In this document: one piece after another, positions 1 through 64,000 of the stretch | Numbering within the stretch: the stretch's first letter is position 1 | Layout of the letters: each line of letters begins with the position of its first letter | From: a virus | Taxonomy: Duplodnaviria > Caudoviricetes | Virus record (IMG/VR): IMGVR_UViG_2596583600_000002 | Coordinates: 1 to 64,000 of that record | Strand: one strand, 5' to 3' | DNA length: 64,000 bases | Position numbers and translations under genes: made by a program | Notes under the pieces: generated by a model | Database searches by the model: none | What the model was told of the DNA's origin: nothing | What the model saw: the letters and a program-made list of their open reading frames with translations, nothing else

Positions 1-675
1 TCAGACCAGCCGCCGTCCCGTCCATACGACGCGGCCGACAATATCCACCAGCACCGGGTCGATATCATTCCAATCGGGATAATGAGCATTGTCGCTCAGC
101 ACGTTGATCGCACTCCGGCGCAGCCCCAGCGCCACCCGCTTCACCATCAGCACGCCGTCAAGCCGCAACACATAGACGCCGTCGCGCAGCCGCTCGGCCC
201 CGTCTTCATGGTTGACCATGATCTCATCCCCGTCGCTGAGGGTCGGCGCCATGGATTCGCCATCGACGCGGATGATGGAAACGCGCTGCGGGCGGACGCC
301 GATATGACGCAGCCAGCTTGCGTCGAAGGCCATGACGCCCGCCGCCCGCTCATCCTCGTCCAGCGTTCCGGCCCCCGCCGAAGCGCCCAGCGCCAGACGC
401 GGCACCGCGACGATCGCGGGAATGGAACGCAAACGCGAAGGCGTACCTGACAAAGACGGGACGCGTCCGCCCAGCATCTCTTCGGACACGCCGAAATAGC
501 GGGCGAGGACGCGCCGGTCCTCCTCGTCGAGTTTGCGGGGCGTCCCGCGCTTGATGAACTGCTGGATATAGGCGGAGTTGCGTTTGAGCAGGCGGGAAAG
601 ATCGGCGTAATTCTCCCCCCGCTCGGCAATCAGCCGGTCCAGCACGTCGCGGGGATCTTCTCCATTACCGATCAT
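1..675 (-). CDS. Host CI/LexA-like repressor (HTH + S24 peptidase)
   Basis: N-terminal HTH; ASAGAG cleavage-type site; GESM...MVKR catalytic Ser/Lys motifs. Confidence 0.9.
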   Translation of the reverse strand: MIGNGEDPRDVLDRLIAERGENYADLSRLLKRNSAYIQQFIKRGTPRKLDEEDRRVLARYFGVSEEMLGGRVPSLSGTPSRLRSIPAIVAVPRLALGASAGAGTLDEDERAAGVMAFDASWLRHIGVRPQRVSIIRVDGESMAPTLSDGDEIMVNHEDGAERLRDGVYVLRLDGVLMVKRVALGLRRSAINVLSDNAHYPDWNDIDPVLVDIVGRVVWTGRRLV

Positions 676-698
676 GTTTCATCCATAATGAAAGGAAT

Positions 699-716
699 TT
701 TCCTAGACAAGTAGGA
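699..716. promoter_or_regulatory. Palindromic operator TTCCTA-N6-TAGGAA between the divergent repressor and cro-like gene
   Basis: Inverted repeat in the AT-rich intergenic region. Confidence 0.55.
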
Positions 717-781
717 AATACATCATGAGATAGGAATAAACCTACTGATTTGCCAAGGGCGAGTCGAACTGGAGGAGGAGA

Positions 782-976
782 TTGAAGACGATGATTTTGC
801 GCGCGATCGAAAAATTCCTGCGAGAAAATGACATTCCGCCGACTCGCTTCGGACGCGAATGCGCGCGCGATCCCCGGCTGGTCTTCGACCTGCGCAGAGG
901 CCGCGAACCGGGCCAACGGGTGACGCGAAGAATAGAACATTTCATGAACACATATCGCAGGAGCGCCAGCATATGA
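782..976 (+). CDS. Host Cro-like small DNA-binding protein
   Basis: GGAGGAGG RBS; IEKFL..PTRFGR..DPRLV..LRRGR pattern; divergent from the CI-like gene. Confidence 0.8.
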   Translation: MKTMILRAIEKFLRENDIPPTRFGRECARDPRLVFDLRRGREPGQRVTRRIEHFMNTYRRSASI

Positions 977-1018
977 CAAGCATGGATCATGGCTTCGCGA
1001 CCCAAAATCTGGTCCGAA
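973..1018 (+). pseudogene. 5' fragment of host hypothetical gene split by the Mu-like insertion
   Basis: ATGA overlap with the cro-like stop; joins in frame to 38964 when the prophage and one CCGAA copy are removed (MTSMDHGFATQNLVR-NRVTGNCSGDP...). Confidence 0.85.
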
Positions 1019-1023
1019 TGTGC

Positions 1024-1345
1024 CGCGCCAAATATTTCCCACTTCCCAGTTGGGCGGGATATTGGGGGCTTTTCCGGGACGTATCGGGATGGGATGCCCG
1101 GAAAAACGGGCTTTCGCGGGTTTCGCGGTGCGTCGAAATGACGCGAGGAATTTTTGGCGCGTTTCGGGGTTTGGCAGATCAACGGGCGCTCCTGAAGCCT
1201 GAAAAACGGCGGAAATCCGTGGGCGCTTCACACTTTTCGTAAAATCCGCTTCCCACTTCCAATTTTGCCCGGTTTTCTGCGGCATTGCGCCGCCAGAACG
1301 TGTCCTTTGGGGGACATCAAAGTGTGAAGTAAAGTGGGAAGCGGA
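1024..1345. repeat. Left-end repeats: transposase-site-like copies plus CTTC(C/A)CACTT repeats
   Basis: CGCGCCAAATATT at 1024 mirrors the right-end site; AATTTTTGGCGCG at 1149; TCCGCTTCCCACTT (1245-1258) is the inverse of AAGTGGGAAGCGGA (1332-1345). Confidence 0.7.
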
Positions 1346-1353
1346 AATGGACA

Positions 1354-2211
1354 TCAGGCGCGTCCGCTGATGATCAGTTCGCGGACTGATTTGACGGCTT
1401 TGCCGCCGCCCACATGGTAGGTGGTTTCTTCCTCCTCGATGTCAAATCCGGCGAACAGTTTTCGCACTGTCGGATGATCATTGAGGCTGAGCAGGAACCG
1501 GCCTTGCAGGCTCCCCAGCCGCTCCGCCATTTCCTCAAATTCGGGCTGGCCGAACATGCCAGCACCATAGTCTCCCTCGCAGTTGAAATATGGGGGATCG
1601 AGGTAGAACAATATGCCCGGCCGGTCGTAGCGGGTGAGGAAATCCTGCCATCGCAACCTTTCGATCGTCACTGGCGCGAGGCGCTCATGCAGCGCTTCCA
1701 GCATGGGCGCGAGCTTGGTCAAATCGAAGCGGCTGGGATTGAACGGCGTCACGCCGAAAGAGCGGGTGGTGACCTTTCCGCCAAAGGCCAACCGTTGCAG
1801 ATACAGGAAGCGCGCGGCACGTTGCATGTCCGTCAGGGAGGACGGATCGAGGCGCAACAGCTTCTCGAAACCGGCCCGCGACGCGATCTGAAAGCGGATC
1901 ATGTCCAGGAAGGCGACATAATGATGTTGCAGGACGCGGAAGAAGGTGGAGACATCCTCCGACCAGTCATTGATGACCTCTGCCTTGGGGCGCAGATCGC
2001 GGCGCAGAAAGACGCCTCCCATGCCCACAAACACCTCCGCGTAGGTATGATGCGGTATCGCATTGATGCGGCCGATCACCCGCTTTGCGAGATTGCGCTT
2101 GCCGCCGATATAGGGCGCGACCGGACGCACAGGATCGACAGATTGCAAGGGCGTTGAAACGTCATTGTCAGCCGCATGAAGCGGCATGGAAAAGGGACTC
2201 GACTCTGTCAC
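1354..2211 (-). CDS. D12-class N6-adenine DNA methyltransferase (Dam-like)
   Basis: PYIGGK, EVFVGMGGVF, INDW, YLDPPY, LSLND motifs; start uncertain (GTG 2211 or ATG 2187; frame stays open to 2490). Confidence 0.93.
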   Translation of the reverse strand: MTESSPFSMPLHAADNDVSTPLQSVDPVRPVAPYIGGKRNLAKRVIGRINAIPHHTYAEVFVGMGGVFLRRDLRPKAEVINDWSEDVSTFFRVLQHHYVAFLDMIRFQIASRAGFEKLLRLDPSSLTDMQRAARFLYLQRLAFGGKVTTRSFGVTPFNPSRFDLTKLAPMLEALHERLAPVTIERLRWQDFLTRYDRPGILFYLDPPYFNCEGDYGAGMFGQPEFEEMAERLGSLQGRFLLSLNDHPTVRKLFAGFDIEEEETTYHVGGGKAVKSVRELIISGRA

Positions 2212-2214
2212 GAT

Positions 2215-2229
2215 GTTCTCTATGTGTTC
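2215..2229. promoter_or_regulatory. LexA (SOS) box upstream of the methylase
   Basis: GTTC-tctatgt-GTTC matches the alphaproteobacterial GTTC-N7-GTTC consensus. Confidence 0.8.
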
Positions 2230-2375
2230 GTCCCGTCCAGCGTTGGATGGCGGGATGGTTTCGGCTTTGGCCAGCCGGATCATGACGGGTCGAGTCCGTC
2301 GGCTTGGGGCGTTGGCGCGCCCCATCCCCCGCCCACGGGCGGTGAATTGAAAATTAGAGATTTCGGCGCTATGTA

Positions 2376-2487
2376 AGGGGAGCGATGCGCGCGACGCGGT
2401 GAATTCTTCCCTCCGTAGCGCGAGGCTACTGGCCGTCGACCGCTTAGCAGGGGACAGGAAGTCCCTGCCACGCATCGCTTCTCCCCT
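2376..2487 (-). ncRNA. Candidate structured RNA directly downstream of MuF
   Basis: Closing stem 2376-2389/2471-2487; internal stems GCAGGG/CCCTGC, GCGGT/ACCGC, GTAGC/GCTAC; loop CTTCC complementary to GGAAG. Confidence 0.55.
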
Positions 2488-3719
2488 CATTGCCGCCTAT
2501 CCATCAGGATCGTGAGATGACGCGTCTCGGCCGCGATGTTGCGCACACGGCTCCGATGGAAGCTGACGACGATGGGTAGTTCGTCGCCAGCATCCTGACG
2601 CACGACAGCCTTCCACACGTTGCCCGCCTCGTCGGCGAAGAAGATCAGCCGATCGGAACCCTGCTGGGCGATGACTAGGGCGCGGGACACAATGTCAGGC
2701 AGAAGCCGATAAGCGTCCGGCCCTAGCTCTGGGTGACCACGCGACACGTCGGGCTGGTCGCCTCGCTGCTTGCGATAGACGCCTTCTGGCATGACCACCA
2801 CACGGGCATTTGCCTGTATCGCCTCCTGTTGGGCCGGATCGAGGATCGCAACAGGAAAAGCGCCGCTGGGCCGCGCCAGAAACTGGTCAAAGGCGGGATC
2901 GCGGATGATTTCCCGCAGGGTGGCATCCGCCGCCGCGTCCATACCCGCATCGGTGGCGGCGCGGAGCGAGGCAACGGTTTTTGTGGCGACGGCCCGCAGA
3001 TGGGCGGTGCCGGGATTGTAGCTGAAGCCGGGATCGATCCCGTCGGGAACCATGATAGGTTGGCCGGTCGCCGGGATGAACATGCGCGCGCCCTGGGGAA
3101 GGTTGTGTTCGGGCGTGATGGCCCAGCCCATCCGCTTCATGCGCCGTTCGCTGACCTGCTCGAAATGGCATTTGCAGCCCCAGCCATTGGGCGGAAAGTG
3201 TGTCTGCCAGAAGGGATGATCGACCGGCAGGAGAATGCCATACCATGTCATGTGGAGCGGGCGCTTATGCTCTGACGTCGAGGGCAGATAGCGCAGATAG
3301 GGGTAAACGTCCTTCTGGCGCTGGATGCGGGTCCAGTGGCCCGACGCCATGCTCATGCGAACGTTGGTGTTGTAGATCGTCCGCAGGCGGCGGTTGTTGA
3401 CGATGATAGTCTCGTCCGTGCCGGTCAGTTCGGCGTTGGATACCGCGCCCCACCAGCCTGTCTTTCGCAGTTCGGGCATGATGCCCGACTTCCATTCTTC
3501 GAACGTGCCGCCGTTGCGGATCACGTCGTCGATCGACGTGCGCATCGAGCGCAGCAGATCGAGCTTCGCGACCTTGGCGACCGTGAAGGCGACAGCATGA
3601 TTTTCGTGCATCATTTCCGACCAGCGGACGGTCGGCTGCAATGCATCGCGCGCTTCGAAGGCGCGAACGACATCATCAGGCTTCAGGAAGATGGAATAGC
3701 CGAGGTTGTCAGCCATCAC
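2487..3719 (-). CDS. MuF (gp30-like) head morphogenesis protein with C-terminal BECR-fold (PBECR2-like) nuclease domain
   Basis: AFTVAKV, RLRTIYNTN, HFPPNGWGCKC, GIDPGFSYNPG; extension with HPEL..Y..LP and VSFHR. Confidence 0.88.
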   Translation of the reverse strand: MMADNLGYSIFLKPDDVVRAFEARDALQPTVRWSEMMHENHAVAFTVAKVAKLDLLRSMRTSIDDVIRNGGTFEEWKSGIMPELRKTGWWGAVSNAELTGTDETIIVNNRRLRTIYNTNVRMSMASGHWTRIQRQKDVYPYLRYLPSTSEHKRPLHMTWYGILLPVDHPFWQTHFPPNGWGCKCHFEQVSERRMKRMGWAITPEHNLPQGARMFIPATGQPIMVPDGIDPGFSYNPGTAHLRAVATKTVASLRAATDAGMDAAADATLREIIRDPAFDQFLARPSGAFPVAILDPAQQEAIQANARVVVMPEGVYRKQRGDQPDVSRGHPELGPDAYRLLPDIVSRALVIAQQGSDRLIFFADEAGNVWKAVVRQDAGDELPIVVSFHRSRVRNIAAETRHLTILMDRRQ

Positions 3720-3949
3720 CGCCTCCTTCGGTCACAGGCCATCACGCCGCGTGGAATGCGTCCTGCTGCAAGCTCACGTTCGACGGCGCGCATCTGGGCC
3801 GCGATGTGGCGTTCTTCGATCGGCAGTCCGCGGAGCATTGCCCATCCATGTTCAGTATCGGGGAGGCCCAGATAACGGCGGTATTCATCATCATCGCCGA
3901 AATCGGCGGGAAGCGGGTCTATGTCCGATGTTCCGATGCGACAGTTCAT
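3716..3949 (-). CDS. Hypothetical protein
   Basis: ATGA overlaps with both neighbours. Confidence 0.6.
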   Translation of the reverse strand: MNCRIGTSDIDPLPADFGDDDEYRRYLGLPDTEHGWAMLRGLPIEERHIAAQMRAVERELAAGRIPRGVMACDRRRR

Positions 3950-4623
3950 GCCAGTTGCAGGCGCTCGGCGCTGCCTCCCACGCCCTTAGAGAGATCGACT
4001 TTCCGTCCGGCCTGATGACCGCGCCAGTAGTCATTTTCGAGTCGGCCGCCTTTCGTGGACGCGCTGCGATTGTCGACCGTCGCCAGATCGCCGCCGAAGC
4101 GCTTGGCGATATATTGGTCGACAAGCAAGTTGGCGGCGACGGGCGGCATCAGAGCCTTGACCTTGCTATAAACCGCTCTGGCCCAAGCCTCGCAGAACAC
4201 ATCCGCGCGCTGACGCTTGCGTCCGGGGCGGCAGCGCTTGAGATGGACGCGGATATATTCCTGCCGTGCCGCCTTCAACTGGCGAAACAGAACGGTGAAA
4301 GCGAAACCGGCGATTTCGGGGACTGGGCCGGGTCCGATGTAAATCCGATGCAGGTCCGCGTCGATGATGACCTTGCAGCCCAGCGCGTGGCGGACAGTCA
4401 TGCATAGCGCCGTTTCCCATAGCGGCGGGCGCTGTGTCGCCGTGCCCTTTGCCTTCGCTTCGCCGATTTCCGACAGCGCAATGTCATCCATGGACAAGTC
4501 ATGCTCATCCATTAGCGCACGGGCTTTCGCCAGCGCGGCGGCGGCCTCATGCTCGTTGGAGGATTTAGCCAGGGCGAGGCATTTCCTGATCTTCGAGAGC
4601 AGTACGTGGCGGTCGTCCGACAT
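3946..4623 (-). CDS. DUF2786 family protein
   Basis: KIRKCLALAKSSNEHEAAAALAKARALM signature. Confidence 0.85.
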   Translation of the reverse strand: MSDDRHVLLSKIRKCLALAKSSNEHEAAAALAKARALMDEHDLSMDDIALSEIGEAKAKGTATQRPPLWETALCMTVRHALGCKVIIDADLHRIYIGPGPVPEIAGFAFTVLFRQLKAARQEYIRVHLKRCRPGRKRQRADVFCEAWARAVYSKVKALMPPVAANLLVDQYIAKRFGGDLATVDNRSASTKGGRLENDYWRGHQAGRKVDLSKGVGGSAERLQLA

Positions 4624-4868
4624 TATTCGAGACCCAGTGCGTTCTTGTAGGTCTCCAGCAACGCTTCCGCTTCCATGCGGGAATTGCGTTCCAGTTTCCG
4701 CAGCCGGATGATCGCCCGCATCGTTGCCACGTCATAGCCATTGGCCTTGGCCTCCAGATAGATATCCTTGATATCGTCAGCGATGGCCCTTTTCTCTTCT
4801 TCCAGGCGCTCAATACGCTCGATCAAGAGGCGCAACTGTTCGGCGGCCACGTTACCTTCGGACATCAA
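4623..4868 (-). CDS. GapR-like (DUF2312) DNA-binding protein
   Basis: QLRLLIERIERLEEEK..IADDIKDIYLEAKANGYD...LLETYKNALG. Confidence 0.92.
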   Translation of the reverse strand: MMSEGNVAAEQLRLLIERIERLEEEKRAIADDIKDIYLEAKANGYDVATMRAIIRLRKLERNSRMEAEALLETYKNALGLE

Positions 4869-6937
4869 TTTTCTCCCTGAGTAGCAAGTTGGATCGCGGC
4901 GTCGAGCTGGACGGCGAAGCCCGCCCGTTCGAGCGCCTGGACAAGGGGCTGATCGTCCATAGCGCCGAGGGCGTCGGACAGGATGGCGCGCGCTTCGGTT
5001 TCGCTGTCGGCCGCAAGCAGCCGATCGACAATGTTGCCCGTCATCGCGTTGGCGACGCGATAGCCGTCCTCCGCGATCATGCGGTCCACGATGCCGTCGG
5101 CGTCGTCGTGGCCGTCGTCATCCAGTTCGGCAAAGCTGGCAGCGGATGGGACTTCCGCCACCGTTTCATGCCAGTCACTTCGGATTGCCTCGAAGCGTTC
5201 TGGCCCGAAAACAAGACGGCCCTGATAAGGGGCGACCTTCGCCAGATCGAGATTGTCCGCCTCATAGGTCAGGGTGACGTGAGGCAGATAGGAGGGATGA
5301 TCCCAGCTAGCGCCCGCGTCCCGCATTTCGCGGTGTCGCCATTGCAGGTCGACGGATTGAAACAGCAATGCAACGGCCCCGTCATCGCCCAGCCGTTCGA
5401 CCAGGCGCGGGCCACCGGGGCCGACAATGACCTCCCCGGTGTTGGAGCCGAATTGCCCCATGGCAAACCAGTTCACCGGCCGTTTGGAATAGGTGACCGT
5501 GACATGCAGATCGTCGGCCGGAAGCGTAGAGGTGAAACCCTGCGACCGCGCCCAGTCCAGCACTTCGCTGGCATTGAGAAGCTGGCGATAAACATAAAGC
5601 GGGCGTGGATCGTCTGCCGCGAAGCTGACAACATCCTTGCCATTTTCAGGGATTGGCGACTTGCGCAATTTGTCAAACTGGCCGTTTTGCTTGTCTTCGG
5701 CCCACTGGGGGGCGGCGCTGGATGGAGCATCGGGATCATCACGGCGCACGAAGCCTTCGCCATAGGTGTCACGGAAGCTGTCTTCCGTGCGGACCCAGCC
5801 ATTGCTGGCATGGATCGCGTCCGTTTCCGCGTTGGCCTTGGTGTCTTCCTCCTCCTCGACGATACGGCGCACGATGGGTGCCGCGACATCGGGGCCAAAA
5901 TTCCAGTCGGTCCACCAGCGCGCCACCTGTGCGGTGAAACTGTCGGTCAGATCGTCCGCGTCGGTCTTAACGACCTCCAGCTTGACGTCGGCATGGACCT
6001 CACCCTGTGAGCGCGAAGAGCCGTTGTCCGTGGTCATCGTCTGCGACAGCACGATCTTGGCGATGGCCGCGTCCATATAGAGGCAGAGCTGATGATAATC
6101 GCCCATGCCGGAACGGGCGGCGGTCAGCAGTTCCACCGCCATGCCTTCGGGAACGACAAATCCGCTATCCGTCGCAATGGCCTGAAGCGCCATCAGCAGC
6201 TTGTTGATGTCATCGCTGCTGGAGCCGCGCGGATAGGTGCCCTTCGCCGTCGGGGTGCCGAATTTATCGAGGAAGATATTCCAGAAGCGGATGCCGTTCC
6301 GCTTGAACAGGGTGGGCCAGTAAAGCCAATGGGCAAGGCCGTGGCCATAGGGCTGATCGTCGTCGGCTGCGCCCACGCTGTGCACCCAGAACTTGCGTTC
6401 GGGCATGATCTCGCCCTGCATGCTCGTGGGCGTGAGCATCCGCAGCTGATCCTCATCATCGAACCTGAAGCGGCGGGCATGGCGCACCTTCATGCCGACG
6501 ATGTCGAACAGCCCGTCGCGCTGGCCCCACATCAGTTCGGCCACGCTGTAGCCGTAGAAAGAAGCCATCAGCATCTTGCGGGTGATGCGATCCCAGGGCA
6601 GGCGCTTGAGCGTCCGGTCGAACGCTTCCGCCGCCTTTTCGGCGCGCGGATCATCATCGTCCCCGGCGATCACATTCCAATCGCGCGCGACGACTGCGCC
6701 GATGCGCTGTTGCATCGTCGAAAAGACCTGGTCATCGTTGAACACGACATCATAGGCGCCCCAGTCGATGGCGGTGGCCAGCTTGGGGTCTTTGGCTTCG
6801 CGCAGGCCGCGCACCCATGGCTGGGTGATATCGCGGCCGTCGCGAGTGGTGGCGATCTCTGTCGTCAGATCGGGCGACGGTCGGGGAACGGCAGTCGTTC
6901 GGCCGAATGAGCGGTAGGGCGCAGGACGTTGGGCCAT
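4865..6937 (-). CDS. Mu-type portal (DUF935/gp29) carrying an internal Acb1-like 2H phosphoesterase domain (~5160-5615)
   Basis: YGYSVAELMW, FLDKFGTP, IAKIVLSQTMTT portal motifs; insert with LYV...HVTVTYS...RH...GA...PHVTLTY...DW. Confidence 0.92.
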   Translation of the reverse strand: MAQRPAPYRSFGRTTAVPRPSPDLTTEIATTRDGRDITQPWVRGLREAKDPKLATAIDWGAYDVVFNDDQVFSTMQQRIGAVVARDWNVIAGDDDDPRAEKAAEAFDRTLKRLPWDRITRKMLMASFYGYSVAELMWGQRDGLFDIVGMKVRHARRFRFDDEDQLRMLTPTSMQGEIMPERKFWVHSVGAADDDQPYGHGLAHWLYWPTLFKRNGIRFWNIFLDKFGTPTAKGTYPRGSSSDDINKLLMALQAIATDSGFVVPEGMAVELLTAARSGMGDYHQLCLYMDAAIAKIVLSQTMTTDNGSSRSQGEVHADVKLEVVKTDADDLTDSFTAQVARWWTDWNFGPDVAAPIVRRIVEEEEDTKANAETDAIHASNGWVRTEDSFRDTYGEGFVRRDDPDAPSSAAPQWAEDKQNGQFDKLRKSPIPENGKDVVSFAADDPRPLYVYRQLLNASEVLDWARSQGFTSTLPADDLHVTVTYSKRPVNWFAMGQFGSNTGEVIVGPGGPRLVERLGDDGAVALLFQSVDLQWRHREMRDAGASWDHPSYLPHVTLTYEADNLDLAKVAPYQGRLVFGPERFEAIRSDWHETVAEVPSAASFAELDDDGHDDADGIVDRMIAEDGYRVANAMTGNIVDRLLAADSETEARAILSDALGAMDDQPLVQALERAGFAVQLDAAIQLATQGEN

Positions 6938-8478
6938 TAGAAGGACAATCCGGTTGACCGGCGGCCGACAGTGCCGAAGCCGGTGGTGGTGATGACGGTT
7001 TCAGCGGCGGAGGAACGGGTCTGGTTGAGGACATGAACGTCCATCGGGCCGACGTCCTCGTCAGCAGCCGCGCGCAGGTGCATGAGCGCGATCGCGTTGT
7101 CGCCATGGCGCTTGCCCTTCGCTCCATCGGCCTTCGACTGGATGGAGCCGTCGGGAATTTTCGGGACGCCCTTGACCAGCTTGACCATCCGCAGGTCGTT
7201 GAGCGTTCCTTCGTCCTTGGGGATGATGAAGGTCCGATCTTCCAGCCCGGCCTTGAGCTTGGGCATGAAGGCGAGATAGCTCTTGTCGCTGGCCATCACC
7301 GCTTCAATGCGGTTCGCTCCCCATTTCTGCTGGGCATATTCCGCCAGCGCCGAGCCGTTGCCGCGCGCGTCCATCTTGCCGGAACAGAAGTTCGGCATCC
7401 GCGACACGATCCAGTTGAGCACGAATTCCTGCTCGCGGAAGGGCACGTTCCGCATTTCGAGGATGAATCGGCAGATCAGATTGAGGTGCTGATCGAGCTG
7501 GCCCGCTGCGATCGGCGAGACGTCGCCATTGCGGGCGAAGTCCTGACCGAAGAACGACCGGCGCAATGGGTCGAAGTCGCGCAGCCACGGCCCGACCTCA
7601 TCTTCCAGAAACTCGCGCACGAATTCCTGCCGATATTCGTCGGACTGTTGCTCGAAGCCATCGGGGCATGTCAGGCGGATGACGGGCAGTTCCGGCGACA
7701 TGGCGGCTATGATGGTGGCGCGGGATAGATAGACACCGGAGCCGCGCGACGGAATGACGTCCAGTTCCTCCTCGGCTGCATCGCCATAGCGCTTGCGGAG
7801 GGACGCTTCCCACGCCTTTTCCTTCTCCGCCGACCATTCCTCGCCATTTCGCAGGCAGATGCGTTTGAACAGGCCGTCCGCCAGTGCTTCGGCCAGCGTG
7901 ATGCGCATGACGTGCCCCTCCTTCTTTCCCTCCCGAATTTCTTCGATCAGCAGGTTGAAGGGATTATCCGCCCCGTCATGGGTGGAAATGACAACGACAT
8001 GACTGCCCCACATGGTGAGCGCCATCGCCGCCTTCAGCAATTCGTCCAGATCGTCGTGGAACGCGGCTTCGTCGATCAGAACCTTGCCCTGCATGCCGCG
8101 AAGCGAGCGCGGCTTGGAGGACAGGGCGATAACGGCCTTGCCTGACGGGAAGTCCACGCGGAGCGCCTTGATCCCGTTTTCCGACCCATCGTCGAACAGG
8201 AATTCGGACGAGCCGGTGGCGACCTCGTCAAAAGCCTTCGCGAAGTCGCCGACATAGCCGATGAACTCCCGCGTCATGTCGAGATTATAGGCGATGTAAT
8301 AGACGTTCTGCGGGCGAAAGGCGGGCGCGGCTGTCAGCACGGCATCGGCGGCGAAACCATAGGTGATGCCGGTGCGTCGTGATTTTTCAATGACCAGCAG
8401 CTGATGCTGGGCGCTCAGCGCAATCGCCGATGCCTGGTAGGGCAGGAGCAGCTTGATATCGGACAGGGCGCTGGTCAT
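6937..8478 (-). CDS. terL: Terminase large subunit (Mu gp28-like)
   Basis: LLPYQ, EKSRRTGIT, IDEAAFH, GQDFAR, HGD motifs. Confidence 0.93.
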   Translation of the reverse strand: MTSALSDIKLLLPYQASAIALSAQHQLLVIEKSRRTGITYGFAADAVLTAAPAFRPQNVYYIAYNLDMTREFIGYVGDFAKAFDEVATGSSEFLFDDGSENGIKALRVDFPSGKAVIALSSKPRSLRGMQGKVLIDEAAFHDDLDELLKAAMALTMWGSHVVVISTHDGADNPFNLLIEEIREGKKEGHVMRITLAEALADGLFKRICLRNGEEWSAEKEKAWEASLRKRYGDAAEEELDVIPSRGSGVYLSRATIIAAMSPELPVIRLTCPDGFEQQSDEYRQEFVREFLEDEVGPWLRDFDPLRRSFFGQDFARNGDVSPIAAGQLDQHLNLICRFILEMRNVPFREQEFVLNWIVSRMPNFCSGKMDARGNGSALAEYAQQKWGANRIEAVMASDKSYLAFMPKLKAGLEDRTFIIPKDEGTLNDLRMVKLVKGVPKIPDGSIQSKADGAKGKRHGDNAIALMHLRAAADEDVGPMDVHVLNQTRSSAAETVITTTGFGTVGRRSTGLSF

Positions 8479-8882
8479 TTTCGGCGCACCTTCCGCGACC
8501 GGCGTGATCGCACTGCAGCGCGCTCATCGCGATCGCACGGATCGAACCATTCGGCCTCGCCCCGGCCAACGCGCTGGAGAAATTCCGCCGCCTCGCGAAA
8601 GCCAGATTGGCCATCCAGCGACACAAGATCGAGGTGCGGCACGGCCTGCCAGTTCTTGGCTGGCATCCGGTGGTTGGAAATCCGGATGAGCCAGGGCCGA
8701 TCCGCGCGGTCGGAAAGGTGAATATAGCGCGAGCAGGAGCCGGGATTACGGCTCGCGCGGATGCATACCAGCGTCAGGCGGCAGTCTGCCGCCGCCTCGC
8801 CCAGCTTGAGCGCCAGATTGAGGATGTCGGTGGGCGTTGCGGCTGGTTTGCCCGCTCCGCATCCGGTTACGAGGCGAAGCAT
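8475..8882 (-). CDS. Hypothetical protein
   Basis: Coupled to terL by ATGA overlap; SRY...IRISNH motif. Confidence 0.6.
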   Translation of the reverse strand: MLRLVTGCGAGKPAATPTDILNLALKLGEAAADCRLTLVCIRASRNPGSCSRYIHLSDRADRPWLIRISNHRMPAKNWQAVPHLDLVSLDGQSGFREAAEFLQRVGRGEAEWFDPCDRDERAAVRSRRSRKVRRK

Positions 8883-8884
8883 GG

Positions 8885-9130
8885 TCACAGACCCATGCCT
8901 TTCAGCCGGGCGATGCCGACGACCTGACAGGCGAGTGCCGATCCCGTATAGCCGCCCACCTGATAGCGGGGGATGGGGCTGTCCCCCAACCGGAACTGCT
9001 GCACCCTGACGCCAGCACGAGCGAGATAATCCAGGGCAGCCTTCAGGCGGCGCGGCGGCACCGCGTCGGCGCTGAAGCCCGCGATCGGCGTTTCGGCGAA
9101 CCTGTCCAGGGCGGCGAACAAATCCGTCAC
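8885..9130 (-). CDS. Hypothetical protein
   Basis: GTGA overlap with the terS stop. Confidence 0.55.
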   Translation of the reverse strand: MTDLFAALDRFAETPIAGFSADAVPPRRLKAALDYLARAGVRVQQFRLGDSPIPRYQVGGYTGSALACQVVGIARLKGMGL

Positions 9131-9669
9131 GCCGCCAACCCCAGCAGCTTGGCCTTGATGCGGTCGATGGCGGCTTCGGATGCCCCGGCGTCCCGTGCGG
9201 CTTCCACCGCATCGTCGGCGGCCTTGCGCCGAGCTTCCTTGGCCGCTTCCTCGCGGATGCGGGCATCGCGTTCCGCGTCGATCTTCGCCGAGGAAAGCAG
9301 TTCCTTCGTGGCCTTGGCCAGCAGATGGAAATCCTTGGCGCTGACGTCGGGGTCTTCCTCCGACGCCATGGGCAGGACCATCCGGGTGCCGATGCTGGTC
9401 AGCATGTGCACCATCAACTTGCCCTCGGCATTGTCGGTGCCGCCAAATTCCGATGCGAACGCCTCCGCGACCGAACGCACGTCGCGCTGGCGGGAAGCCA
9501 GTTCCGAATATTGCTTGGCATAGCGGCCGACGGCAGAACGCGACCGCTTATGGCCTAGTTCGGCCAGCCTCCCCACGATGTCGTCAATTGTGGCACCTGC
9601 CTCCATCGCCTGAAGGACGGCGGCCTGGACACCGTGCGGCAGCGTTTTGAGCGACGATTTGCGCCCCAT
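9127..9669 (-). CDS. terS: Terminase small subunit (DUF3486, Mu gp27-like)
   Basis: MGRKSS..LP, SRSAVGRY; position upstream of terL. Confidence 0.85.
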   Translation of the reverse strand: MGRKSSLKTLPHGVQAAVLQAMEAGATIDDIVGRLAELGHKRSRSAVGRYAKQYSELASRQRDVRSVAEAFASEFGGTDNAEGKLMVHMLTSIGTRMVLPMASEEDPDVSAKDFHLLAKATKELLSSAKIDAERDARIREEAAKEARRKAADDAVEAARDAGASEAAIDRIKAKLLGLAA

Positions 9670-9670
9670 G

Positions 9671-9970
9671 TCACCGCTTGCCCGTCTTGTGACGCCAGAT
9701 ATCCTCGACGCGAAGGCGACCTTCGGCCACCTCGCAACCGTTCGGCAGGATCGATGCGACCACATAGGGGCCGCAGTCCGTCACCTCGACAAGGTTCAGG
9801 TCATGCTGGGCGAGCCAGCGCATCTGTTCGGCCACGGCCGGGCGGGGGAAACGATGGCCCAGTCCGGTCAACAACACGGTCAGGACATCGTCATTTTCCT
9901 CGCCGCCGATGTCGTTCAGCAGATCGAGGATGGCGCGCCGCACAAGGGGCAGGATCGCTTCGGGGATCAT
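9671..9970 (-). CDS. Mu gp26-like winged-helix protein
   Basis: RRAILDLL...WLAQHDL...G.EVAEG; conserved position before terS. Confidence 0.75.
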   Translation of the reverse strand: MIPEAILPLVRRAILDLLNDIGGEENDDVLTVLLTGLGHRFPRPAVAEQMRWLAQHDLNLVEVTDCGPYVVASILPNGCEVAEGRLRVEDIWRHKTGKR

Positions 9971-10326
9971 GGCCGCAGCCCCCGGTCGACAAGGATTTTC
10001 AGATAATCGTTGGTCGTCTCAAGATGGGTGGAAAGCCCCTTGAAGGATGCCTCCATCGCACTGACCCGCTCAGCCAGATCACCCATTTCCGCCATAAGCT
10101 GGACGCGCGTCGGCGGATCGTCCCGCTCGTCCTTCAAATCCTTTATGGCGTTGGTCGTCGCGACCTGATCGACCTTGAGCTTGTCGACGGTGAGCTTCAG
10201 CGCGTCGAAATCGTCCTTCGACGGAAATTTCTGCCGCAGCCAAAGAAACCCGGCGAGCAGGATAAGAGGCGTGATCGTGGATGCGATCGGCCAGAGGTCA
10301 ATGATAAGCTGAATCCAGTCAGGCAC
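9967..10326 (-). CDS. DUF2730 / Mu gp25-like membrane-anchored coiled-coil protein
   Basis: N-terminal TM segment, coiled coil, PPT motif, synteny. Confidence 0.7.
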   Translation of the reverse strand: MPDWIQLIIDLWPIASTITPLILLAGFLWLRQKFPSKDDFDALKLTVDKLKVDQVATTNAIKDLKDERDDPPTRVQLMAEMGDLAERVSAMEASFKGLSTHLETTNDYLKILVDRGLRP

Positions 10327-10428
10327 AATAAACCCCCGACTGGCGATGATCGCAATTGGACACGGTGCCCCCATGAAACGGCGTTGAAATGCCGGTTCAC
10401 GATGGCTGAATATCGCTTGGGGTCATGG

Positions 10429-10444
10429 TGTCCCTCGGGGGACG
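10429..10444 (-). promoter_or_regulatory. Late-activator site GTCC-N6-GGAC for the leftward packaging operon
   Basis: Same dyad at 1302, 21127 and 37624. Confidence 0.65.
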
Positions 10445-10454
10445 CGAGGGCGCT

Positions 10455-10946
10455 CTATTGACCCGGCGCGGTGTCGAACATGTCGAGTTGCGCGGGATCG
10501 CGCGGGCGCGCAGGAAAGACGAAAGGCGTGGCCTTGCTGCCTTCATCCGTCTTGCTGATCAAGCGCGAAAGGTGGCGGCGCGGCATGCGCAGGATAGCCG
10601 CGCCTTCCACAACTGTCATCCGCTTAGCGCGCACCGCTGCCACAACACCAGCCCGCCGCGCCTTTTCAAGCGGCCTTCTGCCAGCAGGGATGGGCAACCG
10701 CTCGCGCTGGAAGGCATGCGTGAAAGTTGCAGCCTTATCCGCACCTATGATGTCCAGGAACGGGTTCCGGTGCGGATCGACCGGGACATAGACGTCCTGC
10801 CCTGCAAAGGCGTCGACGATGCACAAGGTTTCGTAAGCGCCGATATGAGCAGCCATTTCCAGCATGATCGGCGGCCACGCAGCATCGGCCTGCACATCTG
10901 CCGGGATGGGGAGGTCGTGGATATGGAGAGTGCGAGCGCGCGCCAT
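10455..10946 (-). CDS. mor: Mor/C-family transcription activator
   Basis: IG......IVDAFAGQDVYVP motif and C-terminal HTH; follows gemA. Confidence 0.75.
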   Translation of the reverse strand: MARARTLHIHDLPIPADVQADAAWPPIMLEMAAHIGAYETLCIVDAFAGQDVYVPVDPHRNPFLDIIGADKAATFTHAFQRERLPIPAGRRPLEKARRAGVVAAVRAKRMTVVEGAAILRMPRRHLSRLISKTDEGSKATPFVFPARPRDPAQLDMFDTAPGQ

Positions 10947-11653
10947 CAGTCGCGAACCTCCTTCCCACGGTGGCGGCGGAGCTTCCGGCCCAGCAGGCGG
11001 ATCGCCGTGTCCAGTTCGGCGGTCGTCCACATATGGCTGTTCGGGATCAGCTCCAGCGCCACCTGAAGATAATGGCTGTGGTGACCACGGATGACGCGAT
11101 CGGCGAGCAGCGGCTCGGCCAGTGCATTCAGCACGGCATGGCGGTCCGCGTGGAGATCGCTGTAACCCGGCGTGTGATCGGAAATCGTGCCCACCTCCTC
11201 AGCCGTGGGCCATTCGACGCCGCAACGCGACAGCCAGCCCTTGAGGGCTTCGATCACGCTGGCGGCCTTGCGATGGTCGAGGAACTTCAGTGCCGACACG
11301 CCCGTCTGGCGCTCGACGAAGGCCGAGATGGCGCGGTCGCCCGGTTCATCTATCGCTCCCAACCAGTAGAGGGACCACCACAGCGCCTTGATCTTGCCGA
11401 TATGGGCGCGGTGCCCCATCGGGCCTTTCCAGCCCTTGTTGAAATGGTCGAGCATCCGGCCGAGATCGCCGATCGACATATCCGACATGCTGGCCTTGCC
11501 GACCAGTTTGACCTGAATGTCCTTGCGCATGTCGTCGTCGATCCCCTGCCGCTTGCAGGCGGCGCGGACGGCGATGATCAGGCGCTGGCAGCCATATTCG
11601 GGTTTGCCCTGGCGACGTGGCTGTTCGGAATGAAGCCGACGGACTTCAGCCAT
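10946..11653 (-). CDS. gemA: GemA (DUF1018) regulatory protein
   Basis: GK.SMSDMS, KIKALW, AFVERQTGV, VIEALK. Confidence 0.88.
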   Translation of the reverse strand: MAEVRRLHSEQPRRQGKPEYGCQRLIIAVRAACKRQGIDDDMRKDIQVKLVGKASMSDMSIGDLGRMLDHFNKGWKGPMGHRAHIGKIKALWWSLYWLGAIDEPGDRAISAFVERQTGVSALKFLDHRKAASVIEALKGWLSRCGVEWPTAEEVGTISDHTPGYSDLHADRHAVLNALAEPLLADRVIRGHHSHYLQVALELIPNSHMWTTAELDTAIRLLGRKLRRHRGKEVRD

Positions 11654-11924
11654 GGAGCGCCCTCCGCTTCTCCAACTCGCCCAACAGCTTTTCGGTCGGG
11701 ACGGCCGAAAGGTCGATCGCAGCGGACGCCGGTGCAATGGCACGATCCCGACCCGGCAAGCGGACGAGGTGCCCGCGATCGATCAGCCGGTGGATGCGAT
11801 TATGGACGGGACCAGTGGATTTGCCGCCCAGGGCCACCATGATTTCCCGCATGGTGGGCGCGATGCCATGTTGCGCGTAATATTCCTGAATGAAGGTCAG
11901 GGTCCGGTGCATTTCCGGGGTCAT
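11646..11924 (-). CDS. LexA DNA-binding-domain-only protein
   Basis: LTFIQEY...G.APT.REI...G.KS...VH..I..L...G.L.R.P...RAI; no peptidase domain. Confidence 0.85.
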   Translation of the reverse strand: MTPEMHRTLTFIQEYYAQHGIAPTMREIMVALGGKSTGPVHNRIHRLIDRGHLVRLPGRDRAIAPASAAIDLSAVPTEKLLGELEKRRALHG

Positions 11925-12108
11925 ATGATTTCGTCCTGTCCAGGGTTCTTGGCCGCATGAAGCTGGCGCAGAAGATCATTCAGCGCCCAGCTATTGGAGA
12001 CCTCGAATTCCACCTTCACGATGGTGCTTTTCGGGCGCGAGACCGTGGCGAAGGATTTGACCTTCGTGTGCGGGCGGTCCGCCGAGATGAAATAGGAGTC
12101 GTCGCCCA

Positions 12109-12363
12109 TCACTGGATGCTCCTGGCGACGGGTTGATCCTGCAGCGTTGCGGCATGAACCATGTCGGCAAGCAGTCCCGCGACATAGTCGATCTCGTCGC
12201 CATCTAGGCGGACGCATAGGCCTTCACCGTCGCGTGTGATGGCGATGGTCAACGAGCCTTCGTCGGCGGAAAAGGCGATACCGCTTTGGCCCTGTGGCGC
12301 GAGGGCTGTGCCCACTTTCGTCTCGAAGCCGCTCGCAATTATCTGCTTCATAGGTTTAGTCAT
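12109..12363 (-). CDS. Hypothetical early protein
   Basis: Coupled ORF in the early operon. Confidence 0.5.
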   Translation of the reverse strand: MTKPMKQIIASGFETKVGTALAPQGQSGIAFSADEGSLTIAITRDGEGLCVRLDGDEIDYVAGLLADMVHAATLQDQPVARSIQ

Positions 12364-12546
12364 GCGGTTGTCCTTGGAAATGCTTGTGAAAATGGACGGC
12401 GAGTTCACGCATGCGCTGCGGATCGGCGAGGTCGGGAATGTCGAGGACTTCCTGCAGCGCTTCGACGGGGCGGGTCTGGTCGCGCGCTGTCGTCATGGCG
12501 AAGCGGATCGGCTGGGGCGTGTCGGCCGCTATGATGTAGACGCGGA

Positions 12547-12882
12547 TCATGATCGACCGCACCTTTCGGGATGGTGCGCCGACAGAGCCGCCAGCAGGTT
12601 TGCCGATGCGATCTGTGCGTCGTCGACCCACAGATCGGGATTGGCGGCGACGTTGATGCCGCTGGGCGCGACGTCATAGTGCCGGGACGGCGACTGGATC
12701 ACCATGTCGCGGTTGTCGTGGAGCCAGACGCGGATTTGCGCCTGCCTGCGCGCGCTGGGGCGAAGCGCTCCCTTCTGCCATTTGCCAAGGAACCCGGAAT
12801 CTCTGGCGACAGTTTCGCCAAATGCCCCCCGGCTCATGCCGGAGCGGGCGAGGAAGGCATGGATTTCCTCCAGCAGCGTCAT
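12547..12882 (-). CDS. Cro-like HTH protein
   Basis: LLEEIHAFL..SGMS...FG..VARD, similar to 782-976. Confidence 0.7.
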   Translation of the reverse strand: MTLLEEIHAFLARSGMSRGAFGETVARDSGFLGKWQKGALRPSARRQAQIRVWLHDNRDMVIQSPSRHYDVAPSGINVAANPDLWVDDAQIASANLLAALSAHHPERCGRS

Positions 12883-13079
12883 GCGACCTTCCTTCCCCCG
12901 TGGCGGTTCCATTGTTCGATGGCGACGGCGTCATTCCGTTCGAAATCTTCGATCGCCAGACCTTGCGCGCCGCAGGCGACACGGGCGCAGGTCACCTGCG
13001 TGATGACCGTGCCCTCCCGCGTTTCGCGCGCGCGGATGACAGGCACCCGCCCGCAACTGCATCGTTCGGCCCGCATCAT
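12879..13079 (-). CDS. Small Cys-rich (Lar-like zinc finger) protein
   Basis: CSCG...C...CG...AIEQWN. Confidence 0.55.
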   Translation of the reverse strand: MMRAERCSCGRVPVIRARETREGTVITQVTCARVACGAQGLAIEDFERNDAVAIEQWNRHGGRKVA

Positions 13080-13272
13080 GACATTGCCGCCAGTTCGGCG
13101 TGGAGCCGTGCGAGCTTCTGTTCGCAGTTCCGGATTTGATAAGGCAGGCGGTGGCGACGAAGGGTCCGCTGCTTGAGGAGCCGGCCATATTCGTCGAGTT
13201 CCTCGCCGGTGAGGCTGCGCTCACCGGATTTCGCCTCGATCTCGTCGATACGTCGCAAGAGGATGGCTGGTT

Positions 13273-13524
13273 TCACTGCGCCGCCTCCATGAGTTTGACA
13301 GTGGCATTGCCCCGCCAGCGGTCGAGCAGGACAGCGCCAGCCGAATAGGAGCAGCTTGCCGTGATGCCCGCCACGCGCAAGGTGTTGGGGTCGCCGCGCC
13401 GGAAATGGGCGCGGTGATTGCCAACCAGCGCGGCAATGATGTCCGCCGCATCCGAACCGTTTCTGATCTCTTCCAGGACAAAGGCCATTGCATCCTGAAG
13501 CCGGGCGCGCATCGTGGGCGTCAT
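13273..13524 (-). CDS. Hypothetical early protein
   Basis: ATGA overlap with gam. Confidence 0.55.
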   Translation of the reverse strand: MTPTMRARLQDAMAFVLEEIRNGSDAADIIAALVGNHRAHFRRGDPNTLRVAGITASCSYSAGAVLLDRWRGNATVKLMEAAQ

Positions 13525-14081
13525 TCCGCAGCCTCCTCGACAGATACCAGTTCCGGATCGACGGCTTTCTTTTCCGCGCGGTCGATAAAGAATTCTTCGG
13601 TCTGATGGTTGCGGGCACCCAGCCAGAGCAGAAGCTGCCCCAGTTCATCGCCCTTGCTGATCGCGGCGATGCATGCCTGTTTGTCGAGCTTCGTGGTGAT
13701 GCGGAGTAGTTCGGCCATGCCGAGGTCCGCCAGTTGTTCGACCAGTTGCTCTGCCTTCAGCCCGTCATGCTTGAGCGAGGGCGTCGACATGCGGTTGCCG
13801 ATCTTGCAGCCCGCCAGTGCCACCGACTTGGTTTTCCCGTCCGTCATGGAAGGTGCGGCGACCGCCCACCATGCGCGCAGCCGGATGAACAGGTCTTTCA
13901 TCCGCTGATTGAGCGGGGCGGCGAATTCGTCATGCGCGGCCTTGATCCGGGCAATGGAACTTTCGCCATCGAGCCGCAGCTCATCCAGCTTGTCGAGCAG
14001 ATCGCGATATTCGGCGATGACCGCGACCGCTTCCTCTACGGTCTGCGGGGCTTCCAATGCGGGAGCCTTCTTCCTTGCCAT
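13521..14081 (-). CDS. gam: Gam-like host-nuclease inhibitor
   Basis: Coiled coil, KS..L..CKIG.R.S.PSL, LDKQA, EEFFI. Confidence 0.85.
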   Translation of the reverse strand: MARKKAPALEAPQTVEEAVAVIAEYRDLLDKLDELRLDGESSIARIKAAHDEFAAPLNQRMKDLFIRLRAWWAVAAPSMTDGKTKSVALAGCKIGNRMSTPSLKHDGLKAEQLVEQLADLGMAELLRITTKLDKQACIAAISKGDELGQLLLWLGARNHQTEEFFIDRAEKKAVDPELVSVEEAAE

Positions 14082-14438
14082 TAGTGGTTTCCTTCCGTGG
14101 TAATGCCGGGTGTGAGTGGCGACATGAGGGGGATGGCTGTCTGACAACGGGCGCATTCGGCCATGATCCGGCCGACCAGCCAGTTGCTGCCGCCGCAGCC
14201 GGGGCAGGTGTTGGTTTCGGTCTGGCGATAGAGGACCACATGGCCGCGCTCGCCGGGCAGCGCGCGATAATCGGTGCGGGGCGGCGTCATGGCAGCACCG
14301 CCATGATGCCGATGCCCAGCACGAGCAGCGGGACGAAGATCAGCGCCGCCTGGCGCAGGACGATGTCCATTTCGACCGTGCCGATCTGCACCTCGCTGTC
14401 GGAAAACCAGCGGTGCGCGAGCGCGTAGAGGCGGGACA

Positions 14439-14819
14439 TCATGCGTCGCCTCCATCGCTGTTGTTGGGGCAGGCCGGGCAGGCGGCGGCATATTGATGAT
14501 GGATCTGATTGCGCGGCGGTCCCTTGCGGCGGCGGTTCCGCATGCAACTGGAGAGCGGGATCGGGCCGAACAGCGGACAGGTGACGTCTTCCGCGCCGTA
14601 GGTGGCGCGAACCAGCCGCTCGGCCTCTGGATAGCTGCCCGCATAGCTGCGGTTGATGATGCGGCTGATGTAGCCGCTGGATTTGCCCAGTCGCTCGCCG
14701 ACGACGCGCTGGTTGTCGGTGTCGCAGGCGCTGGCCAGCAGGCGCACCCATGCGGGCATATCCTCGCCCCACGCGACGGCCGCGCGTTCGAGGTTCGTTG
14801 CGCTAACATTAAGAGACAT
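14439..14819 (-). CDS. Transcriptional regulator (HTH + Cys motif)
   Basis: HTH, YPE, V.CP..G.I...C...C..CP. Confidence 0.75.
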   Translation of the reverse strand: MSLNVSATNLERAAVAWGEDMPAWVRLLASACDTDNQRVVGERLGKSSGYISRIINRSYAGSYPEAERLVRATYGAEDVTCPLFGPIPLSSCMRNRRRKGPPRNQIHHQYAAACPACPNNSDGGDA

Positions 14820-15411
14820 GGTGAATCTCCGCGGCTAAAAATTTTTGGGTCGGAGACAGGGGGAAGCGTTCACCGCTGTTGCGGTCGATGAGGGCCACCA
14901 CGGTGCGGCGGCGGTCATATTCGACCGATGGGTGTTTCGAGCCGGATGGACGGCCCAGCCTCCAGTGCGGCTGTTCGCCATCGCCGCGATCTGTGCGGAC
15001 GAGATAGCCAGCGCGCGTGAGCTGGTTGAGGAAGTTCCGTGCGGGTCTGCGATCGACGCTGGCGGCCATGCAGAGTTCGACAAGGTCAAATGATCGCATC
15101 ACGCGGATGGCCGACCAGATGCGCTGCCGCGTCGAGCGCGGTTTCGGTTCGCGCGGGACCGCCCCCACGGTCGGCGGGTTGCGGAAGGCTTTCGCCTTCT
15201 GATGCATGATATAGCTCTCCGGTTTGTCGATCCGCTCAATCAGACCGGCCCCGCGCCAGCGATTGAGCAGTTCAAGAATGTCGCCGAGCGGCAATGTCGG
15301 GCCGTCGCTGCACACAATGTCAGCGATGGACAGAGGAGCCTGGGCGAAGCGAAGCAGGGTCCAGGCCGCCAGTTTCGGATTGTGCATGCGCGTGACGGTG
15401 ACGAAGTTCAC
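14809..15411 (-). CDS. Winged-helix DNA-binding early protein
   Basis: QRIWSAIRVMRSF...L.RAGYL; follows MuB. Confidence 0.7.
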   Translation of the reverse strand: MNFVTVTRMHNPKLAAWTLLRFAQAPLSIADIVCSDGPTLPLGDILELLNRWRGAGLIERIDKPESYIMHQKAKAFRNPPTVGAVPREPKPRSTRQRIWSAIRVMRSFDLVELCMAASVDRRPARNFLNQLTRAGYLVRTDRGDGEQPHWRLGRPSGSKHPSVEYDRRRTVVALIDRNSGERFPLSPTQKFLAAEIHHVS

Positions 15412-15698
15412 GGACGGCCCCCGCGATCCAGCGCATGAGCCAGCTCACCCGCGATGTGGACCATCCGATCCTTTTCTCGGACCTCATCGGGTGAGGCCGT
15501 TCCGTGCATGGCGCGTCCGCAGAGATGGAGCGCCTCGCCTGCGATCTTGCGATGCAGGATCGTCATGTCTTCGCGGCTCAGTATCAGGGCGAAGATTTCT
15601 TCGCCGCGTTGCTCGGCTTCACGAAGAGCCTTGCCCAGGTCGCGTTCGAGCTTTGCCTTGACCGGCGGCTGCATCGGGTTGGGAAACCGGGCCGTCAT
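15408..15698 (-). CDS. Hypothetical protein
   Basis: Coupled ORF. Confidence 0.55.
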   Translation of the reverse strand: MTARFPNPMQPPVKAKLERDLGKALREAEQRGEEIFALILSREDMTILHRKIAGEALHLCGRAMHGTASPDEVREKDRMVHIAGELAHALDRGGRP

Positions 15699-16510
15699 GC
15701 GATTTCCCTCCGACGGACGGGAACGTCGCCATTCGCCACCGGGCGGCTGCCCCACCATGCGGCGTCGACTTCGGCCACGCCTTCTTCAGCGGCGAGGCGC
15801 TGGGCCGCGCGCAGGTTCGTGACGATGCGGCGGGTGATGCCCTTGCAGCGCTGCCGGAACATGTCGGCAAGATCGTCGGCGACGGCCACCCTTGTGCAAT
15901 AATGGTCCCTCAACTTGAGAGTGTCGGCCGGGGAGGCCGGTTGTGCGGGGGTGGCGATCAGGATGCGGTTATCGAACCGCTCCCATTCCTTCAGCTTCAC
16001 CGGCAGCGCTTCTTCCCCGATCATCAGGATGGGGATCGACGTCGCGTCGTGAATGTCGCGGATGATCTCGACCGAGCGTTTCTGGACCAGATGGTCCATT
16101 TCGTCGATGATGATGGGGCGCGGTTCGTGGTTGAGTTGGTCTATGACCTGCCGCAGCAACCGGGCCACGGTTCGTTCCGGGCGGGTGATGCCCAGTTCTT
16201 CAGCCAGGGCTTCGAGCAATGAGCGTTGCGACCAGACAGACTGGGCGACGACATAGGCCGCCCCGGTGCGCGCCGCCGTGAAGGCGGCCGCGACCGTCTT
16301 GCCGTATCCGGAAAAGCCATAGAACAGGCCCATGCGGGGGGCTTCCTGCCCGGCGTCCTGACAGTCCAGCATGGTGCGGAGCGCCAGCGCCATATTGGTC
16401 AACTGGGCGCGCCCGGCGGGCGTATCTCCCAAATCAAGCCGTGGCTGGGTGGCAAAGTGGTTCATCGGCGTTTCCTCCGTTGTGAATGGCTGTTGAAAGG
16501 CGGTTGTCAT
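15695..16510 (-). CDS. MuB-like AAA ATPase (transposition B)
   Basis: Walker A GFSGYGKT, Walker B IIIDEMD; adjacent to the transposase. Confidence 0.93.
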   Translation of the reverse strand: MTTAFQQPFTTEETPMNHFATQPRLDLGDTPAGRAQLTNMALALRTMLDCQDAGQEAPRMGLFYGFSGYGKTVAAAFTAARTGAAYVVAQSVWSQRSLLEALAEELGITRPERTVARLLRQVIDQLNHEPRPIIIDEMDHLVQKRSVEIIRDIHDATSIPILMIGEEALPVKLKEWERFDNRILIATPAQPASPADTLKLRDHYCTRVAVADDLADMFRQRCKGITRRIVTNLRAAQRLAAEEGVAEVDAAWWGSRPVANGDVPVRRREIA

Positions 16511-18324
16511 GCGAACCCCCGGCGGCGCTGGGCCGGGGCGGGCGACGGTGCGCCGAAATCGGCGGCAATCATTTTCTCCGCCCGATATTCGGACGTGGTG
16601 GCATAGAGGCGCGCCCGACGAAGGGCTTCCGGATCGACCGTTTCGCCGCGCTCGGCCGCGAAGATGAGCGCGTCGGCTTCCGCCATCTTCTCGGCGGGCG
16701 TTCTCGTGGCGCGGGAAGGTGCCGTGGCCGTCCGGGCCAGCGCCTCTTCCAGCCGCGCCTGATCCGGCACCGAAGGCGATGGCGCGGTGGCGATGCTGTC
16801 CATGGCGGGCGTGGATGCGGGGCGCGATGGCATCGGCAGATGAGCCAGCTTGCCCGCCCGCTCCGCCTCGTCCCGCAGCACGGTGTCCATGGCCTTCTCG
16901 ACGGAGAAGGATGCCTTTTTCTTGCGAAGCTCGACGCGCTGGGCGTTGATGAGGTTGGCCATTTCGCGGCGGGCGGCGAGTGCCATTTCCCGCTGGGAGA
17001 AGCCCGCGCGCTCGACGTTCACGGCGGTGTCGATATATTCGCCCGCTTCGTCAAAGACGTAGAGCGCGCCAAGGTCGCCCTCGTCCCAGCGCAGCATGAC
17101 CTGTTTGCCCATGAACGGAACCAGCGTGTCGGCCCAATAGCGGCCATTCTTCCACCGAACGCCGCGCTTGGTCACCATGGACGGGCCGATCACCGCGCTG
17201 AAGGCGATCTTGAGGATGCTTTCAGGCGGGGCGGAGCGCGCCGGTTCGGGGGAGCGCTGCCATTTTTCCATCGGCGGCATGCCGATCATGCTGTGCCTGC
17301 GCTGGTGATAGGTGCCGTCTACCCACGCATCCAGAATGCGTTGCAGCTCGGCGCTGTCGATCCCGGCCTCTATGACGGCCCGGCCCTTCTCCTTCTTCGC
17401 ACGGGCGCGAAGTTGCTGCGCCTGCGCGACGTTATGACCAAGGAAGCCCTTGAGCATGGAGGCGCGCTCGCGGTTGAACGTGCCGAACACCCGCTCGATA
17501 TGCGGCTTGTCCTCCGGGTGGCCGGGGAGGCAGGGGTCCAGTTTGATGCCGACCGCGTCCAGCGACGCGATGATGGACGCGTTGATGAAGCCGGAGCCGT
17601 GATCGACCTTGAGGATCGCAGGCATCGCCCCCCATGCCAGCATGGTTGTCACCAGCATCTGGCGCACGGACTGGGCGCTTTCGCTTTCCACCACCATGAA
17701 CCGGGCGCGGCGCGACCAGCGGTCGATGATGCCGAGGATGGCCTTGCGGCCGTCGGTGCACATCACGTCCGCCTTGGTCGTGTCGATCTCCCACATTTCG
17801 TGGGCGTAGGAGACGGTCGCATCCATGCGGCCGAGCGCCGGGCGATACATGGACTTGAATTTGTCCGGATCGCGTTCTGCCGTGAGCAGGACTTTATGTT
17901 CTTTCTCGACGCGACGCATGTAGCGCTTCAGCGTTGGGAGGGACGGAAGATTTGCGAACTCGGCTTGCAAAAGTTCCATGACGCGCGTGGATGCATGCTT
18001 GTGGTCGGCGAGGATGACCAGGACGGCGTCCGCGACGTCGGGGTGACGGTCGAACCAGTCGCCCTTGGGGCGGCCGACGGAACGGGTGACGGAAAGGTTG
18101 GCGGGCGCAGTCCCGTCGCGGAGTCCATCCTGAGCGGATTTGGGCAGGTGCAATATGCTGAAGAAGCGAGCCTCGCCCCCACGCACCACCCGTGTCTCAT
18201 ATGCCCAGCCTTCAAGGTCGGCGCGGATCAGGACGCCCCTTTTCGTGGTCGGAAGACCGGGCAGGCGGAGGTCGGCGATTTCCTGCGCGCTCAGATATGC
18301 GGCTGGCCCCCCGATGACCGTCAT
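16507..18324 (-). CDS. MuA-like DDE transposase
   Basis: N-terminal Mu DNA-binding domain; WEIDTT, VDHGSGF, KPHIERVFGT. Confidence 0.95.
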   Translation of the reverse strand: MTVIGGPAAYLSAQEIADLRLPGLPTTKRGVLIRADLEGWAYETRVVRGGEARFFSILHLPKSAQDGLRDGTAPANLSVTRSVGRPKGDWFDRHPDVADAVLVILADHKHASTRVMELLQAEFANLPSLPTLKRYMRRVEKEHKVLLTAERDPDKFKSMYRPALGRMDATVSYAHEMWEIDTTKADVMCTDGRKAILGIIDRWSRRARFMVVESESAQSVRQMLVTTMLAWGAMPAILKVDHGSGFINASIIASLDAVGIKLDPCLPGHPEDKPHIERVFGTFNRERASMLKGFLGHNVAQAQQLRARAKKEKGRAVIEAGIDSAELQRILDAWVDGTYHQRRHSMIGMPPMEKWQRSPEPARSAPPESILKIAFSAVIGPSMVTKRGVRWKNGRYWADTLVPFMGKQVMLRWDEGDLGALYVFDEAGEYIDTAVNVERAGFSQREMALAARREMANLINAQRVELRKKKASFSVEKAMDTVLRDEAERAGKLAHLPMPSRPASTPAMDSIATAPSPSVPDQARLEEALARTATAPSRATRTPAEKMAEADALIFAAERGETVDPEALRRARLYATTSEYRAEKMIAADFGAPSPAPAQRRRGFA

Positions 18325-18463
18325 GAACCGCCTCCGGGATTGATGTCGGATTGATGTTGAACGGAAGGCGCTGAAAACCGTGCCATTTTGGTCCGGCGTT
18401 CATTTTTTCGGGGGCGAACGTAGAGCAAACAAGACTCGGCCCGGCGCGTATGATAGGCAGCGA

Positions 18464-18703
18464 TCATGCCGCGTCGCTCCGGCTTGTCATTGACAGGCGT
18501 GTGCCTGTCTTTCCGTAACGCGAGGGCCAGATGGTTTTGGGATGTGTGCCGAGGAAGTCCGCAATGATCTTCTCAGCTTTGGCTGACACGCGCGCGTGGA
18601 GAGCGAGCGACATTTGCTGGCGCGACATGCCGTTGCAGCGGCCCAGCGCTGCTAGGGTGGACCCAGCCTTGCGAACCGCTGCCTTTATGTCCTCGGGGTG
18701 CAT
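18464..18703 (-). CDS. ner: Ner-like regulator
   Basis: HPEDIKAAVRKAG.TL...EKIIADFLG..P..IWPSRY. Confidence 0.92.
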   Translation of the reverse strand: MHPEDIKAAVRKAGSTLAALGRCNGMSRQQMSLALHARVSAKAEKIIADFLGTHPKTIWPSRYGKTGTRLSMTSRSDAA

Positions 18704-18739
18704 GTCGCTTGATTGCACGTCACTTCTCTCTCTGGCTGT

Positions 18740-18780
18740 CTGTTGACATGCATAATGACAGGTAAAATGACAGGTCAAGA
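18740..18780. promoter_or_regulatory. ner/repressor switch region with AATGACAGGT direct repeats
   Basis: Two tandem copies lying between TTGACC and a TATGCA-like -10 on the minus strand. Confidence 0.55.
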
Positions 18781-19456
18781 GAAAAATGATAGGTCTCGTG
18801 TTGTCGGCTGGTCTCCCGACGCCGCTTTGCGCCTTAAGCAGGCGGTCAAATCCTTTGGAAGTCAGGCGTCTGTCGCGGAAATGGCCGGGCTTTCGCGGCC
18901 TTCACTGGTAGAGATTTTGGCGGCGCGCTCCGTACCCACCAACCAGACGCTGGAAAGCCTCTGCCGAGTGCTGGGCGTCAAGGAAGACGATATTGTGCAG
19001 GGAGCGGCCCTAAGGACAGAGCATGGCAACATGGCTTTCGTTCCGCTTCATGACGTGCTGGTGTCGGCCGGTTATGGCGCAAGCGCCGTCGAAGCTGGCG
19101 AGTCGCCGGAGCATCTCGGTTTCCCAAGCGGATGGCTCCGTCGACAATTTGGCGATCCCCAAAATCTTCGCGTGGTTCAGGTTAAGGGCGACAGCATGTT
19201 TCCCACGCTGGGGGATGGCGATCTGGTGATGATCGACCTGTCCCGACGCGAACCTGTCGACGGGATTTTCGTTTTGCGGCTCGATGAGCAGTTGATGGTC
19301 AAGCGGGTGCTTTTCCCGACTGCTCGACGCATCCTGGTGACGAGTGACAACCGGGATTATGAACGGTGGGACCGCATGATCGATCTCGAAAACGGTGCGA
19401 CGAGGGATGGATTTAAATTGATCGGCCGCGTGGTGTGGGCAGGCAAGGCGATCTAA
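18755..19456 (+). CDS. Prophage CI-type repressor (HTH + S24 peptidase)
   Basis: HTH, VSAGYG, GDSM, MVKR; divergent from ner; start uncertain. Confidence 0.92.
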   Translation: MTGKMTGQEKNDRSRVVGWSPDAALRLKQAVKSFGSQASVAEMAGLSRPSLVEILAARSVPTNQTLESLCRVLGVKEDDIVQGAALRTEHGNMAFVPLHDVLVSAGYGASAVEAGESPEHLGFPSGWLRRQFGDPQNLRVVQVKGDSMFPTLGDGDLVMIDLSRREPVDGIFVLRLDEQLMVKRVLFPTARRILVTSDNRDYERWDRMIDLENGATRDGFKLIGRVVWAGKAI

Positions 19457-19471
19457 CGACGAGGGGGGTAA

Positions 19472-19966
19472 ATGACCAAGGCACGACCAGATGGTTCTGG
19501 GCAGATTACCGGAGCATGGGTGCTATTGCTGCTAGGCATGCTCGTTTCTGTGGTCGGTATATTCAGAGATGTAAGCACTTATCCTAGCATTGATTTAGCG
19601 GATTTGGCGGCCAAATGGATGATGATCTATGTTGGCGGCGCAATGATCACCATATCTTTCTTCCTGTTTTTGGCGGGGTGGATCATCCGTGCGATTTGGT
19701 TTCTTCCCGGTCGCGATGATGCTGTTTTGGTGAGCAATGGCCTCCAGCCGCTGGGGGAGGATGGCGAGCAACCCACGATCCTTTCGGAAGAGCCGGGGCG
19801 GCCGATGAATTTCCGCACTGCTTTTCTGATCATTGGGGGGATGCTCCTGCTGCTTGGCGTTGTCGTTTCCTATGGTGAATACAAACGACAGGCTGTCTCA
19901 ACGGAATATGAGGCCGTTGGCGCGAACACCAGCAATGCAATTATCGAGAACATCATCGGAAACTGA
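19472..19966 (+). CDS. Membrane protein (three TM segments), lysogeny moron
   Basis: Hydrophobic segments; lower GC; directly after the repressor. Confidence 0.7.
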   Translation: MTKARPDGSGQITGAWVLLLLGMLVSVVGIFRDVSTYPSIDLADLAAKWMMIYVGGAMITISFFLFLAGWIIRAIWFLPGRDDAVLVSNGLQPLGEDGEQPTILSEEPGRPMNFRTAFLIIGGMLLLLGVVVSYGEYKRQAVSTEYEAVGANTSNAIIENIIGN

Positions 19967-19978
19967 ATCCTGTCATAT

Positions 19979-19993
19979 GTTCCTCTTTTGTTC
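19979..19993. promoter_or_regulatory. LexA (SOS) box
   Basis: GTTC-ctctttt-GTTC. Confidence 0.8.
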
Positions 19994-20034
19994 TATATGT
20001 TCTCCATCGACCGAGTCGCGGATGGAGGCATCTG

Positions 20035-20367
20035 GTGCGTTGGCAATTTCGCATGTTCAATCAGCCTGCGGGGCCGCGGCGGAACAGCCAGTCGGCTGCG
20101 TGGGCTGATGCCTCAAGGGCCGGGCATGTGCAGATCGACCAGTGGGACCGTCATTTTCTGACGGTGCCCGCCAATGTCATCTGCGATCCTTTCGGGCGAT
20201 TGGATCAGGAGAAAGATGATGAAACATTTCAAGCCCGATGCAACTACAGCCAGGCCCAATTTCGCGAGGTGGTTGCTGGCGCAGCAGAAGAGAGACGACC
20301 AGATCGGCGAACTGGCGAAGGCCGCGCGCCGCGATCCAAGATTTCCGATCGAAGGGTGCGTCGCTGA
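20035..20367 (+). CDS. Hypothetical protein downstream of the SOS box
   Basis: GGAGG RBS before GTG; 3' half overlaps the next gene. Confidence 0.5.
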   Translation: MRWQFRMFNQPAGPRRNSQSAAWADASRAGHVQIDQWDRHFLTVPANVICDPFGRLDQEKDDETFQARCNYSQAQFREVVAGAAEERRPDRRTGEGRAPRSKISDRRVRR

Positions 20368-20455
20368 CGTCGGCACCAGGCTGAACAAGCTGGAGGCGGA
20401 CCCCGACATGCATTGCGCCCTTGAGGACGCGGAGCTGGAATGGTTGTCCTATTGA
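20216..20455 (+). CDS. YozE/SAM-like protein
   Basis: FARWLLAQ..RDD.IGELA.....DPRFP; AGGAG RBS. Confidence 0.75.
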   Translation: MMKHFKPDATTARPNFARWLLAQQKRDDQIGELAKAARRDPRFPIEGCVADVGTRLNKLEADPDMHCALEDAELEWLSY

Positions 20456-20874
20456 TGCGCCGGATGCCGCGACAGGAATTGCTGGAACGGTTTGTCAGCG
20501 CCTTGCGGGAGGAGCCAGAGTTCAGAACAAGGCATTCGCGCGAGTTGCTGGCGGTCGGCCAGCGCGCCAATCAGGTCGCCTCCCGGCTTGCGGCTCTGAT
20601 TGATAACGGCAGCTTCATGGTGATCTGTGCTGACCCCATAAATGCTCATGGAGCGCCGGGGCGATGGGGAGCCGACGAGCCTGATCCGGCTGGTCCGCCG
20701 CGTTCGGCCCATAATATGTTGGCGGCCCCACCGCCGCGTCGAGAAATGTGAGGCGATTTTAAGGCCGTATGGCGCACGATTGGCCCGTGGGCGGGGTTGA
20801 TGCCTCAAACGGCGTCAACCCCCATGGGCATCGTGCCCACGGGCAATTAGGGGCTATTCCCTTCCGCCTCTTCC

Positions 20875-21060
20875 GTGCCAACATGCGCGAGAGGCGAAAG
20901 AGGCTTGGCGATGCTCAATGAATGGTCGGATCGGCAACCGGATGCACCAGCCTCGCCCTGGGCGCGGATGGCGGATGGTTCCATCATCGCGATCGTCTCT
21001 ATCGGCACCTTGATTTTCCTGCTGGCCGGACTGAGCGGCCTTGTCGGCCTGATTTGGTGA
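20875..21060 (+). CDS. Small membrane protein
   Basis: C-terminal TM segment. Confidence 0.4.
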   Translation: MPTCARGERGLAMLNEWSDRQPDAPASPWARMADGSIIAIVSIGTLIFLLAGLSGLVGLIW

Positions 21061-21125
21061 AGTGGCCTTGCAATATCGTTCCTGTGCTGCGATCTGGCGA
21101 ATAGGCCGCAGCCAATAGCCATGCG

Positions 21126-21145
21126 TGTCCCTGCAGGGACATCAA
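21126..21145 (+). promoter_or_regulatory. Late-activator site for the head-tail operon
   Basis: TGTCCCTGCAGGGACATCAA; dyad ends 39 nt before ATG 21179. Confidence 0.7.
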
Positions 21146-21178
21146 TCGCGTTCCGGCCGCCCCGCTATCCGGTGGGGC

Positions 21179-22153
21179 ATGGATCAGACACCCCCTTCCA
21201 TCCGCATAGCGCGAACGGGCACCTTCAAATCGAATGAGGGTGTCGATGTGCATTTTGGCCCGTCGAAACTGGCTGAGATCGCCGCCGCCTATGATCCGGC
21301 ATCCGATCCGGCCCCGCTCGTCATCGGCCATCCGCAACTGGATCATCCGGCCTATGGCTGGGTGGAGAGCCTGACGGTCGAGGATGGCGAACTGATCGCC
21401 ACGCCGTCGGACATCGAGCCGAGCTTTGCCGAAGCCGTCCGCAAGCGCCGATACGCCAAGGTTTCGCCCCGTTTTTATACGCCGGGCCATCCCGGCAACC
21501 CCAAGCCCGGCACTTGGTATCTCAAGCATATCGGGTTCCTGGGCGCACATGCGCCCGGCATTAAGGGACTGGGCACCGTCGCCTTCTCCGAAGGCGATGA
21601 TCAGGGCGTCGCCACTTTTGAATTTTCCAACAGCAAGGATGCATCCATGAACAAAGACGCCCTTGAGGCGAGCTTTGCCGAGCGCGAAACCGCGCTTGGC
21701 GAGCGCGAGCGGACGCTCAATGAGCGCGAGCAGAACATCGGACAGCGGGAGGAGGCACAGCGCGTCGCAGCCACCAAGGCGCTGCATGAAGGCAATGTCA
21801 GCTTTGCCGAGGGCATGGTTGCCGACCTGAAGCTGGCTCCGGCCGGAAGGGGATTGCTGGTCGGCGTCCTTGACCATCTGGATACGACTGGCGTCGTCAG
21901 TTTCGGCGAGGCAGGCGATATGACGCCTGCGGGTGCGCTCAAGAAGCTGCTGTCTTCGGCGGCCCCACTTCTCGATCTTGGCGAGCGCGGCAAAAAGCCT
22001 GCCGAGCAGCAGCCCTATGTCAGCTTCGCCGCGCCCGATGGTTATGAGGTCGACCCCGACAAGGCCGATCTTCATGCCCGCGCCACCCGCATCCAGCAGG
22101 AGCATCCTGAATTGAGCTGGATGCAGGCCGTGGCCCGCGCCCAGGCGGGCTGA
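21179..22153 (+). CDS. Prohead protease/scaffold (Mu I/Z-like); probable internal scaffold start at 21647
   Basis: APLVIGHP..D.PAYGWV, Y.KVS..FY, YLKHIGFLGA..P.IKGL. Confidence 0.9.
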   Translation: MDQTPPSIRIARTGTFKSNEGVDVHFGPSKLAEIAAAYDPASDPAPLVIGHPQLDHPAYGWVESLTVEDGELIATPSDIEPSFAEAVRKRRYAKVSPRFYTPGHPGNPKPGTWYLKHIGFLGAHAPGIKGLGTVAFSEGDDQGVATFEFSNSKDASMNKDALEASFAERETALGERERTLNEREQNIGQREEAQRVAATKALHEGNVSFAEGMVADLKLAPAGRGLLVGVLDHLDTTGVVSFGEAGDMTPAGALKKLLSSAAPLLDLGERGKKPAEQQPYVSFAAPDGYEVDPDKADLHARATRIQQEHPELSWMQAVARAQAG

Positions 22154-22189
22154 TCTTCGCTCCTACGCACTCTTTCCACTAGGTGAAAT

Positions 22190-22525
22190 ATGCAGAAAAC
22201 CGTCATTTTTTCCATGTCGCAGATCGCCACGGCGGCCGTCGCGACGGCGCGCTTCGTGGGCATGCTGACCGGCGCGCATTGTGCGGCCGCTGCCAAGGCG
22301 CTTGGCGTTTCCCAATATGCGGCCGCGAGCGGCGAGGCGTTCGCCGTCGACGTGCTGGGTACGACGATCGTCGAAGCCGGTGGCGCGATCGCCGCCAAGG
22401 GGCCGGTCAAATCCGATGCTAACGGCAAGGCCATCGCTCAGGCCGGTGCTGGTGAAATCCTTGGGTATGCGGTCACGGCCGCGACGGCCGACGGGCAGAA
22501 GATCGAAATTCTCCTCACTCTATAA
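22190..22525 (+). CDS. DUF2190 capsid cement/decoration protein
   Basis: Ala/Gly-rich; V.V.G...VEAGGAI..G..V.SDA.GKAI. Confidence 0.8.
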   Translation: MQKTVIFSMSQIATAAVATARFVGMLTGAHCAAAAKALGVSQYAAASGEAFAVDVLGTTIVEAGGAIAAKGPVKSDANGKAIAQAGAGEILGYAVTAATADGQKIEILLTL

Positions 22526-22630
22526 CGAGCGGGCGGCGATGACGGCCGCCCGAGCACTGCCCATGGGAGGCGGCCTGACGTCCAGGCGGCGCAACGGCCT
22601 CCCAACCGCTTCAACGAAAGGTTTATTTCC

Positions 22631-23560
22631 ATGTCCATGAACAGTGCCCAGGCGCGCGTCCTCGATCCGATTCTTACTCAGCACGCGCGCGGCTATACCA
22701 ACGCCGAATTTGTCGGCCATGCGCTCTTTCCTGTGGTCACCATGCCTACCCGCGCCGCCAAGCGGATCGAGTTTGACCGCTCGTCCTTCCGTCGCCGCCG
22801 CACCCGCCGCGCGCCCGGCGCGCCCATCGCCGCGCTGGAATTCGGCTATGAAGGGAAGCCGGTTGCCCTGCATCAAGAAGCCCTTTCGGCCGTCACGCCG
22901 ATCGAGCATCAGCAGGAAGCGGGGGCTGTGCCTGGCATCGACCTTCAGCAGGTCGGCGTCGATACCGTGCTGGCCGTCATCGCGATGGAAAAGGAAATCC
23001 AGCAGGCGGAAGTCGCGCGCAATGCTGCCAGCTATGCTGCGACGAACAAGGATGCGCTCGCTGGCGCGGAAAAATGGTCCGATCCCGACAGTGATCCCAA
23101 AGCGCAGGTCTATGATGCGAAGGAAGTGATCCGCAAGCGCATTGGTCGCCGTCCCAATACGTTGGTGCTTGGCGGTGGCCTCACCAGCGCGCTGGGCAAG
23201 CACCCGCTCATCACCGCGCATTTCCGGCCGACCAATGCCGCCGCGATCTCGCTGGCGATGCTGGCCTCCTATTTCGACGTGGAGAGCGTCGTGTCAGGCG
23301 ATGCGATCTACGACCAGGCCGATGGAACCACGGTCGATGTCTGGGGCGGTGATGCGATCCTGGCATGGGTGGCTCCGGCCGGTCAGCGCCAGATGCCGCT
23401 TCCCAGCTATGGCTACACCTATCAGCTTCAGGGCCATCCCCTGGTCGAGCAGGCGCGCTTCGACGCCGATATCCGTAGCTGGAAGAACGACTGCCTCGAC
23501 GAATTCTCGGCCGAGCTCGTCGGCGCCGACGCGGGCTTCCTGTTTCAGGACGCTCTCTGA
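22631..23560 (+). CDS. Major capsid protein
   Basis: DPILT..ARGY.N..FVG..LFP, GRRPNTLVLG, PSYGYTY, AGFLF. Confidence 0.88.
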   Translation: MSMNSAQARVLDPILTQHARGYTNAEFVGHALFPVVTMPTRAAKRIEFDRSSFRRRRTRRAPGAPIAALEFGYEGKPVALHQEALSAVTPIEHQQEAGAVPGIDLQQVGVDTVLAVIAMEKEIQQAEVARNAASYAATNKDALAGAEKWSDPDSDPKAQVYDAKEVIRKRIGRRPNTLVLGGGLTSALGKHPLITAHFRPTNAAAISLAMLASYFDVESVVSGDAIYDQADGTTVDVWGGDAILAWVAPAGQRQMPLPSYGYTYQLQGHPLVEQARFDADIRSWKNDCLDEFSAELVGADAGFLFQDAL

Positions 23561-23625
23561 TCAGAGCGCCTTTTCGGGCGGGGGCGCTGCACTGCTCCCG
23601 CCCATTTCCTTTGCTGGAGTCCATC

Positions 23626-24204
23626 ATGCAAAATTATCTCACGAAATCGCAGGTCCGTGGTCTGCGGGAAAAGCCGATCAGGGCTGGTGAAGTATTCACG
23701 GCTGATCCGCGATTCGTGGTTCGTCTCGTGGAGATCGGGGCGCTCGAAGCCACCGATCTGTCCGCAACGGTCGATCTGGAAGAGGCGGATGACATTTTTC
23801 CCAGGGACCATTACGACCCTGGCACCGGCATCCCTTTGGTTGCTGTCAATGATCGCGATGCGCTCCTGACCGCGATCGCGGATTTGGGCGGTATCGTTTT
23901 CTTCCCCGGCTCTGGCTTGCCTGATCTTGCCGCGCAGGCGCTGGTCGATTTTTCCAATGATGATCTGTTCGTCGAATTGGATGTCCGCATCGGTGAGGGG
24001 CGTCTGACGCTGGACGATGTGCTTTTGCGTTTTGCGCGGCCTGCCGTTGACGATCAACAGGTTGCGCCGCCTGCTGGTGAGACAATCCAGTCGGGACAGG
24101 ATGGCGCAGAGGGGACGGATAGCGGCACCCCGGCCGTGTCTGATCCCGCCCCCTCCAAGGCCGCGCCTGCATCGACCCGCAAGGGCAAGACGGCGGGCAA
24201 GTAG
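23626..24204 (+). CDS. Hypothetical virion-associated protein
   Basis: GGAG RBS; position after the capsid gene. Confidence 0.6.
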   Translation: MQNYLTKSQVRGLREKPIRAGEVFTADPRFVVRLVEIGALEATDLSATVDLEEADDIFPRDHYDPGTGIPLVAVNDRDALLTAIADLGGIVFFPGSGLPDLAAQALVDFSNDDLFVELDVRIGEGRLTLDDVLLRFARPAVDDQQVAPPAGETIQSGQDGAEGTDSGTPAVSDPAPSKAAPASTRKGKTAGK

Positions 24205-24209
24205 GTTTC

Positions 24210-24935
24210 ATGCCGCTTGAAACGATCCTGAAACAGCCTTCCGAAACGCTGCGCCGGTCGGTCACCTTCAATGGGGTGTCGACGATCACGGCGCTGCATT
24301 CGGTCGAGGCGGAGGCCAGGGGGATGGTCTCCGGTGCCGCAGCGCTGGATGTCACGCCCACGCTGTTTGCCGGTGCACTGACGCTCGCCATATCCGGGGG
24401 GACGGATGGCGAGCGTTACCTTGTCACAGCCATTGCCGACGACGCGGAAGGCGCGCGGGCGGAAACGGAGCTGGAGATCGTCGTCATAGACGCGGCCTGG
24501 GCGATGCCGGACGGGGGCGCACCCTATCTCACCATTGCCGAATTCGTCGACCGCTTCGGCCTGCCGGAAGTCGTGGCGATGACCGATGGCGACGGACGCG
24601 GCCGAATCGATCGGGCGTTGTTGGTGGCTGCCCTGGTCAGCGGGCAGTCCGTCGCGGATGCGCATATTGCCGCGCGTTATGCCGTGCCGCTTCAGGATAT
24701 CCCGCTGATCGTCAAGAAGATCGTGGGCGATCTGGCGCGGGCCGAACTGTATCCGCGCGGTGCGCCGGATGGCGTTTCCGACCAGGCGAAGCAATCGCTG
24801 CGCATGCTGGAGCGCATCCAGTCCGGCGCGATGCCGATCCCGGCCGGAACGCCCCCGGCCGACGCGCTGAGCGACAATCCGGTCCTGATTTCTCCGGGCT
24901 ATCGCGCCTATCCCGACGGGCTGAAAGGCTACTGA
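24210..24935 (+). CDS. Head-tail adaptor (Mu gp36/DUF1320) with an extra N-terminal beta-rich domain
   Basis: C-terminal half Y.T......RFG..E...RYAVPL...DLAR..LY; N-terminal half KQP.E...ISGG..G.RY.V. Confidence 0.8.
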   Translation: MPLETILKQPSETLRRSVTFNGVSTITALHSVEAEARGMVSGAAALDVTPTLFAGALTLAISGGTDGERYLVTAIADDAEGARAETELEIVVIDAAWAMPDGGAPYLTIAEFVDRFGLPEVVAMTDGDGRGRIDRALLVAALVSGQSVADAHIAARYAVPLQDIPLIVKKIVGDLARAELYPRGAPDGVSDQAKQSLRMLERIQSGAMPIPAGTPPADALSDNPVLISPGYRAYPDGLKGY

Positions 24936-25465
24936 TGGGCGCGGGTTTCGATCTCTCCGTCCAGTTGGACGACGCGGCGCTGGACGCGGCGCTGTCGCAG
25001 GCCATCAAGGATGGTGCGGACCTGCGGCGGCCCATGGGCGAGATTGCCGAAGAATGGCTGGAACATGTCCGTGCCCGTTTTCAGGAAGAACGCGATCCCA
25101 TGGGTGTTCCGTGGATGAAACGCCGCCTCGATCCCAATGCGCCGATCAATGTGAAAGATGCCAGCCGCAAGCTCCTGCATCTGACGGGTGATCTGGAGCG
25201 GGTCATAGTGCCCGAATTCGGATCGGACTTCGCGCAGATCGGCGTCCAGAAGACGGCTGGCCCCGCTCGCTATGCCCGCATTCATAATGAGGGCGGGACG
25301 ATCCGGCCGCGCAAGGCCGGGGCGCTTTCCTTTGGCGGGCGGATTGTTTCGCAGGTGGTCATGCCGAAGCGCCAATATGTCGGTTTCGGCGATGCGGAGC
25401 GGCGTTCGGTCATGGAAATTCTGACCGACTTTGTCCGCGATCTGTTCGGGAAGCCTGCGGCATGA
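24935..25465 (+). CDS. Virion morphogenesis protein (Mu G-like)
   Basis: RF..ERDP.G.PW, L..TG.L, YARIHNEGG, MPKRQYVG. Confidence 0.88.
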   Translation: MGAGFDLSVQLDDAALDAALSQAIKDGADLRRPMGEIAEEWLEHVRARFQEERDPMGVPWMKRRLDPNAPINVKDASRKLLHLTGDLERVIVPEFGSDFAQIGVQKTAGPARYARIHNEGGTIRPRKAGALSFGGRIVSQVVMPKRQYVGFGDAERRSVMEILTDFVRDLFGKPAA

Positions 25466-25878
25466 TGGCGCAACAACCTATTGTCGACCGCTTGAAGCAG
25501 TCGGGCCTGAAGCCGGTGGAAGGCGCGCTGGAATTTGCAGGGCTGACGGAAGCGCCGCGCGTCACCCCCAGCTATTTCGTGGTGCCCGAGCGCGAGGCGG
25601 CGCAGCCCAACCGCATGAGCGGCGTGATCGACCAGAAGGTGACGGAGACCTTCTCCGTGGTGATGATCATCGGTTCCGCTCGGCGGGCAGAGACGGTTTC
25701 TGAGGGGTTGAAGCGCAGTGCCGATCAGGTTGTCGATGCATTGGTCGGGTGGCGTCATCCCGAAGCGTCGGGGCCATGCGAATTCAGCGGCGGCCGCTTG
25801 GTGTCCGTGGAGGGACAGCAGGTGATCTGGGCGCTGTCCTTTACGGCTTCTCGTCACATCAGGAAGGAAAGTCAATGA
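25462..25878 (+). CDS. Tail terminator-like protein
   Basis: P..FVVP..E, ALVGW; synteny. Confidence 0.7.
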   Translation: MMAQQPIVDRLKQSGLKPVEGALEFAGLTEAPRVTPSYFVVPEREAAQPNRMSGVIDQKVTETFSVVMIIGSARRAETVSEGLKRSADQVVDALVGWRHPEASGPCEFSGGRLVSVEGQQVIWALSFTASRHIRKESQ

Positions 25879-26192
25879 GCGGCCGGACAGCCAGCAGCAC
25901 ACAGGACAAGCCGACGAATCCGCGCCCGGTGGACGCGGCCGGTCGTCAGTTGGATCAATGGGGCCTGCCCTTCAGCGGCCCGGCCCGCGTTCGTCATTTG
26001 CGTAAACTGGGCAAGCCCGATCCGAACATCAATCCCGCCGCCTGGACGCCGGAGCCGTCGGATGAGGGCAGGCTGTCGATGGGCAAGGGCAAATCGAATG
26101 GTGCGCCGGAGGCCAGGTCCTCTGCTGGTGCCGGAGCGGCGCAGGCCGCCCCGGTCGCGCCGGGCGTCGTGACGGAGAAGAATAATGGTTGA
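25875..26192 (+). CDS. Hypothetical protein
   Basis: Coupled between the terminator and tube genes. Confidence 0.55.
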   Translation: MSGRTASSTQDKPTNPRPVDAAGRQLDQWGLPFSGPARVRHLRKLGKPDPNINPAAWTPEPSDEGRLSMGKGKSNGAPEARSSAGAGAAQAAPVAPGVVTEKNNG

Positions 26193-27123
26193 TTGGGTGG
26201 CTGTCGTTCTCGCCAAGAAGGAAGTAACCTACGGCGTCGATAGTGCGCCGACGGTCGCAGCCAATGGCATCCTGACCCGCAATTATTCGGGCAAGCCGGT
26301 GGATATGGACCGGATCGAGCGCAATCTTGATCAGCGTGTCTTCGGTGCGCTGGCGAGCGTTCCCAGCAACGAGCGGCGCACGGTCAGCTATGAGGTGGAG
26401 ATCGCGGGGTCTGGCGATGCCGGGACCGCGCCCGCGTGGATGGAGTTGCTGGAAGCCTGCGGCATGGCTGCGCCGGTCGTCACCGCCGACGTGGATGCGG
26501 TGCAGGATTTTGCCGCACCCGGCACCGTCGGCTCGTCCATCAGCCAATATGATTTCATGAGCGATCAGCGCCGCAAGGCCGTGGGCGTGGTGGGCAATTT
26601 CACCATGGATTTCACGGCCGGGGCCTACCCCTTCTTCGGCTTCAATTGGATGGGCCTGGTCCCGGCCGCCACGCCGTTCGACAAGAGCGCGCCCGGTGCG
26701 GTCGATGTCAGCCGCTGGCAACAGGCGGTCGAGGTCAACATCGACAATAGCGAAATGCTGCTCGATGGGCATAGCTGCATCGTGCGATCATGGCGGGCGG
26801 ATGCGGGCGTCACGACCGCGATGCGCAATCTTGTCGGCAAGCGTTATGTGCGGCGCGGCAATCACAGCTTCACGTCGACCGCCGTGATCGAAGCGCCCGA
26901 CATCCAGACGAAGGACTTCATCCAGTCGCTTCGCACGGGATCGCTGCTGCCATGGTCGCTGGACCATGGCGTGACGGCTGGAAACATCATCGGGCTGGAG
27001 AGCGCCAAGGTCCAGATCACGGACATCACCGAAAGCAATGAGGACGACACCCTCATGTGGACGGTGGCGATGACGCACACGGTCGAGGGCGGATCGGCCG
27101 ACCTCACCATTACCGCGAAATAA
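26185..27123 (+). CDS. Major tail tube protein (siphovirus type)
   Basis: LAKKE.TYGVD..PT, EIAGSG.AGTAP.W..LL.ACG; no sheath gene present. Confidence 0.85.
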   Translation: MVDWVAVVLAKKEVTYGVDSAPTVAANGILTRNYSGKPVDMDRIERNLDQRVFGALASVPSNERRTVSYEVEIAGSGDAGTAPAWMELLEACGMAAPVVTADVDAVQDFAAPGTVGSSISQYDFMSDQRRKAVGVVGNFTMDFTAGAYPFFGFNWMGLVPAATPFDKSAPGAVDVSRWQQAVEVNIDNSEMLLDGHSCIVRSWRADAGVTTAMRNLVGKRYVRRGNHSFTSTAVIEAPDIQTKDFIQSLRTGSLLPWSLDHGVTAGNIIGLESAKVQITDITESNEDDTLMWTVAMTHTVEGGSADLTITAK

Positions 27124-27237
27124 CACCCGAGGGGGCTTTGACGCCCCGCTGGCGTCCGGGCTGGCGGGGAAGAGCCGGATAACGGGAAGGGCACTGCCGC
27201 GACAACGGTCCTTTCCACCCAGTTGAAGGATCATTTC

Positions 27238-27642
27238 ATGTTCAAGGTTATTTCCGAAACCCTCGTCTGGTGGCCGGTGCTTTTCCCCGGCGTGACGGAA
27301 GATGGCAAAGTCATCGAGAACAAGATCGAGATGCGCTTCGTCATCCTGGACGAGGACGCCATTGACGATTTCACCCGTGCCACCGCCATCATAGTGGGAG
27401 CGCCGGTAGATGAAGATGCGGGCGCCGCTGATGTAGACCGCACTCCCAGCATCCTCATGCAGCGCGCCCTGGAACCGATCGTGCGCGACTGGCGCTTGGT
27501 TGCGGCGGCCAATGGCGAACCGCTCGCATTCAATCCCGATAATTTCCGCGCGTTGCTGCGGGTTCCCAACGTCTTTCGCGAAATCCTTGGCGCATATGCC
27601 GCCTGCCGCGCCGGTCGCGCGGAGACCCGCAAGGGAAACTGA
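27238..27642 (+). CDS. Tail assembly chaperone (G)
   Basis: MFKV....WWPV; ends in slippery sequence GGGAAAC. Confidence 0.8.
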   Translation: MFKVISETLVWWPVLFPGVTEDGKVIENKIEMRFVILDEDAIDDFTRATAIIVGAPVDEDAGAADVDRTPSILMQRALEPIVRDWRLVAAANGEPLAFNPDNFRALLRVPNVFREILGAYAACRAGRAETRKGN

Positions 27643-27998
27643 AAGCCGCCGCGCGCGCCTGGGCCAGCGGGCGCGGCGGCGCTACCCGGAGGAACGACGA
27701 TCCCATGACCCGCTCCGCCATCATGCCGAAATGGATGCTGGATCGACTCGCGGGCACGGTCGAGCGACCGGGGGAAATCGAGCTTGCGCCGGACGAGGCG
27801 CTGTCGTTCAGTCTCTTTGCCGCGCTCGGCACCCAGTGGGAGCGCCATGCCATGACGGGTCTCCGCCTGGGCATCTCCTATCCCGCCATCCCGGTCACCG
27901 CGCAGATGCTCGACATCGCGATGACGCCCGTCGTCTTTCAGGACATCCGCATCATGGAACGCGCCGCGCTGGATGAATTTGCGAGGGCGGCCCGGTGA
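27633..27998 (+). CDS. -1 frameshift extension (GT, DUF1799-like)
   Basis: G GGA AAC at 27633-27639; -1 frame open to 27998; TQW...G.SY.A...IRIME.AAL. Confidence 0.8.
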   Translation, partial: GKLKAAARAWASGRGGATRRNDDPMTRSAIMPKWMLDRLAGTVERPGEIELAPDEALSFSLFAALGTQWERHAMTGLRLGISYPAIPVTAQMLDIAMTPVVFQDIRIMERAALDEFARAAR

Positions 27999-30900
27999 GC
28001 GACATTGTCGTTGGCGTCCGGCTTACCGCCGACGGGTCCGGCCTGGTCGGGCAAATCAAGGTCTCGAAGACGGCGCTGCAGGAGCTGCGCGGCGCGGAGA
28101 AGGGCGCGGCCGAGGGCGCGCGCGATCTGGCGCAGGCGTCGGAACAGGCTGCCAAGGCGCAGATGCAATCTGCCCAGGCGGCGCGGCAGGCGTCGGGCGC
28201 GTCCGCCGCACTGACGAAGAATGTAGGCCTGCAGCGCGCAGGCTGGCAGCAGGTCGGGTTTCAGCTTCAGGACGTCTCCATTCAATATTCGATGGGGACG
28301 CGGCTCAGCCAGATTTTCGCGATGCAGTCGGGCCAGTTGGCATCGGCCATCGCCATGATCGCGCAGAGCGCCGAGGGAGGCAAAGGCAAGCTGGCGGGAT
28401 TTGCCAGTTTTCTCGCTGGGCCATGGGGCATCGCGATCGGCGTGGCTGTGTCCGTGGGCACGGCGTTGGCGTCGACTTTGATGGATACGGCGAAGGCGTC
28501 GGACCTAGCCAAGGCTGGGGCCAGTGGTCTCGCCGATGCCCAATCGGTGCTTGGCGAGATTTTCGACCTGACATCGGGAAAGATCAAATCTCAGAATGAT
28601 CTTCTGGTCGCCAACGCCCGATTGATGGCCATCAATCTGCGATCCGAAGCTCTGGCTCAGCGAACGTCTTCACGCGATACGTTCGCCAGTTCGGACGAAA
28701 TGTCGTGGAGCCAGCGCGCGCGCGGCTATGCCAGCATATTGTTGCCGGGGAGCCTCGGCCGTGCAGTAGCGGGCGATTATTACGGAGCGCGAGACAACCA
28801 GTCTGTGTTGGGCGGGCTGGATGCCGAGCGCGCTAATATCTCGGCCATTAAGGACGATCGGCAACGTGAAGTCGCGATTTCCCGCTTTATGGACCGGATC
28901 GAAGGCACGGATTTCTCCGGGCTAAAGGTCGATCGCGATGCCTATTTGAAGGCGTTTATCGACGACCTTTCGGCAACCTCAAAGGAGGTCATGGCTGCGA
29001 AGATCGACGAGTCGCTCAATACCGGCCGGCTCGCCGATGAATTGAAACGGTCCGACAACAGCAAGCCCAAGAAAGACAACAGCGCGGCAAAGGCGGCCCG
29101 TGAGGCCGAACGCCTCGCACAGTTCAGCGAGCGCGCGGCCGAGGCGGTGGCGCGTCTCGATGACAGCTACAATACCGCGCCCCGCGATATCGACCGCGCC
29201 CGCCAGTCCACCGCGCAGCTCGACGCGATTATCCGCGACGTCAACAAGCGGCTGGAAAATGGCAAGAACCTCACGGCGGCTCAGCGCAACGAGCTGAACC
29301 GTATCAAGGATGACGCCGAACGGCTGAAGCCGGTCATCCAGCAGAGCCTTGTCCGTCCTATCCTCGACATGCTGGACGGTCAGGGCCGCCAGATCGAACT
29401 GGGGCGATTGCAGTTGGCGGGCCGTCAGGCAGATGCCGAGGCGCTTCAGCTCACATGGTCGATGATGGACAAGCTGGGCGTCGAGAGCGAGGAGCAGCTT
29501 GCCATCGAACTGGCGAAGCGCGGCGTCACGCAGGATCAGGTCCGCGCGCTTTACGGCAATCTGGAAGCCCTCCGCCAGCAGACGCGCGAAATGCGCGTCC
29601 AGCAGCAAATCCAGCAGACGTGGCTGTCGTCCGTTCAGGATATGCGGGAAAATGTCCGCCTCACCATGGAGGATTTGCGGAAGGAAGGGCCGAAGGCGGT
29701 CGGCGATTTCTTCAAGCGCAGCATGGATGTGGTGGACCGGCTGTTCTCGGAACTGGTGACCGAAAAGCTGTTCGGCGATTTCTTCCGCGATCTGGAGGAT
29801 CAGATCACCGGCAAGGACAAGGTCAGCAAGGCGGGGGACAGGCTGGCGGTTGAGGTCGGCAGGGCGGCGGCCGAGATGAAAACCGCGTCGTCGCATATTG
29901 CTGACCTCGGAAAGGCAGCGGCGTCTGCGGCCGGTAATCTGGCCGGTTCTGGCGGCGGGGGTGGCGTCGCGGGCGTGGCCCTTGGAACGGTCGACGCGGA
30001 TATCACTGTCACCGCCAACCCGCTGAGGGTGCTGAAGAGCGGGTTCAAGGAAGGCTTCGAAGAGGTTTTCGACGATCTTAAGTCCGGCCTGGACAAGACG
30101 TTCAGCAACATCTTCGGCGACAAGGGCATCTTCAGCGAGTCGCTCGGCAAGACACTTGGGCAGGCGTTCGGCCATGGTGCGCTGGGCGGTGCCGCCGGGA
30201 GCCTCGTCACCGGGATGTTCGGCATTCAGGGCAGCAGCACGGGCGGGATGCTGGGCGGCGCGCTGGGCGGCGCGCTCGGCAAGGAACTGCTGGGCGGCCT
30301 TGGCAGCTTCGCCGGGCCATTGGGGTCCATCATCGGCGGAACGCTGGGTTCGGTCGTCGGCGGCCTGCTCAAGAAAACCAAATATGGCACGGCGGTCGTT
30401 ACGGGCGGCGGCGAGGACGATGTTTCCGTCGCGGGAAACAGCAGCAGCCGCAAGCAGGCGTCGATCGGCCTTGCCAGTTCGATCCAGGATACGCTCAGCC
30501 AGATCGCGGAGGAGTTCGACGCGTCGGTGGGATCGTTCAACACGTCGATCGGTGTGTACAAGAAGAAGTACCGCGTCTCCACCACCGGCTATCAGGGCAA
30601 GCTCAATTTCAGCGGAGCGTCGGCGAACGGCCTCTATAATTTCGACGACGACGAAGCCGGGGCCATCGCCTTCGGCACGCTGGATGCCATCCGCGACGGC
30701 GGCATCAAGGGCATGTCGGACGCGATCCGCAAGGCGTTCAACAGCAGTGACGATCTGGACAAGGCATTGCAGGAAGCGATGAAGGTCCGCGAGGTCGAAA
30801 CGATCCTGGGCGGCCTTGGCACGGCGCTGGAAAGCCAGTTCAAGGACTTTGAGCGCCAGGCGAGGGAACGCGTCCGGATCGCCCGCGAATATGGCTTCGA

Positions 30901-31429
30901 CGTGGTCGCGATCGAGAAGAAGAACGCGGAGGATCGCGCCAGGCTGGTCGACCAGATTTTGGCCGACCGCATCGGATCGCTGCAATCGCTGCTCGACAAC
31001 ATGAAATATGGCGACCTGTTCGAAGGCTCGCTCGCCGATCAGCGGCAGGCGCTGCTGGCGCAGGTCGCGCAGGCGAGGACGGCGGCCGAGGCTGGCGATG
31101 AAGGCGCTGCCGACCGGCTTGCCAACCTGTCGCGCCAGTTGGTCGAACTGTCGCGCGATGCGTTCGGCACGGCCGGGGCGGAATATGCGTCCGATCGCGA
31201 CAGTGTAATCGGCACGGCCGAGGCGGTCATCAAGGCGGAGAATGAGCGGATCAAGGCCGCGCAGGATGCCGCGACCAAGCAGACCGAAGCGACCCAGGCG
31301 GTGGCGGACAACACGGCGGCGGCGAACGACAAGCTGGACGCCATGGTCCGCGCGCTCAAGGATTTGGGCGTCAACTGGGGCAGCGGCAGTATCGGGGCCA
31401 ACCTCAACACCTCGCTGGTGGCGCGATGA
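27995..31429 (+). CDS. Tape measure protein
   Basis: 1144 aa helical Ala-rich protein; QVGFQLQD..Q motif; follows the chaperones. Confidence 0.92.
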   Translation: MSDIVVGVRLTADGSGLVGQIKVSKTALQELRGAEKGAAEGARDLAQASEQAAKAQMQSAQAARQASGASAALTKNVGLQRAGWQQVGFQLQDVSIQYSMGTRLSQIFAMQSGQLASAIAMIAQSAEGGKGKLAGFASFLAGPWGIAIGVAVSVGTALASTLMDTAKASDLAKAGASGLADAQSVLGEIFDLTSGKIKSQNDLLVANARLMAINLRSEALAQRTSSRDTFASSDEMSWSQRARGYASILLPGSLGRAVAGDYYGARDNQSVLGGLDAERANISAIKDDRQREVAISRFMDRIEGTDFSGLKVDRDAYLKAFIDDLSATSKEVMAAKIDESLNTGRLADELKRSDNSKPKKDNSAAKAAREAERLAQFSERAAEAVARLDDSYNTAPRDIDRARQSTAQLDAIIRDVNKRLENGKNLTAAQRNELNRIKDDAERLKPVIQQSLVRPILDMLDGQGRQIELGRLQLAGRQADAEALQLTWSMMDKLGVESEEQLAIELAKRGVTQDQVRALYGNLEALRQQTREMRVQQQIQQTWLSSVQDMRENVRLTMEDLRKEGPKAVGDFFKRSMDVVDRLFSELVTEKLFGDFFRDLEDQITGKDKVSKAGDRLAVEVGRAAAEMKTASSHIADLGKAAASAAGNLAGSGGGGGVAGVALGTVDADITVTANPLRVLKSGFKEGFEEVFDDLKSGLDKTFSNIFGDKGIFSESLGKTLGQAFGHGALGGAAGSLVTGMFGIQGSSTGGMLGGALGGALGKELLGGLGSFAGPLGSIIGGTLGSVVGGLLKKTKYGTAVVTGGGEDDVSVAGNSSSRKQASIGLASSIQDTLSQIAEEFDASVGSFNTSIGVYKKKYRVSTTGYQGKLNFSGASANGLYNFDDDEAGAIAFGTLDAIRDGGIKGMSDAIRKAFNSSDDLDKALQEAMKVREVETILGGLGTALESQFKDFERQARERVRIAREYGFDVVAIEKKNAEDRARLVDQILADRIGSLQSLLDNMKYGDLFEGSLADQRQALLAQVAQARTAAEAGDEGAADRLANLSRQLVELSRDAFGTAGAEYASDRDSVIGTAEAVIKAENERIKAAQDAATKQTEATQAVADNTAAANDKLDAMVRALKDLGVNWGSGSIGANLNTSLVAR

Positions 31430-34400
31430 GCGTCGTCGTCCGCATCCGTGCATGGCCGCGCGTAGCGGCGACCGGCGCGCCCGTCGCCCTGTTCCTTGCG
31501 GGCGGCGGGAATGATGCGCCCTATCATGACGGGGCGAACCACTATCAGGCCGGTGTCGTCGCCGATCCGCGCTTTGAGGCGTCCCTGTCCTTCACCGATG
31601 AAAGCTGGGCGGCCCGCGCGATCCCGCAGGCCAGCGCCATCGGCTGGATGCCCGACAATCCCGCGCGACTCGACGGCATGGCCGCCTATTACTGGCGCGA
31701 CGCCGCGATCGAGATCGACCGGATCAAGGATGGCGTCGTCACCCGCCGCCTGACCGGCACGATCGCGGAGGCGACCGTGGCTGAGGGCCGTCTGGTCATC
31801 ACCTGCGCGGACCTGTCGCAGCGCCTGGACAAGGCCATCGCCACCGCCACCTTCGCCGGGACGGGCGGCATCGAGGGCGGCGATTTCGCCATCGGCCGGG
31901 TCAAGCGGCGCAACTTTGGCCTGGTCTGGAACATCGAAGGGCGGCTGCTCGACAAGGCCAACAATATCTATGAGTTCGGCGATCCGGCCTTTGCCCTTCA
32001 GGGCTGCACCGCGCTGCGGGACAAGGGGCGCGCCGGAACGCTGGCCATCCTCGGCTGGCAGGGCAGCATGGCCGCGACCTTCGCTGCCTTGCAGGCGTCC
32101 GTGCCGGTGCGGGGCGGCGGCGTGTTCGCACCTTCCATCGCCTGCGCCAAATGGTGGACCCAGCCATCCGGCCCGCTCACCGCCGACCTGAAGGGCGAAG
32201 CGGCAGGCTATTCGGAGAATGTGGTCGGGGTCGCCGCGCAGCTGCTCGATCGCGCGAACGGTCCTGCGATCGCCAATCAGGCGGCGGCGCAGGCATTCCG
32301 CACCGGCCCGGCCGGGCTGCACATCGGCGACGCCAATGAAAGCATGGCGGCCGCGCTGGACCGGCTGCTCCAGAAAGTGACGCTGATCTGGACGCTCCAG
32401 CCGACCGGCGAAGTCGTGATCCGCGAATGGACCTTCACCGGCCCGGTCGAAAGCCTGAACGCCATCTTCATCGGTCGTGAAAGGACGCTGCAACCCGTCC
32501 ACACGCGCAAGGTCGGCTATCGCAAGAATGAGCGCGAGCATGGCGACGGGGAGATTTCCATCGCGGTGCTGGCCGGGGACGTCGTCTATGAGGACGGGAC
32601 GACTAGCGAGGCAATGAAGCCCGCCGAGCCGGGTGCGACCAACAGCGCCGATCCTTCGTCGGCCTTTGGACCGGGCAAGACGGTCCAGGATGTCCTCACC
32701 GAAGTGAACGGCAAGATTGAGGGCATCCTCAATCCTCCCGACATGCCCGGCATCCCGACGCTGGGCAGCCGCATGAAGATGGGGCCGGATCAGACGCAGC
32801 TTGTCACCCTGCGGGCGTCCTGGACGGCGGCCATCAGCCCGGATGTTTCGGGCTATGTCGTGCGGGTGCAACAGGACGGTTTCGACTGGATCGAATATCT
32901 GGTCGGACCGGGCGAAAGCACATGGGAAGGCCCCGTCAGCGCCCATACACTCTACCGCGTCCAGATTGCTTCCTTCGACTGGCAGAACAACCGTTCCTCC
33001 TTCACGCTGCCGATCCAGTCGATCACGACGGCGCGCGATACGACCGCGCCGGGTCTGCCGACAGGCATCACGGCAGCGGCTTCCCTCACGTCCATCTTCG
33101 TCGAGGCGACCGCGCCTGCCGACGCCGATCTGGATGCTGTCGAGATCTGGGAGAATGCCACCAGCGACACGGGGACGCGGACGCTGCTGACCGTGGTCAA
33201 GGCGCGGCCGGGGCAGACCGTCGCCTATGCTCGCTCTGGTCTCGGTTCCAATGTCACGCGCTATTACTGGATGCGGGCGGTCGATACCTCCGGCAACTTG
33301 TCGGGCTTCACTGCCGTGGCCTCCGCCACCACGCCCCGCGCCGTCGCCAATGATATCGCCGATGGAATCATCAGCAACCAGAAGCTGTTCAATGGCCTTG
33401 CGGCGGTTGAAACCGTCGCGGCGCTTCCCTCGACCGGCAATTTCCGTGGCCGCACCATCATGCTCCAGACCGATGGCAAGCTCTATCGCTGGAACTCGAC
33501 GGCGACGACGGGCACGGCAAACTGGTCGGCTGCGGTGGCGACAGGCGACCTGACCGGCCAGATCATCTCGACCCAGATCACGGATAACGCGATCACGACG
33601 CCCAAGATCGCGACCGGGGCCGTCACGGCCAATGAAATCGCAGGCGGGACGATCACGGGCAACAAGATCGTGGCGGGCACTATCAGCGGTTCCCTCATCG
33701 CCGCCAACGCCATCACGGCATCGAAAATGCTCATCGGCGACACCTCAAACATGGTGCCCGACCCATCGTGCAATGATCTCGACGCATGGACAGTGGACGG
33801 AAGCACCATATCCATCGTCGCGACCGGTTTTGCTGTTGCTGGCCAAAACCGTTTGTCCACTCCGGCGCAGACAGGTTTTGCCCATATCAAAACCGCAGCG
33901 ATGGATGTCGAACCGGGGGCGTCCTATTACGGGAAAACATGGTCCGGGCCGGAAACCGGCGTCTCCATCAATGTCTTCACGCGCGTCGAATGGTATGCAT
34001 TGAACGCCGCAGGGGTCGAGACATATCTCTCCGCCTCGAACATTTCCGCCTCGACCGCGACAACCGCTCTCCGCACGGTCGATGGCATTGTCACCGCGCC
34101 CGCCACCGCCCGACGGGCCAGACTGGTGGCGGGGCGGGACAGCGGAAATAACTCCAATTTCACAGCCGCGAACTTCATTTTCCGGAAGGCGTCTTCGGGC
34201 GAACTGATCGTGGATGGCGCGATCCTCGCTCAGCATCTTTCGGCCAGCAGCGTGACGGCCAACGCCATTTCGGCTGGCGCTGTGATCGCTGACAAGATCG
34301 CGGCAAACGCGGTCACGACGGCGAAGATCAACACGGGGGCGGTCACTGCCAACGAGATCGCCGCCAATGCCGTGACGACAGCGAAGATCAACACCGGAGC

Positions 34401-35556
34401 TGTCACGGCCAATGAAATCGCGTCGAACGCGGTCACCGCGCAGAAGGTCGCGGCCAACGCCATCACTGGCGACAAGATCGACGCGAACACCGTAACGGCC
34501 CGCAACATCATCGTCGCGGACCTGTCCAATCTGGTCATCAACAACTGGACTGGCGGCGATCTGGAAGGCTGGACGTGGGCCAGCACTCCCATTCTCGAAT
34601 ATAATACGTCGGCCGCCACGACGGCGGCGGGCATCGCCGGGTATGTGGTGCGGTTTGACCATTCGGCCGAGAATATCCGATCGACACAGGCGTCCTGTTC
34701 GGCCGGGGAAAAATTCTATTTCGAAATATATGTCTTCCGTTCGACTGCCCTGGGCGCTCCGAATAGCAACACGCTCCTCCAGGCGCGGTTCGAGGTCGAT
34801 GACGGCAGCGGTGGAACTACGGCATTCTATGTGACGCTCGCGTCGCTGTCGCCTACCCAGCAATGGATTAAGGCGGCGGGCGTTGCGGAGGCTCCCGCCA
34901 ATGCGAAAACTGTGTCGCTGTGGGTCAGGCCCTTGTCTCAAGCCTCTCCCGTTGGTCGCGTCTATCTCGGCCGCCCGGTCCTTCGCCGAGCCGCCAGCGC
35001 CGAGCTGATCGTCAATGGGGCCATCACTGCGGACAAGATGGCGGCCAACAGCATCACGGCTGCAAACGGCGCTATCCAAGATCTGACGGTCCAGACGCTC
35101 AAGATCGCCAATCAGGCGGTCAACACGGTCGTATCCACCTTTACGGCCGCGCAGATCGCCACGACGAAAGCAAACGATGGTTGGGTGACCGCGCAAACGG
35201 CGAGCGTCACCACGATTGGCGCTGCCATGAACATCACGATGTCGGCAGCCTTCAATTTCGTCGGAGACTTTTACGGCGCGAATGGCCTCAGCGACAAAGT
35301 AGAGTTTCGCGCTTTGCGTGACGGGAATGTCATTTGGGGGCCGGTGGCATTTACAGGCGCAGCCTTCTTCAATGGCCTGTTCACGACTGTACTGGGATCA
35401 GGGGTCTGCACGTTCACCGTTGGCGACGTGCCCAGCGTTGGTGCGCACACCTATCAACTCCAGTTTCGAACTGTGCAGGCGCCCGGAGAAAGCGGCACCC
35501 TGCGGCAGGCGTTTGCGACCAACCGCGGAATTTTCATCCAGGAGATCAAGAAGTGA
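31426..35556 (+). CDS. Tail tip/fibre protein with FN3-like domains, AVTxxKI repeats and two CBM-like modules
   Basis: YYWMRAVDTSGN.S FN3 signature; 10-aa repeats; duplicated ELIV(D/N)GAI module ends. Confidence 0.85.
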   Translation: MSVVVRIRAWPRVAATGAPVALFLAGGGNDAPYHDGANHYQAGVVADPRFEASLSFTDESWAARAIPQASAIGWMPDNPARLDGMAAYYWRDAAIEIDRIKDGVVTRRLTGTIAEATVAEGRLVITCADLSQRLDKAIATATFAGTGGIEGGDFAIGRVKRRNFGLVWNIEGRLLDKANNIYEFGDPAFALQGCTALRDKGRAGTLAILGWQGSMAATFAALQASVPVRGGGVFAPSIACAKWWTQPSGPLTADLKGEAAGYSENVVGVAAQLLDRANGPAIANQAAAQAFRTGPAGLHIGDANESMAAALDRLLQKVTLIWTLQPTGEVVIREWTFTGPVESLNAIFIGRERTLQPVHTRKVGYRKNEREHGDGEISIAVLAGDVVYEDGTTSEAMKPAEPGATNSADPSSAFGPGKTVQDVLTEVNGKIEGILNPPDMPGIPTLGSRMKMGPDQTQLVTLRASWTAAISPDVSGYVVRVQQDGFDWIEYLVGPGESTWEGPVSAHTLYRVQIASFDWQNNRSSFTLPIQSITTARDTTAPGLPTGITAAASLTSIFVEATAPADADLDAVEIWENATSDTGTRTLLTVVKARPGQTVAYARSGLGSNVTRYYWMRAVDTSGNLSGFTAVASATTPRAVANDIADGIISNQKLFNGLAAVETVAALPSTGNFRGRTIMLQTDGKLYRWNSTATTGTANWSAAVATGDLTGQIISTQITDNAITTPKIATGAVTANEIAGGTITGNKIVAGTISGSLIAANAITASKMLIGDTSNMVPDPSCNDLDAWTVDGSTISIVATGFAVAGQNRLSTPAQTGFAHIKTAAMDVEPGASYYGKTWSGPETGVSINVFTRVEWYALNAAGVETYLSASNISASTATTALRTVDGIVTAPATARRARLVAGRDSGNNSNFTAANFIFRKASSGELIVDGAILAQHLSASSVTANAISAGAVIADKIAANAVTTAKINTGAVTANEIAANAVTTAKINTGAVTANEIASNAVTAQKVAANAITGDKIDANTVTARNIIVADLSNLVINNWTGGDLEGWTWASTPILEYNTSAATTAAGIAGYVVRFDHSAENIRSTQASCSAGEKFYFEIYVFRSTALGAPNSNTLLQARFEVDDGSGGTTAFYVTLASLSPTQQWIKAAGVAEAPANAKTVSLWVRPLSQASPVGRVYLGRPVLRRAASAELIVNGAITADKMAANSITAANGAIQDLTVQTLKIANQAVNTVVSTFTAAQIATTKANDGWVTAQTASVTTIGAAMNITMSAAFNFVGDFYGANGLSDKVEFRALRDGNVIWGPVAFTGAAFFNGLFTTVLGSGVCTFTVGDVPSVGAHTYQLQFRTVQAPGESGTLRQAFATNRGIFIQEIKK

Positions 35557-35747
35557 AAAAGACGAGCGTTATGCCTTTCCTTAGCGTCGCCGCTCTCGCC
35601 ATGGCTGGATGCGCGACCACCGCGCCGCCTTATTCCAGGAACGAAGTGCCCGAAGGTTTGCGACACAAGAATGCCCTGCGATCGACCATCACGGTCGATC
35701 ACGGGGCGGGCGAATGGCTGGTTTTCTGTCCGCGCGGTGAGTGCTGA
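35553..35747 (+). CDS. Small lipoprotein (Cor/Llp-like position)
   Basis: GTGA overlap with the tail gene; MKK..hydrophobic..AMAGC lipobox. Confidence 0.65.
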   Translation: MKKTSVMPFLSVAALAMAGCATTAPPYSRNEVPEGLRHKNALRSTITVDHGAGEWLVFCPRGEC

Positions 35748-36238
35748 TGGATCATTACGCGATCTTTGACGACAGCGGAGCCGTCCTCAGGGAAGTTGTC
35801 TGTTATGCCGATCAGATCGGCATCCAACTCGCGTCCGGCGAAAGCGCTCTACCATTGGCTCGACACCTCGACCAGTCCCGGCAGTGGAAGGTGGTGGGCG
35901 GCAGGCTGGTCGAAAGACCAGCGGCAACCGGCGCAGGCGTTCCAGCGACAGACGCCGAACTGTGGATGGAAACCAGACTGCAGCTCAATCAGGCGCTGAT
36001 GGCTGGCTATCCATCCAGTTACGGCCCGATAGACCTCCGCCCCGGTGCGAAACAAGCCATGCTGACGGCCATTGCCCTTGGACGGGGACTCGACCTGATC
36101 CTGCTCGACAATAGAATTGTGTCCCTGAACGCGGATCAACTGGCGGCGCTCGGGGGAGAAGCATTCGCCTGGGAGCAAGCGCGCGTCATGGAAGCGCAGA
36201 ACCTCCGCCCATCCTCACTCTCGATTGAAAGGATTTGA
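35747..36238 (+). CDS. Tail fibre assembly-like protein
   Basis: YAIFD..G...R start; position after the fibre gene. Confidence 0.55.
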   Translation: MDHYAIFDDSGAVLREVVCYADQIGIQLASGESALPLARHLDQSRQWKVVGGRLVERPAATGAGVPATDAELWMETRLQLNQALMAGYPSSYGPIDLRPGAKQAMLTAIALGRGLDLILLDNRIVSLNADQLAALGGEAFAWEQARVMEAQNLRPSSLSIERI

Positions 36239-36239
36239 A

Positions 36240-36506
36240 ATGACCGAACCCACCATGGACCTGCCCGCCGCTTATGACATCGTGCAGACCGCTGAAAAGG
36301 CCGTCGCGGCCAGCGTGGTCGAGAAAATCGAAACTTTCCGTGCTGACATCGAAGCACTTGCTGCGTCGCTGCCTCCGCAGGCGGGCAACAGCCATGTCAT
36401 GCGGCAGATGGGAAACATCACCAGTTACCTGTTCAGCTTCGACAGCATCAGGGATGCGCTGAACGCCAACTATGGCCTGCTGGCCCAGCCTGAGGGTGAA
36501 GTCTGA
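36240..36506 (+). CDS. Hypothetical protein
   Basis: AAAGGA RBS. Confidence 0.6.
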   Translation: MTEPTMDLPAAYDIVQTAEKAVAASVVEKIETFRADIEALAASLPPQAGNSHVMRQMGNITSYLFSFDSIRDALNANYGLLAQPEGEV

Positions 36507-36510
36507 CCCC

Positions 36511-36873
36511 ATGAACGTCGATGCTGATTTCCGGGCATGGCTTCAGTCGCCCAACCTGATCGCGGTCGCCAGTTCGGCCGCGCTGGAAACGGCGTGGGGC
36601 GAACTGGCGGCGGTTGCGGAGAGCGTATCGGCGCTGGCGAACAAGGCCGACGCGGACGCCGAGGCTGCGCGGCAGATCAACCTGTTCGGCGCTCCGATGG
36701 TAGTGGAAGTGCTTCAGGTCGATGGCCTCAGGATCGATCTGTTCGCGCGGCCGGTAACGCTCACCGCTGCGCGCGCTGGCTATACGGCTGGCGCAACCGT
36801 CTTCGTCCTGGGGGCGAAGGAACTGGATCAGGTGGAGCGCACGAACCTGACCGTCTTGAGGAAACTGGCATGA
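36511..36873 (+). CDS. Hypothetical tail protein
   Basis: Coupled ORF in the tail module. Confidence 0.6.
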   Translation: MNVDADFRAWLQSPNLIAVASSAALETAWGELAAVAESVSALANKADADAEAARQINLFGAPMVVEVLQVDGLRIDLFARPVTLTAARAGYTAGATVFVLGAKELDQVERTNLTVLRKLA

Positions 36874-37622
36874 GCGGCGTCCTGATCATCAAGCCGCTGC
36901 CGATCGCGGCGGTGCCGACCGTCACGGGCACGGGCGCGGCCAATCTACTCACCGTCGATCCCAATGAGGCGTGGATCGCTTCCGGCACCGGCCCTCGTAA
37001 CATAGATGTCGACATGGGATCAGAGGTGACGGTCGACAGCTTCTACTTGGGTTATACCAATGCAGATGGAGCCGCTCTCTGGCGCATTGATCGAGCGACC
37101 GGCCCCGGCACGGGACTGGTCACTGTCAAGGCTGCTGGCCCGATGCGCGCGGCCGACAGCGAAGGGCCGCGTCATCATTGCTTCGCCCGCCTCGCCGCGC
37201 CGGTCGTCAGCCGCTATTTCCGCCTCGTCGTCAACCATCCCGGCCCTGCATCCCTCTATGCGGGTGCGCTGGTGATCGGGCTGGCATTCGAGAAGCATCG
37301 GGAACGCAATGGTGGTCGTGGACTGCTGGACACAGGGGTGCGGCAGGATTTGCCCAGCGGTGGCTTCGGGATCGGCGATGGCGTCGTGAAGGCCCAGTTC
37401 AGCTTTTCGTTCATCGACCTGTCCGCAGCCGAACTGCGGCGACTTTGGTCGATCAATAAGGATCGCGGGCTTCGCAGGCCGGTGGTGATCGTCGAGGACG
37501 CCGACCTCACGGCTGGGCTGAATGAGGCGATCCACTATGGCACTTTCGATCGGTTCCAGCCATATGAGGGAACCGACGCCGACGAGACGCGGTGGTCATG
37601 CTCACATATCGAATGGGCATGA
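36870..37622 (+). CDS. Minor tail (distal tail-like) protein
   Basis: Beta-rich; RYFRL, FSFSF...G...PV.I..D. Confidence 0.65.
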   Translation: MSGVLIIKPLPIAAVPTVTGTGAANLLTVDPNEAWIASGTGPRNIDVDMGSEVTVDSFYLGYTNADGAALWRIDRATGPGTGLVTVKAAGPMRAADSEGPRHHCFARLAAPVVSRYFRLVVNHPGPASLYAGALVIGLAFEKHRERNGGRGLLDTGVRQDLPSGGFGIGDGVVKAQFSFSFIDLSAAELRRLWSINKDRGLRRPVVIVEDADLTAGLNEAIHYGTFDRFQPYEGTDADETRWSCSHIEWA

Positions 37623-37642
37623 TGTCCGTGGGGGGACATCAA
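37623..37642 (+). promoter_or_regulatory. Late-activator site for the lysis operon
   Basis: TGTCCGTGGGGGGACATCAA; dyad ends 39 nt before ATG 37676. Confidence 0.7.
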
Positions 37643-37675
37643 GGCCGCCTGCTGTTTCCGGCCATCCCGTTCCCC

Positions 37676-38224
37676 ATGGCCGCTTCGTTCTCCAAGAAAA
37701 CCCTCGCCGCCCTGATGGGCAGCGCCGCCGTTGCCGGGGCGCTCACCGCCGACATCGCGCGATGGGAGGGCAAGAAGAATGTCGGCTATCTCGACCTCGC
37801 GAAAATCCCGACCAAATGCTTCGGCGATACCAGCGATGTGATCGTCGGGAAGTTCTATAGCGATGCGGAATGCGCCGCTGGCCTTGACCGGCAGGCCACT
37901 GTTCATGTCGAGGGTGTCCTGCGTTGCGCTCCGGGCCTTGCCAGCCAGCCGCAGCTTCTCCGCGCGTCTGGGTCGATGGCCTATAATATCGGCGTGGCGG
38001 GCTGGTGTGGGTCGACCGCCGCATCGCGTTTCAAGGTCGGTGACTGGGTGGGCGGATGCCTCGCCATCGGGCCGTATTTCACGGTCCTTCGCAAGGACGG
38101 GTCGACGGTCGTCACCAGCGGCTTCATCAACGCCCGCGTCAACGGCAAGCTGCAGCCGGTCGACGGCCTGATCTTCCGCCGCACCTATGAGATGACCGTT
38201 TGCCTTCGGGGGTTGATCGCATGA
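37676..38224 (+). CDS. GH24 lysozyme, SAR-type endolysin
   Basis: Ala/Gly-rich N-terminal anchor, then WEG...Y.D...PT.C.G.T, AYNIG, GL..RR..E. Confidence 0.9.
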   Translation: MAASFSKKTLAALMGSAAVAGALTADIARWEGKKNVGYLDLAKIPTKCFGDTSDVIVGKFYSDAECAAGLDRQATVHVEGVLRCAPGLASQPQLLRASGSMAYNIGVAGWCGSTAASRFKVGDWVGGCLAIGPYFTVLRKDGSTVVTSGFINARVNGKLQPVDGLIFRRTYEMTVCLRGLIA

Positions 38225-38814
38225 TCGCCACCGCGATCCGCTTGACCGGCTGGGTGCGGGGCGCGCTGCGCTGGATGGCGGATCATCCCGACATCCTGTT
38301 GCTGGCCTTCCTCGCCGCCGTGTGCGTCGTGCGCGGCAATGCGCTGAATGACGCGCGACAGGAGATCGACCGGCAACGCAACATCGCTGCCCAGTGGAAG
38401 GGTGACTTTCTCGCGCAGCGTCAGGAGATGCGGAAGTTCGCGGGCATGGTTCGCGAGGCGGGCGTGCAGGCGGCGAAGGACGACGCGGCCAATCGGAAAC
38501 GGGTCGAGCAGCTATGGTCGACCAAGCTGGAGCAGCAGTCCCATGAATATCAGTCGTCTCTTGCCGCTGCCTTTGCTGGCGTTGATCGCCGCTTGCGGGG
38601 CGGATCGGCCGAAGGTGGAAACAGCGCTGCCGGTGGTTGCGGCGAAGCGCAACTGCCCCGCCTTTCCGCCATGCCCGAAGGGGCTTTGCCAGCCGGTGGA
38701 GCGGGTGTCATTTCACGAGCCGACGCCCTGATCTGCATCGGCAATACCGTGCGCCTTGAGGCGCTGATCGCGGCATGGAATGGTGCCGCTTCGATCGACG
38801 TGAACGGGCATTAA
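38221..38814 (+). CDS. Inner-membrane spanin (Rz-like)
   Basis: N-terminal TM segment and coiled coil after the endolysin. Confidence 0.75.
   Translation: MIATAIRLTGWVRGALRWMADHPDILLLAFLAAVCVVRGNALNDARQEIDRQRNIAAQWKGDFLAQRQEMRKFAGMVREAGVQAAKDDAANRKRVEQLWSTKLEQQSHEYQSSLAAAFAGVDRRLRGGSAEGGNSAAGGCGEAQLPRLSAMPEGALPAGGAGVISRADALICIGNTVRLEALIAAWNGAASIDVNGH
38543..38731 (+). CDS. Embedded outer-membrane spanin (Rz1-like)
   Basis: +1 frame inside Rz; lipobox LIAAC; Pro/Cys-rich. Confidence 0.7.
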   Translation: MNISRLLPLPLLALIAACGADRPKVETALPVVAAKRNCPAFPPCPKGLCQPVERVSFHEPTP

Positions 38815-38868
38815 AAAAGGCGCTTTGAAGCGCCCTTGCAATAGCCCTGATTGGCTCTTTCTCATCGT

Positions 38869-38958
38869 AATTTTTTTCGTGAATTTCTGACGCGAATTTC
38901 TGTCGCAGCACAGTAATTTTTGACCCGAATTTTTGACCCGAATTTTTGACCCGCTACA
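38869..38958. repeat. Right-end transposase sites: 13-bp AATTT(T/C)TGAC(C/G)CG tandem repeats
   Basis: Three perfect AATTTTTGACCCG copies at 38915-38953 plus degenerate copies upstream. Confidence 0.85.
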
Positions 38959-39289
38959 CCGAAATCGAGTGACAGGAAATTGCTCAGGCGATCCGCTGCC
39001 TCGCCTGCTGGGGCAATTGCTGGAGCGCGCGGGACCGGACACAGCCGTCCTGCGCGCGGCCAGCCGCCCCTGGGTCAGCGCCCTGTTTCAGGGGAGGCGG
39101 CATATCATCGTCCTTGCGCTGGAGGGCGCAGACGCATCGCTGCGCGCCGCGTGTTTCGCGGAAGGGATTGAAGAGGCGCAATGGAGCCTCAATCGGCATT
39201 TCGTCGCCGACATCGCGATAGATGATCGGCGGCCCACGGAAAATGGCGTGGAAATCGAGCTTTCGGCCCTGACGATCGAGGATTGGTAA
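38959..39289 (+). pseudogene. 3' part of the interrupted host hypothetical gene
   Basis: In frame with 973-1018; SRPW.SA.F.G.RH...HFVADI...ALTIED. Confidence 0.85.
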
Positions 39290-39309
39290 GGACGGCGATG
39301 GCGGGCCGT

Positions 39310-40266
39310 TCAGCCCGCCCGCCCAGCCATCGTCCGCAGGGTTCCCAGTGCATCGCGCAAGGCGGCGTCGATATCTTCCACCACAGCATCGCGCACGGGC
39401 ACGGCGGCGGCGACAGGCATGTCCGCGATGACCCGGTGCGATCCAGCCGCGTCCCTGACGCGAGCGCGTTCCGCAAGGCCCCGTTCCAGCCGCGCGGTCA
39501 ATTCGGTGATCGACAGCCGCTCTATGGAGGAAACCGGCGTCGTTTCCGCCGGACAGAAAATGACCGGCTCTTCCTGCGCTTCGGCCACGGCAAAAGACCC
39601 GGTTTCTTCAGCCGGTTCTTCGGAAAAATCCGCTTCCTCCATCGGAACCGCGCCGCCGGAAAGCGGCAGCCCGCCCGATTCGGGCAGTTCCTCCCCCGAC
39701 AATGGTTCGGACCCGTTCGGCAAGGTCAGGCCGAGAGCCCCCGCCTCCTGCGCGAGGGCTTGGGCGTCTTCCTCCACCTCCACCGGCCGGGACGTCTTGT
39801 TCCGCCCGAAAATGTCGAGACCGTCAAAATCGCGGCTGGCGAAGATCGGCGCGCGCGCGGGCGCGTCCGGATGCGCGTCGGCGCGGCGCAACACAGGCTC
39901 GCCGAAGCGATCCGAAGAACGCTCCCTTCTCCGCGCGAAAGCCGTCAGCCTGGATAATGCAAAACCCATTTTACCTGCTCCCCGGACGCCATCGGAGCGT
40001 CCTTCATGTTCCAGGGCCAGAAGCCGCCCTTCGCGGCGCATGACCCCAATGATTCCTATCGCCATCAGCGCCGCGAACAGCGCCAGCCCCAACCGGGCCG
40101 TCATGCCCAGAGGCGGCGCGGCGGCCGGCAGGATTTCCGAAACGCCGGTGGAGGCGATCAATGTTTCCACCAGCCCGACCGGCATCGACAGCATGGCGAG
40201 CGCCGCCCCGCCACCGCCCAGCGCCGCCAGCGCCACGGCCTTATTCCGGTTTCTGTACCGACCCAT
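39310..40266 (-). CDS. Host hypothetical membrane protein
   Basis: N-terminal TMs, PAAAPPLG.TAR, DAHPDAPAR.PIFA; host-like codon usage. Confidence 0.8.
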   Translation of the reverse strand: MGRYRNRNKAVALAALGGGGAALAMLSMPVGLVETLIASTGVSEILPAAAPPLGMTARLGLALFAALMAIGIIGVMRREGRLLALEHEGRSDGVRGAGKMGFALSRLTAFARRRERSSDRFGEPVLRRADAHPDAPARAPIFASRDFDGLDIFGRNKTSRPVEVEEDAQALAQEAGALGLTLPNGSEPLSGEELPESGGLPLSGGAVPMEEADFSEEPAEETGSFAVAEAQEEPVIFCPAETTPVSSIERLSITELTARLERGLAERARVRDAAGSHRVIADMPVAAAVPVRDAVVEDIDAALRDALGTLRTMAGRAG

Positions 40267-40283
40267 CTTTCAACAGCCTCCGG

Positions 40284-41513
40284 TCACGCCGCCGCCCGCG
40301 CGTCCGGCACGGTGTTCAACAGGCGCTGATAAACAGGTTCGTAGCGCAGGATGTTCGACGCCCAGTTCCGCTCCCGCTCGACAAAGGCGCGAGCGGTCGC
40401 CCGCCGCTCGTCCCAGAACTGGCGGTCGGCGAACATGCCGGACAGCGCGGCGGCGATGGCCGCCGGATCGTCGGGCGCGAACAGGGTGCCGGTGACGCCG
40501 TCCTCGATCAACTCGCGATGGCCGCCGACGCTGGAGGCAGCGACCAGCCTTCCCTGCGCCATGGCTTCCAGCGGCTTGAGCGGCGTCACCAGATCGGTGA
40601 GGCGCATCGCCTTGCGCGGATAGGCGAGAACATCGACCTGCGCGTAATAATCCTCGACCTGGATATGCGGCACGCGGCCCGCGAACAGGATATGATCGGC
40701 GAAGGGCGATGCCGTGGCCCGGTCGCGCAGCGCCTGTTCGCAGGGACCTCCCCCCACGAGCAGCAGCTTCGCCCTGGGCCGCGTCCGCACGAGGCGGGGC
40801 ATGGCGGCGATCAGGTCGTCCAGCCCTTCATAATCGTAGAAGCTGCCGATGAAACCGACGACATCGGCGCCTTCCAGGCCCAGCTTCGCCGTCAGCGCGG
40901 GATCGCGGGCGACGGGCGTGCCGAACTGGTCCATGTCGACGCCATTGGGCGAAACGATGATCTTCCGCGCGTCGATCCCGCGCGCGATCATGTCGTGCCG
41001 CAGCCCTTCGCAGATCACGGCGACCGCGTCGGCGCTTCGCACGGCATGGGTTTCGAGCTGGCGTGTCAGCCAATAGCGGGGACTGCCTTGCGTCCCGGTG
41101 CCGTTACCGACCGCCGCATCCTCCCAGAAAGCGCGAATCTCATAGACGAGGGGAATGCCATGCCGGCGCGCGACCCGCTGGGCGGCGATGGCGTTCAGCA
41201 CCGGCGAATGGGCGTGGATGATATCCGGGCGCCAGTCCTGCACCAGCGCCTCCATCGCGTCGGCATGGGCCGAAATGTCCCGCCACTCGCGCAACAGGGC
41301 ATTGCCGGTCGCCGCCTTCCCCGGTGTGCGATGAAAGCGCAGCCCGTCCACGAGCTGTTCCCGCGGCCCCGGCGCGGCGTGGCGGTGGCCGGTGATGCCC
41401 CGCACGTCCCAGCCCTTCGCCATCTGCGCCCGTAAGATGGCGCGCGTGCGGAAGGTATAGCCGCTCTGCAAGGGCAGGCTGTGGTCGAGCACATGAAGAA
41501 TACGCGTCGTCAT
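40284..41513 (-). CDS. GT4 glycosyltransferase (PEP-CTERM/XrtA-associated type)
   Basis: HSLPLQSGYTFRT, GSFYDYEG, VTPLKPLEAMA. Confidence 0.92.
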   Translation of the reverse strand: MTTRILHVLDHSLPLQSGYTFRTRAILRAQMAKGWDVRGITGHRHAAPGPREQLVDGLRFHRTPGKAATGNALLREWRDISAHADAMEALVQDWRPDIIHAHSPVLNAIAAQRVARRHGIPLVYEIRAFWEDAAVGNGTGTQGSPRYWLTRQLETHAVRSADAVAVICEGLRHDMIARGIDARKIIVSPNGVDMDQFGTPVARDPALTAKLGLEGADVVGFIGSFYDYEGLDDLIAAMPRLVRTRPRAKLLLVGGGPCEQALRDRATASPFADHILFAGRVPHIQVEDYYAQVDVLAYPRKAMRLTDLVTPLKPLEAMAQGRLVAASSVGGHRELIEDGVTGTLFAPDDPAAIAAALSGMFADRQFWDERRATARAFVERERNWASNILRYEPVYQRLLNTVPDARAAA

Positions 41514-41607
41514 GACCTGAATGTCTGGCAGAAATTGTTTAACGGCCCGTCAACCTCAAGCACGCAATTGCGCGCCAAATCGGGATAGTTTGAAGGAGTT
41601 TGAAGAT

Positions 41608-42618
41608 TCACTTCCCGTTCCTCTGCCATTTCAGGATAGCCGTTCTGCCTAGTTTTGATTGCGACCGGCGCTTGGCGTAATGTTCCACCATCTGGAGAGA
41701 TTGTCCGCTGATGGCGGCTGTCTCGGCGGCGCTGCATCCAGCTTCGAGAAGGGCATTCACGGCGTTCTTGCGTAGGCCGTGCGGCACGACCTTCACGCCT
41801 AGCTCTGCACAAAATGCCTGAATGTCAGTCCGCAGCCGGTCGATCCGGTATTTCGTCGGTTCCTTGCCAAGGATGGTGGAGAGGCTGCGAGGGTGGCGGT
41901 CCAGTTCCTTCGACAGTTCGGTATGGATTGGTATCTCCAGAGGCTTGCCGGTCTTCTCCTGCGTCATGATGATGCGGTCACCGTCAATGTCCCGCCACCG
42001 CATCGAAGCGACGTCGCCGATCCTTTGCGCGGTGTAGTAGAGTAGGTGCACCGCCAGCCTTACTTCGCCATCTGCTTTCAGCGCGGCATCCAGAATATGC
42101 TCCGGCCATGGTTGATGCTCGCCCACTTCCATCGGATCTATGTCGGTGAATGGGTTGTTCGTGATATGCCCGCGCTTACGGCCCCAGCTATATGCTGCGC
42201 TGGACGCTTTCATGACCATGTTGGCGGCGGCGGGCTTGTCCGCCATCTTGTCGAGCATCAGGACGATATCCTTACGCTCCACCCTCTGGGCCGGTGCTGA
42301 ACCCAGTTTATCGACAAGCTCAGTCTGATAGATTCGATAGATGCGCTGGGTAGCGACGGCGAGCTTCTCGAATTGCGCGCTGGCCTGATATAGATCGACC
42401 AGCTTTGCGACGGTCAGTTCAATGGCCACATTCTCCCGGCGGCTACGATGTCCCAACATGGCCGCATAGGTCGCACCGAAAGCGCGGTCTTTCGGATCAG
42501 GAAGGCGCTTCCATATGCGCTTGCCGTTCTCGTCCACCTGCCCGGTGTCGAAATAATAATAGAAGCGACCCTTCGCTTTGGTCCGCTTCACATACTGGAT
42601 GGTCCTAGCCGTTGGCAT
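41608..42618 (-). CDS. int: Tyrosine integrase
   Basis: TAQRIGD, HGLRK, SGQS..MVEHY. Confidence 0.93.
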   Translation of the reverse strand: MPTARTIQYVKRTKAKGRFYYYFDTGQVDENGKRIWKRLPDPKDRAFGATYAAMLGHRSRRENVAIELTVAKLVDLYQASAQFEKLAVATQRIYRIYQTELVDKLGSAPAQRVERKDIVLMLDKMADKPAAANMVMKASSAAYSWGRKRGHITNNPFTDIDPMEVGEHQPWPEHILDAALKADGEVRLAVHLLYYTAQRIGDVASMRWRDIDGDRIIMTQEKTGKPLEIPIHTELSKELDRHPRSLSTILGKEPTKYRIDRLRTDIQAFCAELGVKVVPHGLRKNAVNALLEAGCSAAETAAISGQSLQMVEHYAKRRSQSKLGRTAILKWQRNGK

Positions 42619-42850
42619 ACAGCTTCGTCCCTTTGCGCCAGTCGTCGGCGGACTCGCCCTCACCTGTCAGGCGCTCCATATAGGTGTCGATTTCGGCGCG
42701 GCTCCAATGCAGGCCATTGCCCAGCATGACGGGATGCGGCAGGCGGCCAGAAGCAATCTCGCGCTCAAACTCTGCTGCGGACAGGTCGAGATAGGCGCAG
42801 GCGGTCGCCCGCTTGAGCATCCGTGGCCAGAATGGAACGTGCGCCCCCAT
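42605..42850 (-). CDS. Excisionase/AlpA-like protein
   Basis: WPR.L....A.AYLDLS...F...G.LP.P...W. Confidence 0.8.
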   Translation of the reverse strand: MGAHVPFWPRMLKRATACAYLDLSAAEFEREIASGRLPHPVMLGNGLHWSRAEIDTYMERLTGEGESADDWRKGTKLYANG

Positions 42851-43267
42851 TCACCCCTCCCCAATGGCTGCTGAGAGCATGGCGTCATACGCGGCCTGAA
42901 TATCAAGCCAGTCCTGTGGGTTCATGGTCATGGCCTGTGTCGAATGGCTGGAGCCATCGGCGAAATGGACTTCCGCATAGTCCTGCCCATCGTGGACGCG
43001 GATCGGCATGATCTTCGCCAAGGCCTCCGCCAACGCCTCGGCGTGACGTTCCAACGCAGCGATGGTCGCGCCGTCTGCCGTGATCCGGTTCGCTGCCTGA
43101 TCCAATAGTTCGGCCATGTCCATATCCGGCTTCGGCTTGTGGATCATGCGTCCGCCATCATCGGCCACGACATATTCGGTCGGCGGGTTCACGGCGTGGC
43201 GCGCCTCGATACGCAGGCATTCGACAAGATCGCGCGGGATTTGATAGTCTTGTAAAGTAGTCATCAT
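42851..43267 (-). CDS. Hypothetical phage protein
   Basis: Coupled early-left ORF. Confidence 0.55.
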   Translation of the reverse strand: MMTTLQDYQIPRDLVECLRIEARHAVNPPTEYVVADDGGRMIHKPKPDMDMAELLDQAANRITADGATIAALERHAEALAEALAKIMPIRVHDGQDYAEVHFADGSSHSTQAMTMNPQDWLDIQAAYDAMLSAAIGEG

Positions 43268-43686
43268 GATTTCCTTTCGCGCCGCGAAACAATGCCAATC
43301 ATGTCGTGGGGGTCGATAAAATGGGATGCGCCATTATGCGACAGTGGATAAAACCCTGACATAAATGCCCCATGGTCCTCGCTCCATATTATGTCATAGA
43401 AGAACGTATCATCTTCACACGGCGGGCGCTCAACACCTATGATTAGGCGATCTTTCGGCGCATATCGCAGCCGCTTCGGCGTGATCCGCTTCACAAGTTT
43501 ATTATATGCCCGGACTGCTCGATTGCGCTCCAACTTTAACCGTGCAATCTCGGCAACCTGCTGATTCAGCTTGTCCAATGCCTCGCGCGCTGTCCCCGCG
43601 TCGGCAAGGTCAATATCCGGTTCGGACCAGTTCGCGATCCATTCAAGCCGCTCTTCCAGCGTGCGTGGGTCATGCGCGTTGGTCAT
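43264..43686 (-). CDS. Hypothetical phage protein
   Basis: ATGA coupling. Confidence 0.6.
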   Translation of the reverse strand: MTNAHDPRTLEERLEWIANWSEPDIDLADAGTAREALDKLNQQVAEIARLKLERNRAVRAYNKLVKRITPKRLRYAPKDRLIIGVERPPCEDDTFFYDIIWSEDHGAFMSGFYPLSHNGASHFIDPHDMIGIVSRRERKS

Positions 43687-44099
43687 GGCTGTGTATCCTT
43701 GCGTGGTTCTGGCGAATATCGAACGCCGTCATCGAACGGGATGAACGCCCATTTGCGGATACGCTCGCCATCATCGCTGAACCGAACGTAGATCGTCGGA
43801 CGCTCGCTATCTTCCAACGGGCTGACAGGCGGATAAAGACATTTGCTCAGACAGCCGCATCCCTCGTCGCCGCATGATCCGCAGACAGGGCAATAGATCG
43901 GCGGCTCATTCTGCTCCATCCGCATCCACTGCTCTGTCCGCTTCTCGGCGGTATCCCGGTGGCGAGCGAAGGCTTGGACCGGGATGCTTTGGTCACATTT
44001 CCCAGACCGAATTTCAGGTGCGGTTAGAAGGCCCCATAGGTCCGCCGCCGCGTCCCTGTCTTCTTGCGTCACGCTGAAATATGGATGTTCATGGGTCAT
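43683..44099 (-). CDS. Hypothetical phage protein with Cys cluster
   Basis: CPVCGSCGDEGCGC. Confidence 0.6.
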   Translation of the reverse strand: MTHEHPYFSVTQEDRDAAADLWGLLTAPEIRSGKCDQSIPVQAFARHRDTAEKRTEQWMRMEQNEPPIYCPVCGSCGDEGCGCLSKCLYPPVSPLEDSERPTIYVRFSDDGERIRKWAFIPFDDGVRYSPEPRKDTQP

Positions 44100-44389
44100 C
44101 GGAACAACTCCACGCCATTGGCCTGCGCGGCTGGCTTGATAACCTTCCGCGCGAACTCATGGACAACCTGGCTCACGATATAGGAGGGACTGTGCTCGTC
44201 TATTTCACCATCGTCCGATGCCAGCCATTTATGCGCCGTGCCGAGGTTCGTCGCCTCCCAGTAAATGTCGTGGATTGCCTTTAGAGCGCGGTCTATCGCG
44301 GCGAAGGCTTCGTCCACCTCGCGCTCTGATATTATATCGCCGTCCTCATCATACATGTGGCGGCGGAGCCGTTCGATAGCGTCAATCAT
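44096..44389 (-). CDS. Hypothetical phage protein
   Basis: ATGA coupling. Confidence 0.55.
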   Translation of the reverse strand: MIDAIERLRRHMYDEDGDIISEREVDEAFAAIDRALKAIHDIYWEATNLGTAHKWLASDDGEIDEHSPSYIVSQVVHEFARKVIKPAAQANGVELFR

Positions 44390-44558
44390 TTCCTCGCCTC
44401 CTTCGCACAAGGCACAATGCCCGCCCTACCTGGATCGGAGCGGCACACAGCGCAATCGCAGGGATCGTCCGCATAGAGTGGCGCGCACTCGTCACAGATA
44501 CCGCTATGGTTGCGAGCATCTTTCCCGCACTCTCCGCAAGTAGTGAAGAACGCGCGCT

Positions 44559-44753
44559 TCATTTCGGCGGCTCCGGGAGCGGCATCCAGTGCGAAACATC
44601 TTCCTTCTGCCAAGCACCACACTGGAGCGTATAGAAATGCTGGAACAGATTGTCCCAGAATCCGGCATCAACAACCTGCTCATCGCTGGAGAATAGAAGG
44701 ACGGCTTCTTCCACATCGTCCCCCAGCGTCTCTATCGGTTGCCATTCACTCAT
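44559..44753 (-). CDS. DUF551-like protein
   Basis: MSEWQPIE...VSHWMPLPEPP. Confidence 0.75.
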   Translation of the reverse strand: MSEWQPIETLGDDVEEAVLLFSSDEQVVDAGFWDNLFQHFYTLQCGAWQKEDVSHWMPLPEPPK

Positions 44754-44936
44754 ATGTCACCTGATCTTTCCGCCCATACTGGCGAACGCTGGTAGCTGTG
44801 CCCACAGATCGGCGGACGCGAAGGTCAGGCAGCCAGATCGGCTTGGACCTGTCGCCACGGATGTGCAGTTGGCCCCAATAGTCAGGCCCCTTCTCGGGCT
44901 GCGCTGACAGGGACGGGGCGCGGGTGTGGATGCGGG

Positions 44937-45155
44937 TCATGCAGAATCTCCGGCGCGGGCCCGAACGCGGCGCGAAAGCCGGTAGAGTTTCGCTGCCAAA
45001 TAACGAGCCTGCCAAGGAGTCATCGAGCGAACGTGGAAATTTCCGTCGATGTAGATATTCTGCTCGCCCTCCCATATCGTGAGAGAGGTTGCGCTATTAT
45101 CACGGGTTTCACGACATGCGATCCCGTGACGCTCTCGGACTGCATCATCTGTCAT
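44937..45155 (-). CDS. Hypothetical phage protein
   Basis: ORF with AAGGA RBS. Confidence 0.5.
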   Translation of the reverse strand: MTDDAVRERHGIACRETRDNSATSLTIWEGEQNIYIDGNFHVRSMTPWQARYLAAKLYRLSRRVRARAGDSA

Positions 45156-45216
45156 CTAATCCTTACCGGGACGCTATCAGCCTAGGCCGTCGCGTCCCGG
45201 CTCCCTTCGTTGGAAA

Positions 45217-45429
45217 TCAGTTACCGTCGCCCTTCCGCTCAGCGGCTTCACGCTTGCGGCGGGCGTTGGCCTCCATGAGAGGCGCGATCCGGCGATTGTG
45301 GGATGCGGCCAGTTCGGCGCGGGCTTCGTCACGCTGGCGCTTGAAATGCATGGCGGTCTGTTCAAGCGCGCGAACGTCTGCGCTGAATCCTTTCACAATC
45401 GCGTCGTGCTTTGATTTACGAATGAACAT
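45217..45429 (-). CDS. Hypothetical phage protein
   Basis: GGGAG RBS. Confidence 0.55.
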   Translation of the reverse strand: MFIRKSKHDAIVKGFSADVRALEQTAMHFKRQRDEARAELAASHNRRIAPLMEANARRKREAAERKGDGN

Positions 45430-45453
45430 GGGTTCTCTCCCTGCTATGCTGCC

Positions 45454-45942
45454 TCAGAACGGAACTTCATCGTCAAGATCGTCGTCGAATGACGAGGGTC
45501 GACCGGACGATGAACCGCCGCCGAAGCCATCCTGATTGCTGTGCGTTGAGCCTCCCCAGCCATCATTGCCGCTGGATCGGCCACCGTCAGACTTGGCGCC
45601 GTCGAGCATGGTCAGCACCGCGCGAGGCCCGCTCAGCACAACCTCGGTTGTGTAGCGATCGTTGCCCGATTGATCCTGCCATTTGCGGGTGCGAAGCTGG
45701 CCTTCGATGTAGATTTTGCTGCCCTTGCGAAGATACTTCTCCGCCACTCCGACGAGGCCATCGGACTGAATTGACACACTGTGCCATTCCGTCCGCTCCT
45801 TCTTCTCGCCGGTCTGCTTATCCTTCCAGCTTTCGGATGTAGCGATGCGAAGGTTGGCGATCTTGCCACCGTTCTGGAAGGATTTCACCTCCACGTCCGC
45901 GCCAAGGTTGCCGATCAGGCATACTTTGTTGAGGGAGGCCAT
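45454..45942 (-). CDS. ssb: Single-stranded DNA-binding protein
   Basis: SLNKV.LIGNLG.D, ERTEWH, acidic DDEVPF tail. Confidence 0.97.
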
Positions 45943-46604
45943 CAGAACTCCACCTCGTCCGTCTCTGCATTGAAGCCCTCACCCATGTCGCTTTCCGGCC
46001 TTCCTTCGCGCGCGAAGTTGGAGGCGCGGGCCTGAGACGCGGCTATGACCAGTTCATGCAGTTCGGGCCGCTTCTGCTTCAGTTCATCCAGGCGCTGGGC
46101 CAGTGGCTGCTCGAACGCCTGCAAATCCTCCATGGAGGTGAACGCCTCGACCTTGGCGATGTAGTCAGCGGCCCATTTTGCCGCGCGGTCTTCTGCGGGC
46201 TTGGGCTGATCGACGTTAAGCGGCTTGATCGTCGCCATCACCTTCTTGCCCTTGGTGGCAGTCAGGGCGATCACCATTTCCCGCTCGATATGCGTCATGT
46301 GACTGATGCGAATGCCGCCCACCTTCATACCGCCCCAAGTCACATTGGGATCGCAGAACAGCTTGACCGACCGGCCAGCATAAGCCTTCGCATCCGGCCC
46401 CCAGGCCGCGACCAGAACGCGGGACATGGATTTGCAGGGCCGCCATGGCTTGTTGTTGTCGCCCTCGAAATAGATCGAGACGGGCTGCTCAGTGCCGGGA
46501 CGGATGCTGACATCGCGGATCGTGATGACGCGCGGGCCAGCAAGTAGATCATCGGCGTTGATCTGGTCGGATTTCGGCACAATGACCGCGCTCATGTCAT
46601 TCAC
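45942..46604 (-). CDS. Conserved phage protein in the recombination module
   Basis: [11 protein letters not shown]...KPWRPCKSM...GGIRISH; acidic tail ending EVEF. Confidence 0.75.
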
Positions 46605-47311
46605 GAGAACATCTCCTGTTCAATTCTGCGTTCAGTGGGGATCACAACCGGCATGGCCGCCAGCGTGTCATGATATTGGCGGGCGCGTTCTTCGATGCGC
46701 GATTCGAAAGAGGCCGCAGCGGCCACAATCGCGTCCTGAATTTCGGCGTTCGGATAGACGCGCTTCACGAACATCGGCAGGCCGCCGCTATAGGATACGA
46801 AGTCGATCCACTCGCGTTCAGACACCAGAAGCCCGGTCTGCAATTGCAGCGTGAACTCGTCCGGGACTTCATTTTCGGCGATGGTCTGGATCTGGTATTT
46901 CGCACGGCGGCTCTTGCACTCGATCAGACCATCATCGCCGACAAGTCCATCGGGGCTGTAGCCGATGGTGAATCCCCATTTGTCGTTCGTGATGAAACCG
47001 ACTTCCGTGACCGGCGCGAAATGCTTCGAATATTGCAGCCGCGCCTCGATCTCGTCATCGCGACCGCGCAGCATGTCGTCACTCACATAATGCGGTTCGA
47101 CATAATCCGTGATCCGCTGGGCCAGCAGTTCGAATAGATGCGTCCGTTCCTTGTCGTTGCTGGCATATTTCAGCGTCTTGGCGGTCAGGATATGTTTGAT
47201 CTCGCTCGCGCACAGGATGCCGAGGCGCTGCGCCAGCCATTCGTCCGTGCCCTGGATGAGTTCGGCGTGATATACGGGGCCAGTGGCCCCTATCTGCGAA
47301 ACCGCGTTCAC
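46601..47311 (-). CDS. YqaJ/lambda-type exonuclease
   Basis: QGTDEWL..RLG...ASE, SPDGLVG...IECK. Confidence 0.92.
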   Translation of the reverse strand: MNAVSQIGATGPVYHAELIQGTDEWLAQRLGILCASEIKHILTAKTLKYASNDKERTHLFELLAQRITDYVEPHYVSDDMLRGRDDEIEARLQYSKHFAPVTEVGFITNDKWGFTIGYSPDGLVGDDGLIECKSRRAKYQIQTIAENEVPDEFTLQLQTGLLVSEREWIDFVSYSGGLPMFVKRVYPNAEIQDAIVAAAASFESRIEERARQYHDTLAAMPVVIPTERRIEQEMFS

Positions 47312-47441
47312 AACCCACCTCCAAGCACCATCCCAATGAACAGGGCGCAGAGAAGCAGAGACGCCTTATCGAAGGCGGTAAGCGGGATGCAGATGTGGCC
47401 TTCGGGGGCGGCCAGGGCTGCGTGGGCTTTGTGGAGGGTGG

Positions 47442-47714
47442 TCATCGACGTAACTCCATCTTTTGCTGAAAGGCGGCGCGATGCTGCTCATCCATGGTCA
47501 CGGGCGGCTCGCCCTCGCACATGTCGGAGAAGGCGTCGGCGGCCGCGTCGTCCATCTCGTCCTGCGTCATGGGGCGCCAGCCGTGGCCGCAGCATGTTTC
47601 GCACTCGACCTCATAGATGCCGGGTCCAAGGCGAGGCTGACGCTTCATGGTGAAGCCGCTGCCGTCGCAGTCGGTGCATTCCACATCGGGAGCGAAGCCG
47701 CTGAGATAGTCCAT
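47442..47714 (-). CDS. Small zinc-finger protein
   Basis: CTDCDGSG...CETCCGHG. Confidence 0.6.
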   Translation of the reverse strand: MDYLSGFAPDVECTDCDGSGFTMKRQPRLGPGIYEVECETCCGHGWRPMTQDEMDDAAADAFSDMCEGEPPVTMDEQHRAAFQQKMELRR

Positions 47715-47718
47715 CGCC

Positions 47719-48072
47719 CTACCCCTTCACCGGCAGAGCATCGACCGCATCACGGAAGGACGCAGGGGCAGCATCATGCTCTTTTATCAGAGCGATTACC
47801 GCGTTCTTCACTTCCGCAGCGGTCTTGAGAACCTTCTGCTGCTCCTTGGCCTTTTCGACCTGGACGAACATATCGGCTATGGCGGCTTCGAGAGTGTCGC
47901 CATTACCATGGCAACTAATATCCCGAACAACATCACCCTTCGGCCAGTAGCAAGATGCGCCCCAATTCCTGAGGCCATGGGTGCCGGGCGTGTAAACCGT
48001 CAAGCCGGGTACGCCCTGAATGGAAGCGAGAAAATCCTGCGCGACCTGCGCCTTGTCGTTGGTATCAACCAT
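47719..48072 (-). CDS. Hypothetical phage protein
   Basis: GGGAG RBS. Confidence 0.6.
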   Translation of the reverse strand: MVDTNDKAQVAQDFLASIQGVPGLTVYTPGTHGLRNWGASCYWPKGDVVRDISCHGNGDTLEAAIADMFVQVEKAKEQQKVLKTAAEVKNAVIALIKEHDAAPASFRDAVDALPVKG

Positions 48073-48719
48073 GTTCAATCTCCCTCAACTGCCGACGAAG
48101 GCGCGGCAGGGCTAAAAGTGCGCTCATGGAGCGTTCGAATTGCTGCACCTGGCTGCGCGGAAGTGGATTGCTCAGGCGGCTGAACTTGCGGGTTTCTTCC
48201 TGCGTGGCGGCAAGCTGACGAGCGATCTCGTCTTTCCGCTCCAGCCGCTGGCGATCTTCCCGATCCGCGACGTGCTGGCAGTGATTGCCGTCGAAATAGC
48301 TGGCCTCAGAGTAGAGGGTCACAGTCCCAACCCTCCCAGGATCATCCCGATCACCAGCGAGCACAGCGAGAGCGTGACAGTCTCCGTCACCGTAAGGCGG
48401 ATGCTGGACCAGCCGTCGGGGTCGGTCAGGGCGGATAGGGCCTGGTGGAAGGTGGTCATAAAACCTCCATATTCCTCGCCCCGGTGAGGACCGGGGTCCG
48501 GGGGCGTTAGAAATTCCAGGGGGTGGCACCCATGCCCTTCGCGACAGCGCGGGCTTCACGCTTGCTGATGACGTGGATCGTCTCGACATGCTCGCGCTGG
48601 CCGTTGCTGATGCGAACGATGTCCAGCACGGGGGCCTTGGCGCGGGTGCCTGTGTAAAATTCTGCTGCGAGGGTCATCTTCATCTCCGTCTCAGGCCCGA
48701 TTGCCTTTCGATGGAGGTG

Positions 48720-48773
48720 TTATAGGTTGGTTTAATCCAACCCGTCAAGAGAAAAGGTTGGGTCGGTCCAACT
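48720..48773 (-). promoter_or_regulatory. PL/OL-like promoter with two GGTTGG-N6-CCAAC operators
   Basis: Operators at 48725-48742 and 48756-48773; minus strand reads TTGACG-17-CTATAA. Confidence 0.8.
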
Positions 48774-49145
48774 TTCTTCTCCCCCGCCCGCGAATCACCT
48801 GCTGGCGGCGGAGAAGCAGGACGGGCCGGGGGATTTGGGAATGCGCTGACGGGCGAGGCGCTTAAGCTGGGCGGGAGCGGGAATAAGAAAGGGCAGCGCG
48901 ACCGGGGAACCCCAATCCAGACGCTGCCCTTATCGACGTCCGGCGATCAACCCGGACGGCCTTGCAAGTAAGGTCTTCAAGACGCGGCCAGCGCGAAGCT
49001 ACGACCAAAGAGACGGCCTAACCGCGTAATGATTGATGCTATACGTCCTGAAGCCCGCCATGTCCAATCCGTCCAATGCGAATCGGTTATGCCTCGATAC
49101 CGTTATTCTGCGACCCGAAGGTAGAGTGACACTCCGCCTTTCACT

Positions 49146-49180
49146 GGCCCGGTGGTTTCGACTACCGGGCCGTTTTTTTG
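49146..49180. terminator. Intrinsic terminator hairpin
   Basis: GGCCCGGTGG-TTTCGA-CTACCGGGCC followed by a T-run. Confidence 0.7.
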
Positions 49181-49184
49181 GGCA

Positions 49185-49348
49185 GCCGAAAGCCATTGAG
49201 CGAGGTGGATCGCTACCTGGGGGTGTATCCACGTCCCACGGTGCTCATTGGCACCAGCCGTAATGGATTGCACAATGAGGTCCCTGCTAATCTGCAGGGA
49301 CCCCTCCAATTCCGCTTTTGTTGAGATGATCAGCGCCGACGACTGCAA
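49185..49348 (-). pseudogene. KilA-N domain remnant
   Basis: GTWIHPQVAIHLAQWLS signature without the rest of the gene. Confidence 0.75.
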
Positions 49349-49366
49349 GGGAGAGGTTGCGGTGCA

Positions 49367-49708
49367 CTACCCTGCGGCGAGAATACCGAGCTTGGACAAG
49401 ACTGTAAGCACAGCGATCACTAAGGCTGCGCCACCACTGACTGCGGTCACAATGAAACCTTTTCCCGCCATGGTCGCCTTGATAACAGCGATATCGGCTG
49501 GCATCGGCTCAGTGCGCGCGTCGATCCTGTCCACCTGCTTTACCAGATGGGCAACGTCAGATTCCAACTTGGCGACACGCGCATCCATGCCTCCAGATGT
49601 GCCATCTCCGCCGCCAGATTTCAAGGCTTCCATCTGACGGTGAAGCTCGTTGTTGGCCGCCGTTAGTTCGCGATCCGCCGCATCGAAGGGGTATAGATTG
49701 CCCATCAT
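49367..49708 (-). CDS. Coiled-coil protein with C-terminal TM (immunity-region moron)
   Basis: GGGDGTSGGM.ARVAKLE; hydrophobic C-terminus. Confidence 0.65.
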   Translation of the reverse strand: MMGNLYPFDAADRELTAANNELHRQMEALKSGGGDGTSGGMDARVAKLESDVAHLVKQVDRIDARTEPMPADIAVIKATMAGKGFIVTAVSGGAALVIAVLTVLSKLGILAAG

Positions 49709-49926
49709 TCTTCCTTACCGCCGATTTCATCAATCGCTGATGACAATGCTTTCATCGCATCAAAATATCGATTCAACTCAGCATAAGCGGCCTGATCTTC
49801 ACCGTTAAGAATGCGGGCTTGGATCGCACTAAGGGCATTGGCGACCCCCATGAATCTTATTCCCAATTTGATTACATCACCCTTGGTTGCGGGTTCTGCC
49901 CAGGCGGAAAATCCATCGCTCATCAA
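49705..49926 (-). CDS. Hypothetical moron protein
   Basis: GGAGG RBS; ATGA coupling. Confidence 0.6.
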   Translation of the reverse strand: MMSDGFSAWAEPATKGDVIKLGIRFMGVANALSAIQARILNGEDQAAYAELNRYFDAMKALSSAIDEIGGKEE

Positions 49927-50053
49927 TGCCTCCGCGCCGACCAGATGAACCGGCCAAAAATAGTCTTAATCATCGTCCTGCCAGCCTTTCATCCACAGCT
50001 ATTCCGCCCCTCCCCGGCTGTGATCTTTCCTATTTGTTCACCCCTCCATATGA

Positions 50054-50068
50054 GAACAGATGCAGAAC
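50054..50068. promoter_or_regulatory. LexA (SOS) box
   Basis: GAAC-agatgca-GAAC. Confidence 0.75.
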
Positions 50069-50089
50069 ATCGAATCGGAGACGGGAAGG

Positions 50090-50386
50090 ATGGACAGACG
50101 AACGGAGCCGATTTTGGCTGAGCCTGCTTGTGGGGCGGGGTGTGAAATCTGCTTTGTGGAATGCGCCGCTCTGCTCAATTTAATTGCTCGGCTTCGCCGC
50201 CAGCATGAGATGCTTCTGCGGGAATTGAGCCTGCGGCCTCACGGCTCCGGTTATGAAGATCTATCATATCTCGAAGAGCATCTGGAAACTGCACAGCGAG
50301 CTTTCGAGCGCGTCCGTCCTCGTATGGATCGATCCCCACCGAGTTCAGCAGCAGACCAAATGTTGCTGTCAGCACGGATGCATTAG
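50090..50386 (+). CDS. Candidate SOS-controlled protein antisense to the repressor
   Basis: GGAG/GGAAGG RBS after the LexA box; C...C..C...C motif. Confidence 0.5.
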   Translation: MDRRTEPILAEPACGAGCEICFVECAALLNLIARLRRQHEMLLRELSLRPHGSGYEDLSYLEEHLETAQRAFERVRPRMDRSPPSSAADQMLLSARMH

Positions 50387-50615
50387 GGAGCGCCGTTGAA
50401 GCTCCGGGCAGAAGGTCGCAGACGCTTATCTCAAGCGCATTGGCAAGGCGCGTCAGGGTGGACAGCTTAATGTCCCTCCCGTCCTCCAATATCTCCTTTA
50501 CCAAAGATTTGCTCTTGCCCACCTGTTGAGAGAGCGTCGTTGGAGCAATGCCCTTTCGCGCGATTTCACGAGCAAGCGCATCCCTTACAAAACTGAAATC
50601 ATAGTCCGTCGCCAT
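50175..50615 (-). CDS. XRE-family prophage repressor without a peptidase domain
   Basis: HTH ...LS..VG...LSTL..LA.AL.IS..DL; divergent from cro. Confidence 0.8.
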   Translation of the reverse strand: MATDYDFSFVRDALAREIARKGIAPTTLSQQVGKSKSLVKEILEDGRDIKLSTLTRLANALEISVCDLLPGASTALPNASVLTATFGLLLNSVGIDPYEDGRARKLAVQFPDALRDMIDLHNRSREAAGSIPAEASHAGGEAEQLN

Positions 50616-50668
50616 GGGGCCTTTTTCCCACGGGTTGGACGTATCTGGATAGGTCCGCGCAATCCAAC

Positions 50669-50697
50669 TTGACGGGTTGGGTCTATCCAACCTATAA
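50669..50697 (+). promoter_or_regulatory. PR/OR-like promoter-operator
   Basis: TTGACG-GGTTGGgtctatCCAAC-CTATAA, same architecture as 48720-48748. Confidence 0.8.
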
Positions 50698-50705
50698 GAT
50701 GGCTC

Positions 50706-50909
50706 ATGGCTGATCTTATTCACGACATCGAAGCGTTCTGTGCAAAGCAGAAAATGTCTCCATGGCAATTCGGCCTGCTGGCGCTCAACGATAAGCCCTT
50801 TGTGAAGCAGGTTCGGAATGGTCGGCGGGTATGGCCCGACACCGAGGCAAAAATCCGCCACTTCATGGCCACCTACCGCCCCGCCAAGACCGAGGAGCGC
50901 GCAGCATGA
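50706..50909 (+). CDS. Cro-like protein
   Basis: LI.DIEAF.....MS...FG..A.ND..FV..VR.GR. Confidence 0.85.
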   Translation: MADLIHDIEAFCAKQKMSPWQFGLLALNDKPFVKQVRNGRRVWPDTEAKIRHFMATYRPAKTEERAA

Positions 50910-51349
50910 GCGGGGATATTCTCGCGGCCAACAGCGCCATCATGGCTGATGTCATCCGCTTTCTCCGCGCCAATTCTTCCGAGCGTATTCGCGCAGTTCG
51001 GCAAGCACGGGAGAATATCGAATTTCGAGCACGTCTCGAAAATAGTCCTGCGCCGCACTCTCGCCGGGAGCGCTGAAATGGTAAGTGAGGCTGTTAGCGA
51101 AATCGTCAACGTCCTTTGGGCTTGCCAAGCCCCGGTTGACGAGCACCCGCATTGCGTTTGTTCCGGCTGTGAGGCCAGCAAGCGCCATCGCAGTAACGGC
51201 GGTAACCACTTCATCATCCATCCCGAATCTCCTTCGGGAGGCACGATAGCATGAGCGCGCCCTATCGCATCCGCCACCCCTTCCAGCCTCTCGCCACCCT
51301 CGCCTTCTGGTGGGGCATCCTCCGCATGTTCGTGACGGGGAGGGCGTAG

Positions 51350-51649
51350 ATGGCCCACATCTGGAAAGCTGGCGATCTGGCACGGTGCGTCATTGATGAC
51401 GACTGCCCTATCTTCCCAACCAGCAGCCGCCGGGTAAAGGGCGCTGTTTATCGTGTAATGGACGTGAAGACCATCAACGATGTCTACGGCAACCCGGTGG
51501 TCGGATTGAAGATGGATCGGCACAATCCGGTTCATCCGGTCACCGGCAAGAAAGGCTATAGCAGCCACATTTGCTTCCGTCCCATCCTCCCCGCTGAACC
51601 TGCCTTCACCGAAGCCATGCGCCACCTGCGCCCCAAGGTGGAGGCATAG
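51350..51649 (+). CDS. Hypothetical phage protein
   Basis: WKAGDLA.C...FRPI. Confidence 0.6.
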   Translation: MAHIWKAGDLARCVIDDDCPIFPTSSRRVKGAVYRVMDVKTINDVYGNPVVGLKMDRHNPVHPVTGKKGYSSHICFRPILPAEPAFTEAMRHLRPKVEA

Positions 51650-51838
51650 ATGCGCCCGGATCGCACTTCCGAAGAGGAACGCGACTTCCTCCGCTATTAC
51701 GCCCGCGTACTGCTGCGTGAGGCAAAGGCGCGTCGTGGGACTGCGTTCGCGCACATTCTCATGGCTGGTGCCGCTCGCGCCCGCCGCGAAGCTATGTCCA
51801 TCCGTCCGGCTCAGGCCGATCTGTTCGGAGGGATATAG
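51650..51838 (+). CDS. Hypothetical phage protein
   Basis: GGAGG RBS; C-terminal QADLF resembles a beta-clamp motif. Confidence 0.55.
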   Translation: MRPDRTSEEERDFLRYYARVLLREAKARRGTAFAHILMAGAARARREAMSIRPAQADLFGGI

Positions 51839-52070
51839 GCGATGCAGCACCCTTCGCGCGGCCTCACCGAGTGTGATTTCACCGCCGATGACATCGCGGT
51901 CATGGCTGAACGCCGGTTCGGCTGGGAAGATGCTTCCTGCGCCACGCTCGCGCTGATCTTCGGCACCACGCCGCAGCATGTCGCGGCCCTCACCAATTCC
52001 TTCCGCACCGGGCACGGCCACAATCCGGCCCGGTGCGGTTCTGATTTCCTTTCTTGCCATGAGGTTATCC

Positions 52071-52742
52071 ATGGAATCCGTTAAACTTGGTCCAATCAGC
52101 AAAGCGATAAAATCTGGCAAAACTTATCTGGATTATGTCGAAGAGTGTCGCCATCGCCGTGCTCAAAAGCCACGTGCCAGGGCGTTCAAGCCTAGAGGGG
52201 CTTATCGCAAACGGTCGCATCCTGTCCTGATTTCGGTCTGCAAAGGCATCGCAACCTTCGAGGCCAACGCCCAAAGACAATTCATAGTGGATGTAACCGA
52301 CATCCCATTGGTTTCCAGATTGGGAGTTTTTTCGGACGGCATTCGGCTGATTGTCAAAGTCGGCGATCGCCGGACCATGTTGGCCCGCATACTGCTTGAC
52401 GCTCCCGCAAGCTCTTGGGTTGATCACATAAATGGCGACCCGACAGACAATCGCCGCGACAATCTCAGGCTGTGCAATCCCCAACAAAATGCGAGGAATA
52501 TGGGCGTTCGTCGTGACATTGGCAGCCTTCAATCGCGATTCAAAGGCGTGTGCCGGATTGGTAAAAAATGGCGGGCTTACATCTACTTGAACAAGAGACA
52601 GGCGCACCTTGGTACCTTCGCCGATGAGGTGATGGCAGCGCGCGCCTATGACGCAGCAGCGAGAGCCCACTTCGGCTCCTTCTGCTGCGTGAACTTCCCT
52701 GAAAATGGCGAACAATCTGCACATCGTGGGGAGGATAAGTAA
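52071..52742 (+). CDS. HNH endonuclease with AP2 domain
   Basis: VDHINGD..DNRR.NLR...QN.RN; SRFKGV...WRA.I...HLG.F..E..AARAYD.AA. Confidence 0.92.
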   Translation: MESVKLGPISKAIKSGKTYLDYVEECRHRRAQKPRARAFKPRGAYRKRSHPVLISVCKGIATFEANAQRQFIVDVTDIPLVSRLGVFSDGIRLIVKVGDRRTMLARILLDAPASSWVDHINGDPTDNRRDNLRLCNPQQNARNMGVRRDIGSLQSRFKGVCRIGKKWRAYIYLNKRQAHLGTFADEVMAARAYDAAARAHFGSFCCVNFPENGEQSAHRGEDK

Positions 52743-53239
52743 TGTTGCGAAGCAGCAATGTCTTGCCGCGCCCAATCGCGCTCACACAAACTTCTATGCA
52801 GAACGCGGTCGCCAGCATCGTGAAGGGCATCCAGTCCGACACTGGTGAAAGCGATCAGGATACGGCGGATCGCCTTGGCGTTTCGGCGGGCACCATCGCC
52901 AATGCGCGCAATGGCAAGGCGTCTTTGTCCATGCTGACGGTCATGAAGATCGGTGAGGTCTATGGCCTCGAACGTCTCGCGCCCCTGTTCCACCTGATCG
53001 GCGGCAAGCTGGCTCCAGAGGCGGCGGTCTGCACGTCCGATCGCGACCTGCCTATCGGAGCGGCGCGAGGGCAAATGTTCCTTGCCGAGGCGCTGGCGGA
53101 CAACCGGATTGACGATACCGAACTGGCGAAGGGCGCGGAGGATATCGAAGCGGCGGGTCAAGTGTTCGATGCTCTGCGCTATCGGCTGAATGTCCTGCGC
53201 GCGTCGGGGATCATCGTTACTCGCATGGGAGGGCGGTGA
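52742..53239 (+). CDS. CII-like HTH regulator
   Basis: ADRLGVSAGTIANARNG; ALAD.RID..E. Confidence 0.65.
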   Translation: MLRSSNVLPRPIALTQTSMQNAVASIVKGIQSDTGESDQDTADRLGVSAGTIANARNGKASLSMLTVMKIGEVYGLERLAPLFHLIGGKLAPEAAVCTSDRDLPIGAARGQMFLAEALADNRIDDTELAKGAEDIEAAGQVFDALRYRLNVLRASGIIVTRMGGR

Positions 53240-53742
53240 TGAACACGGAAACCGCGCTCAAGGAAGCCGGACGGAAGGCGGGCGGCGACCGCCCTCCCAT
53301 CACGGCGCAGGAACAGGACCGCATCGTGGAGATGCTGCGCACCATGCCCATAGCCGATGTGCGGAGGCAATCGCGCCGCCCCTATTCGACGCTTTGTAAG
53401 ATTGCGAGGGTGGCGCTGTGAGTATCCTGACCCTCACCCGCGATATGGCGGTCAATCCGGCCCTGTTCGACCTCACCCTACATGTCTGGCGCAACCGGAT
53501 GCGCGCCACTGTGACGAAACGCGACCAGGCAGGGAGGTTTTCCCGGTGATGAGACAACGCATCCAGAAAAACGACGCCATCACCGTTGCGGCGGCGCGGT
53601 CGCAATTGAAGCTGCTGCTCGCCAATGCCCGGTCGCTGGACAATCTGACGCCCGAGATACTGGTGCGGTCCTACCGCGTTCCCTTGCGCGAAATTGAATA
53701 TGAACTGGTCATGGAACGCCAACGCCGGGAGGCGCGAGGCTG

Positions 53743-54102
53743 ATGGCGCAGAGCGAAATCCAGATTCAAACATTGTTTCGCAGCCGGGCGCGCATCCTGT
53801 GTCCAGGCGTCGCCATAGTCGCTGTGCCCAATGCCGCGAAACGCTCGCGTTGGGCTGCGACGCAGGTGAAGCGTGAAGGGCTGGCGACAGGTTTCCCCGA
53901 CCTCATTTGCTTCTGGTTCGGTGGCGGGGTGGCGGCAATCGAGTTCAAGAGCGCCAAGGGCCGCCTGACTGAAAACCAGTCGGAATGGATCGAGCGGCTC
54001 AACGACATGAGCATCCCGGCAACCGTCGCGCGCGATCCTGACGCCGCGCTGGAGTTTCTGCGCGGACAGGGCGCGCCGTTCATTGGAAGGATTTCAGCAT
54101 GA
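53743..54102 (+). CDS. VRR-NUC nuclease
   Basis: E..IQ, VPN, G...GFPDL, IEFK...GRL...Q..W. Confidence 0.9.
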   Translation: MAQSEIQIQTLFRSRARILCPGVAIVAVPNAAKRSRWAATQVKREGLATGFPDLICFWFGGGVAAIEFKSAKGRLTENQSEWIERLNDMSIPATVARDPDAALEFLRGQGAPFIGRISA

Positions 54103-54353
54103 CAGGCGTTGGCCACAATTCGAACGCAACCGATGATCGCCTGCGGCTCCTGATGGAGCGGATCGACCGCCTCGAAGAGGAAAAGAAAGGTATCAGCGAT
54201 GACATCCGCGATGTTTACGCGGAAGCGAAGGGCGTCGGCTATGACACCAAGATCATGCGCGCCGTCCGGTCCCGCGCGAAGATGGGTGAAAATGGCCGCG
54301 AAGAATATGACGCGCTGGTCGCGGCCTATGAAGCTGCATTGGGCGTCGCATAG
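54099..54353 (+). CDS. GapR-like (DUF2312) protein
   Basis: LRLLMERIDRLEEEKK.ISDDIRDVYAEAK..GYD.K. Confidence 0.92.
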   Translation: MTGVGHNSNATDDRLRLLMERIDRLEEEKKGISDDIRDVYAEAKGVGYDTKIMRAVRSRAKMGENGREEYDALVAAYEAALGVA

Positions 54354-54355
54354 CC

Positions 54356-55234
54356 GTGAGTGTCCACGAAGCGATATCAGACTTTCTCGCATTCATGCGC
54401 GCGGAAGGCGTCTCCCCGGACGATGCCACTGCGTTCATTGGCGATGTCACGTCTGGCGAGGTGGTCCGTTTCGATTGCGTGGGCGAACGGCGCGGCAGCA
54501 AGAATGGATGGGCGAAGCTCTATCTCGACGCCCGCCCCGCAGGCGCTTTCGGCAATTGGAAGCAGGGGATCAACCGCCGCTGGTCTTCTGGCGCGGCCAA
54601 TGAGCTATCTCCGCAGGAGCGGGCGTCCCTGCGCCGCGAATGGGACGACAAGAAGGCCGAGCGAGAGGCGATCCGCAGGGAGGCGCAATTCGGTGCGGGA
54701 CGGGATGCCGGGCACATCTGGGGCAATGCTGAGGCGGCGTCTCCTGCCCATCCCTATGTCCAGCGCAAGCGAATAGATCCGGCACCGCTGCGCCAGACCG
54801 GCAGCGACCTCCTGATCCCGATGTTTGATGATGAAGGGCGTCTTTGGAATGTGCAGCGTATCCTTCCTGACGGGAAAAAGCTCTTCCTCAAGGAAGCGCG
54901 GATTGACGGGCTGTTCACCATCATCGGCTCTTTCGCCGGCCATCGGGAAGCGGTGATCGGTGAGGGATATGCAACCCTGGACGCTGTGCACCAGTCGACC
55001 AGCCTTCCTTGTATTGTTGCCTTCAACACGTCCAACCTACCCAAGGTCGCACGGATATGGGCGGCGCGAAGGCCGGACCTGAATTTCATTCTCTTTGCCG
55101 ATGACGACGAGGCCACGGCGCAGAAAATATTGGCAGAGCGCGGGATCTACAAAAATCCCGGCATCGAAGCGGCAGAGGCCGTTGCAACCGAAATCGGCGC
55201 TAAAGTCGCCTACCCGCTCGGAAGGGCCGCATGA
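54356..55234 (+). CDS. Toprim-domain primase
   Basis: GAFGNW, HPY..RK.I, IGEGYAT, ADDD. Confidence 0.88.
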   Translation: MSVHEAISDFLAFMRAEGVSPDDATAFIGDVTSGEVVRFDCVGERRGSKNGWAKLYLDARPAGAFGNWKQGINRRWSSGAANELSPQERASLRREWDDKKAEREAIRREAQFGAGRDAGHIWGNAEAASPAHPYVQRKRIDPAPLRQTGSDLLIPMFDDEGRLWNVQRILPDGKKLFLKEARIDGLFTIIGSFAGHREAVIGEGYATLDAVHQSTSLPCIVAFNTSNLPKVARIWAARRPDLNFILFADDDEATAQKILAERGIYKNPGIEAAEAVATEIGAKVAYPLGRAA

Positions 55235-56544
55235 GCGTGGCAGAAAACAGGGACGCGAACGACGACTTTCTGCAATTTGGCGCGGAATCGATCCGTGCTG
55301 CCATAGCTGGCGCGCGCGACACATTGCCGCCATTCGCCCCCTATGCCGAAGAGGCCGATCCGGACGACGAGGCTCTGCCGGGCGTTCACAGCCCGCACGA
55401 ATGGTCAGGCAAGACGCCGCCCGTCCGTGAGTTCATCATACCCGGCTGGATTGTGCGCGGATCGTGCGGCCTGCTCAGCGGGCAAGAGGGCGTCGGTAAA
55501 TCCCTGATCGCGCAGCAGATGGCCACATGCGCCGCTGTCGGCCGTAAATTCCTTGGCCTTGATATCGCCCATTGTCCGGTGATCTATATCACTTGCGAAG
55601 ACCCCGCAGATGAGTTGTGGCGGCGGCAGGAAGATATCAACAAGTCGCTCGGCATCAGCATGGCGGACCTGGACGGCCAGTTGCTTCTTGTCTCCCTGAA
55701 AGGCCAGATCGGCAACGAACTCGCCGTATTCGACCAGCAGGGCCGGTTGTCGGTCTCGGCGCGCTACCGGCAAATCGAGAAGCTGGCACTGTCGTTCAAT
55801 GCGGGCCTGCTGTTCCTCGACAACGCGGCGCACCTTTTCACCGGCAACGAGAATGCCCGCCATGACGTTGCGGCCTTCCTTGGCCTGCTGGAGCGTCTGT
55901 CAGAGGCGATGTCAGGCGCGGTTGTGCTGCTCGCCCACCCCAACAAGCAGCATGCTCAGGGGGCCAAGCAGGGCAACGAATATAGCGGCTCCACAGGCTG
56001 GAGTGCGCATGTCCGCAACCGGCTGTTTCTCGACTGGGCCGAAAAAACCGAGGACGGTGATTTCATCGGCGACGATGGGCGCGTCCTGCGGAAGTCCAAG
56101 GCGAACTATGGCAAGAAAGGAGAGGAAATCTACTTCCGGTGGCATGAGTGGGCGTTCGTCCGCGACGATGACCTGCCGACCTCTACCCGCGATGAATTGC
56201 GCGAGGTGAGCCGGGCCAACCATGAGAATGAAGCATTCCTGATGTGCCTGAAGCAGCGCAACAGTGAAAAACGCCCCGTGTCTGAACAGCCAGCATCACG
56301 AACCTACGCACCGAAAGTCTTCGAAACCATGCCTGAAGCGCGTGGCTGCACGAAGGAGCAACTGACGGCGGCGATGGACCGGCTGTTCCGGATCGAGGCT
56401 ATCGAGCGTCGTTTTCTGTGGGTCGATAAGGGGGAAGGCAAGCCGCGATTTGGCCTCGCTGAGGTAGCAAAACGAACCGATTTGGTTTCCGCTGACCTCC
56501 CGCCGACCTCCCCTGATTTTCCGCTGACCTCGGAGGAAAACTAA
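55231..56544 (+). CDS. RepA/AAA_25 helicase
   Basis: GQEGVGKS, CED, LDN, AHP.K, SGST.W...R, KANY. Confidence 0.92.
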   Translation: MSVAENRDANDDFLQFGAESIRAAIAGARDTLPPFAPYAEEADPDDEALPGVHSPHEWSGKTPPVREFIIPGWIVRGSCGLLSGQEGVGKSLIAQQMATCAAVGRKFLGLDIAHCPVIYITCEDPADELWRRQEDINKSLGISMADLDGQLLLVSLKGQIGNELAVFDQQGRLSVSARYRQIEKLALSFNAGLLFLDNAAHLFTGNENARHDVAAFLGLLERLSEAMSGAVVLLAHPNKQHAQGAKQGNEYSGSTGWSAHVRNRLFLDWAEKTEDGDFIGDDGRVLRKSKANYGKKGEEIYFRWHEWAFVRDDDLPTSTRDELREVSRANHENEAFLMCLKQRNSEKRPVSEQPASRTYAPKVFETMPEARGCTKEQLTAAMDRLFRIEAIERRFLWVDKGEGKPRFGLAEVAKRTDLVSADLPPTSPDFPLTSEEN

Positions 56545-56645
56545 GAAAATGCTTATTTTTCAAACCGCTGACCTAAAACAGGCAATTCCCGCTGACCTCC
56601 CGCCGACGTACCGCCGACGTACCGCTGACCTCCCGCCGACCTCCC
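56489..56645 (+). repeat. Iteron-like 10-bp repeats CCGC(T/C)GACCT, probable replication origin
   Basis: About nine copies around the helicase stop, with an AT-rich spacer. Confidence 0.8.
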
Positions 56646-56926
56646 CCTCCCCCTATAGGGGGAGTTCCTTGGGGTCACTCCCCTCTGGGGGAACAAGCCT
56701 CACCCATAACAACCTCCGCACCCTAGCCCGCGAACGCTGGGAGCAGGCCACGGCCTATCGCGTCGGGATCATCGCTGGTGAGTTAGGCGTGGTGATGGTC
56801 AACCCATATCGCGGCAGGCAGGCAGCGCATTACCGGCAGGGACTTCGACGGGGCAAAGCACGACCCGCAAGCCTCAGCCCGCGAGCGGCGGGGAATATGA
56901 GGTTAATTTCTCAGGAGTGAGGGAGG

Positions 56927-57583
56927 GTGGTGATGAGAGAGATTGAGCGCAGCCGGGGCAGACCGCCAGTGGCGCGGGCAAGGGTGCTGAACTACTGGCG
57001 TAAGCATGGGCCTTGCAGCATCGGGAAAATGATGCGTTTGACTGGCCTGGAAAGGTCGCAGATCAAACGCATCCTGTTGCAGGAAAGTGGAGGATTTGAT
57101 AGGGTTTTGCGCATGGAATTGACGGATTCAGAGCGATCTAAGTTTCAGGATAAAGTGGACAAGGCCCCTGGCCATGGACCTGATGGAAATTGTTGGATTT
57201 GGACTGGCTCATTTGGAGAATCCGGCTACCCCCGATGCTCGGTTGGGGGGCGCGCGTTTCAGGCGAGCCATATCGCCCTTGCGATAGAGGGTAATCCTCG
57301 TCCAGAAGGGTTGTTGGCGCTTCATTCATGCGACCACAAGCCATGTGTTAATCCGGCGCATCTTCGCTGGGGAACGGATAGCGAGAACCAGCGGGACCAT
57401 TTCGAGCGGGGCCAGCGTGGCGCGCATTGGCTGCCTGAGCGCGTTGTCCATGAAATACACCAGAGCGGCGAACGGAATATCGACATCGCGCGTAGACTGG
57501 GTCTTTCTCCATCAGCCATCTGCAATATCCGCAAAGGGCGCTACCACAGGCATATTTTTGAGCAATATTGCCTCGTGCCTTAA
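56927..57583 (+). CDS. HTH-like N-terminus fused to an HNH endonuclease
   Basis: CWIWTG...GY, HSCD...CVNP.HL..GT..EN..D. Confidence 0.85.
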   Translation: MVMREIERSRGRPPVARARVLNYWRKHGPCSIGKMMRLTGLERSQIKRILLQESGGFDRVLRMELTDSERSKFQDKVDKAPGHGPDGNCWIWTGSFGESGYPRCSVGGRAFQASHIALAIEGNPRPEGLLALHSCDHKPCVNPAHLRWGTDSENQRDHFERGQRGAHWLPERVVHEIHQSGERNIDIARRLGLSPSAICNIRKGRYHRHIFEQYCLVP

Positions 57584-57612
57584 CTTAACCGCATGCTGTA
57601 ACTGGTTGGCCC

Positions 57613-58056
57613 ATGTCCGTGGGCCGCCCTTCGTCGTTCAAGCCAGAGTTTGTTGAGCAAGCTCGAAAGCTGGCTCAACTTGGGGCAACAGACCGTGAAG
57701 CCGCCGAATTTTTCGAAGTCGCGGAAAGCACGCTCTACCTCTGGAAGCATGTGCATCCTAATTTTTCGGAGGCCTTAAAGGTCGGCAAGGAAGCGGCTGA
57801 CAATCGGGTTGAGCAATCGCTATATCGCAAAGCTACCGGATACAGCTTCGATAGCGAAAAAGTGTTCCAGAACGCGGGCGAGATCATCCGCGCTCCAGTT
57901 GTTGAGCATATCCCGCCATCGGATACCGCTGCAATATTCTGGCTAAAGAACCGCCGCCCTGATGCATGGCGCGATAAGCAGGATGTCGTCCACGATGTAA
58001 CGGACAGCATGGCGGATGCGATCATCAGCGCGCGCAAGCGGTCGGGCCTGTCATGA
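57613..58056 (+). CDS. terS: Terminase small subunit
   Basis: GRPS.F, F.V..STLY.WK..HP.F, PP..TAAIFWLKNR.P..WRDK. Confidence 0.92.
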   Translation: MSVGRPSSFKPEFVEQARKLAQLGATDREAAEFFEVAESTLYLWKHVHPNFSEALKVGKEAADNRVEQSLYRKATGYSFDSEKVFQNAGEIIRAPVVEHIPPSDTAAIFWLKNRRPDAWRDKQDVVHDVTDSMADAIISARKRSGLS

Positions 58057-59525
58057 CGCCAGCGGACAAGATGCTCGCGGAGGACATGGCCGCATTTTAC
58101 AGCGACCCTCTAGCGTTCGTCTACTATGCCTTTTCGTGGGGCGAAGGCGAGCTTGAGAAATGGGATGGCCCTGACGAGTGGCAGACCGAGTTCCTGACAG
58201 AGCTTCGTGACGCGATCCGCAAGCGCGAAGAGGGTGACGTTATCAAGATGGCCGTGAAGTCGGGGCGCGGCCCCGGCAAGAGCGCGGTCATCGCGTGGCT
58301 GGTGCTATGGCTGATGTCCACGCGGCCCAATTTCTCTGGCGTCGTCACCGCCAACACGGGCGATCAGCTTGATACCAAGACATGGCGCGAAGTGGCGCTG
58401 TGGTGGAACAGGGCGATCAATCGTCACTGGTTCGAGTGGACCGCGACGAAGATCGTCCATGTCGAGCAGCCCGAAACGTGGAAGGTCGTGGCGCAGAAGT
58501 GGAGCGAGCATAAGCCCGACGCCTTTGGCGGCCTGCATAATGGCGGGCGCGGACAATGCACGATCATGGATGAGGGATCAGGCATCCCGGAAAGCATCTT
58601 CTCGGTTGCCGAGGCCACGAACACCGACCCTGACAGCTTCCTCTTCACCTTCGGCAACCCGATGAAGAAGGCGAGCTATTTCTATCAGATATTCACGCGC
58701 TTTCGCCATCGCTGGCTGACCATGACGGTGGACACGCGCCGCGCCAAGGCCGCGAACCAGAAGCAGATCGCCGACATGATCGAGGACTGGGGCCTCAGCA
58801 GCGATCATGTCCGCGTCAATGTGCTGGGTGAGTTTCCAGAGACGGACGCGGACACGCTGATCCCGCTGCACCTGATGGAGAGCGCAGCCCGGCGTGAGGT
58901 GGATAAGGCCGCGATCAATGCGGTCAGGCCGATATGGGGCCTTGATCCCGCCCGCTTTGGCGATGACCGCACCGCGCTGGCGAAAAGGCGGGGCCGCGCT
59001 CTGCTGGAGCCTGTGCAGTCCTGGCGCAATCTCGACACCATGCAGACCGCTGGGCGGGTCAAGGCGCTCTATGACGAGACGCCGCCTGCTGAGCAGCCTT
59101 CGCATATCGTGGTCGATACCATCGGGATCGGATCCGGCGTGGCGGATCGCATGCGGGAGATGGGCCTGCCGGTGTTCATGCTGAACGTGTCGGAGCGCCC
59201 CAGCGTGGACGGCAAATTCGCCAAGCTGCGCGATGAACTGTGGTGGAAGGCGCGTCAGTGGTTCGAGGGGCTGGACGTGCAGATGACCGACGCGGCCCTC
59301 ATGGGCGAAATGGCGGACATTCTCTACGGCTACACGTCGAACGGACAGATCAAGATCGAAGGCAAAAAGGACACGAAGGAGCGCCTTGGCCGCTCGCCTG
59401 ACCTTGCAGACGCCTTCATCGGGACATTCGCGGTTCACCCGGTTCAGGTGGAGCAGACATTTGATCGCTACGAGCGCGCGCGGCGCAGGGCGATGTCATC
59501 GGGAGCATCGGCATGGGCGGCGTAA
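58053..59525 (+). CDS. terL: Terminase large subunit
   Basis: SGRGPGKS, MDEGSG, GLDPARFGDD, SPDLADA. Confidence 0.93.
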   Translation: MTPADKMLAEDMAAFYSDPLAFVYYAFSWGEGELEKWDGPDEWQTEFLTELRDAIRKREEGDVIKMAVKSGRGPGKSAVIAWLVLWLMSTRPNFSGVVTANTGDQLDTKTWREVALWWNRAINRHWFEWTATKIVHVEQPETWKVVAQKWSEHKPDAFGGLHNGGRGQCTIMDEGSGIPESIFSVAEATNTDPDSFLFTFGNPMKKASYFYQIFTRFRHRWLTMTVDTRRAKAANQKQIADMIEDWGLSSDHVRVNVLGEFPETDADTLIPLHLMESAARREVDKAAINAVRPIWGLDPARFGDDRTALAKRRGRALLEPVQSWRNLDTMQTAGRVKALYDETPPAEQPSHIVVDTIGIGSGVADRMREMGLPVFMLNVSERPSVDGKFAKLRDELWWKARQWFEGLDVQMTDAALMGEMADILYGYTSNGQIKIEGKKDTKERLGRSPDLADAFIGTFAVHPVQVEQTFDRYERARRRAMSSGASAWAA

Positions 59526-59753
59526 ATGGCTGACGAAACAGACTGGAACGCGCTCAGGCAGCGTTGTGCGGACAATGCAACCGAACTGGTTCTGCGCGTC
59601 GAGACGATGGACGGTGAATATCGCTTCTCGCTCGCGGCTGTGGATCGTGACGGCAAGATCATGTGGGACAATCGGGCCAACGATGAGGGCCATGCGCCGC
59701 AGCATATCGTCACGCAGCTTGTCACGTCTGCGCTGGAAAGGTGGTGGGTGTAA
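59526..59753 (+). CDS. Hypothetical protein
   Basis: Abuts terL and the portal gene. Confidence 0.55.
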   Translation: MADETDWNALRQRCADNATELVLRVETMDGEYRFSLAAVDRDGKIMWDNRANDEGHAPQHIVTQLVTSALERWWV

Positions 59754-61759
59754 TGGCTGACGTTATCGAACCCGCCCGCGCGCCTGATGAAGCGCAGCCC
59801 ACCGGCCCGGAGGTGGATCAGGAGATATTCCCGCGCCTCAAGGAATGGACGAAATCGTCCCTCGACCACCTGTCCGAATGGCGCAAGGAGGCGGAGGCCG
59901 CGCAGGAGTTCTATGCGGGGCACCAGTGGAGCGATGATGAAAAGCGGCTCTTTGAGGATGATGGCCGGATCGCGCCCATCTTCAACCTGACCGCCGTCAA
60001 CATCGATGTGGTGTGCGGCCTTGAGGTCAATAACCGTCAGGACGTGAAATATCTGCCGCGCACGGAAGGTGATGTTCAGGTCAATGAGCTTCTGTCCTCG
60101 GCCGCCATGTGGGTGCGCGATCAGGCGCAGGCGGAGGATGAGGAAAGCAATGCGTTCAGGGACGCGGTGATAACCGGCCTTGGCGTCACGGAGACCCGCA
60201 CCGCCAACCGCCTGATATCCGTTGATCGCCGCGATCCGACCGAATGCTTCTATGACAAGTCATCGAGCAAGACCAACCTTGTAGATCGGCGCTTTGGCGG
60301 TCGCGTGATCATGATGGACACAGACGAGGCGGTCGCGTTCTTCGGTGATCGTTACACTGCCTTCGAGATCAACGCGAAGTGGGCGTCGTTCGGGCTGAAC
60401 CAGTCGAAAAAGGGTGAGGAGCGCCTTGACTATCCGACCGAGCAGATGGGGCCGACCGACAATAGCGACACGATCCCCAAGAAGGTCTGCGTCGTGGAAA
60501 TCGAATGGTTCGATTGGGTTGGGACGGAGAAGGTCTATTATCAGGCGTTCCTTGGCGCGTCGTCCATCCTGGAGCAGAACCCGCTCAAGGAATGGGCCTA
60601 TAACTGGATCACCGGCAAATATGACGCGAAGAAGCGCCGCTGGTACGGCCTGATCCGGGCGTTCAAAGACCCGCAGAAGTTCATCAATAAGATGATTTCG
60701 GTCGGTACGCATATCCTCGCGAGCAACGCCAAGGGTGGCCTGCTTTACGAGCGCGGCGTGTTTGTCGATCAGCGGGCAGCGGAACGTGACTGGTCGAACC
60801 CGCAGAAGAATGTGGAGGTCGCGGAAGGCGCGCTTGCCTCTGGTCGCATCCAGCCGCGCACCGCCCCCGCCTTCCCCGCCGCGATTTCGCAGCTTCTGGA
60901 CTTCGCGCTGGCGATCTTCAATCGCGTGACGGGTATCAACGCGGAAATCCTCGGCACGACCGACCGCGACCAGCCCGCCAGCCTTGAGGCGCAGCGCAGG
61001 CAGTCGGCGGTCACGATCCTCGCCACGCTGTTCGACAGCAAGCGCCGCTATCACAAGGAGCAGGGTAAGACGCTGCTGCAACTGATGAAGGGCCTGCCGC
61101 CTGAAACGCTGGTGCGCATCACGGTGGATGAGCCGCCGCAGATGCCAATGCCGCCAGTGCCTCCGGGGACGCCTCCTGATCAGCAGATCGCGATGATGGA
61201 GCAATATGCGCAGGCGATGGGCCAGCAACAGCAGCAGGCCCAGCAGGAGCGTTATGTGCGGCTGGCGCTGATCCAGCAGGCGTTCGCGGACGACACGATA
61301 GAGTTTGACGTGATCGTGGACGAAGCGCCGTCCAGCCCGAACCAGCAGCAGGAGGTCATCGCCAAGATCGCGATGATGGCGCAGCACGGGATGCAGTTGC
61401 CGCCACAGGCGCAGGCCATCGTGGTCAAGAGCATCGGCCTTCCCGCCACCATCGCCGACGAGATCGCACAGGCCATGACGGGTTCCGATCCGCAGGTCGA
61501 GCAGCTTCAACAGCAATTGCAGCAGGGCGCGCAGATTCTCCAGCAGGCGCAGGCGGAGAATGAGCAGCTAAAGACCGATCGGTCGATTGATCAGCAGAAA
61601 GCCCAGACCGACCAGTTCAAGGCCCAGACCGACCGCATGAAGGCGCAGGCCGACATTGTGGCGCAAACAGGCGGCGTCCCTGTCCTCGACTATCTCGCGG
61701 CGCTCGAATCCAAGGTGGACCAGATCGGTTCCGCCGTCCTCCACATGCAACAACCCTGA
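59753..61759 (+). CDS. P22-like portal protein
   Basis: FY.G.QW, YGLIR..KDPQ...NK, FDVIVDEAPSSP; Gln-rich barrel. Confidence 0.9.
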   Translation: MADVIEPARAPDEAQPTGPEVDQEIFPRLKEWTKSSLDHLSEWRKEAEAAQEFYAGHQWSDDEKRLFEDDGRIAPIFNLTAVNIDVVCGLEVNNRQDVKYLPRTEGDVQVNELLSSAAMWVRDQAQAEDEESNAFRDAVITGLGVTETRTANRLISVDRRDPTECFYDKSSSKTNLVDRRFGGRVIMMDTDEAVAFFGDRYTAFEINAKWASFGLNQSKKGEERLDYPTEQMGPTDNSDTIPKKVCVVEIEWFDWVGTEKVYYQAFLGASSILEQNPLKEWAYNWITGKYDAKKRRWYGLIRAFKDPQKFINKMISVGTHILASNAKGGLLYERGVFVDQRAAERDWSNPQKNVEVAEGALASGRIQPRTAPAFPAAISQLLDFALAIFNRVTGINAEILGTTDRDQPASLEAQRRQSAVTILATLFDSKRRYHKEQGKTLLQLMKGLPPETLVRITVDEPPQMPMPPVPPGTPPDQQIAMMEQYAQAMGQQQQQAQQERYVRLALIQQAFADDTIEFDVIVDEAPSSPNQQQEVIAKIAMMAQHGMQLPPQAQAIVVKSIGLPATIADEIAQAMTGSDPQVEQLQQQLQQGAQILQQAQAENEQLKTDRSIDQQKAQTDQFKAQTDRMKAQADIVAQTGGVPVLDYLAALESKVDQIGSAVLHMQQP

Positions 61760-61776
61760 CCAGACAGGAGAATATC

Positions 61777-62631
61777 ATGAACAACGAAGAACTGATGCCG
61801 ATGGACCAGATGGAGGGGGCAGAACATACGCCCGCGTCTGAGACGGTCCATGATCCCGCGCCGCAGAGTGAGCGCGCCCGCGATGAATCCGGGCGGTTCG
61901 CGCCCAAGGATGGCGAGGGGCCGCGCGGCGCGCCCAATGACGAGATTGCCCGCCGCCGCTACGCGCAGGAGCGGGACGAGGCGCGCAAGGATGCAGAGGA
62001 AGCGCGGGCGGCTCACGCGGCCCTCCAGAAGCGCCTTGATGACATGGCGACACTGGCGAAGGGCGACGATCCCGCCGCGCCCAAGGAGCCTGTAGACCCG
62101 CTGCAACCTGTTCTGGAGAAGTTGGAGACGTTCGAAAAGCGCTTCTCCGATCAGGACGAGGCCAAGCAGGCGGAGGAAACGCACCGTCAGGTTCTGGCCT
62201 ATTCCGATCAGGACGAGGCGAAGTTCCGGGAGAAGGCCCCGGATTTCCAGCAGGCCGCCGAGCATTATATCCTCAGCCGCATGAACGAAATGAAGGTGCT
62301 GGGTGTCGATCAGCAGCGCGCGGAGGCGCTTCTGGCGCAAGAGGCGAACCAGTTGCTTTACCGCTGCGCGCAGGAAGGCCGGTCAGCGGCGGAATCCCTT
62401 TATGCGATGGCGCAGGCCCGTGGCTATGTGTCGGGCGCAGCAGGCCAGCGCCCTGCCCCCGCCAGTCCGCAGCCGCAGAACTTTGGCGGTCGCTCGCTTG
62501 GTTCCGGTCAGGGGCCAGCAGGCGGCGCGGTCACGGCGGCGCAGATCGCAGCGATGAGCGAGGACGACTATATGGCCTTCCGCTCCACGCCAGAAGGAAA
62601 GCGGGCCATTTCGCGGGCCATGGGGGCCTGA
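61777..62631 (+). CDS. Scaffolding protein
   Basis: Acidic coiled coil, RDESGRF; lies between portal and capsid. Confidence 0.8.
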   Translation: MNNEELMPMDQMEGAEHTPASETVHDPAPQSERARDESGRFAPKDGEGPRGAPNDEIARRRYAQERDEARKDAEEARAAHAALQKRLDDMATLAKGDDPAAPKEPVDPLQPVLEKLETFEKRFSDQDEAKQAEETHRQVLAYSDQDEAKFREKAPDFQQAAEHYILSRMNEMKVLGVDQQRAEALLAQEANQLLYRCAQEGRSAAESLYAMAQARGYVSGAAGQRPAPASPQPQNFGGRSLGSGQGPAGGAVTAAQIAAMSEDDYMAFRSTPEGKRAISRAMGA

Positions 62632-62667
62632 CTATTGCCTTTCGCGAAAGAATGAATCATGATTGTT

Positions 62668-62857
62668 GAGGGCTGGGACTATTCCGGCCCTCACGCCCAC
62701 AAGGCGAAGGCGCGGACGGCCTGAACGGTCCCTCGGCATCCCCGACCGGAGAGGGGAAGGCGCGGACTGCCTCAAGTGTCCCTCGCACGCTCCCGGCGAA
62801 TGGGGGTTCGCACCAGCCAAGCGAAGCGGCTGACCGAACTCAACCCCATTCGGGAGC
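62668..62857 (+). ncRNA. Structured capsid 5' leader with tandem pseudoknot-like repeats
   Basis: 30-nt repeat at 62706 and 62756; long stem 62789-62857 pairing the SD. Confidence 0.6.
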
Positions 62858-62863
62858 CATCCC

Positions 62864-63952
62864 ATGTCATACACTGAATTTCCATCGGGCCACCCGCTCA
62901 GCCCGACCATCTGGGAGCGGGAACTTTACGCCGAAGCGATCCAGCAGACCTATGTCTGGTCCTTCATGGGCAGCAGCAACAATTCGCTGCTGGTCCGCAA
63001 GGATGATTTCGCGACCAAGGCGGGTGACAAGCTCATTCTGGGCCTCCGCACCCAACTTACCGGGCGCGGGACCACGGGCGACGACACGTTGCACGGCAAT
63101 GAGGAATCGCTGGTCACCCAGAATGATCAGTTCGTGATCAACCAGCTTCGCCATGCTGTCATCTCCAAGGGTCGCATGTCCGAACAGCGCGTCATGTTCA
63201 ACATGCGCACCGAAGCGAAGGAAGGTCTGACCGACTGGTTCGCCAACCGTTTCGATACATGGTTCTTCAACCAGATCGGCGGCGCGACCTATCAGACGGA
63301 CACGGCCTATACCGGCTTCAACTCTGTCGCGGCGGTCGATGCGAACCATATCCTGCGTCCGAACACCAAGACCACCGATGAATCGCTGACCACGGGCGAT
63401 GAATTGAACCTCACCCAGATCGACCGGCTGGTCGCGCGCCTTCGTCAGGGGTCGTTCGCCTCGACCGGCGTGATGCCGATCCGTCCGATCAAGATCAAGG
63501 GCGGCAATTACTATGTCCTGTTCGTCCACCCCAATCAGGTGGTGGGCCTTCGGTCGCAAACGTCGAACGCACAGTGGGCCGATTTGCAGCGCGCCCATAT
63601 TCAGGGTGGCTTGACGGATATTCCGCTCATCACGGGCGGCGATTTCGTCGGGATCTACAACGGCGTGGTCATTCACCAGTCGGAGAAGGTGCCGATGGGC
63701 GTCAACTCCACTTCGGGCGCGGCTGTCACCAATGCCCGACGCGCGGTCCTGTGCGGCGCTCAGGCGGCCATGTTCGGCATCGGTGGCGACACGCCGGACG
63801 ACAACAAGAAGTTCAAGTGGATCGAAGAGCGTTTTGACTATGAGAACCAGCTTGGCGTCTCTGGCTACACCATCGCCGGGTTGAAGGCGTCGGCGTTCAA
63901 CAGCGCCCGCTTCGGCACCTTCATCCTTCCCACTTACGCACCGCTGGTCTGA
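62864..63952 (+). CDS. Major capsid protein (N4-gp56/DUF4043 type)
   Basis: GD.....L...L.G.G..GD..L.GNEE.L, INQ.RHAV, LCGAQA, EE..DY.N. Confidence 0.9.
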   Translation: MSYTEFPSGHPLSPTIWERELYAEAIQQTYVWSFMGSSNNSLLVRKDDFATKAGDKLILGLRTQLTGRGTTGDDTLHGNEESLVTQNDQFVINQLRHAVISKGRMSEQRVMFNMRTEAKEGLTDWFANRFDTWFFNQIGGATYQTDTAYTGFNSVAAVDANHILRPNTKTTDESLTTGDELNLTQIDRLVARLRQGSFASTGVMPIRPIKIKGGNYYVLFVHPNQVVGLRSQTSNAQWADLQRAHIQGGLTDIPLITGGDFVGIYNGVVIHQSEKVPMGVNSTSGAAVTNARRAVLCGAQAAMFGIGGDTPDDNKKFKWIEERFDYENQLGVSGYTIAGLKASAFNSARFGTFILPTYAPLV

Positions 63953-63962
63953 GGAGGATCAT

Positions 63963-64000
63963 ATGGGAATCGCACGTCAACTTGAGACACAGCAGACCCA
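63963..64000 (+). CDS. Start of the next structural gene (truncated)
   Basis: GAGGAGG RBS then ATG. Confidence 0.5.
   Translation, partial: MGIARQLETQQT

Follow-up and report, generated by a model that had tools for sequence, protein, structure and literature searches.

Introduction

Phage head proteins of the MuF type can form the N-terminal part of polymorphic toxins, in which, according to the accessible text of Jamet et al. (2017; PMC5576092), the MuF N-terminus is followed by a variable C-terminal effector and the gene is followed by downstream immunity genes. [quoted passage not shown] An RNA partner is not mentioned in those portions of the PBECR literature that were examined. The locus described here lies in a 64,000-nucleotide stretch of Caudoviricetes DNA (the window), for which an original prediction had proposed a MuF-RNase fusion followed by a pseudoknot-like RNA instead of an immunity gene. 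That observation proved largely real, as the domain motifs, the folded RNA, its closing stem, one hairpin (P2 below) and the loop pairing were all recovered; however, two of the proposed stems were not.

The MuF protein and its C-terminal domain

The features at this end of the window are the following.

1354..2187, minus strand: D12-class (Dam-like) DNA adenine methyltransferase gene (Pfam MethyltransfD12, E 1.7e-16; PHROG 56)
2188..2352, minus strand: another non-coding block that is conserved and structured, with compensatory changes; it is the leader of the Dam-like methylase
2377..2486, minus strand: structured RNA element (covariance-model match at 2379-2483, R1 model, 89.7 bits, E 1e-13)
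2487..3719, minus strand: MuF (phage head morphogenesis / minor head) gene (Pfam Phage_Mu_F, PHROG 220), starting with GTG at 3719 or ATG at 3716 and ending with a TGA stop at 2487-2489
2490..2894, minus strand: PBECR-like (MuF-C) domain, ~135 aa long (aa ~276-410); motifs KQ, HPEL, YR and VSFHR (AF2 model and fold matches)

Assignment of the gene to the MuF family is secure, as the protein exceeds the Pfam gathering score of Phage_Mu_F (PF04233; 49.9 bits vs a cutoff of 29.6, E 6e-13) and matches PHROG 220, "minor head protein and DNA pilot", with an E of 8e-78. Its homologues are 408-411 aa long and start MAD..., and its gene neighbours encode Portal_Mu and the terminase. The same prophage also carries a Portal_Mu-Acb1 fusion, another virion-borne counter-defence domain. 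Phage_Mu_F covers only aa 60-186 of a protein that runs to aa 410, and the HPEL and VSFHR motifs fall within the last ~135 aa, in agreement with the extension originally described.

This extension was modelled by AF2 with a pLDDT of 90.8, and the best fold matches of the domain model in VIA-align were BrnT (Z 6.0, rmsd 3.0 over 75 aa) and the CdiA-CT of NC101 (Z 5.9), followed by toxin 7vd7 (Z 5.7), the colicin D tRNase (Z 5.0) and then RelE/ParE/YoeB, every one of them below the method's caution line of Z = 8. Foldseek with the whole-protein MuF model likewise placed BrnT first, at an E of only 0.15. As judged from the model, the folds matched are mostly those of RNase toxins with dedicated inhibitors (BrnT, CdiA-CTs, colicin D, RelE, YoeB). 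The Pfam PBECR families (PF18810 / PF18812) gave no match to the window MuF C-terminus at E<=10, and neither the domain sequence nor a 17-sequence profile retrieved anything meaningful from the PDB in a sequence search. Among the 17 aligned relatives, with matches counted at E<=1, PBECR3 was found in 2 (best E 4.8e-5) and PBECR2 in 1 (E 0.002). The label "BECR-type" is thus upheld by fold similarity and by weak PBECR2/3 matches in relatives, but not by any Pfam match on the window protein itself. The window domain has H in HPEL and S in VSFHR; in relatives the former position is H or R and the latter S/T, and the two positions are probably equivalent to the His/Arg and Ser/Thr of the Iyer 2017 alignment. 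Many RNA-linked relatives have another residue in place of the HPEL histidine. On the strength of the structural model, the MuF C-terminal domain is predicted to be a BECR-fold, RNase-like domain.

A covarying four-way junction past the MuF stop

The ~110 nt directly past the MuF stop fold with an MFE of -64.3 kcal/mol (z = -3.1), a value equalled by 1 of 200 shuffles, as the original prediction of a folded RNA at this position would have it. The parts of the element are listed below, from its 5' end, with P1 to P4 denoting the helices.

2469..2478, minus strand: P1 5' strand, GCGAUGCGUG, pairing with 2382-2391
2447..2468, minus strand: P2 hairpin, GCAGGGA / UCCCCUGC, loop CUUCCUG, with covariation
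2418..2443, minus strand: P3 hairpin of variable length on a conserved GCG...CGC base, with covariation
2396..2416, minus strand: P4 (ACGG ... CCGC) and its loop, which includes a near-invariant UUCACCG and takes part in the kissing helix
2382..2391, minus strand: P1 3' strand, CGCGCAUCGC, after the conserved junction GUCG (2392-2395)

Helices P1-P4 meet in a four-way junction, and five Watson-Crick pairs between the P2 loop (CUUCC, 2457-2461) and the P4 loop (GGAAG, 2406-2410) make up a kissing helix that locks the fold; an outer GGGG/CCCC pairing lengthens P1 in the window copy. In an alignment of 32 sequences (A4) drawn from a pattern-biased collection, 91.1% of cells pair vs 78.8% in shuffles, a level reached by 0/500 shuffles, and compensatory two-sided changes occur at 18/34 pairs; the covariation anticipated for the RNA is therefore present. 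Covarying pairs in P1 number 6/10 in A4 and 8/10 in A5. Across the 32 sequences, P2 covaries at 4/7 pairs with 96.9% of cells paired, pairing in the kissing helix is 100% and 3 of its 5 pairs covary, and P3, whose length differs among relatives, covaries at 5/5 distal pairs. Full 5/5 complementarity of the kissing helix is retained in 61 of 63 further copies, in 11 sequence versions. Three of the proposed features, namely the long stem that closes the element, the hairpin GCAGGG/CCCUGC and the pairing of loop CUUCC with GGAAG, thus lie within 2377-2486 and have covariation behind them. The same cannot be said of the GCGGU/ACCGC and GUAGC/GCUAC stems, for which 63.2% of cells paired vs 63.3% in shuffles, with 0 compensatory changes; the segment assigned to them instead forms the P3 hairpin (2418-2443) and the short P4, which takes the form ACGG/CCGY in the family.

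Junction and P4-loop nucleotides, GCUACGG and UUCACCGUGUC, are near-invariant in the family. An "ATAGC" box recurs in many copies ~10 nt 3' of P1; its UAGC shows no covariation with the conserved GCUA with which it could pair, and a promoter inside or after the element was rejected, as there is no convincing -35/-10 geometry at the box. Some 100 natural variants of the RNA are available, and the covariance model recovers the family. The element belongs to a previously uncatalogued structured RNA family of ~100-110 nt that occurs in Alphaproteobacteria and their prophages. We read its four-way junction as tRNA-like in topology, with a D/T-like contact between loops.

No Rfam 15 match on the window overlapped 2377-2486 at E<=10, and the elements of six other member loci gave none at E<=1. 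A Hammerhead_II row at 4299-4384 was judged to be chance (E 0.59, 21.9 bits vs a gathering score of 37). ARAGORN found zero tRNA/tmRNA genes over the whole window, a terminator scan of 1300-3000 predicted no intrinsic terminator, and a blastn comparison of the element with 50,697 cultured-phage records gave no match. A literature search, mostly outside subscription journals and excluding supplements, found no publication that describes the RNA.

The sequence downstream of the RNA

Comparison of relatives revealed no conserved small immunity ORF past the domain; the sequence there is kept as RNA and the next genes are variable. ORFs overlapping 2188-2486 are broken in relatives by indels, an in-frame TGA and, in locus G009, a ~1.9-kb insertion, which bears out the claim that no small immunity ORF follows. 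The leader block at 2188-2352 is conserved in 26 fetched locus records, several of which are overlapping copies of the window's own region, and compensatory changes were found at 9/34 of its predicted pairs. This block is separable from the RNA, as inserted genes lie between the two in G009, L018 and L043. The start of the methyltransferase is uncertain, the ATG at 2185-2187 being closest to the domain. Frameshifting or readthrough at the MuF stop was weighed because the -1 frame is open into the methylase, and this, together with a SECIS signal, was rejected, as there is no slippery heptamer upstream, the frames are unconserved and relatives have insertions or stops.

Linkage of the RNA to the PBECR domain

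A PBECR-type ORF lies upstream of the RNA in 30/30 IMG/VR loci; 26 of these ORFs were recognized by HMM at E<=1e-3, and the other 4 are solo forms (E 0.011-2.6) that share the aligned motif. The stop codon falls ~5-10 nt ahead of the element in 21 of 36 unique elements and the ORF end overlaps the element in 8 of 36, with the stop lying inside the element in the L025 and L037 types. In prophage copies, the RNA is always on the coding strand directly past the stop codon. A family-level protein search found the RNA with 7/7 intact domain ORFs (identity 32-100%), and a class-level sample found an R1-type RNA with 5 of 11 intact distant domain ORFs, the remaining 6 being without it. Other small RNAs, of a different kind, were seen downstream of distant PBECR ORFs, for instance in L132.

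The RNA and the domain occur together in two settings. In Mu-like prophages the domain is fused to MuF within the late operon, whereas in lambdoid-type prophages it is a solo domain that, together with the RNA, adjoins CI-like and CII-like regulators and, in one locus, RecT/ExoVIII as well. In the solo group, a terminator-like hairpin separates the ORF from the RNA. The RNA core is far better conserved than the protein, as solo domains are 12-13% identical to the window domain. Between the window and G036 the DNA of the RNA aligns at 74% whereas the adjacent domain-coding DNA cannot be aligned. The window's own genome holds one strong RNA copy only, and no obvious host homologue.

Orphan and tandem copies

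Among 63 genome copies, 24 are PBECR-linked vs 39 unlinked. The unlinked copies span 34 loci with no PBECR match on either strand within the 8-kb locus, and at least 900 nt of upstream sequence was present for 36 of the 39. Some orphans sit at housekeeping genes (antisense in the nusG-rplK spacer, upstream of rpsL, after glpX) and others lie upstream of divergent genes. In 9 of 32 orphan loci a same-strand ORF ends <=60 nt upstream, and in many other orphan loci a convergent gene turns its 3' end towards the copy from within ~130 nt. No conserved promoter-like sequence precedes orphan copies, the upstream flanks being completely different; copies of the Allosphingosinicella group are near-identical and likewise have differing upstream flanks. 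A repeat array was found in 0/34 orphan loci. Tandem orphan arrays hold distinct subtypes, with five different units in L076 and two in L102, and resemble, by analogy, arrays of orphan immunity genes. The sole CRISPR-associated copy, in G549, occupies the interval that separates a type II-C CRISPR array, at its distal end, from the gene that follows. With regard to MITE-like mobility, each genome has few copies of the RNA and these diverge in a compensatory way; the near-identical Allosphingosinicella-group copies with their differing upstream flanks bear on the same question.

Discussion

The reading preferred here, which we hold at somewhat less than even likelihood, is that the RNA is the cognate ligand of the PBECR domain, probably as a pseudo-substrate or as a form of RNA "immunity". 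The RNA travels with an RNase-like domain and also occurs alone, and it may therefore be the long-missing RNA partner of that domain; linkage in two unrelated gene architectures, the alignable RNA beside unalignable domain-coding DNA in G036, the RNase-toxin-like fold, the lack of a protein immunity ORF and the orphan arrays of distinct subtypes all favor this reading. Starting from the structure, covariation, linkage and fold class documented above, the RNA and the BECR-fold, RNase-like PBECR (MuF-C) domain would form a two-part genetic module, in which binding of the tRNA-like RNA as a pseudo-substrate would occupy the active site, inhibit the RNase and so keep it silent in the producing cell. 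It is possible that the RNA is captured in cis, as the finished domain exits a ribosome halted on the adjacent stop codon, and that orphan and tandem chromosomal copies act as stand-alone decoys. The pairing of an RNase with a cognate RNA, as first proposed, thus gains from linkage in two architectures but is weakened by the 39 orphans among 63 copies and by the 6 of 11 distant domains without the RNA. Several further points speak against a cognate ligand, including orphans at housekeeping sites, a downstream placement that gives at most one RNA per mRNA, the terminator-like hairpin before the RNA in the solo group and the frequent replacement of the HPEL histidine. Conservation of the RNA beyond that of the protein would be unusual for a co-diversifying toxin/immunity pair, and fits a conserved host-factor partner or a catalytic RNA too.

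An alternate scenario dispenses with the RNA element altogether and ascribes the segment to chance GC-rich pairing or to a coding N-terminal extension of the methylase, as ORF 1354..2490, whose ATGA overlaps the MuF stop, is open throughout in the window and has a comparable open counterpart in G036. This scenario is hardly credible, since compensatory changes that include the pseudoknot are inconsistent with chance, relatives carry frame-shifting indels, G009 has both the in-frame TGA and the 1.9-kb insertion, third positions show no concentration of substitutions, and MethyltransfD12 begins only at aa 127 of that ORF, the stretch up to 2490 being unconserved as coding sequence. The RNA could also be an autonomous cis-acting processing or 3'-end element, possibly a tRNA-like "punctuation" mark cut by RNase P/RNase Z or a block to exonucleases, which would define and stabilize the upstream mRNA end and uncouple the downstream cargo, its adjacency to MuF-C then reflecting inherited synteny and tolerance of insertions. 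Such a role would suit the invariable coding-strand position directly past the stop in prophages, the variable cargo downstream with insertions right behind the RNA in G009, L018 and L043, the 9/32 orphan loci with a nearby same-strand ORF end, the many that face convergent 3' ends and, in our reading, the recall of tRNA topology by the four-way junction and D/T-like loop contact; moreover, no intrinsic terminator was predicted in 1300-3000, and another 3'-end signal would therefore be useful. However, ARAGORN detects no tRNA-like gene, a strong copy lies antisense in the nusG-rplK spacer with others upstream of divergent genes, the solo group already has a terminator-like hairpin before the RNA, the near-invariant junction nucleotides exceed what a stabilizer needs, and retention of the RNA beside the domain in two unrelated architectures is left unexplained, so that we regard a 3'-end element as unlikely.

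Hammerhead and twister ribozymes have a scattered distribution in bacteria and prophages, and the copies described here are likewise scattered among unrelated genes, in both orientations and in tandem arrays. Together with the compact pseudoknot-locked fold, the near-invariant unpaired junction nucleotides and the lack of a matching Rfam family, this makes a new self-cleaving ribozyme or ligand-binding aptamer, independent of the PBECR domain, conceivable. However, no known ribozyme or riboswitch model matched at E<=10 in the window region or at E<=1 in the six member loci, the gene contexts have no common metabolic theme and a riboswitch is therefore unlikely, and in the L025 and L037 types the ORF stop lies inside the element, and cleavage at the 5' edge would therefore make non-stop mRNAs; we consider this explanation quite unlikely. 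It is about equally improbable that the RNA is an independent trans-acting sRNA or decoy, carried by phages as a counter-defence or regulatory gene that merely adjoins MuF, its partner being some conserved part of the host or of a defence system, such as a host RNase, the ribosome or an RNA-guided defence. An RNA core conserved far past the protein, the excess of chromosomal orphans over linked genome copies (39 vs 24), the copy beside a type II-C CRISPR array and the Portal_Mu-Acb1 counter-defence fusion in the same prophage would all agree with such a role, but orphan copies have no conserved promoter-like upstream sequence, the genome of the window has one strong copy and no obvious host homologue, and the tight fixed spacing to the PBECR ORF stop is left unexplained.

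As a cognate ligand, the RNA would be a candidate partner for the MuF-C domain, for which RNA cleavage or RNA binding was predicted in 2017, with no RNA target known. If it inhibits or guides the RNase, RNA-antitoxin biology would extend past ToxN-type proteins to the very large BECR/RelE superfamily, and RNA immunity would explain phage effectors without immunity proteins. If the two parts are a toxin/immunity module, a polymorphic-toxin-like system would for the first time have RNA-based immunity, and MuF-C would gain its missing RNA partner. The broader proposal, that BECR-fold PBECR RNases and tRNA-shaped RNAs constitute a new class of protein-RNA toxin/immunity module with the RNA as immunity factor, and that bacteria retain single chromosomal copies and arrays of several subtypes, the CRISPR-adjacent copy among them, as decoys against phage-injected RNases, is speculative and somewhat unlikely in that full form. 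The orphan arrays and the CRISPR-adjacent copy tie the RNA to phage-host conflict, and a role as processing signal, ribozyme or host-factor decoy would still leave it a new RNA class that is widespread in bacteria and phages and not represented in Rfam.

Comparison with known systems

The type III toxin-antitoxin systems (ToxIN, CptIN, TenpIN) resemble the present system in that an endoRNase-type protein is paired genetically with a pseudoknotted non-coding RNA, in being borne by prophages or mobile elements and in having no protein antitoxin. However, the domain fold is BECR/RelE-like and not ToxN-like, with no ToxN/CptN/TenpN Pfam match. The type III antitoxin consists of tandem ~36-nt repeats upstream of the toxin with a terminator between, whereas the window RNA is one ~105-nt four-way junction downstream of the ORF with no terminator predicted, and RNA arrays, where they occur, combine different subtypes and lack a toxin gene beside them. 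The suggestion of a type III-like RNA therefore holds for the pseudoknotted structure, which is real, but the features that define type III systems, namely the toxin family and the repeat-array layout of the antitoxin, are missing.

Other phage RNAs offer partial parallels. Mu-gpT-DE is a phage RNA motif in Rfam that lies just downstream of the Mu-like head gene T; the RNA described here likewise lies past a Mu-like head gene, but the gene is F and not T, the structure differs and no Rfam model matches. The phi29 pRNA is genetically tied to the head/portal module and has a pair of complementary loops that covary, and both traits recur here, although the loop pairing in the window family does not imply an intermolecular contact and the family has non-phage loci too; no sequence or Rfam similarity connects the two RNAs.

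The protein compares most closely with PBECR / MuF-C as set out in the accessible part of Iyer et al. (2017; PMC5512222), with which it shares a C-terminal BECR fold fused to MuF, the His of HPEL, the Ser of VSFHR and the existence of phage solo versions; it departs from that description in the RNA beside the window domain and in scoring below every Pfam PBECR model. In the same way, the locus has the N-terminal MuF, the variable C-terminal effector domain and the temperate-phage context of MuF polymorphic toxins as they appear in the accessible text of Jamet et al. (2017; PMC5576092), but differs from them in carrying a conserved structured RNA in place of the immunity ORF.

Results

Directly 3' of the MuF stop codon (window 2377-2486, minus strand) lies a real, conserved RNA locked by a pseudoknot. 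The 141 nt that follow the stop fold with a z-score of -3.1, and a homologous element is present in all three sources, namely same-genus genomes, IMG/VR contigs and family-level relatives, the last located via the protein domain. Four helices of a four-way junction (P1-P4) are supported by a 32-sequence alignment, together with a kissing helix that joins the P2 and P4 loops.

Paired elements of the RNA (window positions, minus strand)
2469-2478 with 2382-2391: P1, 10 bp
2462-2468 with 2447-2454: P2
2418-2443: P3, variable in length
2413-2416 with 2396-2399: P4, ACGG/CCGY
2457-2461 (P2 loop) with 2406-2410 (P4 loop): kissing helix, 5 bp

Paired cells make up 91.1% of this alignment vs 78.8% in shuffles, the observed score being reached by 0 of 500, and slid controls gave pairing of 31-54%; both sides change in 18 of 34 pairs. 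The pseudoknot-like RNA of the original prediction is upheld by conservation and by the kissing helix, paired in 32/32 sequences with covariation at three of its five pairs, while two stems proposed with it, GCGGU/ACCGC and GUAGC/GCUAC, found no support on the alignment. A second set of 63 copies yielded 91.4% pairing and both-side changes in 19 of 29 pairs, values that lean towards the structure because the copies were fitted to a covariance model. Loop-loop complementarity is kept at 5/5 in 61 of the 63, across 11 fully paired sequence versions that include CUUGC/GCAAG, CUCCC/GGGAG, CUUCC/GGAAG and CUGUA/UACAG. Near-invariant nucleotides of the junction and P4 loop comprise GCUACGG, UUCACCGUGUC and GCGCGG. 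No Rfam 15 family matches the element, and ARAGORN found nothing. A coding reading of the region was rejected because relatives carry indels that break the frame, a TGA in frame and an insertion of 1.9 kb.

Over its first ~39 kb the window is a Mu-like prophage with transposase A and B, Gam, terminase, Portal_Mu, MuF, head protease, scaffold, major head, tail and lysis genes. The minus-strand order is terminase, portal, a GapR-like gene, a DUF2786/DUF7168 gene, a 77-aa ORF, MuF, ~300 nt of non-coding sequence and a D12/Dam-like methylase; the MuF protein has named homologues from Sphingobium, Sphingomonas and Sphingopyxis.

Genes of the prophage (window positions)
15695-18324: transposase A and B
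6937-8478, minus strand: terminase
4865-6937, minus strand: portal
2487-3719, minus strand: MuF
about 1354-2187, minus strand: D12/Dam-like methylase

Fused to the Portal_Mu domain (aa 62-393) of the portal protein is an Acb1-like anti-CBASS 2H phosphodiesterase domain (PF23474, E 7e-39, aa 446-591), which, with the MuF C-terminus, places two enzyme-like passengers in the same virion module. A sub-threshold Hammerhead_II match at 4299-4384 (plus strand), antisense within the DUF2786/DUF7168 gene, is probably due to chance (E 0.59; 21.9 bits, where the gathering score is 37).

The only Pfam match on MuF is Phage_Mu_F (aa 60-186); the last 157 aa gave no Pfam match at E<=10, and a PDB sequence search with them was likewise empty. 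AlphaFold2 confidently modelled residues ~283-410 from a 25-sequence alignment, and a domain-only model built with 17 diverse relatives reached a mean pLDDT of 90.8. When the latter was compared with 48,161 PDB representatives by VIA-align, BECR/RelE-fold RNase toxins took the top ranks. Because every Z stays under 8, the value below which the tool advises caution, the case for the fold comes from the agreement among these matches and from no single score.

Structural neighbours of the domain model (VIA-align)
BrnT: Z 6.0, rmsd 3.0, 75 residues aligned
CdiA-CT NC101: Z 5.9
Salmonella toxin 7vd7: Z 5.7
Serratia CdiA-CT: Z 5.1
Colicin D tRNase: Z 5.0
RelE, ParE, YoeB, HigB: Z 3.5-4.1

Among the 17 relatives, Pfam recognised PBECR3 in two (best E 4.8e-5) and PBECR2 in one (E 0.002). 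As modelled, the domain appears to be of BECR type. Sections of Iyer et al. (2017; PMC5512222) that treat PBECR domains define them, predict RNase or RNA-binding roles and assign such a C-terminal domain ("MuF-C") to phage Mu F (gp30). The HPEL and VSFHR motifs of the window's domain agree with that description, so the proposed MuF-RNase fusion is borne out by motifs and predicted fold, although it has been in print since that study. Across relatives the K of 'KQ', 'YR', a strand Lys and S/T-x-[H/R] are invariant or nearly so; the histidine of HPEL is frequently Arg or missing.

Domain and RNA form a recurrent module, tightly spaced to the stop codon. In viral contigs a PBECR-type ORF ends beside the RNA in 30/30 RNA-bearing loci; the HMM picked up 26 of them (E<=1e-3), and the other four are solo forms, weakly detected and recognised from aligned motifs. 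Measured on 36 unique elements, the stop lies ~5-10 nt upstream in 21 and the ORF end overlaps the element in 8, while 4 solo forms carry a terminator-like hairpin between ORF and RNA, at 25-29 nt. In 400 family genomes the RNA accompanied all seven intact domain ORFs found. A solo domain (132-166 aa) with its RNA adjoins CI-like and CII-like regulators in lambdoid-type prophages; one of these loci also has RecT/ExoVIII alongside. The pair thus returns in a gene context that has no relation to MuF, and the module comes with no protein immunity gene.

The RNA also occurs alone. A scan of genome contigs, using a pattern drawn from the conserved core and hence biased towards it, returned 69 loci, with 63 matches to the covariance model (E<=1e-3); a domain lies <=300 nt upstream of 24 copies, and the other 39 (34 loci) had no domain match on either strand within the 8-kb locus.

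Settings of orphan RNA copies
Antisense, between nusG and rplK
Upstream of rpsL, two different subtypes: locus L102, 4975-5257, plus strand, array of two units
After glpX
After an endonuclease/exonuclease/phosphatase-family gene, in several Allosphingosinicella and Sphingosinicella assemblies
Beside brnA
ICE-like region with MobC
Another Mu-like prophage, distant from MuF
Locus L076, 5110-5744, minus strand: array of five abutting units, beside HTH and ParB-like genes

In both tandem arrays each unit is another subtype, with differing P2 and kissing-loop sequences. A covariance-model search of 150 class-level genomes added three copies. One of the three, a strong 73-bit copy at locus L059 (G549:C9, 3598-10099; copy at 9993-10099, minus strand), is flanked on one side by the final, degenerate repeat of a 27-repeat type II-C CRISPR array, which comes after cas9 and cas2, and on the other by a MaoC gene, with no PBECR domain nearby. 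The window's own genome holds one strong copy and, on another contig, a weak relative (G000:C61:190702-190793; 28 bits, E about 0.1 genome-wide) whose core is degenerate and whose P1 and P2 are still recognisable. Conversely, the domain profile found 13 loci in 400 class-level genomes, with R1-type RNA (the covariance-model type of the element) at 5 of 11 intact-looking ORFs and absent from 6. One of these six, a distant PBECR-ending MuF ORF (L132, G573:C6), is instead followed by a smaller, different hairpin/pseudoknot-like sequence of ~75 nt that could form a closing stem and a hairpin and pair its loop over 4 bp (UCGC/GCGA), a hint that downstream RNAs of other kinds may go with other PBECR clades.

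Directly 5' of the methylase, a second conserved, structured non-coding block (2188-2352, minus strand) is present in 26 fetched locus records, several being overlapping copies of the window's own region, and shows compensatory changes in 9 of 34 predicted pairs. In three cases (G009, L018, L043) inserted genes lie between this block and the MuF-linked RNA, which assigns the block to the methylase, and it may be a regulatory leader. In Mu, com/mom lie at the end of the genome, an analogous position. In G009 (L011/L014) a ~1.9-kb insertion, with an 88-aa ORF and an ORF >400 aa in the same orientation, falls exactly after the RNA and its AAUUUUCAAUUC tail, which marks this position as one where cargo genes (morons) insert. 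A short (C/U)AUAGC box ~10 nt 3' of P1 (window 2366-2376, minus strand) recurs in many copies, orphans included; a conserved CGAGUCGCGAAC comes after it in the Allosphingosinicella group, and in the window a similar GAGUCGAGUC lies upstream of the methylase start.

Discussion

We infer that the RNA is a candidate ligand of the domain, because the module recurs in two architectures, because a protein immunity gene is absent although the domain's structural relatives are RNases with dedicated inhibitors, and because the orphan arrays, holding distinct subtypes, resemble orphan-immunity clusters. An RNA-directed function was, moreover, predicted in 2017, with no candidate RNA named in the sections concerned (Iyer et al., 2017; PMC5512222). 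Speculatively, the RNA might serve as a tRNA-like pseudo-substrate, given its four-way junction with a D/T-like loop contact and the tRNase relatives of the domain (colicin D, CdiA-CTs). However, the RNA core is far more conserved than the protein, many copies are orphans at unremarkable chromosomal sites, and the RNA is missing after distant domain ORFs, all of which count against a ligand. The RNA could instead be a processing or 3'-end element, which we consider unlikely; a role as a ribozyme or aptamer appears quite improbable, and we would give similarly little credence to an independent sRNA or decoy. The original prediction, an RNase with a cognate RNA replacing an immunity gene, was mostly right in observation but, plausible as it is, too narrow in interpretation.

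Among known systems, the window's MuF conforms to the MuF-PBECR proteins as described in the relevant sections of Iyer et al. (2017; PMC5512222). The RNA, absent from Rfam 15, is undescribed in the main-text literature found by search. The main finding is an RNA family that is new and widespread and is strongly linked, genetically, to PBECR domains. From type III toxin-antitoxin systems the MuF-RNA module departs in each defining feature (fold of the toxin, repeat array, order of the genes), although it may work like one.

Follow-up and report, generated by a model that had tools for sequence, protein, structure and literature searches.

The Mu-type portal protein encoded in the analysed window, a 64,000-nt stretch of DNA with a Mu-like prophage, contains an Acb1 phosphodiesterase domain between its portal core and its C-terminal helices, and each edge of this domain carries a copy of a short motif, SF[AG][AE], that is repeated in the head maturation protease/scaffold of the same phage. 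We propose that these motifs are prohead-protease sites and that Acb1 is excised within the prohead, a reading to which we assign a probability of about 0.55; the cleavage at SF(A/G)(A/E) is predicted from the protein sequences. The relevant features of the window are the following.

2487..3719, minus strand: MuF-like minor head protein, downstream of the portal gene (context; Pfam, PHROGs)
4865..6937, minus strand: portal gene, 690 aa (ORF and Pfam)
4865..5125, minus strand: C-terminal helical tail, aa 605-690 plus stop (alignments, AF2 model)
5126..5137, minus strand: downstream motif S601-F-A-E604, at the site of the single copy in Acb1-less relatives (motif scan)
5165..5602, minus strand: Acb1 2H phosphodiesterase domain, aa 446-591 (Pfam, AF2 model and fold match)
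5273..5281, minus strand: second catalytic HxT, H553/T555 (aligned with PHITLSY of 7t26)
5498..5506, minus strand: first catalytic HxT, H478/T480 (aligned with LHTTIVYS of 7t26)
5615..5626, minus strand: upstream motif S438-F-A-A441, bordering Acb1 on its N-terminal side and a putative site of the prohead protease
5627..5758, minus strand: linker 1, variable and low-complexity, aa 394-437 (hypervariable alignment columns)
5759..6754, minus strand: Portal_Mu (PF06074, DUF935) core, aa 62-393 (Pfam, E 2.5e-100)
6937..8478, minus strand: large terminase (context; Pfam)
21125..22153, plus strand: head maturation protease/scaffold of the Mu I/Z type (phrog_976 match, E 1e-81)
21422-21433, 21671-21682, 21800-21811, 21899-21910 and 22022-22033, plus strand: the five SF[AG][AE] copies in the protease/scaffold (motif scan)
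22631..23560, plus strand: major head protein (context; PHROGs)

The portal gene has the context typical for Portal_Mu, after the large terminase, whose stop codon overlaps the portal start codon, and before MuF. Pfam gives Portal_Mu (336.5 bits, profile positions 4-335 of 336) and Acb1 only, with no peptidase domain in the portal, and the core also matches the solved Mu-type portals 9khx and 8rka. The first-pass annotation of this DNA had described a Mu-type portal with Acb1 inside it and with the usual C-terminal helices resuming after the insert. Both descriptions hold, as the Pfam boundaries place Acb1 beyond the core and the C-termini of relatives without Acb1 align with aa 605-690, as do, weakly, 9khx and 8rka. 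The insert is likewise real, but it is slightly longer than the ~155 aa first estimated, with 163 aa from S438 to S601. In the full-length AF2 model, two segments with pLDDT < 50, at aa 408-433 (the predicted disordered part of linker 1) and aa 588-621, flank the confidently modelled Acb1 domain. The downstream motif lies within the second segment, and both motif copies are in or beside low-confidence linkers. We take the helical tail at aa 605-690 to be the counterpart of the part of Mu gp29 that is reported to be absent from mature virions (PMC11915804).

The Acb1 assignment is supported by profile, motifs and fold. The match to PF23474 reaches 133.2 bits (cut-off 27; E 7.2e-39) and covers profile positions 2-143 of 144. 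The domain was modelled by AF2 with a pLDDT of 90.7, and its best PDB fold match in Foldseek is Acb1 itself (7t26/7t27; for 7t26, E 2e-8, TM 0.79 on the target and rmsd 3.3), with a phosphodiesterase of phage BCSR5 and LigT ranking after it. Both 2H motifs are where the first-pass annotation had read them, LHVTVTYS at aa 477-484 (5486-5509) and PHVTLTY at aa 552-558 (5264-5284), and the HxT/HxT tetrad, the counterpart of H44, T46, H113 and T115 in the numbering of PMC9117128, is intact. It is also conserved among 112 Acb1-bearing portal homologues, in the first HxT (H in 111, T in all 112) as well as in the second (H in 111, T in 107). The 152-aa Acb1 of phage FBB1 stacks bases on Y12, W74, F107 and W147, of which Y12 and W147 are near its ends, and closes with a C-terminal lid at residues 145-152 (PMC9117128). 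In the portal, Y448 lies 7 aa past the upstream motif site and is invariant among 77 portals, and W589, conserved in at least 90% of them, lies 14 aa ahead of the downstream site. These two may be the counterparts of Y12 and W147, but the equivalence is only positional because the HMMER alignment to 7t26 spans residues 19-141 and ends short of both. Judged from sequence and model, the domain is an Acb1 with intact catalytic residues and a predicted cyclic-oligonucleotide phosphodiesterase.

Instead of CBASS signals, a 2H domain might target type III CRISPR cyclic oligoadenylates, another kind of immune nucleotide or RNA ends with a 2',3'-cyclic phosphate; any of these would be compatible with excision. 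The PHROGs family that matches the domain, phrog_755, is labelled 'RNA ligase', LigT and other 2H enzymes are among the fold matches, and in 2017 Iyer et al. discussed portal-fused 2H domains as possible RNases as well as possible nucleotide-degrading enzymes (PMC5512222). Yet the Pfam score is far above its cut-off, Acb1 is the best match in both fold and sequence, a broad substrate range is reported for Acb1 (PMC9117128; PMC13728456), and the host genome contains a type III CBASS operon. We therefore regard a different substrate as very improbable.

The insert is flanked by VVSFAA (SFA at 5618-5626) and AASFAE (SFAE at 5126-5137), and the recurrence of this motif in the protease/scaffold, which had been pointed out together with the flanking copies, was found as five copies between 21422 and 22033 that read PSFAE, ASFAE, VSFAE, VSFGE and VSFAA and are spaced 33-83 aa apart. 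Of 15 SF[AG][AE] matches over the six frames of the 64-kb window, 7 fall within the portal and protease/scaffold genes; the motif scan found none in the major head protein. Of 120 protease/scaffold homologues, 104 have four or more copies, with a mode of 5, where composition predicts 0.044 per protein, and 73 of 120 portals have exactly two.

The same repetition would suit a binding motif, by which scaffold and portal tail are held to a common partner, such as the capsid protein or the protease, with the flanking copies keeping the tail on the assembly core. Repeated, lineage-specific motifs common to a scaffold and a portal tail fit binding as well as cleavage, and the first copy in the protease (aa 100) is inside the protease domain match (aa 19-172), indicating that not every copy need be a cut site. 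On the other hand, the 33-83 aa spacing along the scaffold suits a protein that has to be fragmented to leave the head, and the corresponding motif in the Mu portal stands at a distance from the C-terminus (80-81 aa) that is close to the size loss of gpH. Moreover, the tail of the Mu portal is reported to be removed by proteolysis by protease I (PMC11915804). These points make docking improbable, and we continue with the motifs as putative cleavage sites.

The conservation of the motifs bears on whether the domain is released at all. Among the 112 Acb1-bearing homologues, the upstream motif is kept at S in 98, F in 111, A in 112 and A in 110, and the downstream motif at S in 98, F in 83 (L in 27), A in 109 and E in 99. 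The main rival to excision is that the fusion only times Acb1 with the late head genes. The enzyme would work in the cytoplasm, on portal not yet assembled, or remain fixed to the crown within the head, and only the ancestral downstream site, or neither, would be cut. In most close relatives of this Acb1, the domain is simply appended to the C-terminus of a Phage_portal_3 portal and nothing follows it, which agrees with such a tethered enzyme; of 135 domains that were located, 73 end within 25 aa of the C-terminus. A report that prohead protease activity sets off CBASS late in infection (PMC12991175), the stage at which the portal is made, agrees with it as well. Nevertheless, the upstream SFAA (F in 111/112, first A in 112/112) is stricter than the downstream copy despite the hypervariable linker around it, and SFAA stands just ahead of Acb1 in only 4 of 119 Acb1 fusions of other portal families, which indicates that the motif belongs to the phage lineage and not to Acb1. 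An upstream motif that is both strictly kept and limited to one lineage would be surprising if it were functionless, and we consider the tethered enzyme unlikely. The two portal copies share 11 of 15 bases and differ at synonymous positions, which points to selection on the peptide; a recent DNA duplication of the motif was rejected on the same differences.

The relatives of this portal suggest how the arrangement could have arisen. Seven close Acb1-less portals (516-540 aa, 76-87% identical to this portal in the alignment) have a single ASFAE where Acb1-bearing portals have SFAADDP...ASFAE, and their tail runs from the portal core through a flexible linker and one xSFAE motif to ~86 aa of helices. 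More distant Mu-like phages show other motifs in the same two proteins. In the Mu portal, the tail carries AALSAE (aa 427-432), and Mu gpI/Z has three copies of AALSA[EQM] plus variants; in B3, TEFAEG is found in both the portal tail and the scaffold. The motif co-varies between portal tail and scaffold across Mu-like lineages (Mu, B3). In a longest-shared-word test, 7 and 17 of 2000 tail shuffles reached the observed length for Mu and B3, respectively, and the test was weak for the other four of the six phages (RR1-B, 168; RcapMu, 1444; BcepMu, 260; this window, 237 of 2000 shuffles). The portal and protease/scaffold proteins are alanine-rich.

The portal and protease genes are ~14 kb apart and on opposite strands. 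The same layout is present in four of four related IMG/VR proviruses and has been described for phage KS10 (PMC2628397). A rearranged or chimeric prophage was rejected for this reason; the layout is natural, and the two genes are those of a single phage. Of 401 genomes from the class of the host, 40 contain Portal_Mu. Other cargo in DUF935 portals, raised as a prospect in the first-pass annotation, was not seen in a small check of the three longest other Portal_Mu frames, which have ordinary tails of ~110-160 aa as judged from coordinates without Pfam scans. Acb1 itself was found on three portal families. Acb1-matching genes are labelled 'prohead protease' in three phage records, and fusion of Acb1 to a protease was rejected for two of them (DSS3P8 and vB_EpM_ZHS), where the matches are stand-alone genes of 150-199 aa that are probably mislabelled.

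We suggest the following course of events. The maturation-cleaved tail of a Mu-type portal would have acquired Acb1 as a cargo module, the cassette entering at the ancestral single-motif position and a second copy, SFAA, being kept at its N-terminal edge. SF(A/G)(A/E) would be the recognition site of the prohead protease, a homologue of Mu gpI, which would also break up its own scaffold part, at four to six of these sites. As the prohead matures, the protease would cut the portal tail at two places and free up to 12 copies of an 18-kDa Acb1 (~A441-A603) inside the head, with termini close to those of stand-alone Acb1, and a 9-kDa C-terminal peptide would be released as well. Selection on the fusion evidently does not depend on double excision, because the commoner Phage_portal_3 fusions carry Acb1 simply at the C-terminus.

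The fate of the freed enzyme is a matter of speculation. It might stay in the capsid and enter the next host with the DNA, in which case a folded domain of 18 kDa may pass the tail channel perhaps only when unfolded. Twelve enzyme molecules per virion are few. Early delivery would be of no obvious benefit because CBASS reportedly fires late (PMC12991175). Alternatively, and just as speculatively, the freed Acb1 might work in the cell that makes the phage, once protease activity sets off CBASS. More broadly, and tentatively, the cleavable tail of Mu-type portals could be a protease-addressed cargo slot. The prohead protease, whose activity is reported to switch on CBASS cyclases, would then excise twelve Acb1 per head and release the counter-measure at the time and place of the trigger, while also locking it in the capsid for injection into the next host. 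The motif of Mu-like phages, xFA(E/A) or, in Mu itself, LSAE, would be what proteases of the gpI family recognise. This wider picture is possible, though we hold it as doubtful.

If the motifs are protease sites, they provide a concrete and testable mechanism for freeing a portal-fused counter-defence enzyme and a candidate for the motif that Mu gpI-type proteases recognise, and they would place an anti-CBASS enzyme physically beside prohead proteolysis, a CBASS trigger according to a 2026 preprint. Were the cargo-slot picture true, the motif could serve to predict other head cargo or to load it.

The fusion of Acb1 to a portal is not new in kind, as 2H-portal fusions have been in print since 2017 (PMC5512222). 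The internal, doubly flanked architecture in a Mu-type portal and the co-variation of the motif were not found in the literature searched, and a search pairing Acb1 with DUF1073 returned nothing. Where the Acb1 papers examined name a 'portal', they do so outside their Acb1 passages or in another sense, and the word has 0 occurrences in Hobbs 2022; the supplementary tables of these papers may list fused homologues. Among the close relatives of this Acb1, domains of head proteins outnumber stand-alone genes, and no mention of this frequent fusion was found in the anti-CBASS literature examined.

Compared with the characterised Acb1 proteins (T4 gp57B and that of Erwinia phage FBB1, 7t26/7t27), the portal domain belongs to the same PF23474, has the same HxT/HxT tetrad and finds in them its best structural match, but it is only ~25% identical to 7t26 in the structural alignment. 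Those enzymes are stand-alone and ~150 aa long, whereas here Acb1 is embedded within a structural protein of 690 aa. Acb1 is fused likewise to Phage_portal_3 (PF06381, former DUF1073) portals, as the first-pass annotation had stated, including cyanophage Pam3 gp3 (8hds), Pseudomonas phage phiPSA1 and the Rhizobium RHEph phages, and the domains are 43-54% identical to ours (tblastn identities). However, these belong to another portal family, and their Acb1 is at the extreme C-terminus with no second flanking motif. 8hds was not among the Foldseek matches for the Acb1 model, and we therefore take the domain to be absent from the deposited Pam3 coordinates; the parts of the Pam3 paper examined do not mention it.

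The concept of a packaged 2H enzyme was set out for the polyvalent proteins of Iyer et al., who described anti-defence enzyme domains, 2H phosphoesterases expressly among them, fused to portal or MuF and predicted that they are packaged, injected and able to degrade defence nucleotides (PMC5512222). The combination of Portal_Mu and Acb1 likewise joins an anti-defence enzyme to a virion-targeting domain. For the polyvalent proteins, Iyer et al. ascribe release to embedded metallopeptidase domains, whereas here the prohead protease would act in trans at duplicated sites. In Mu virions, gp29 lacks its last 124 residues, a loss put down to cleavage by protease I by the authors of that work (PMC11915804). 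Mu gpH/gp29 is of the same portal family and has the same tail order of linker, motif and ~80 aa of helices, with the motif common to the scaffold, but it has one motif (AALSAE) and no cargo where our portal has two motifs and Acb1.

The T4 internal proteins (IPI*) and P1 DarA/DarB are anti-defence proteins that are packaged in the head, trimmed by proteolysis and delivered with the DNA; the processing of the P1 proteins is also covered by PMC5512222. They share with our proposal the targeting of an anti-defence protein to the head interior. In contrast to the portal-fused Acb1, they rely on a capsid-targeting peptide or on head-assembly partners, and they counter restriction and not CBASS.

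The portal reading frame (P0001) translates to 690 aa, and Pfam places two domains in it, Portal_Mu (PF06074, DUF935) at aa 62-393 (E 2.5e-100) and Acb1 (PF23474), the anti-CBASS 2H phosphodiesterase, at aa 446-591 (133 bits against a cut-off of 27). These domains bear out the first-pass annotation, which had recognised an Acb1-like enzyme within the tail of a Mu-type portal, and that observation was confirmed as a whole, its motifs and coordinates all being exact on checking. The predicted structure of portal aa 436-606, built from 44 sequences, has a pLDDT of 90.7, and the suggested fold comparison with Acb1 gave phage FBB1 Acb1 as the top PDB match (7t26; E 2e-8, TM 0.79 on the target), followed by a Burkholderia phage phosphodiesterase and then LigT. 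In the HMMER alignment, LHVTVTYS and PHVTLTY of the portal pair with both HxT motifs of 7t26, which Hobbs et al. describe as the Acb1 catalytic tetrad (PMC9117128). We consider the Acb1 identity of the insert secure.

The full-length portal, used as query in a word-indexed search, returned 577 proteins at E ≤ 1e-10, and the best 120 of these (P0001 and 119 others, P0004-P0122) were aligned. Acb1 is present in 112 of these 120 and absent in seven (516-540 aa), and one protein is partial. The seven Acb1-less portals, which are 76-87% identical to P0001, carry one ASFAE at the same point where the Acb1-bearing ones show SFAADDPRPLYV ... ASFAE. The final ~86 aa are collinear between the two kinds of portal, and helices start again at 613-682 in the full-length portal model (77 sequences, mean pLDDT 72.5), in agreement with the earlier claim that the portal C-terminal helices resume after the insert. 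In the same model, pLDDT is below 50 at 408-433 and 588-621, on either side of the confident Acb1 domain.

Two putative prohead-protease sites flank the domain, S438-F-A-A441 upstream (5615-5626) and S601-F-A-E604 downstream (5126-5137). Among the 112 Acb1-bearing portals in the best 120 of 577, the upstream motif is conserved as S in 98, F in 111, A in 112 and A in 110, and the downstream motif as S in 98, F in 83 (L in 27), A in 109 and E in 99; hypervariable linkers surround each. The two motif copies differ at synonymous DNA positions, indicating that the peptide is what is kept.

The motif had also been noticed in the protease/scaffold of this phage (P0002, Mu I/Z type), and this protein, a match to phrog_976 (head maturation protease, E 1e-81), indeed has five SF[AG][AE] copies, at aa 100, 183, 226, 259 and 300. 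Across 120 protease/scaffold proteins (P0002 and P0124-P0242, leaving out P0123, the window's own shorter gene call), there is one copy in 3 proteins, two in 2, three in 11, four in 21, five in 46, six in 30 and seven in 7, where composition predicts 0.044 per protein. Six-frame translation of the whole window gave 8 hits outside the portal and protease/scaffold, none of them in the capsid or MuF ORFs.

A Mu-like transposable prophage spans ~1.3 kb to ~38 kb of the window (1354-38000), and its genes and those listed with a second phage-like region are as follows.

Features of the Mu-like prophage
1354-2490, minus: D12 methyltransferase
2487-3719, minus: MuF
3946-4623, minus: DUF2786/DUF7168 gene
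4623-4868, minus: GapR-like DNA-binding gene
4865-6937, minus: portal
6937-8478, minus: large terminase
9127-9765, minus: gp27-like protein
15695-16510, minus: MuB-like ATPase
16507-18324, minus: MuA-type transposase
18713-19456: repressor gene, start of the plus-strand arm
21125-22153, plus: protease/scaffold
plus-strand arm, listed after the protease/scaffold and before the major head protein: cement-like protein
22631-23560, plus: major head protein
plus-strand arm, beyond the repressor: tail genes

Features listed with the second phage-like region
41608-42663: integrase
59741-61759: P22-like portal
62864-63952: Phage_capsid_3 capsid gene

The head module is split: minus-strand terminase, portal and MuF genes occupy one end, and the protease/scaffold, capsid and tail genes follow the repressor on the plus strand. 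Some 14 kb separates the portal from the protease, which is encoded on the opposite strand. This arrangement is shared by 4 of 4 related IMG/VR proviruses (38-42 kb); for Burkholderia phage KS10 it was described in 2008 as unique to that phage (PMC2628397). Since it recurs in the related proviruses and KS10, the portal and the protease are genes of one phage. [quoted passage not shown] The second phage-like region, at 54356-63952, contains a Toprim/AAA_25 primase-helicase-like pair.

The C-terminus of a portal points into the head interior. The best-supported mechanism, to which we give slightly better than even odds (a probability of about 0.55), is that the head protease cuts the portal tail at both motifs and frees Acb1 inside the prohead. 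Such cuts would yield a 49.5 kDa portal, an 18.2 kDa Acb1 (A441-A603) and a 9.2 kDa tail peptide, and in the Acb1-less relatives a single cut would remove ~87 aa. The putative cut points lie 7 aa ahead of Y448 and 14 aa past W589. In the FBB1 enzyme, Y12 and W147 are stacking residues and the C-terminal lid spans 145-152 (Hobbs et al., PMC9117128); should Y448 and W589 correspond to Y12 and W147, a pairing made by position as the alignment stops short of these residues, excision would leave the enzyme with native-like termini and its lid free. While we infer the cleavage at the motifs, retention of the freed Acb1 in the head and its subsequent injection are speculative. According to a 2026 preprint, CBASS cyclases are switched on when a prohead protease cuts an activation loop (PMC12991175); release of Acb1 by the protease would then be well timed whether or not the enzyme is injected. 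On a different contig of the lysogen (genome G000; contig C78, ~9600-14600; locus L019, 3323-8094) lies a type III CBASS operon, whose genes encode a capP/capH-like regulator, a cyclase (E 6e-128), HORMA and TRIP13 proteins and a TIR-type effector; it adjoins a SoFic-like gene.

A full scan of 1.84 billion cluster representatives with portal aa 436-606 retrieved 2085 proteins at E ≤ 1e-3, 621 of them at E ≤ 1e-30. The domain start was placed in 135 of the best 150 of 2085; six of these are ≤230 aa long, 35 are 231-500, 72 are 501-800 and 22 are >800, and many may be contig fragments. SFAA adjoins Acb1 in only 4 of the 119 proteins with 30 upstream residues (best 150 of 2085); the flanking motif is a property of the phage lineage, not of Acb1. 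Pfam on 17 Acb1-scan proteins found Acb1 with Phage_portal_3 (PF06381, the former DUF1073) in 11, consistent with the fusion to DUF1073 portals already stated, with Portal_Mu in 4, with Phage_portal in 1 and alone in 1. Three of the 17 have extra cargo beside Acb1 (Zeta-toxin, ADP-ribosyltransferase or oxidoreductase domains). Among P0270, P0287 and P0317, Phage_portal_3 portals of 1100-1470 aa, Acb1 is accompanied by a Zeta toxin-like kinase, a pyridine-nucleotide oxidoreductase and an ADP-ribosyltransferase. In the cyanophage Pam3 portal (PDB sequence 8hds), Acb1 occupies aa 467-618 (E 4e-34), and 40 records of the cultured-phage collection match Acb1, most named 'portal protein' and none from the Mu-like phages retrieved by the protease search.

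An R-x-AAND(A) motif recurs ahead of Acb1 in a minority of the other fusions (P0246, P0249, P0251, P0255, P0266, P0273 and others), with R..[AV]AND in 10 of 119 (best 150 of 2085). Several of its bearers are Phage_portal_3 portals by Pfam, and it could be the SFA-site counterpart in those phages. Some free-standing Acb1-like genes (150-199 aa) carry the public annotation 'prohead protease', probably a mislabel, as in Edwardsiella phage vB_EpM_ZHS (locus L020, 2116-2715) and Roseobacter phage DSS3P8 (locus L021, 2495-2947).

Of 150 other species genomes in the family of the host, one has an Acb1-family match, within an open frame of 683 aa. Portal_Mu is present in 40 of 401 genomes of the host's class, and the three longest other open frames inspected there have ordinary tails, with no other cargo seen. 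Metagenome-derived sphingomonad prophages frequently have the Acb1-in-Mu-portal architecture, which is rare per reference genome. [quoted passage not shown] 2017, who predicted their packaging and injection with possible degradation of defence nucleotides and credited processing to embedded metallopeptidases (PMC5512222). The word 'portal' is absent from Hobbs et al. 2022 (PMC9117128), and we found no discussion of the portal fusion in the other Acb1 papers examined; supplementary homologue lists may include fusions. The literature searched likewise held no pairing of Acb1 with DUF1073 and no description of the internal Mu-type architecture, the duplicated motif around Acb1 or a recognition motif for gpI-type proteases.

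Five Mu-like phages (Mu, RR1-B, RcapMu, BcepMu and B3) were compared for their portal and protease/scaffold genes. Mu gpI/Z contains three copies of (V/I)AALSA(E/Q/M) along with AVLSAD and ASLSAV, and in the tail of the Mu portal KEAALSAED occupies aa 425-433, with 80-81 aa left after the motif. B3 has xEFAE four times in the scaffold and STEFAEGD in the portal tail, BcepMu has PAFAE and SAFAE in the scaffold and AASFAE in the portal tail, and the RR1-B and RcapMu scaffolds have copies of xFA(E/A) and xF(G/S)x, with AFAA or TFAA close to the portal end. In Mu (L012; AALSAE), B3 (L016; TEFAEG) and BcepMu (L015; xSFAE), the scaffold repeats a short lineage-specific motif of which the portal tail has a single copy, and from these sequences the motif is a candidate for the site recognised by gpI-family proteases. 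When each portal tail was shuffled 2000 times, the observed longest shared word was reached in 7 trials for Mu, 17 for B3, 168 for RR1-B, 1444 for RcapMu, 260 for BcepMu and 237 for the window; by itself, this test is convincing for two lineages only. In the older literature, Mu gpH reportedly drops in size by ~8 kDa. The Mu cryo-EM paper finds gp29 to lack its last 124 residues and ascribes the loss to protease I cleavage (PMC11915804).
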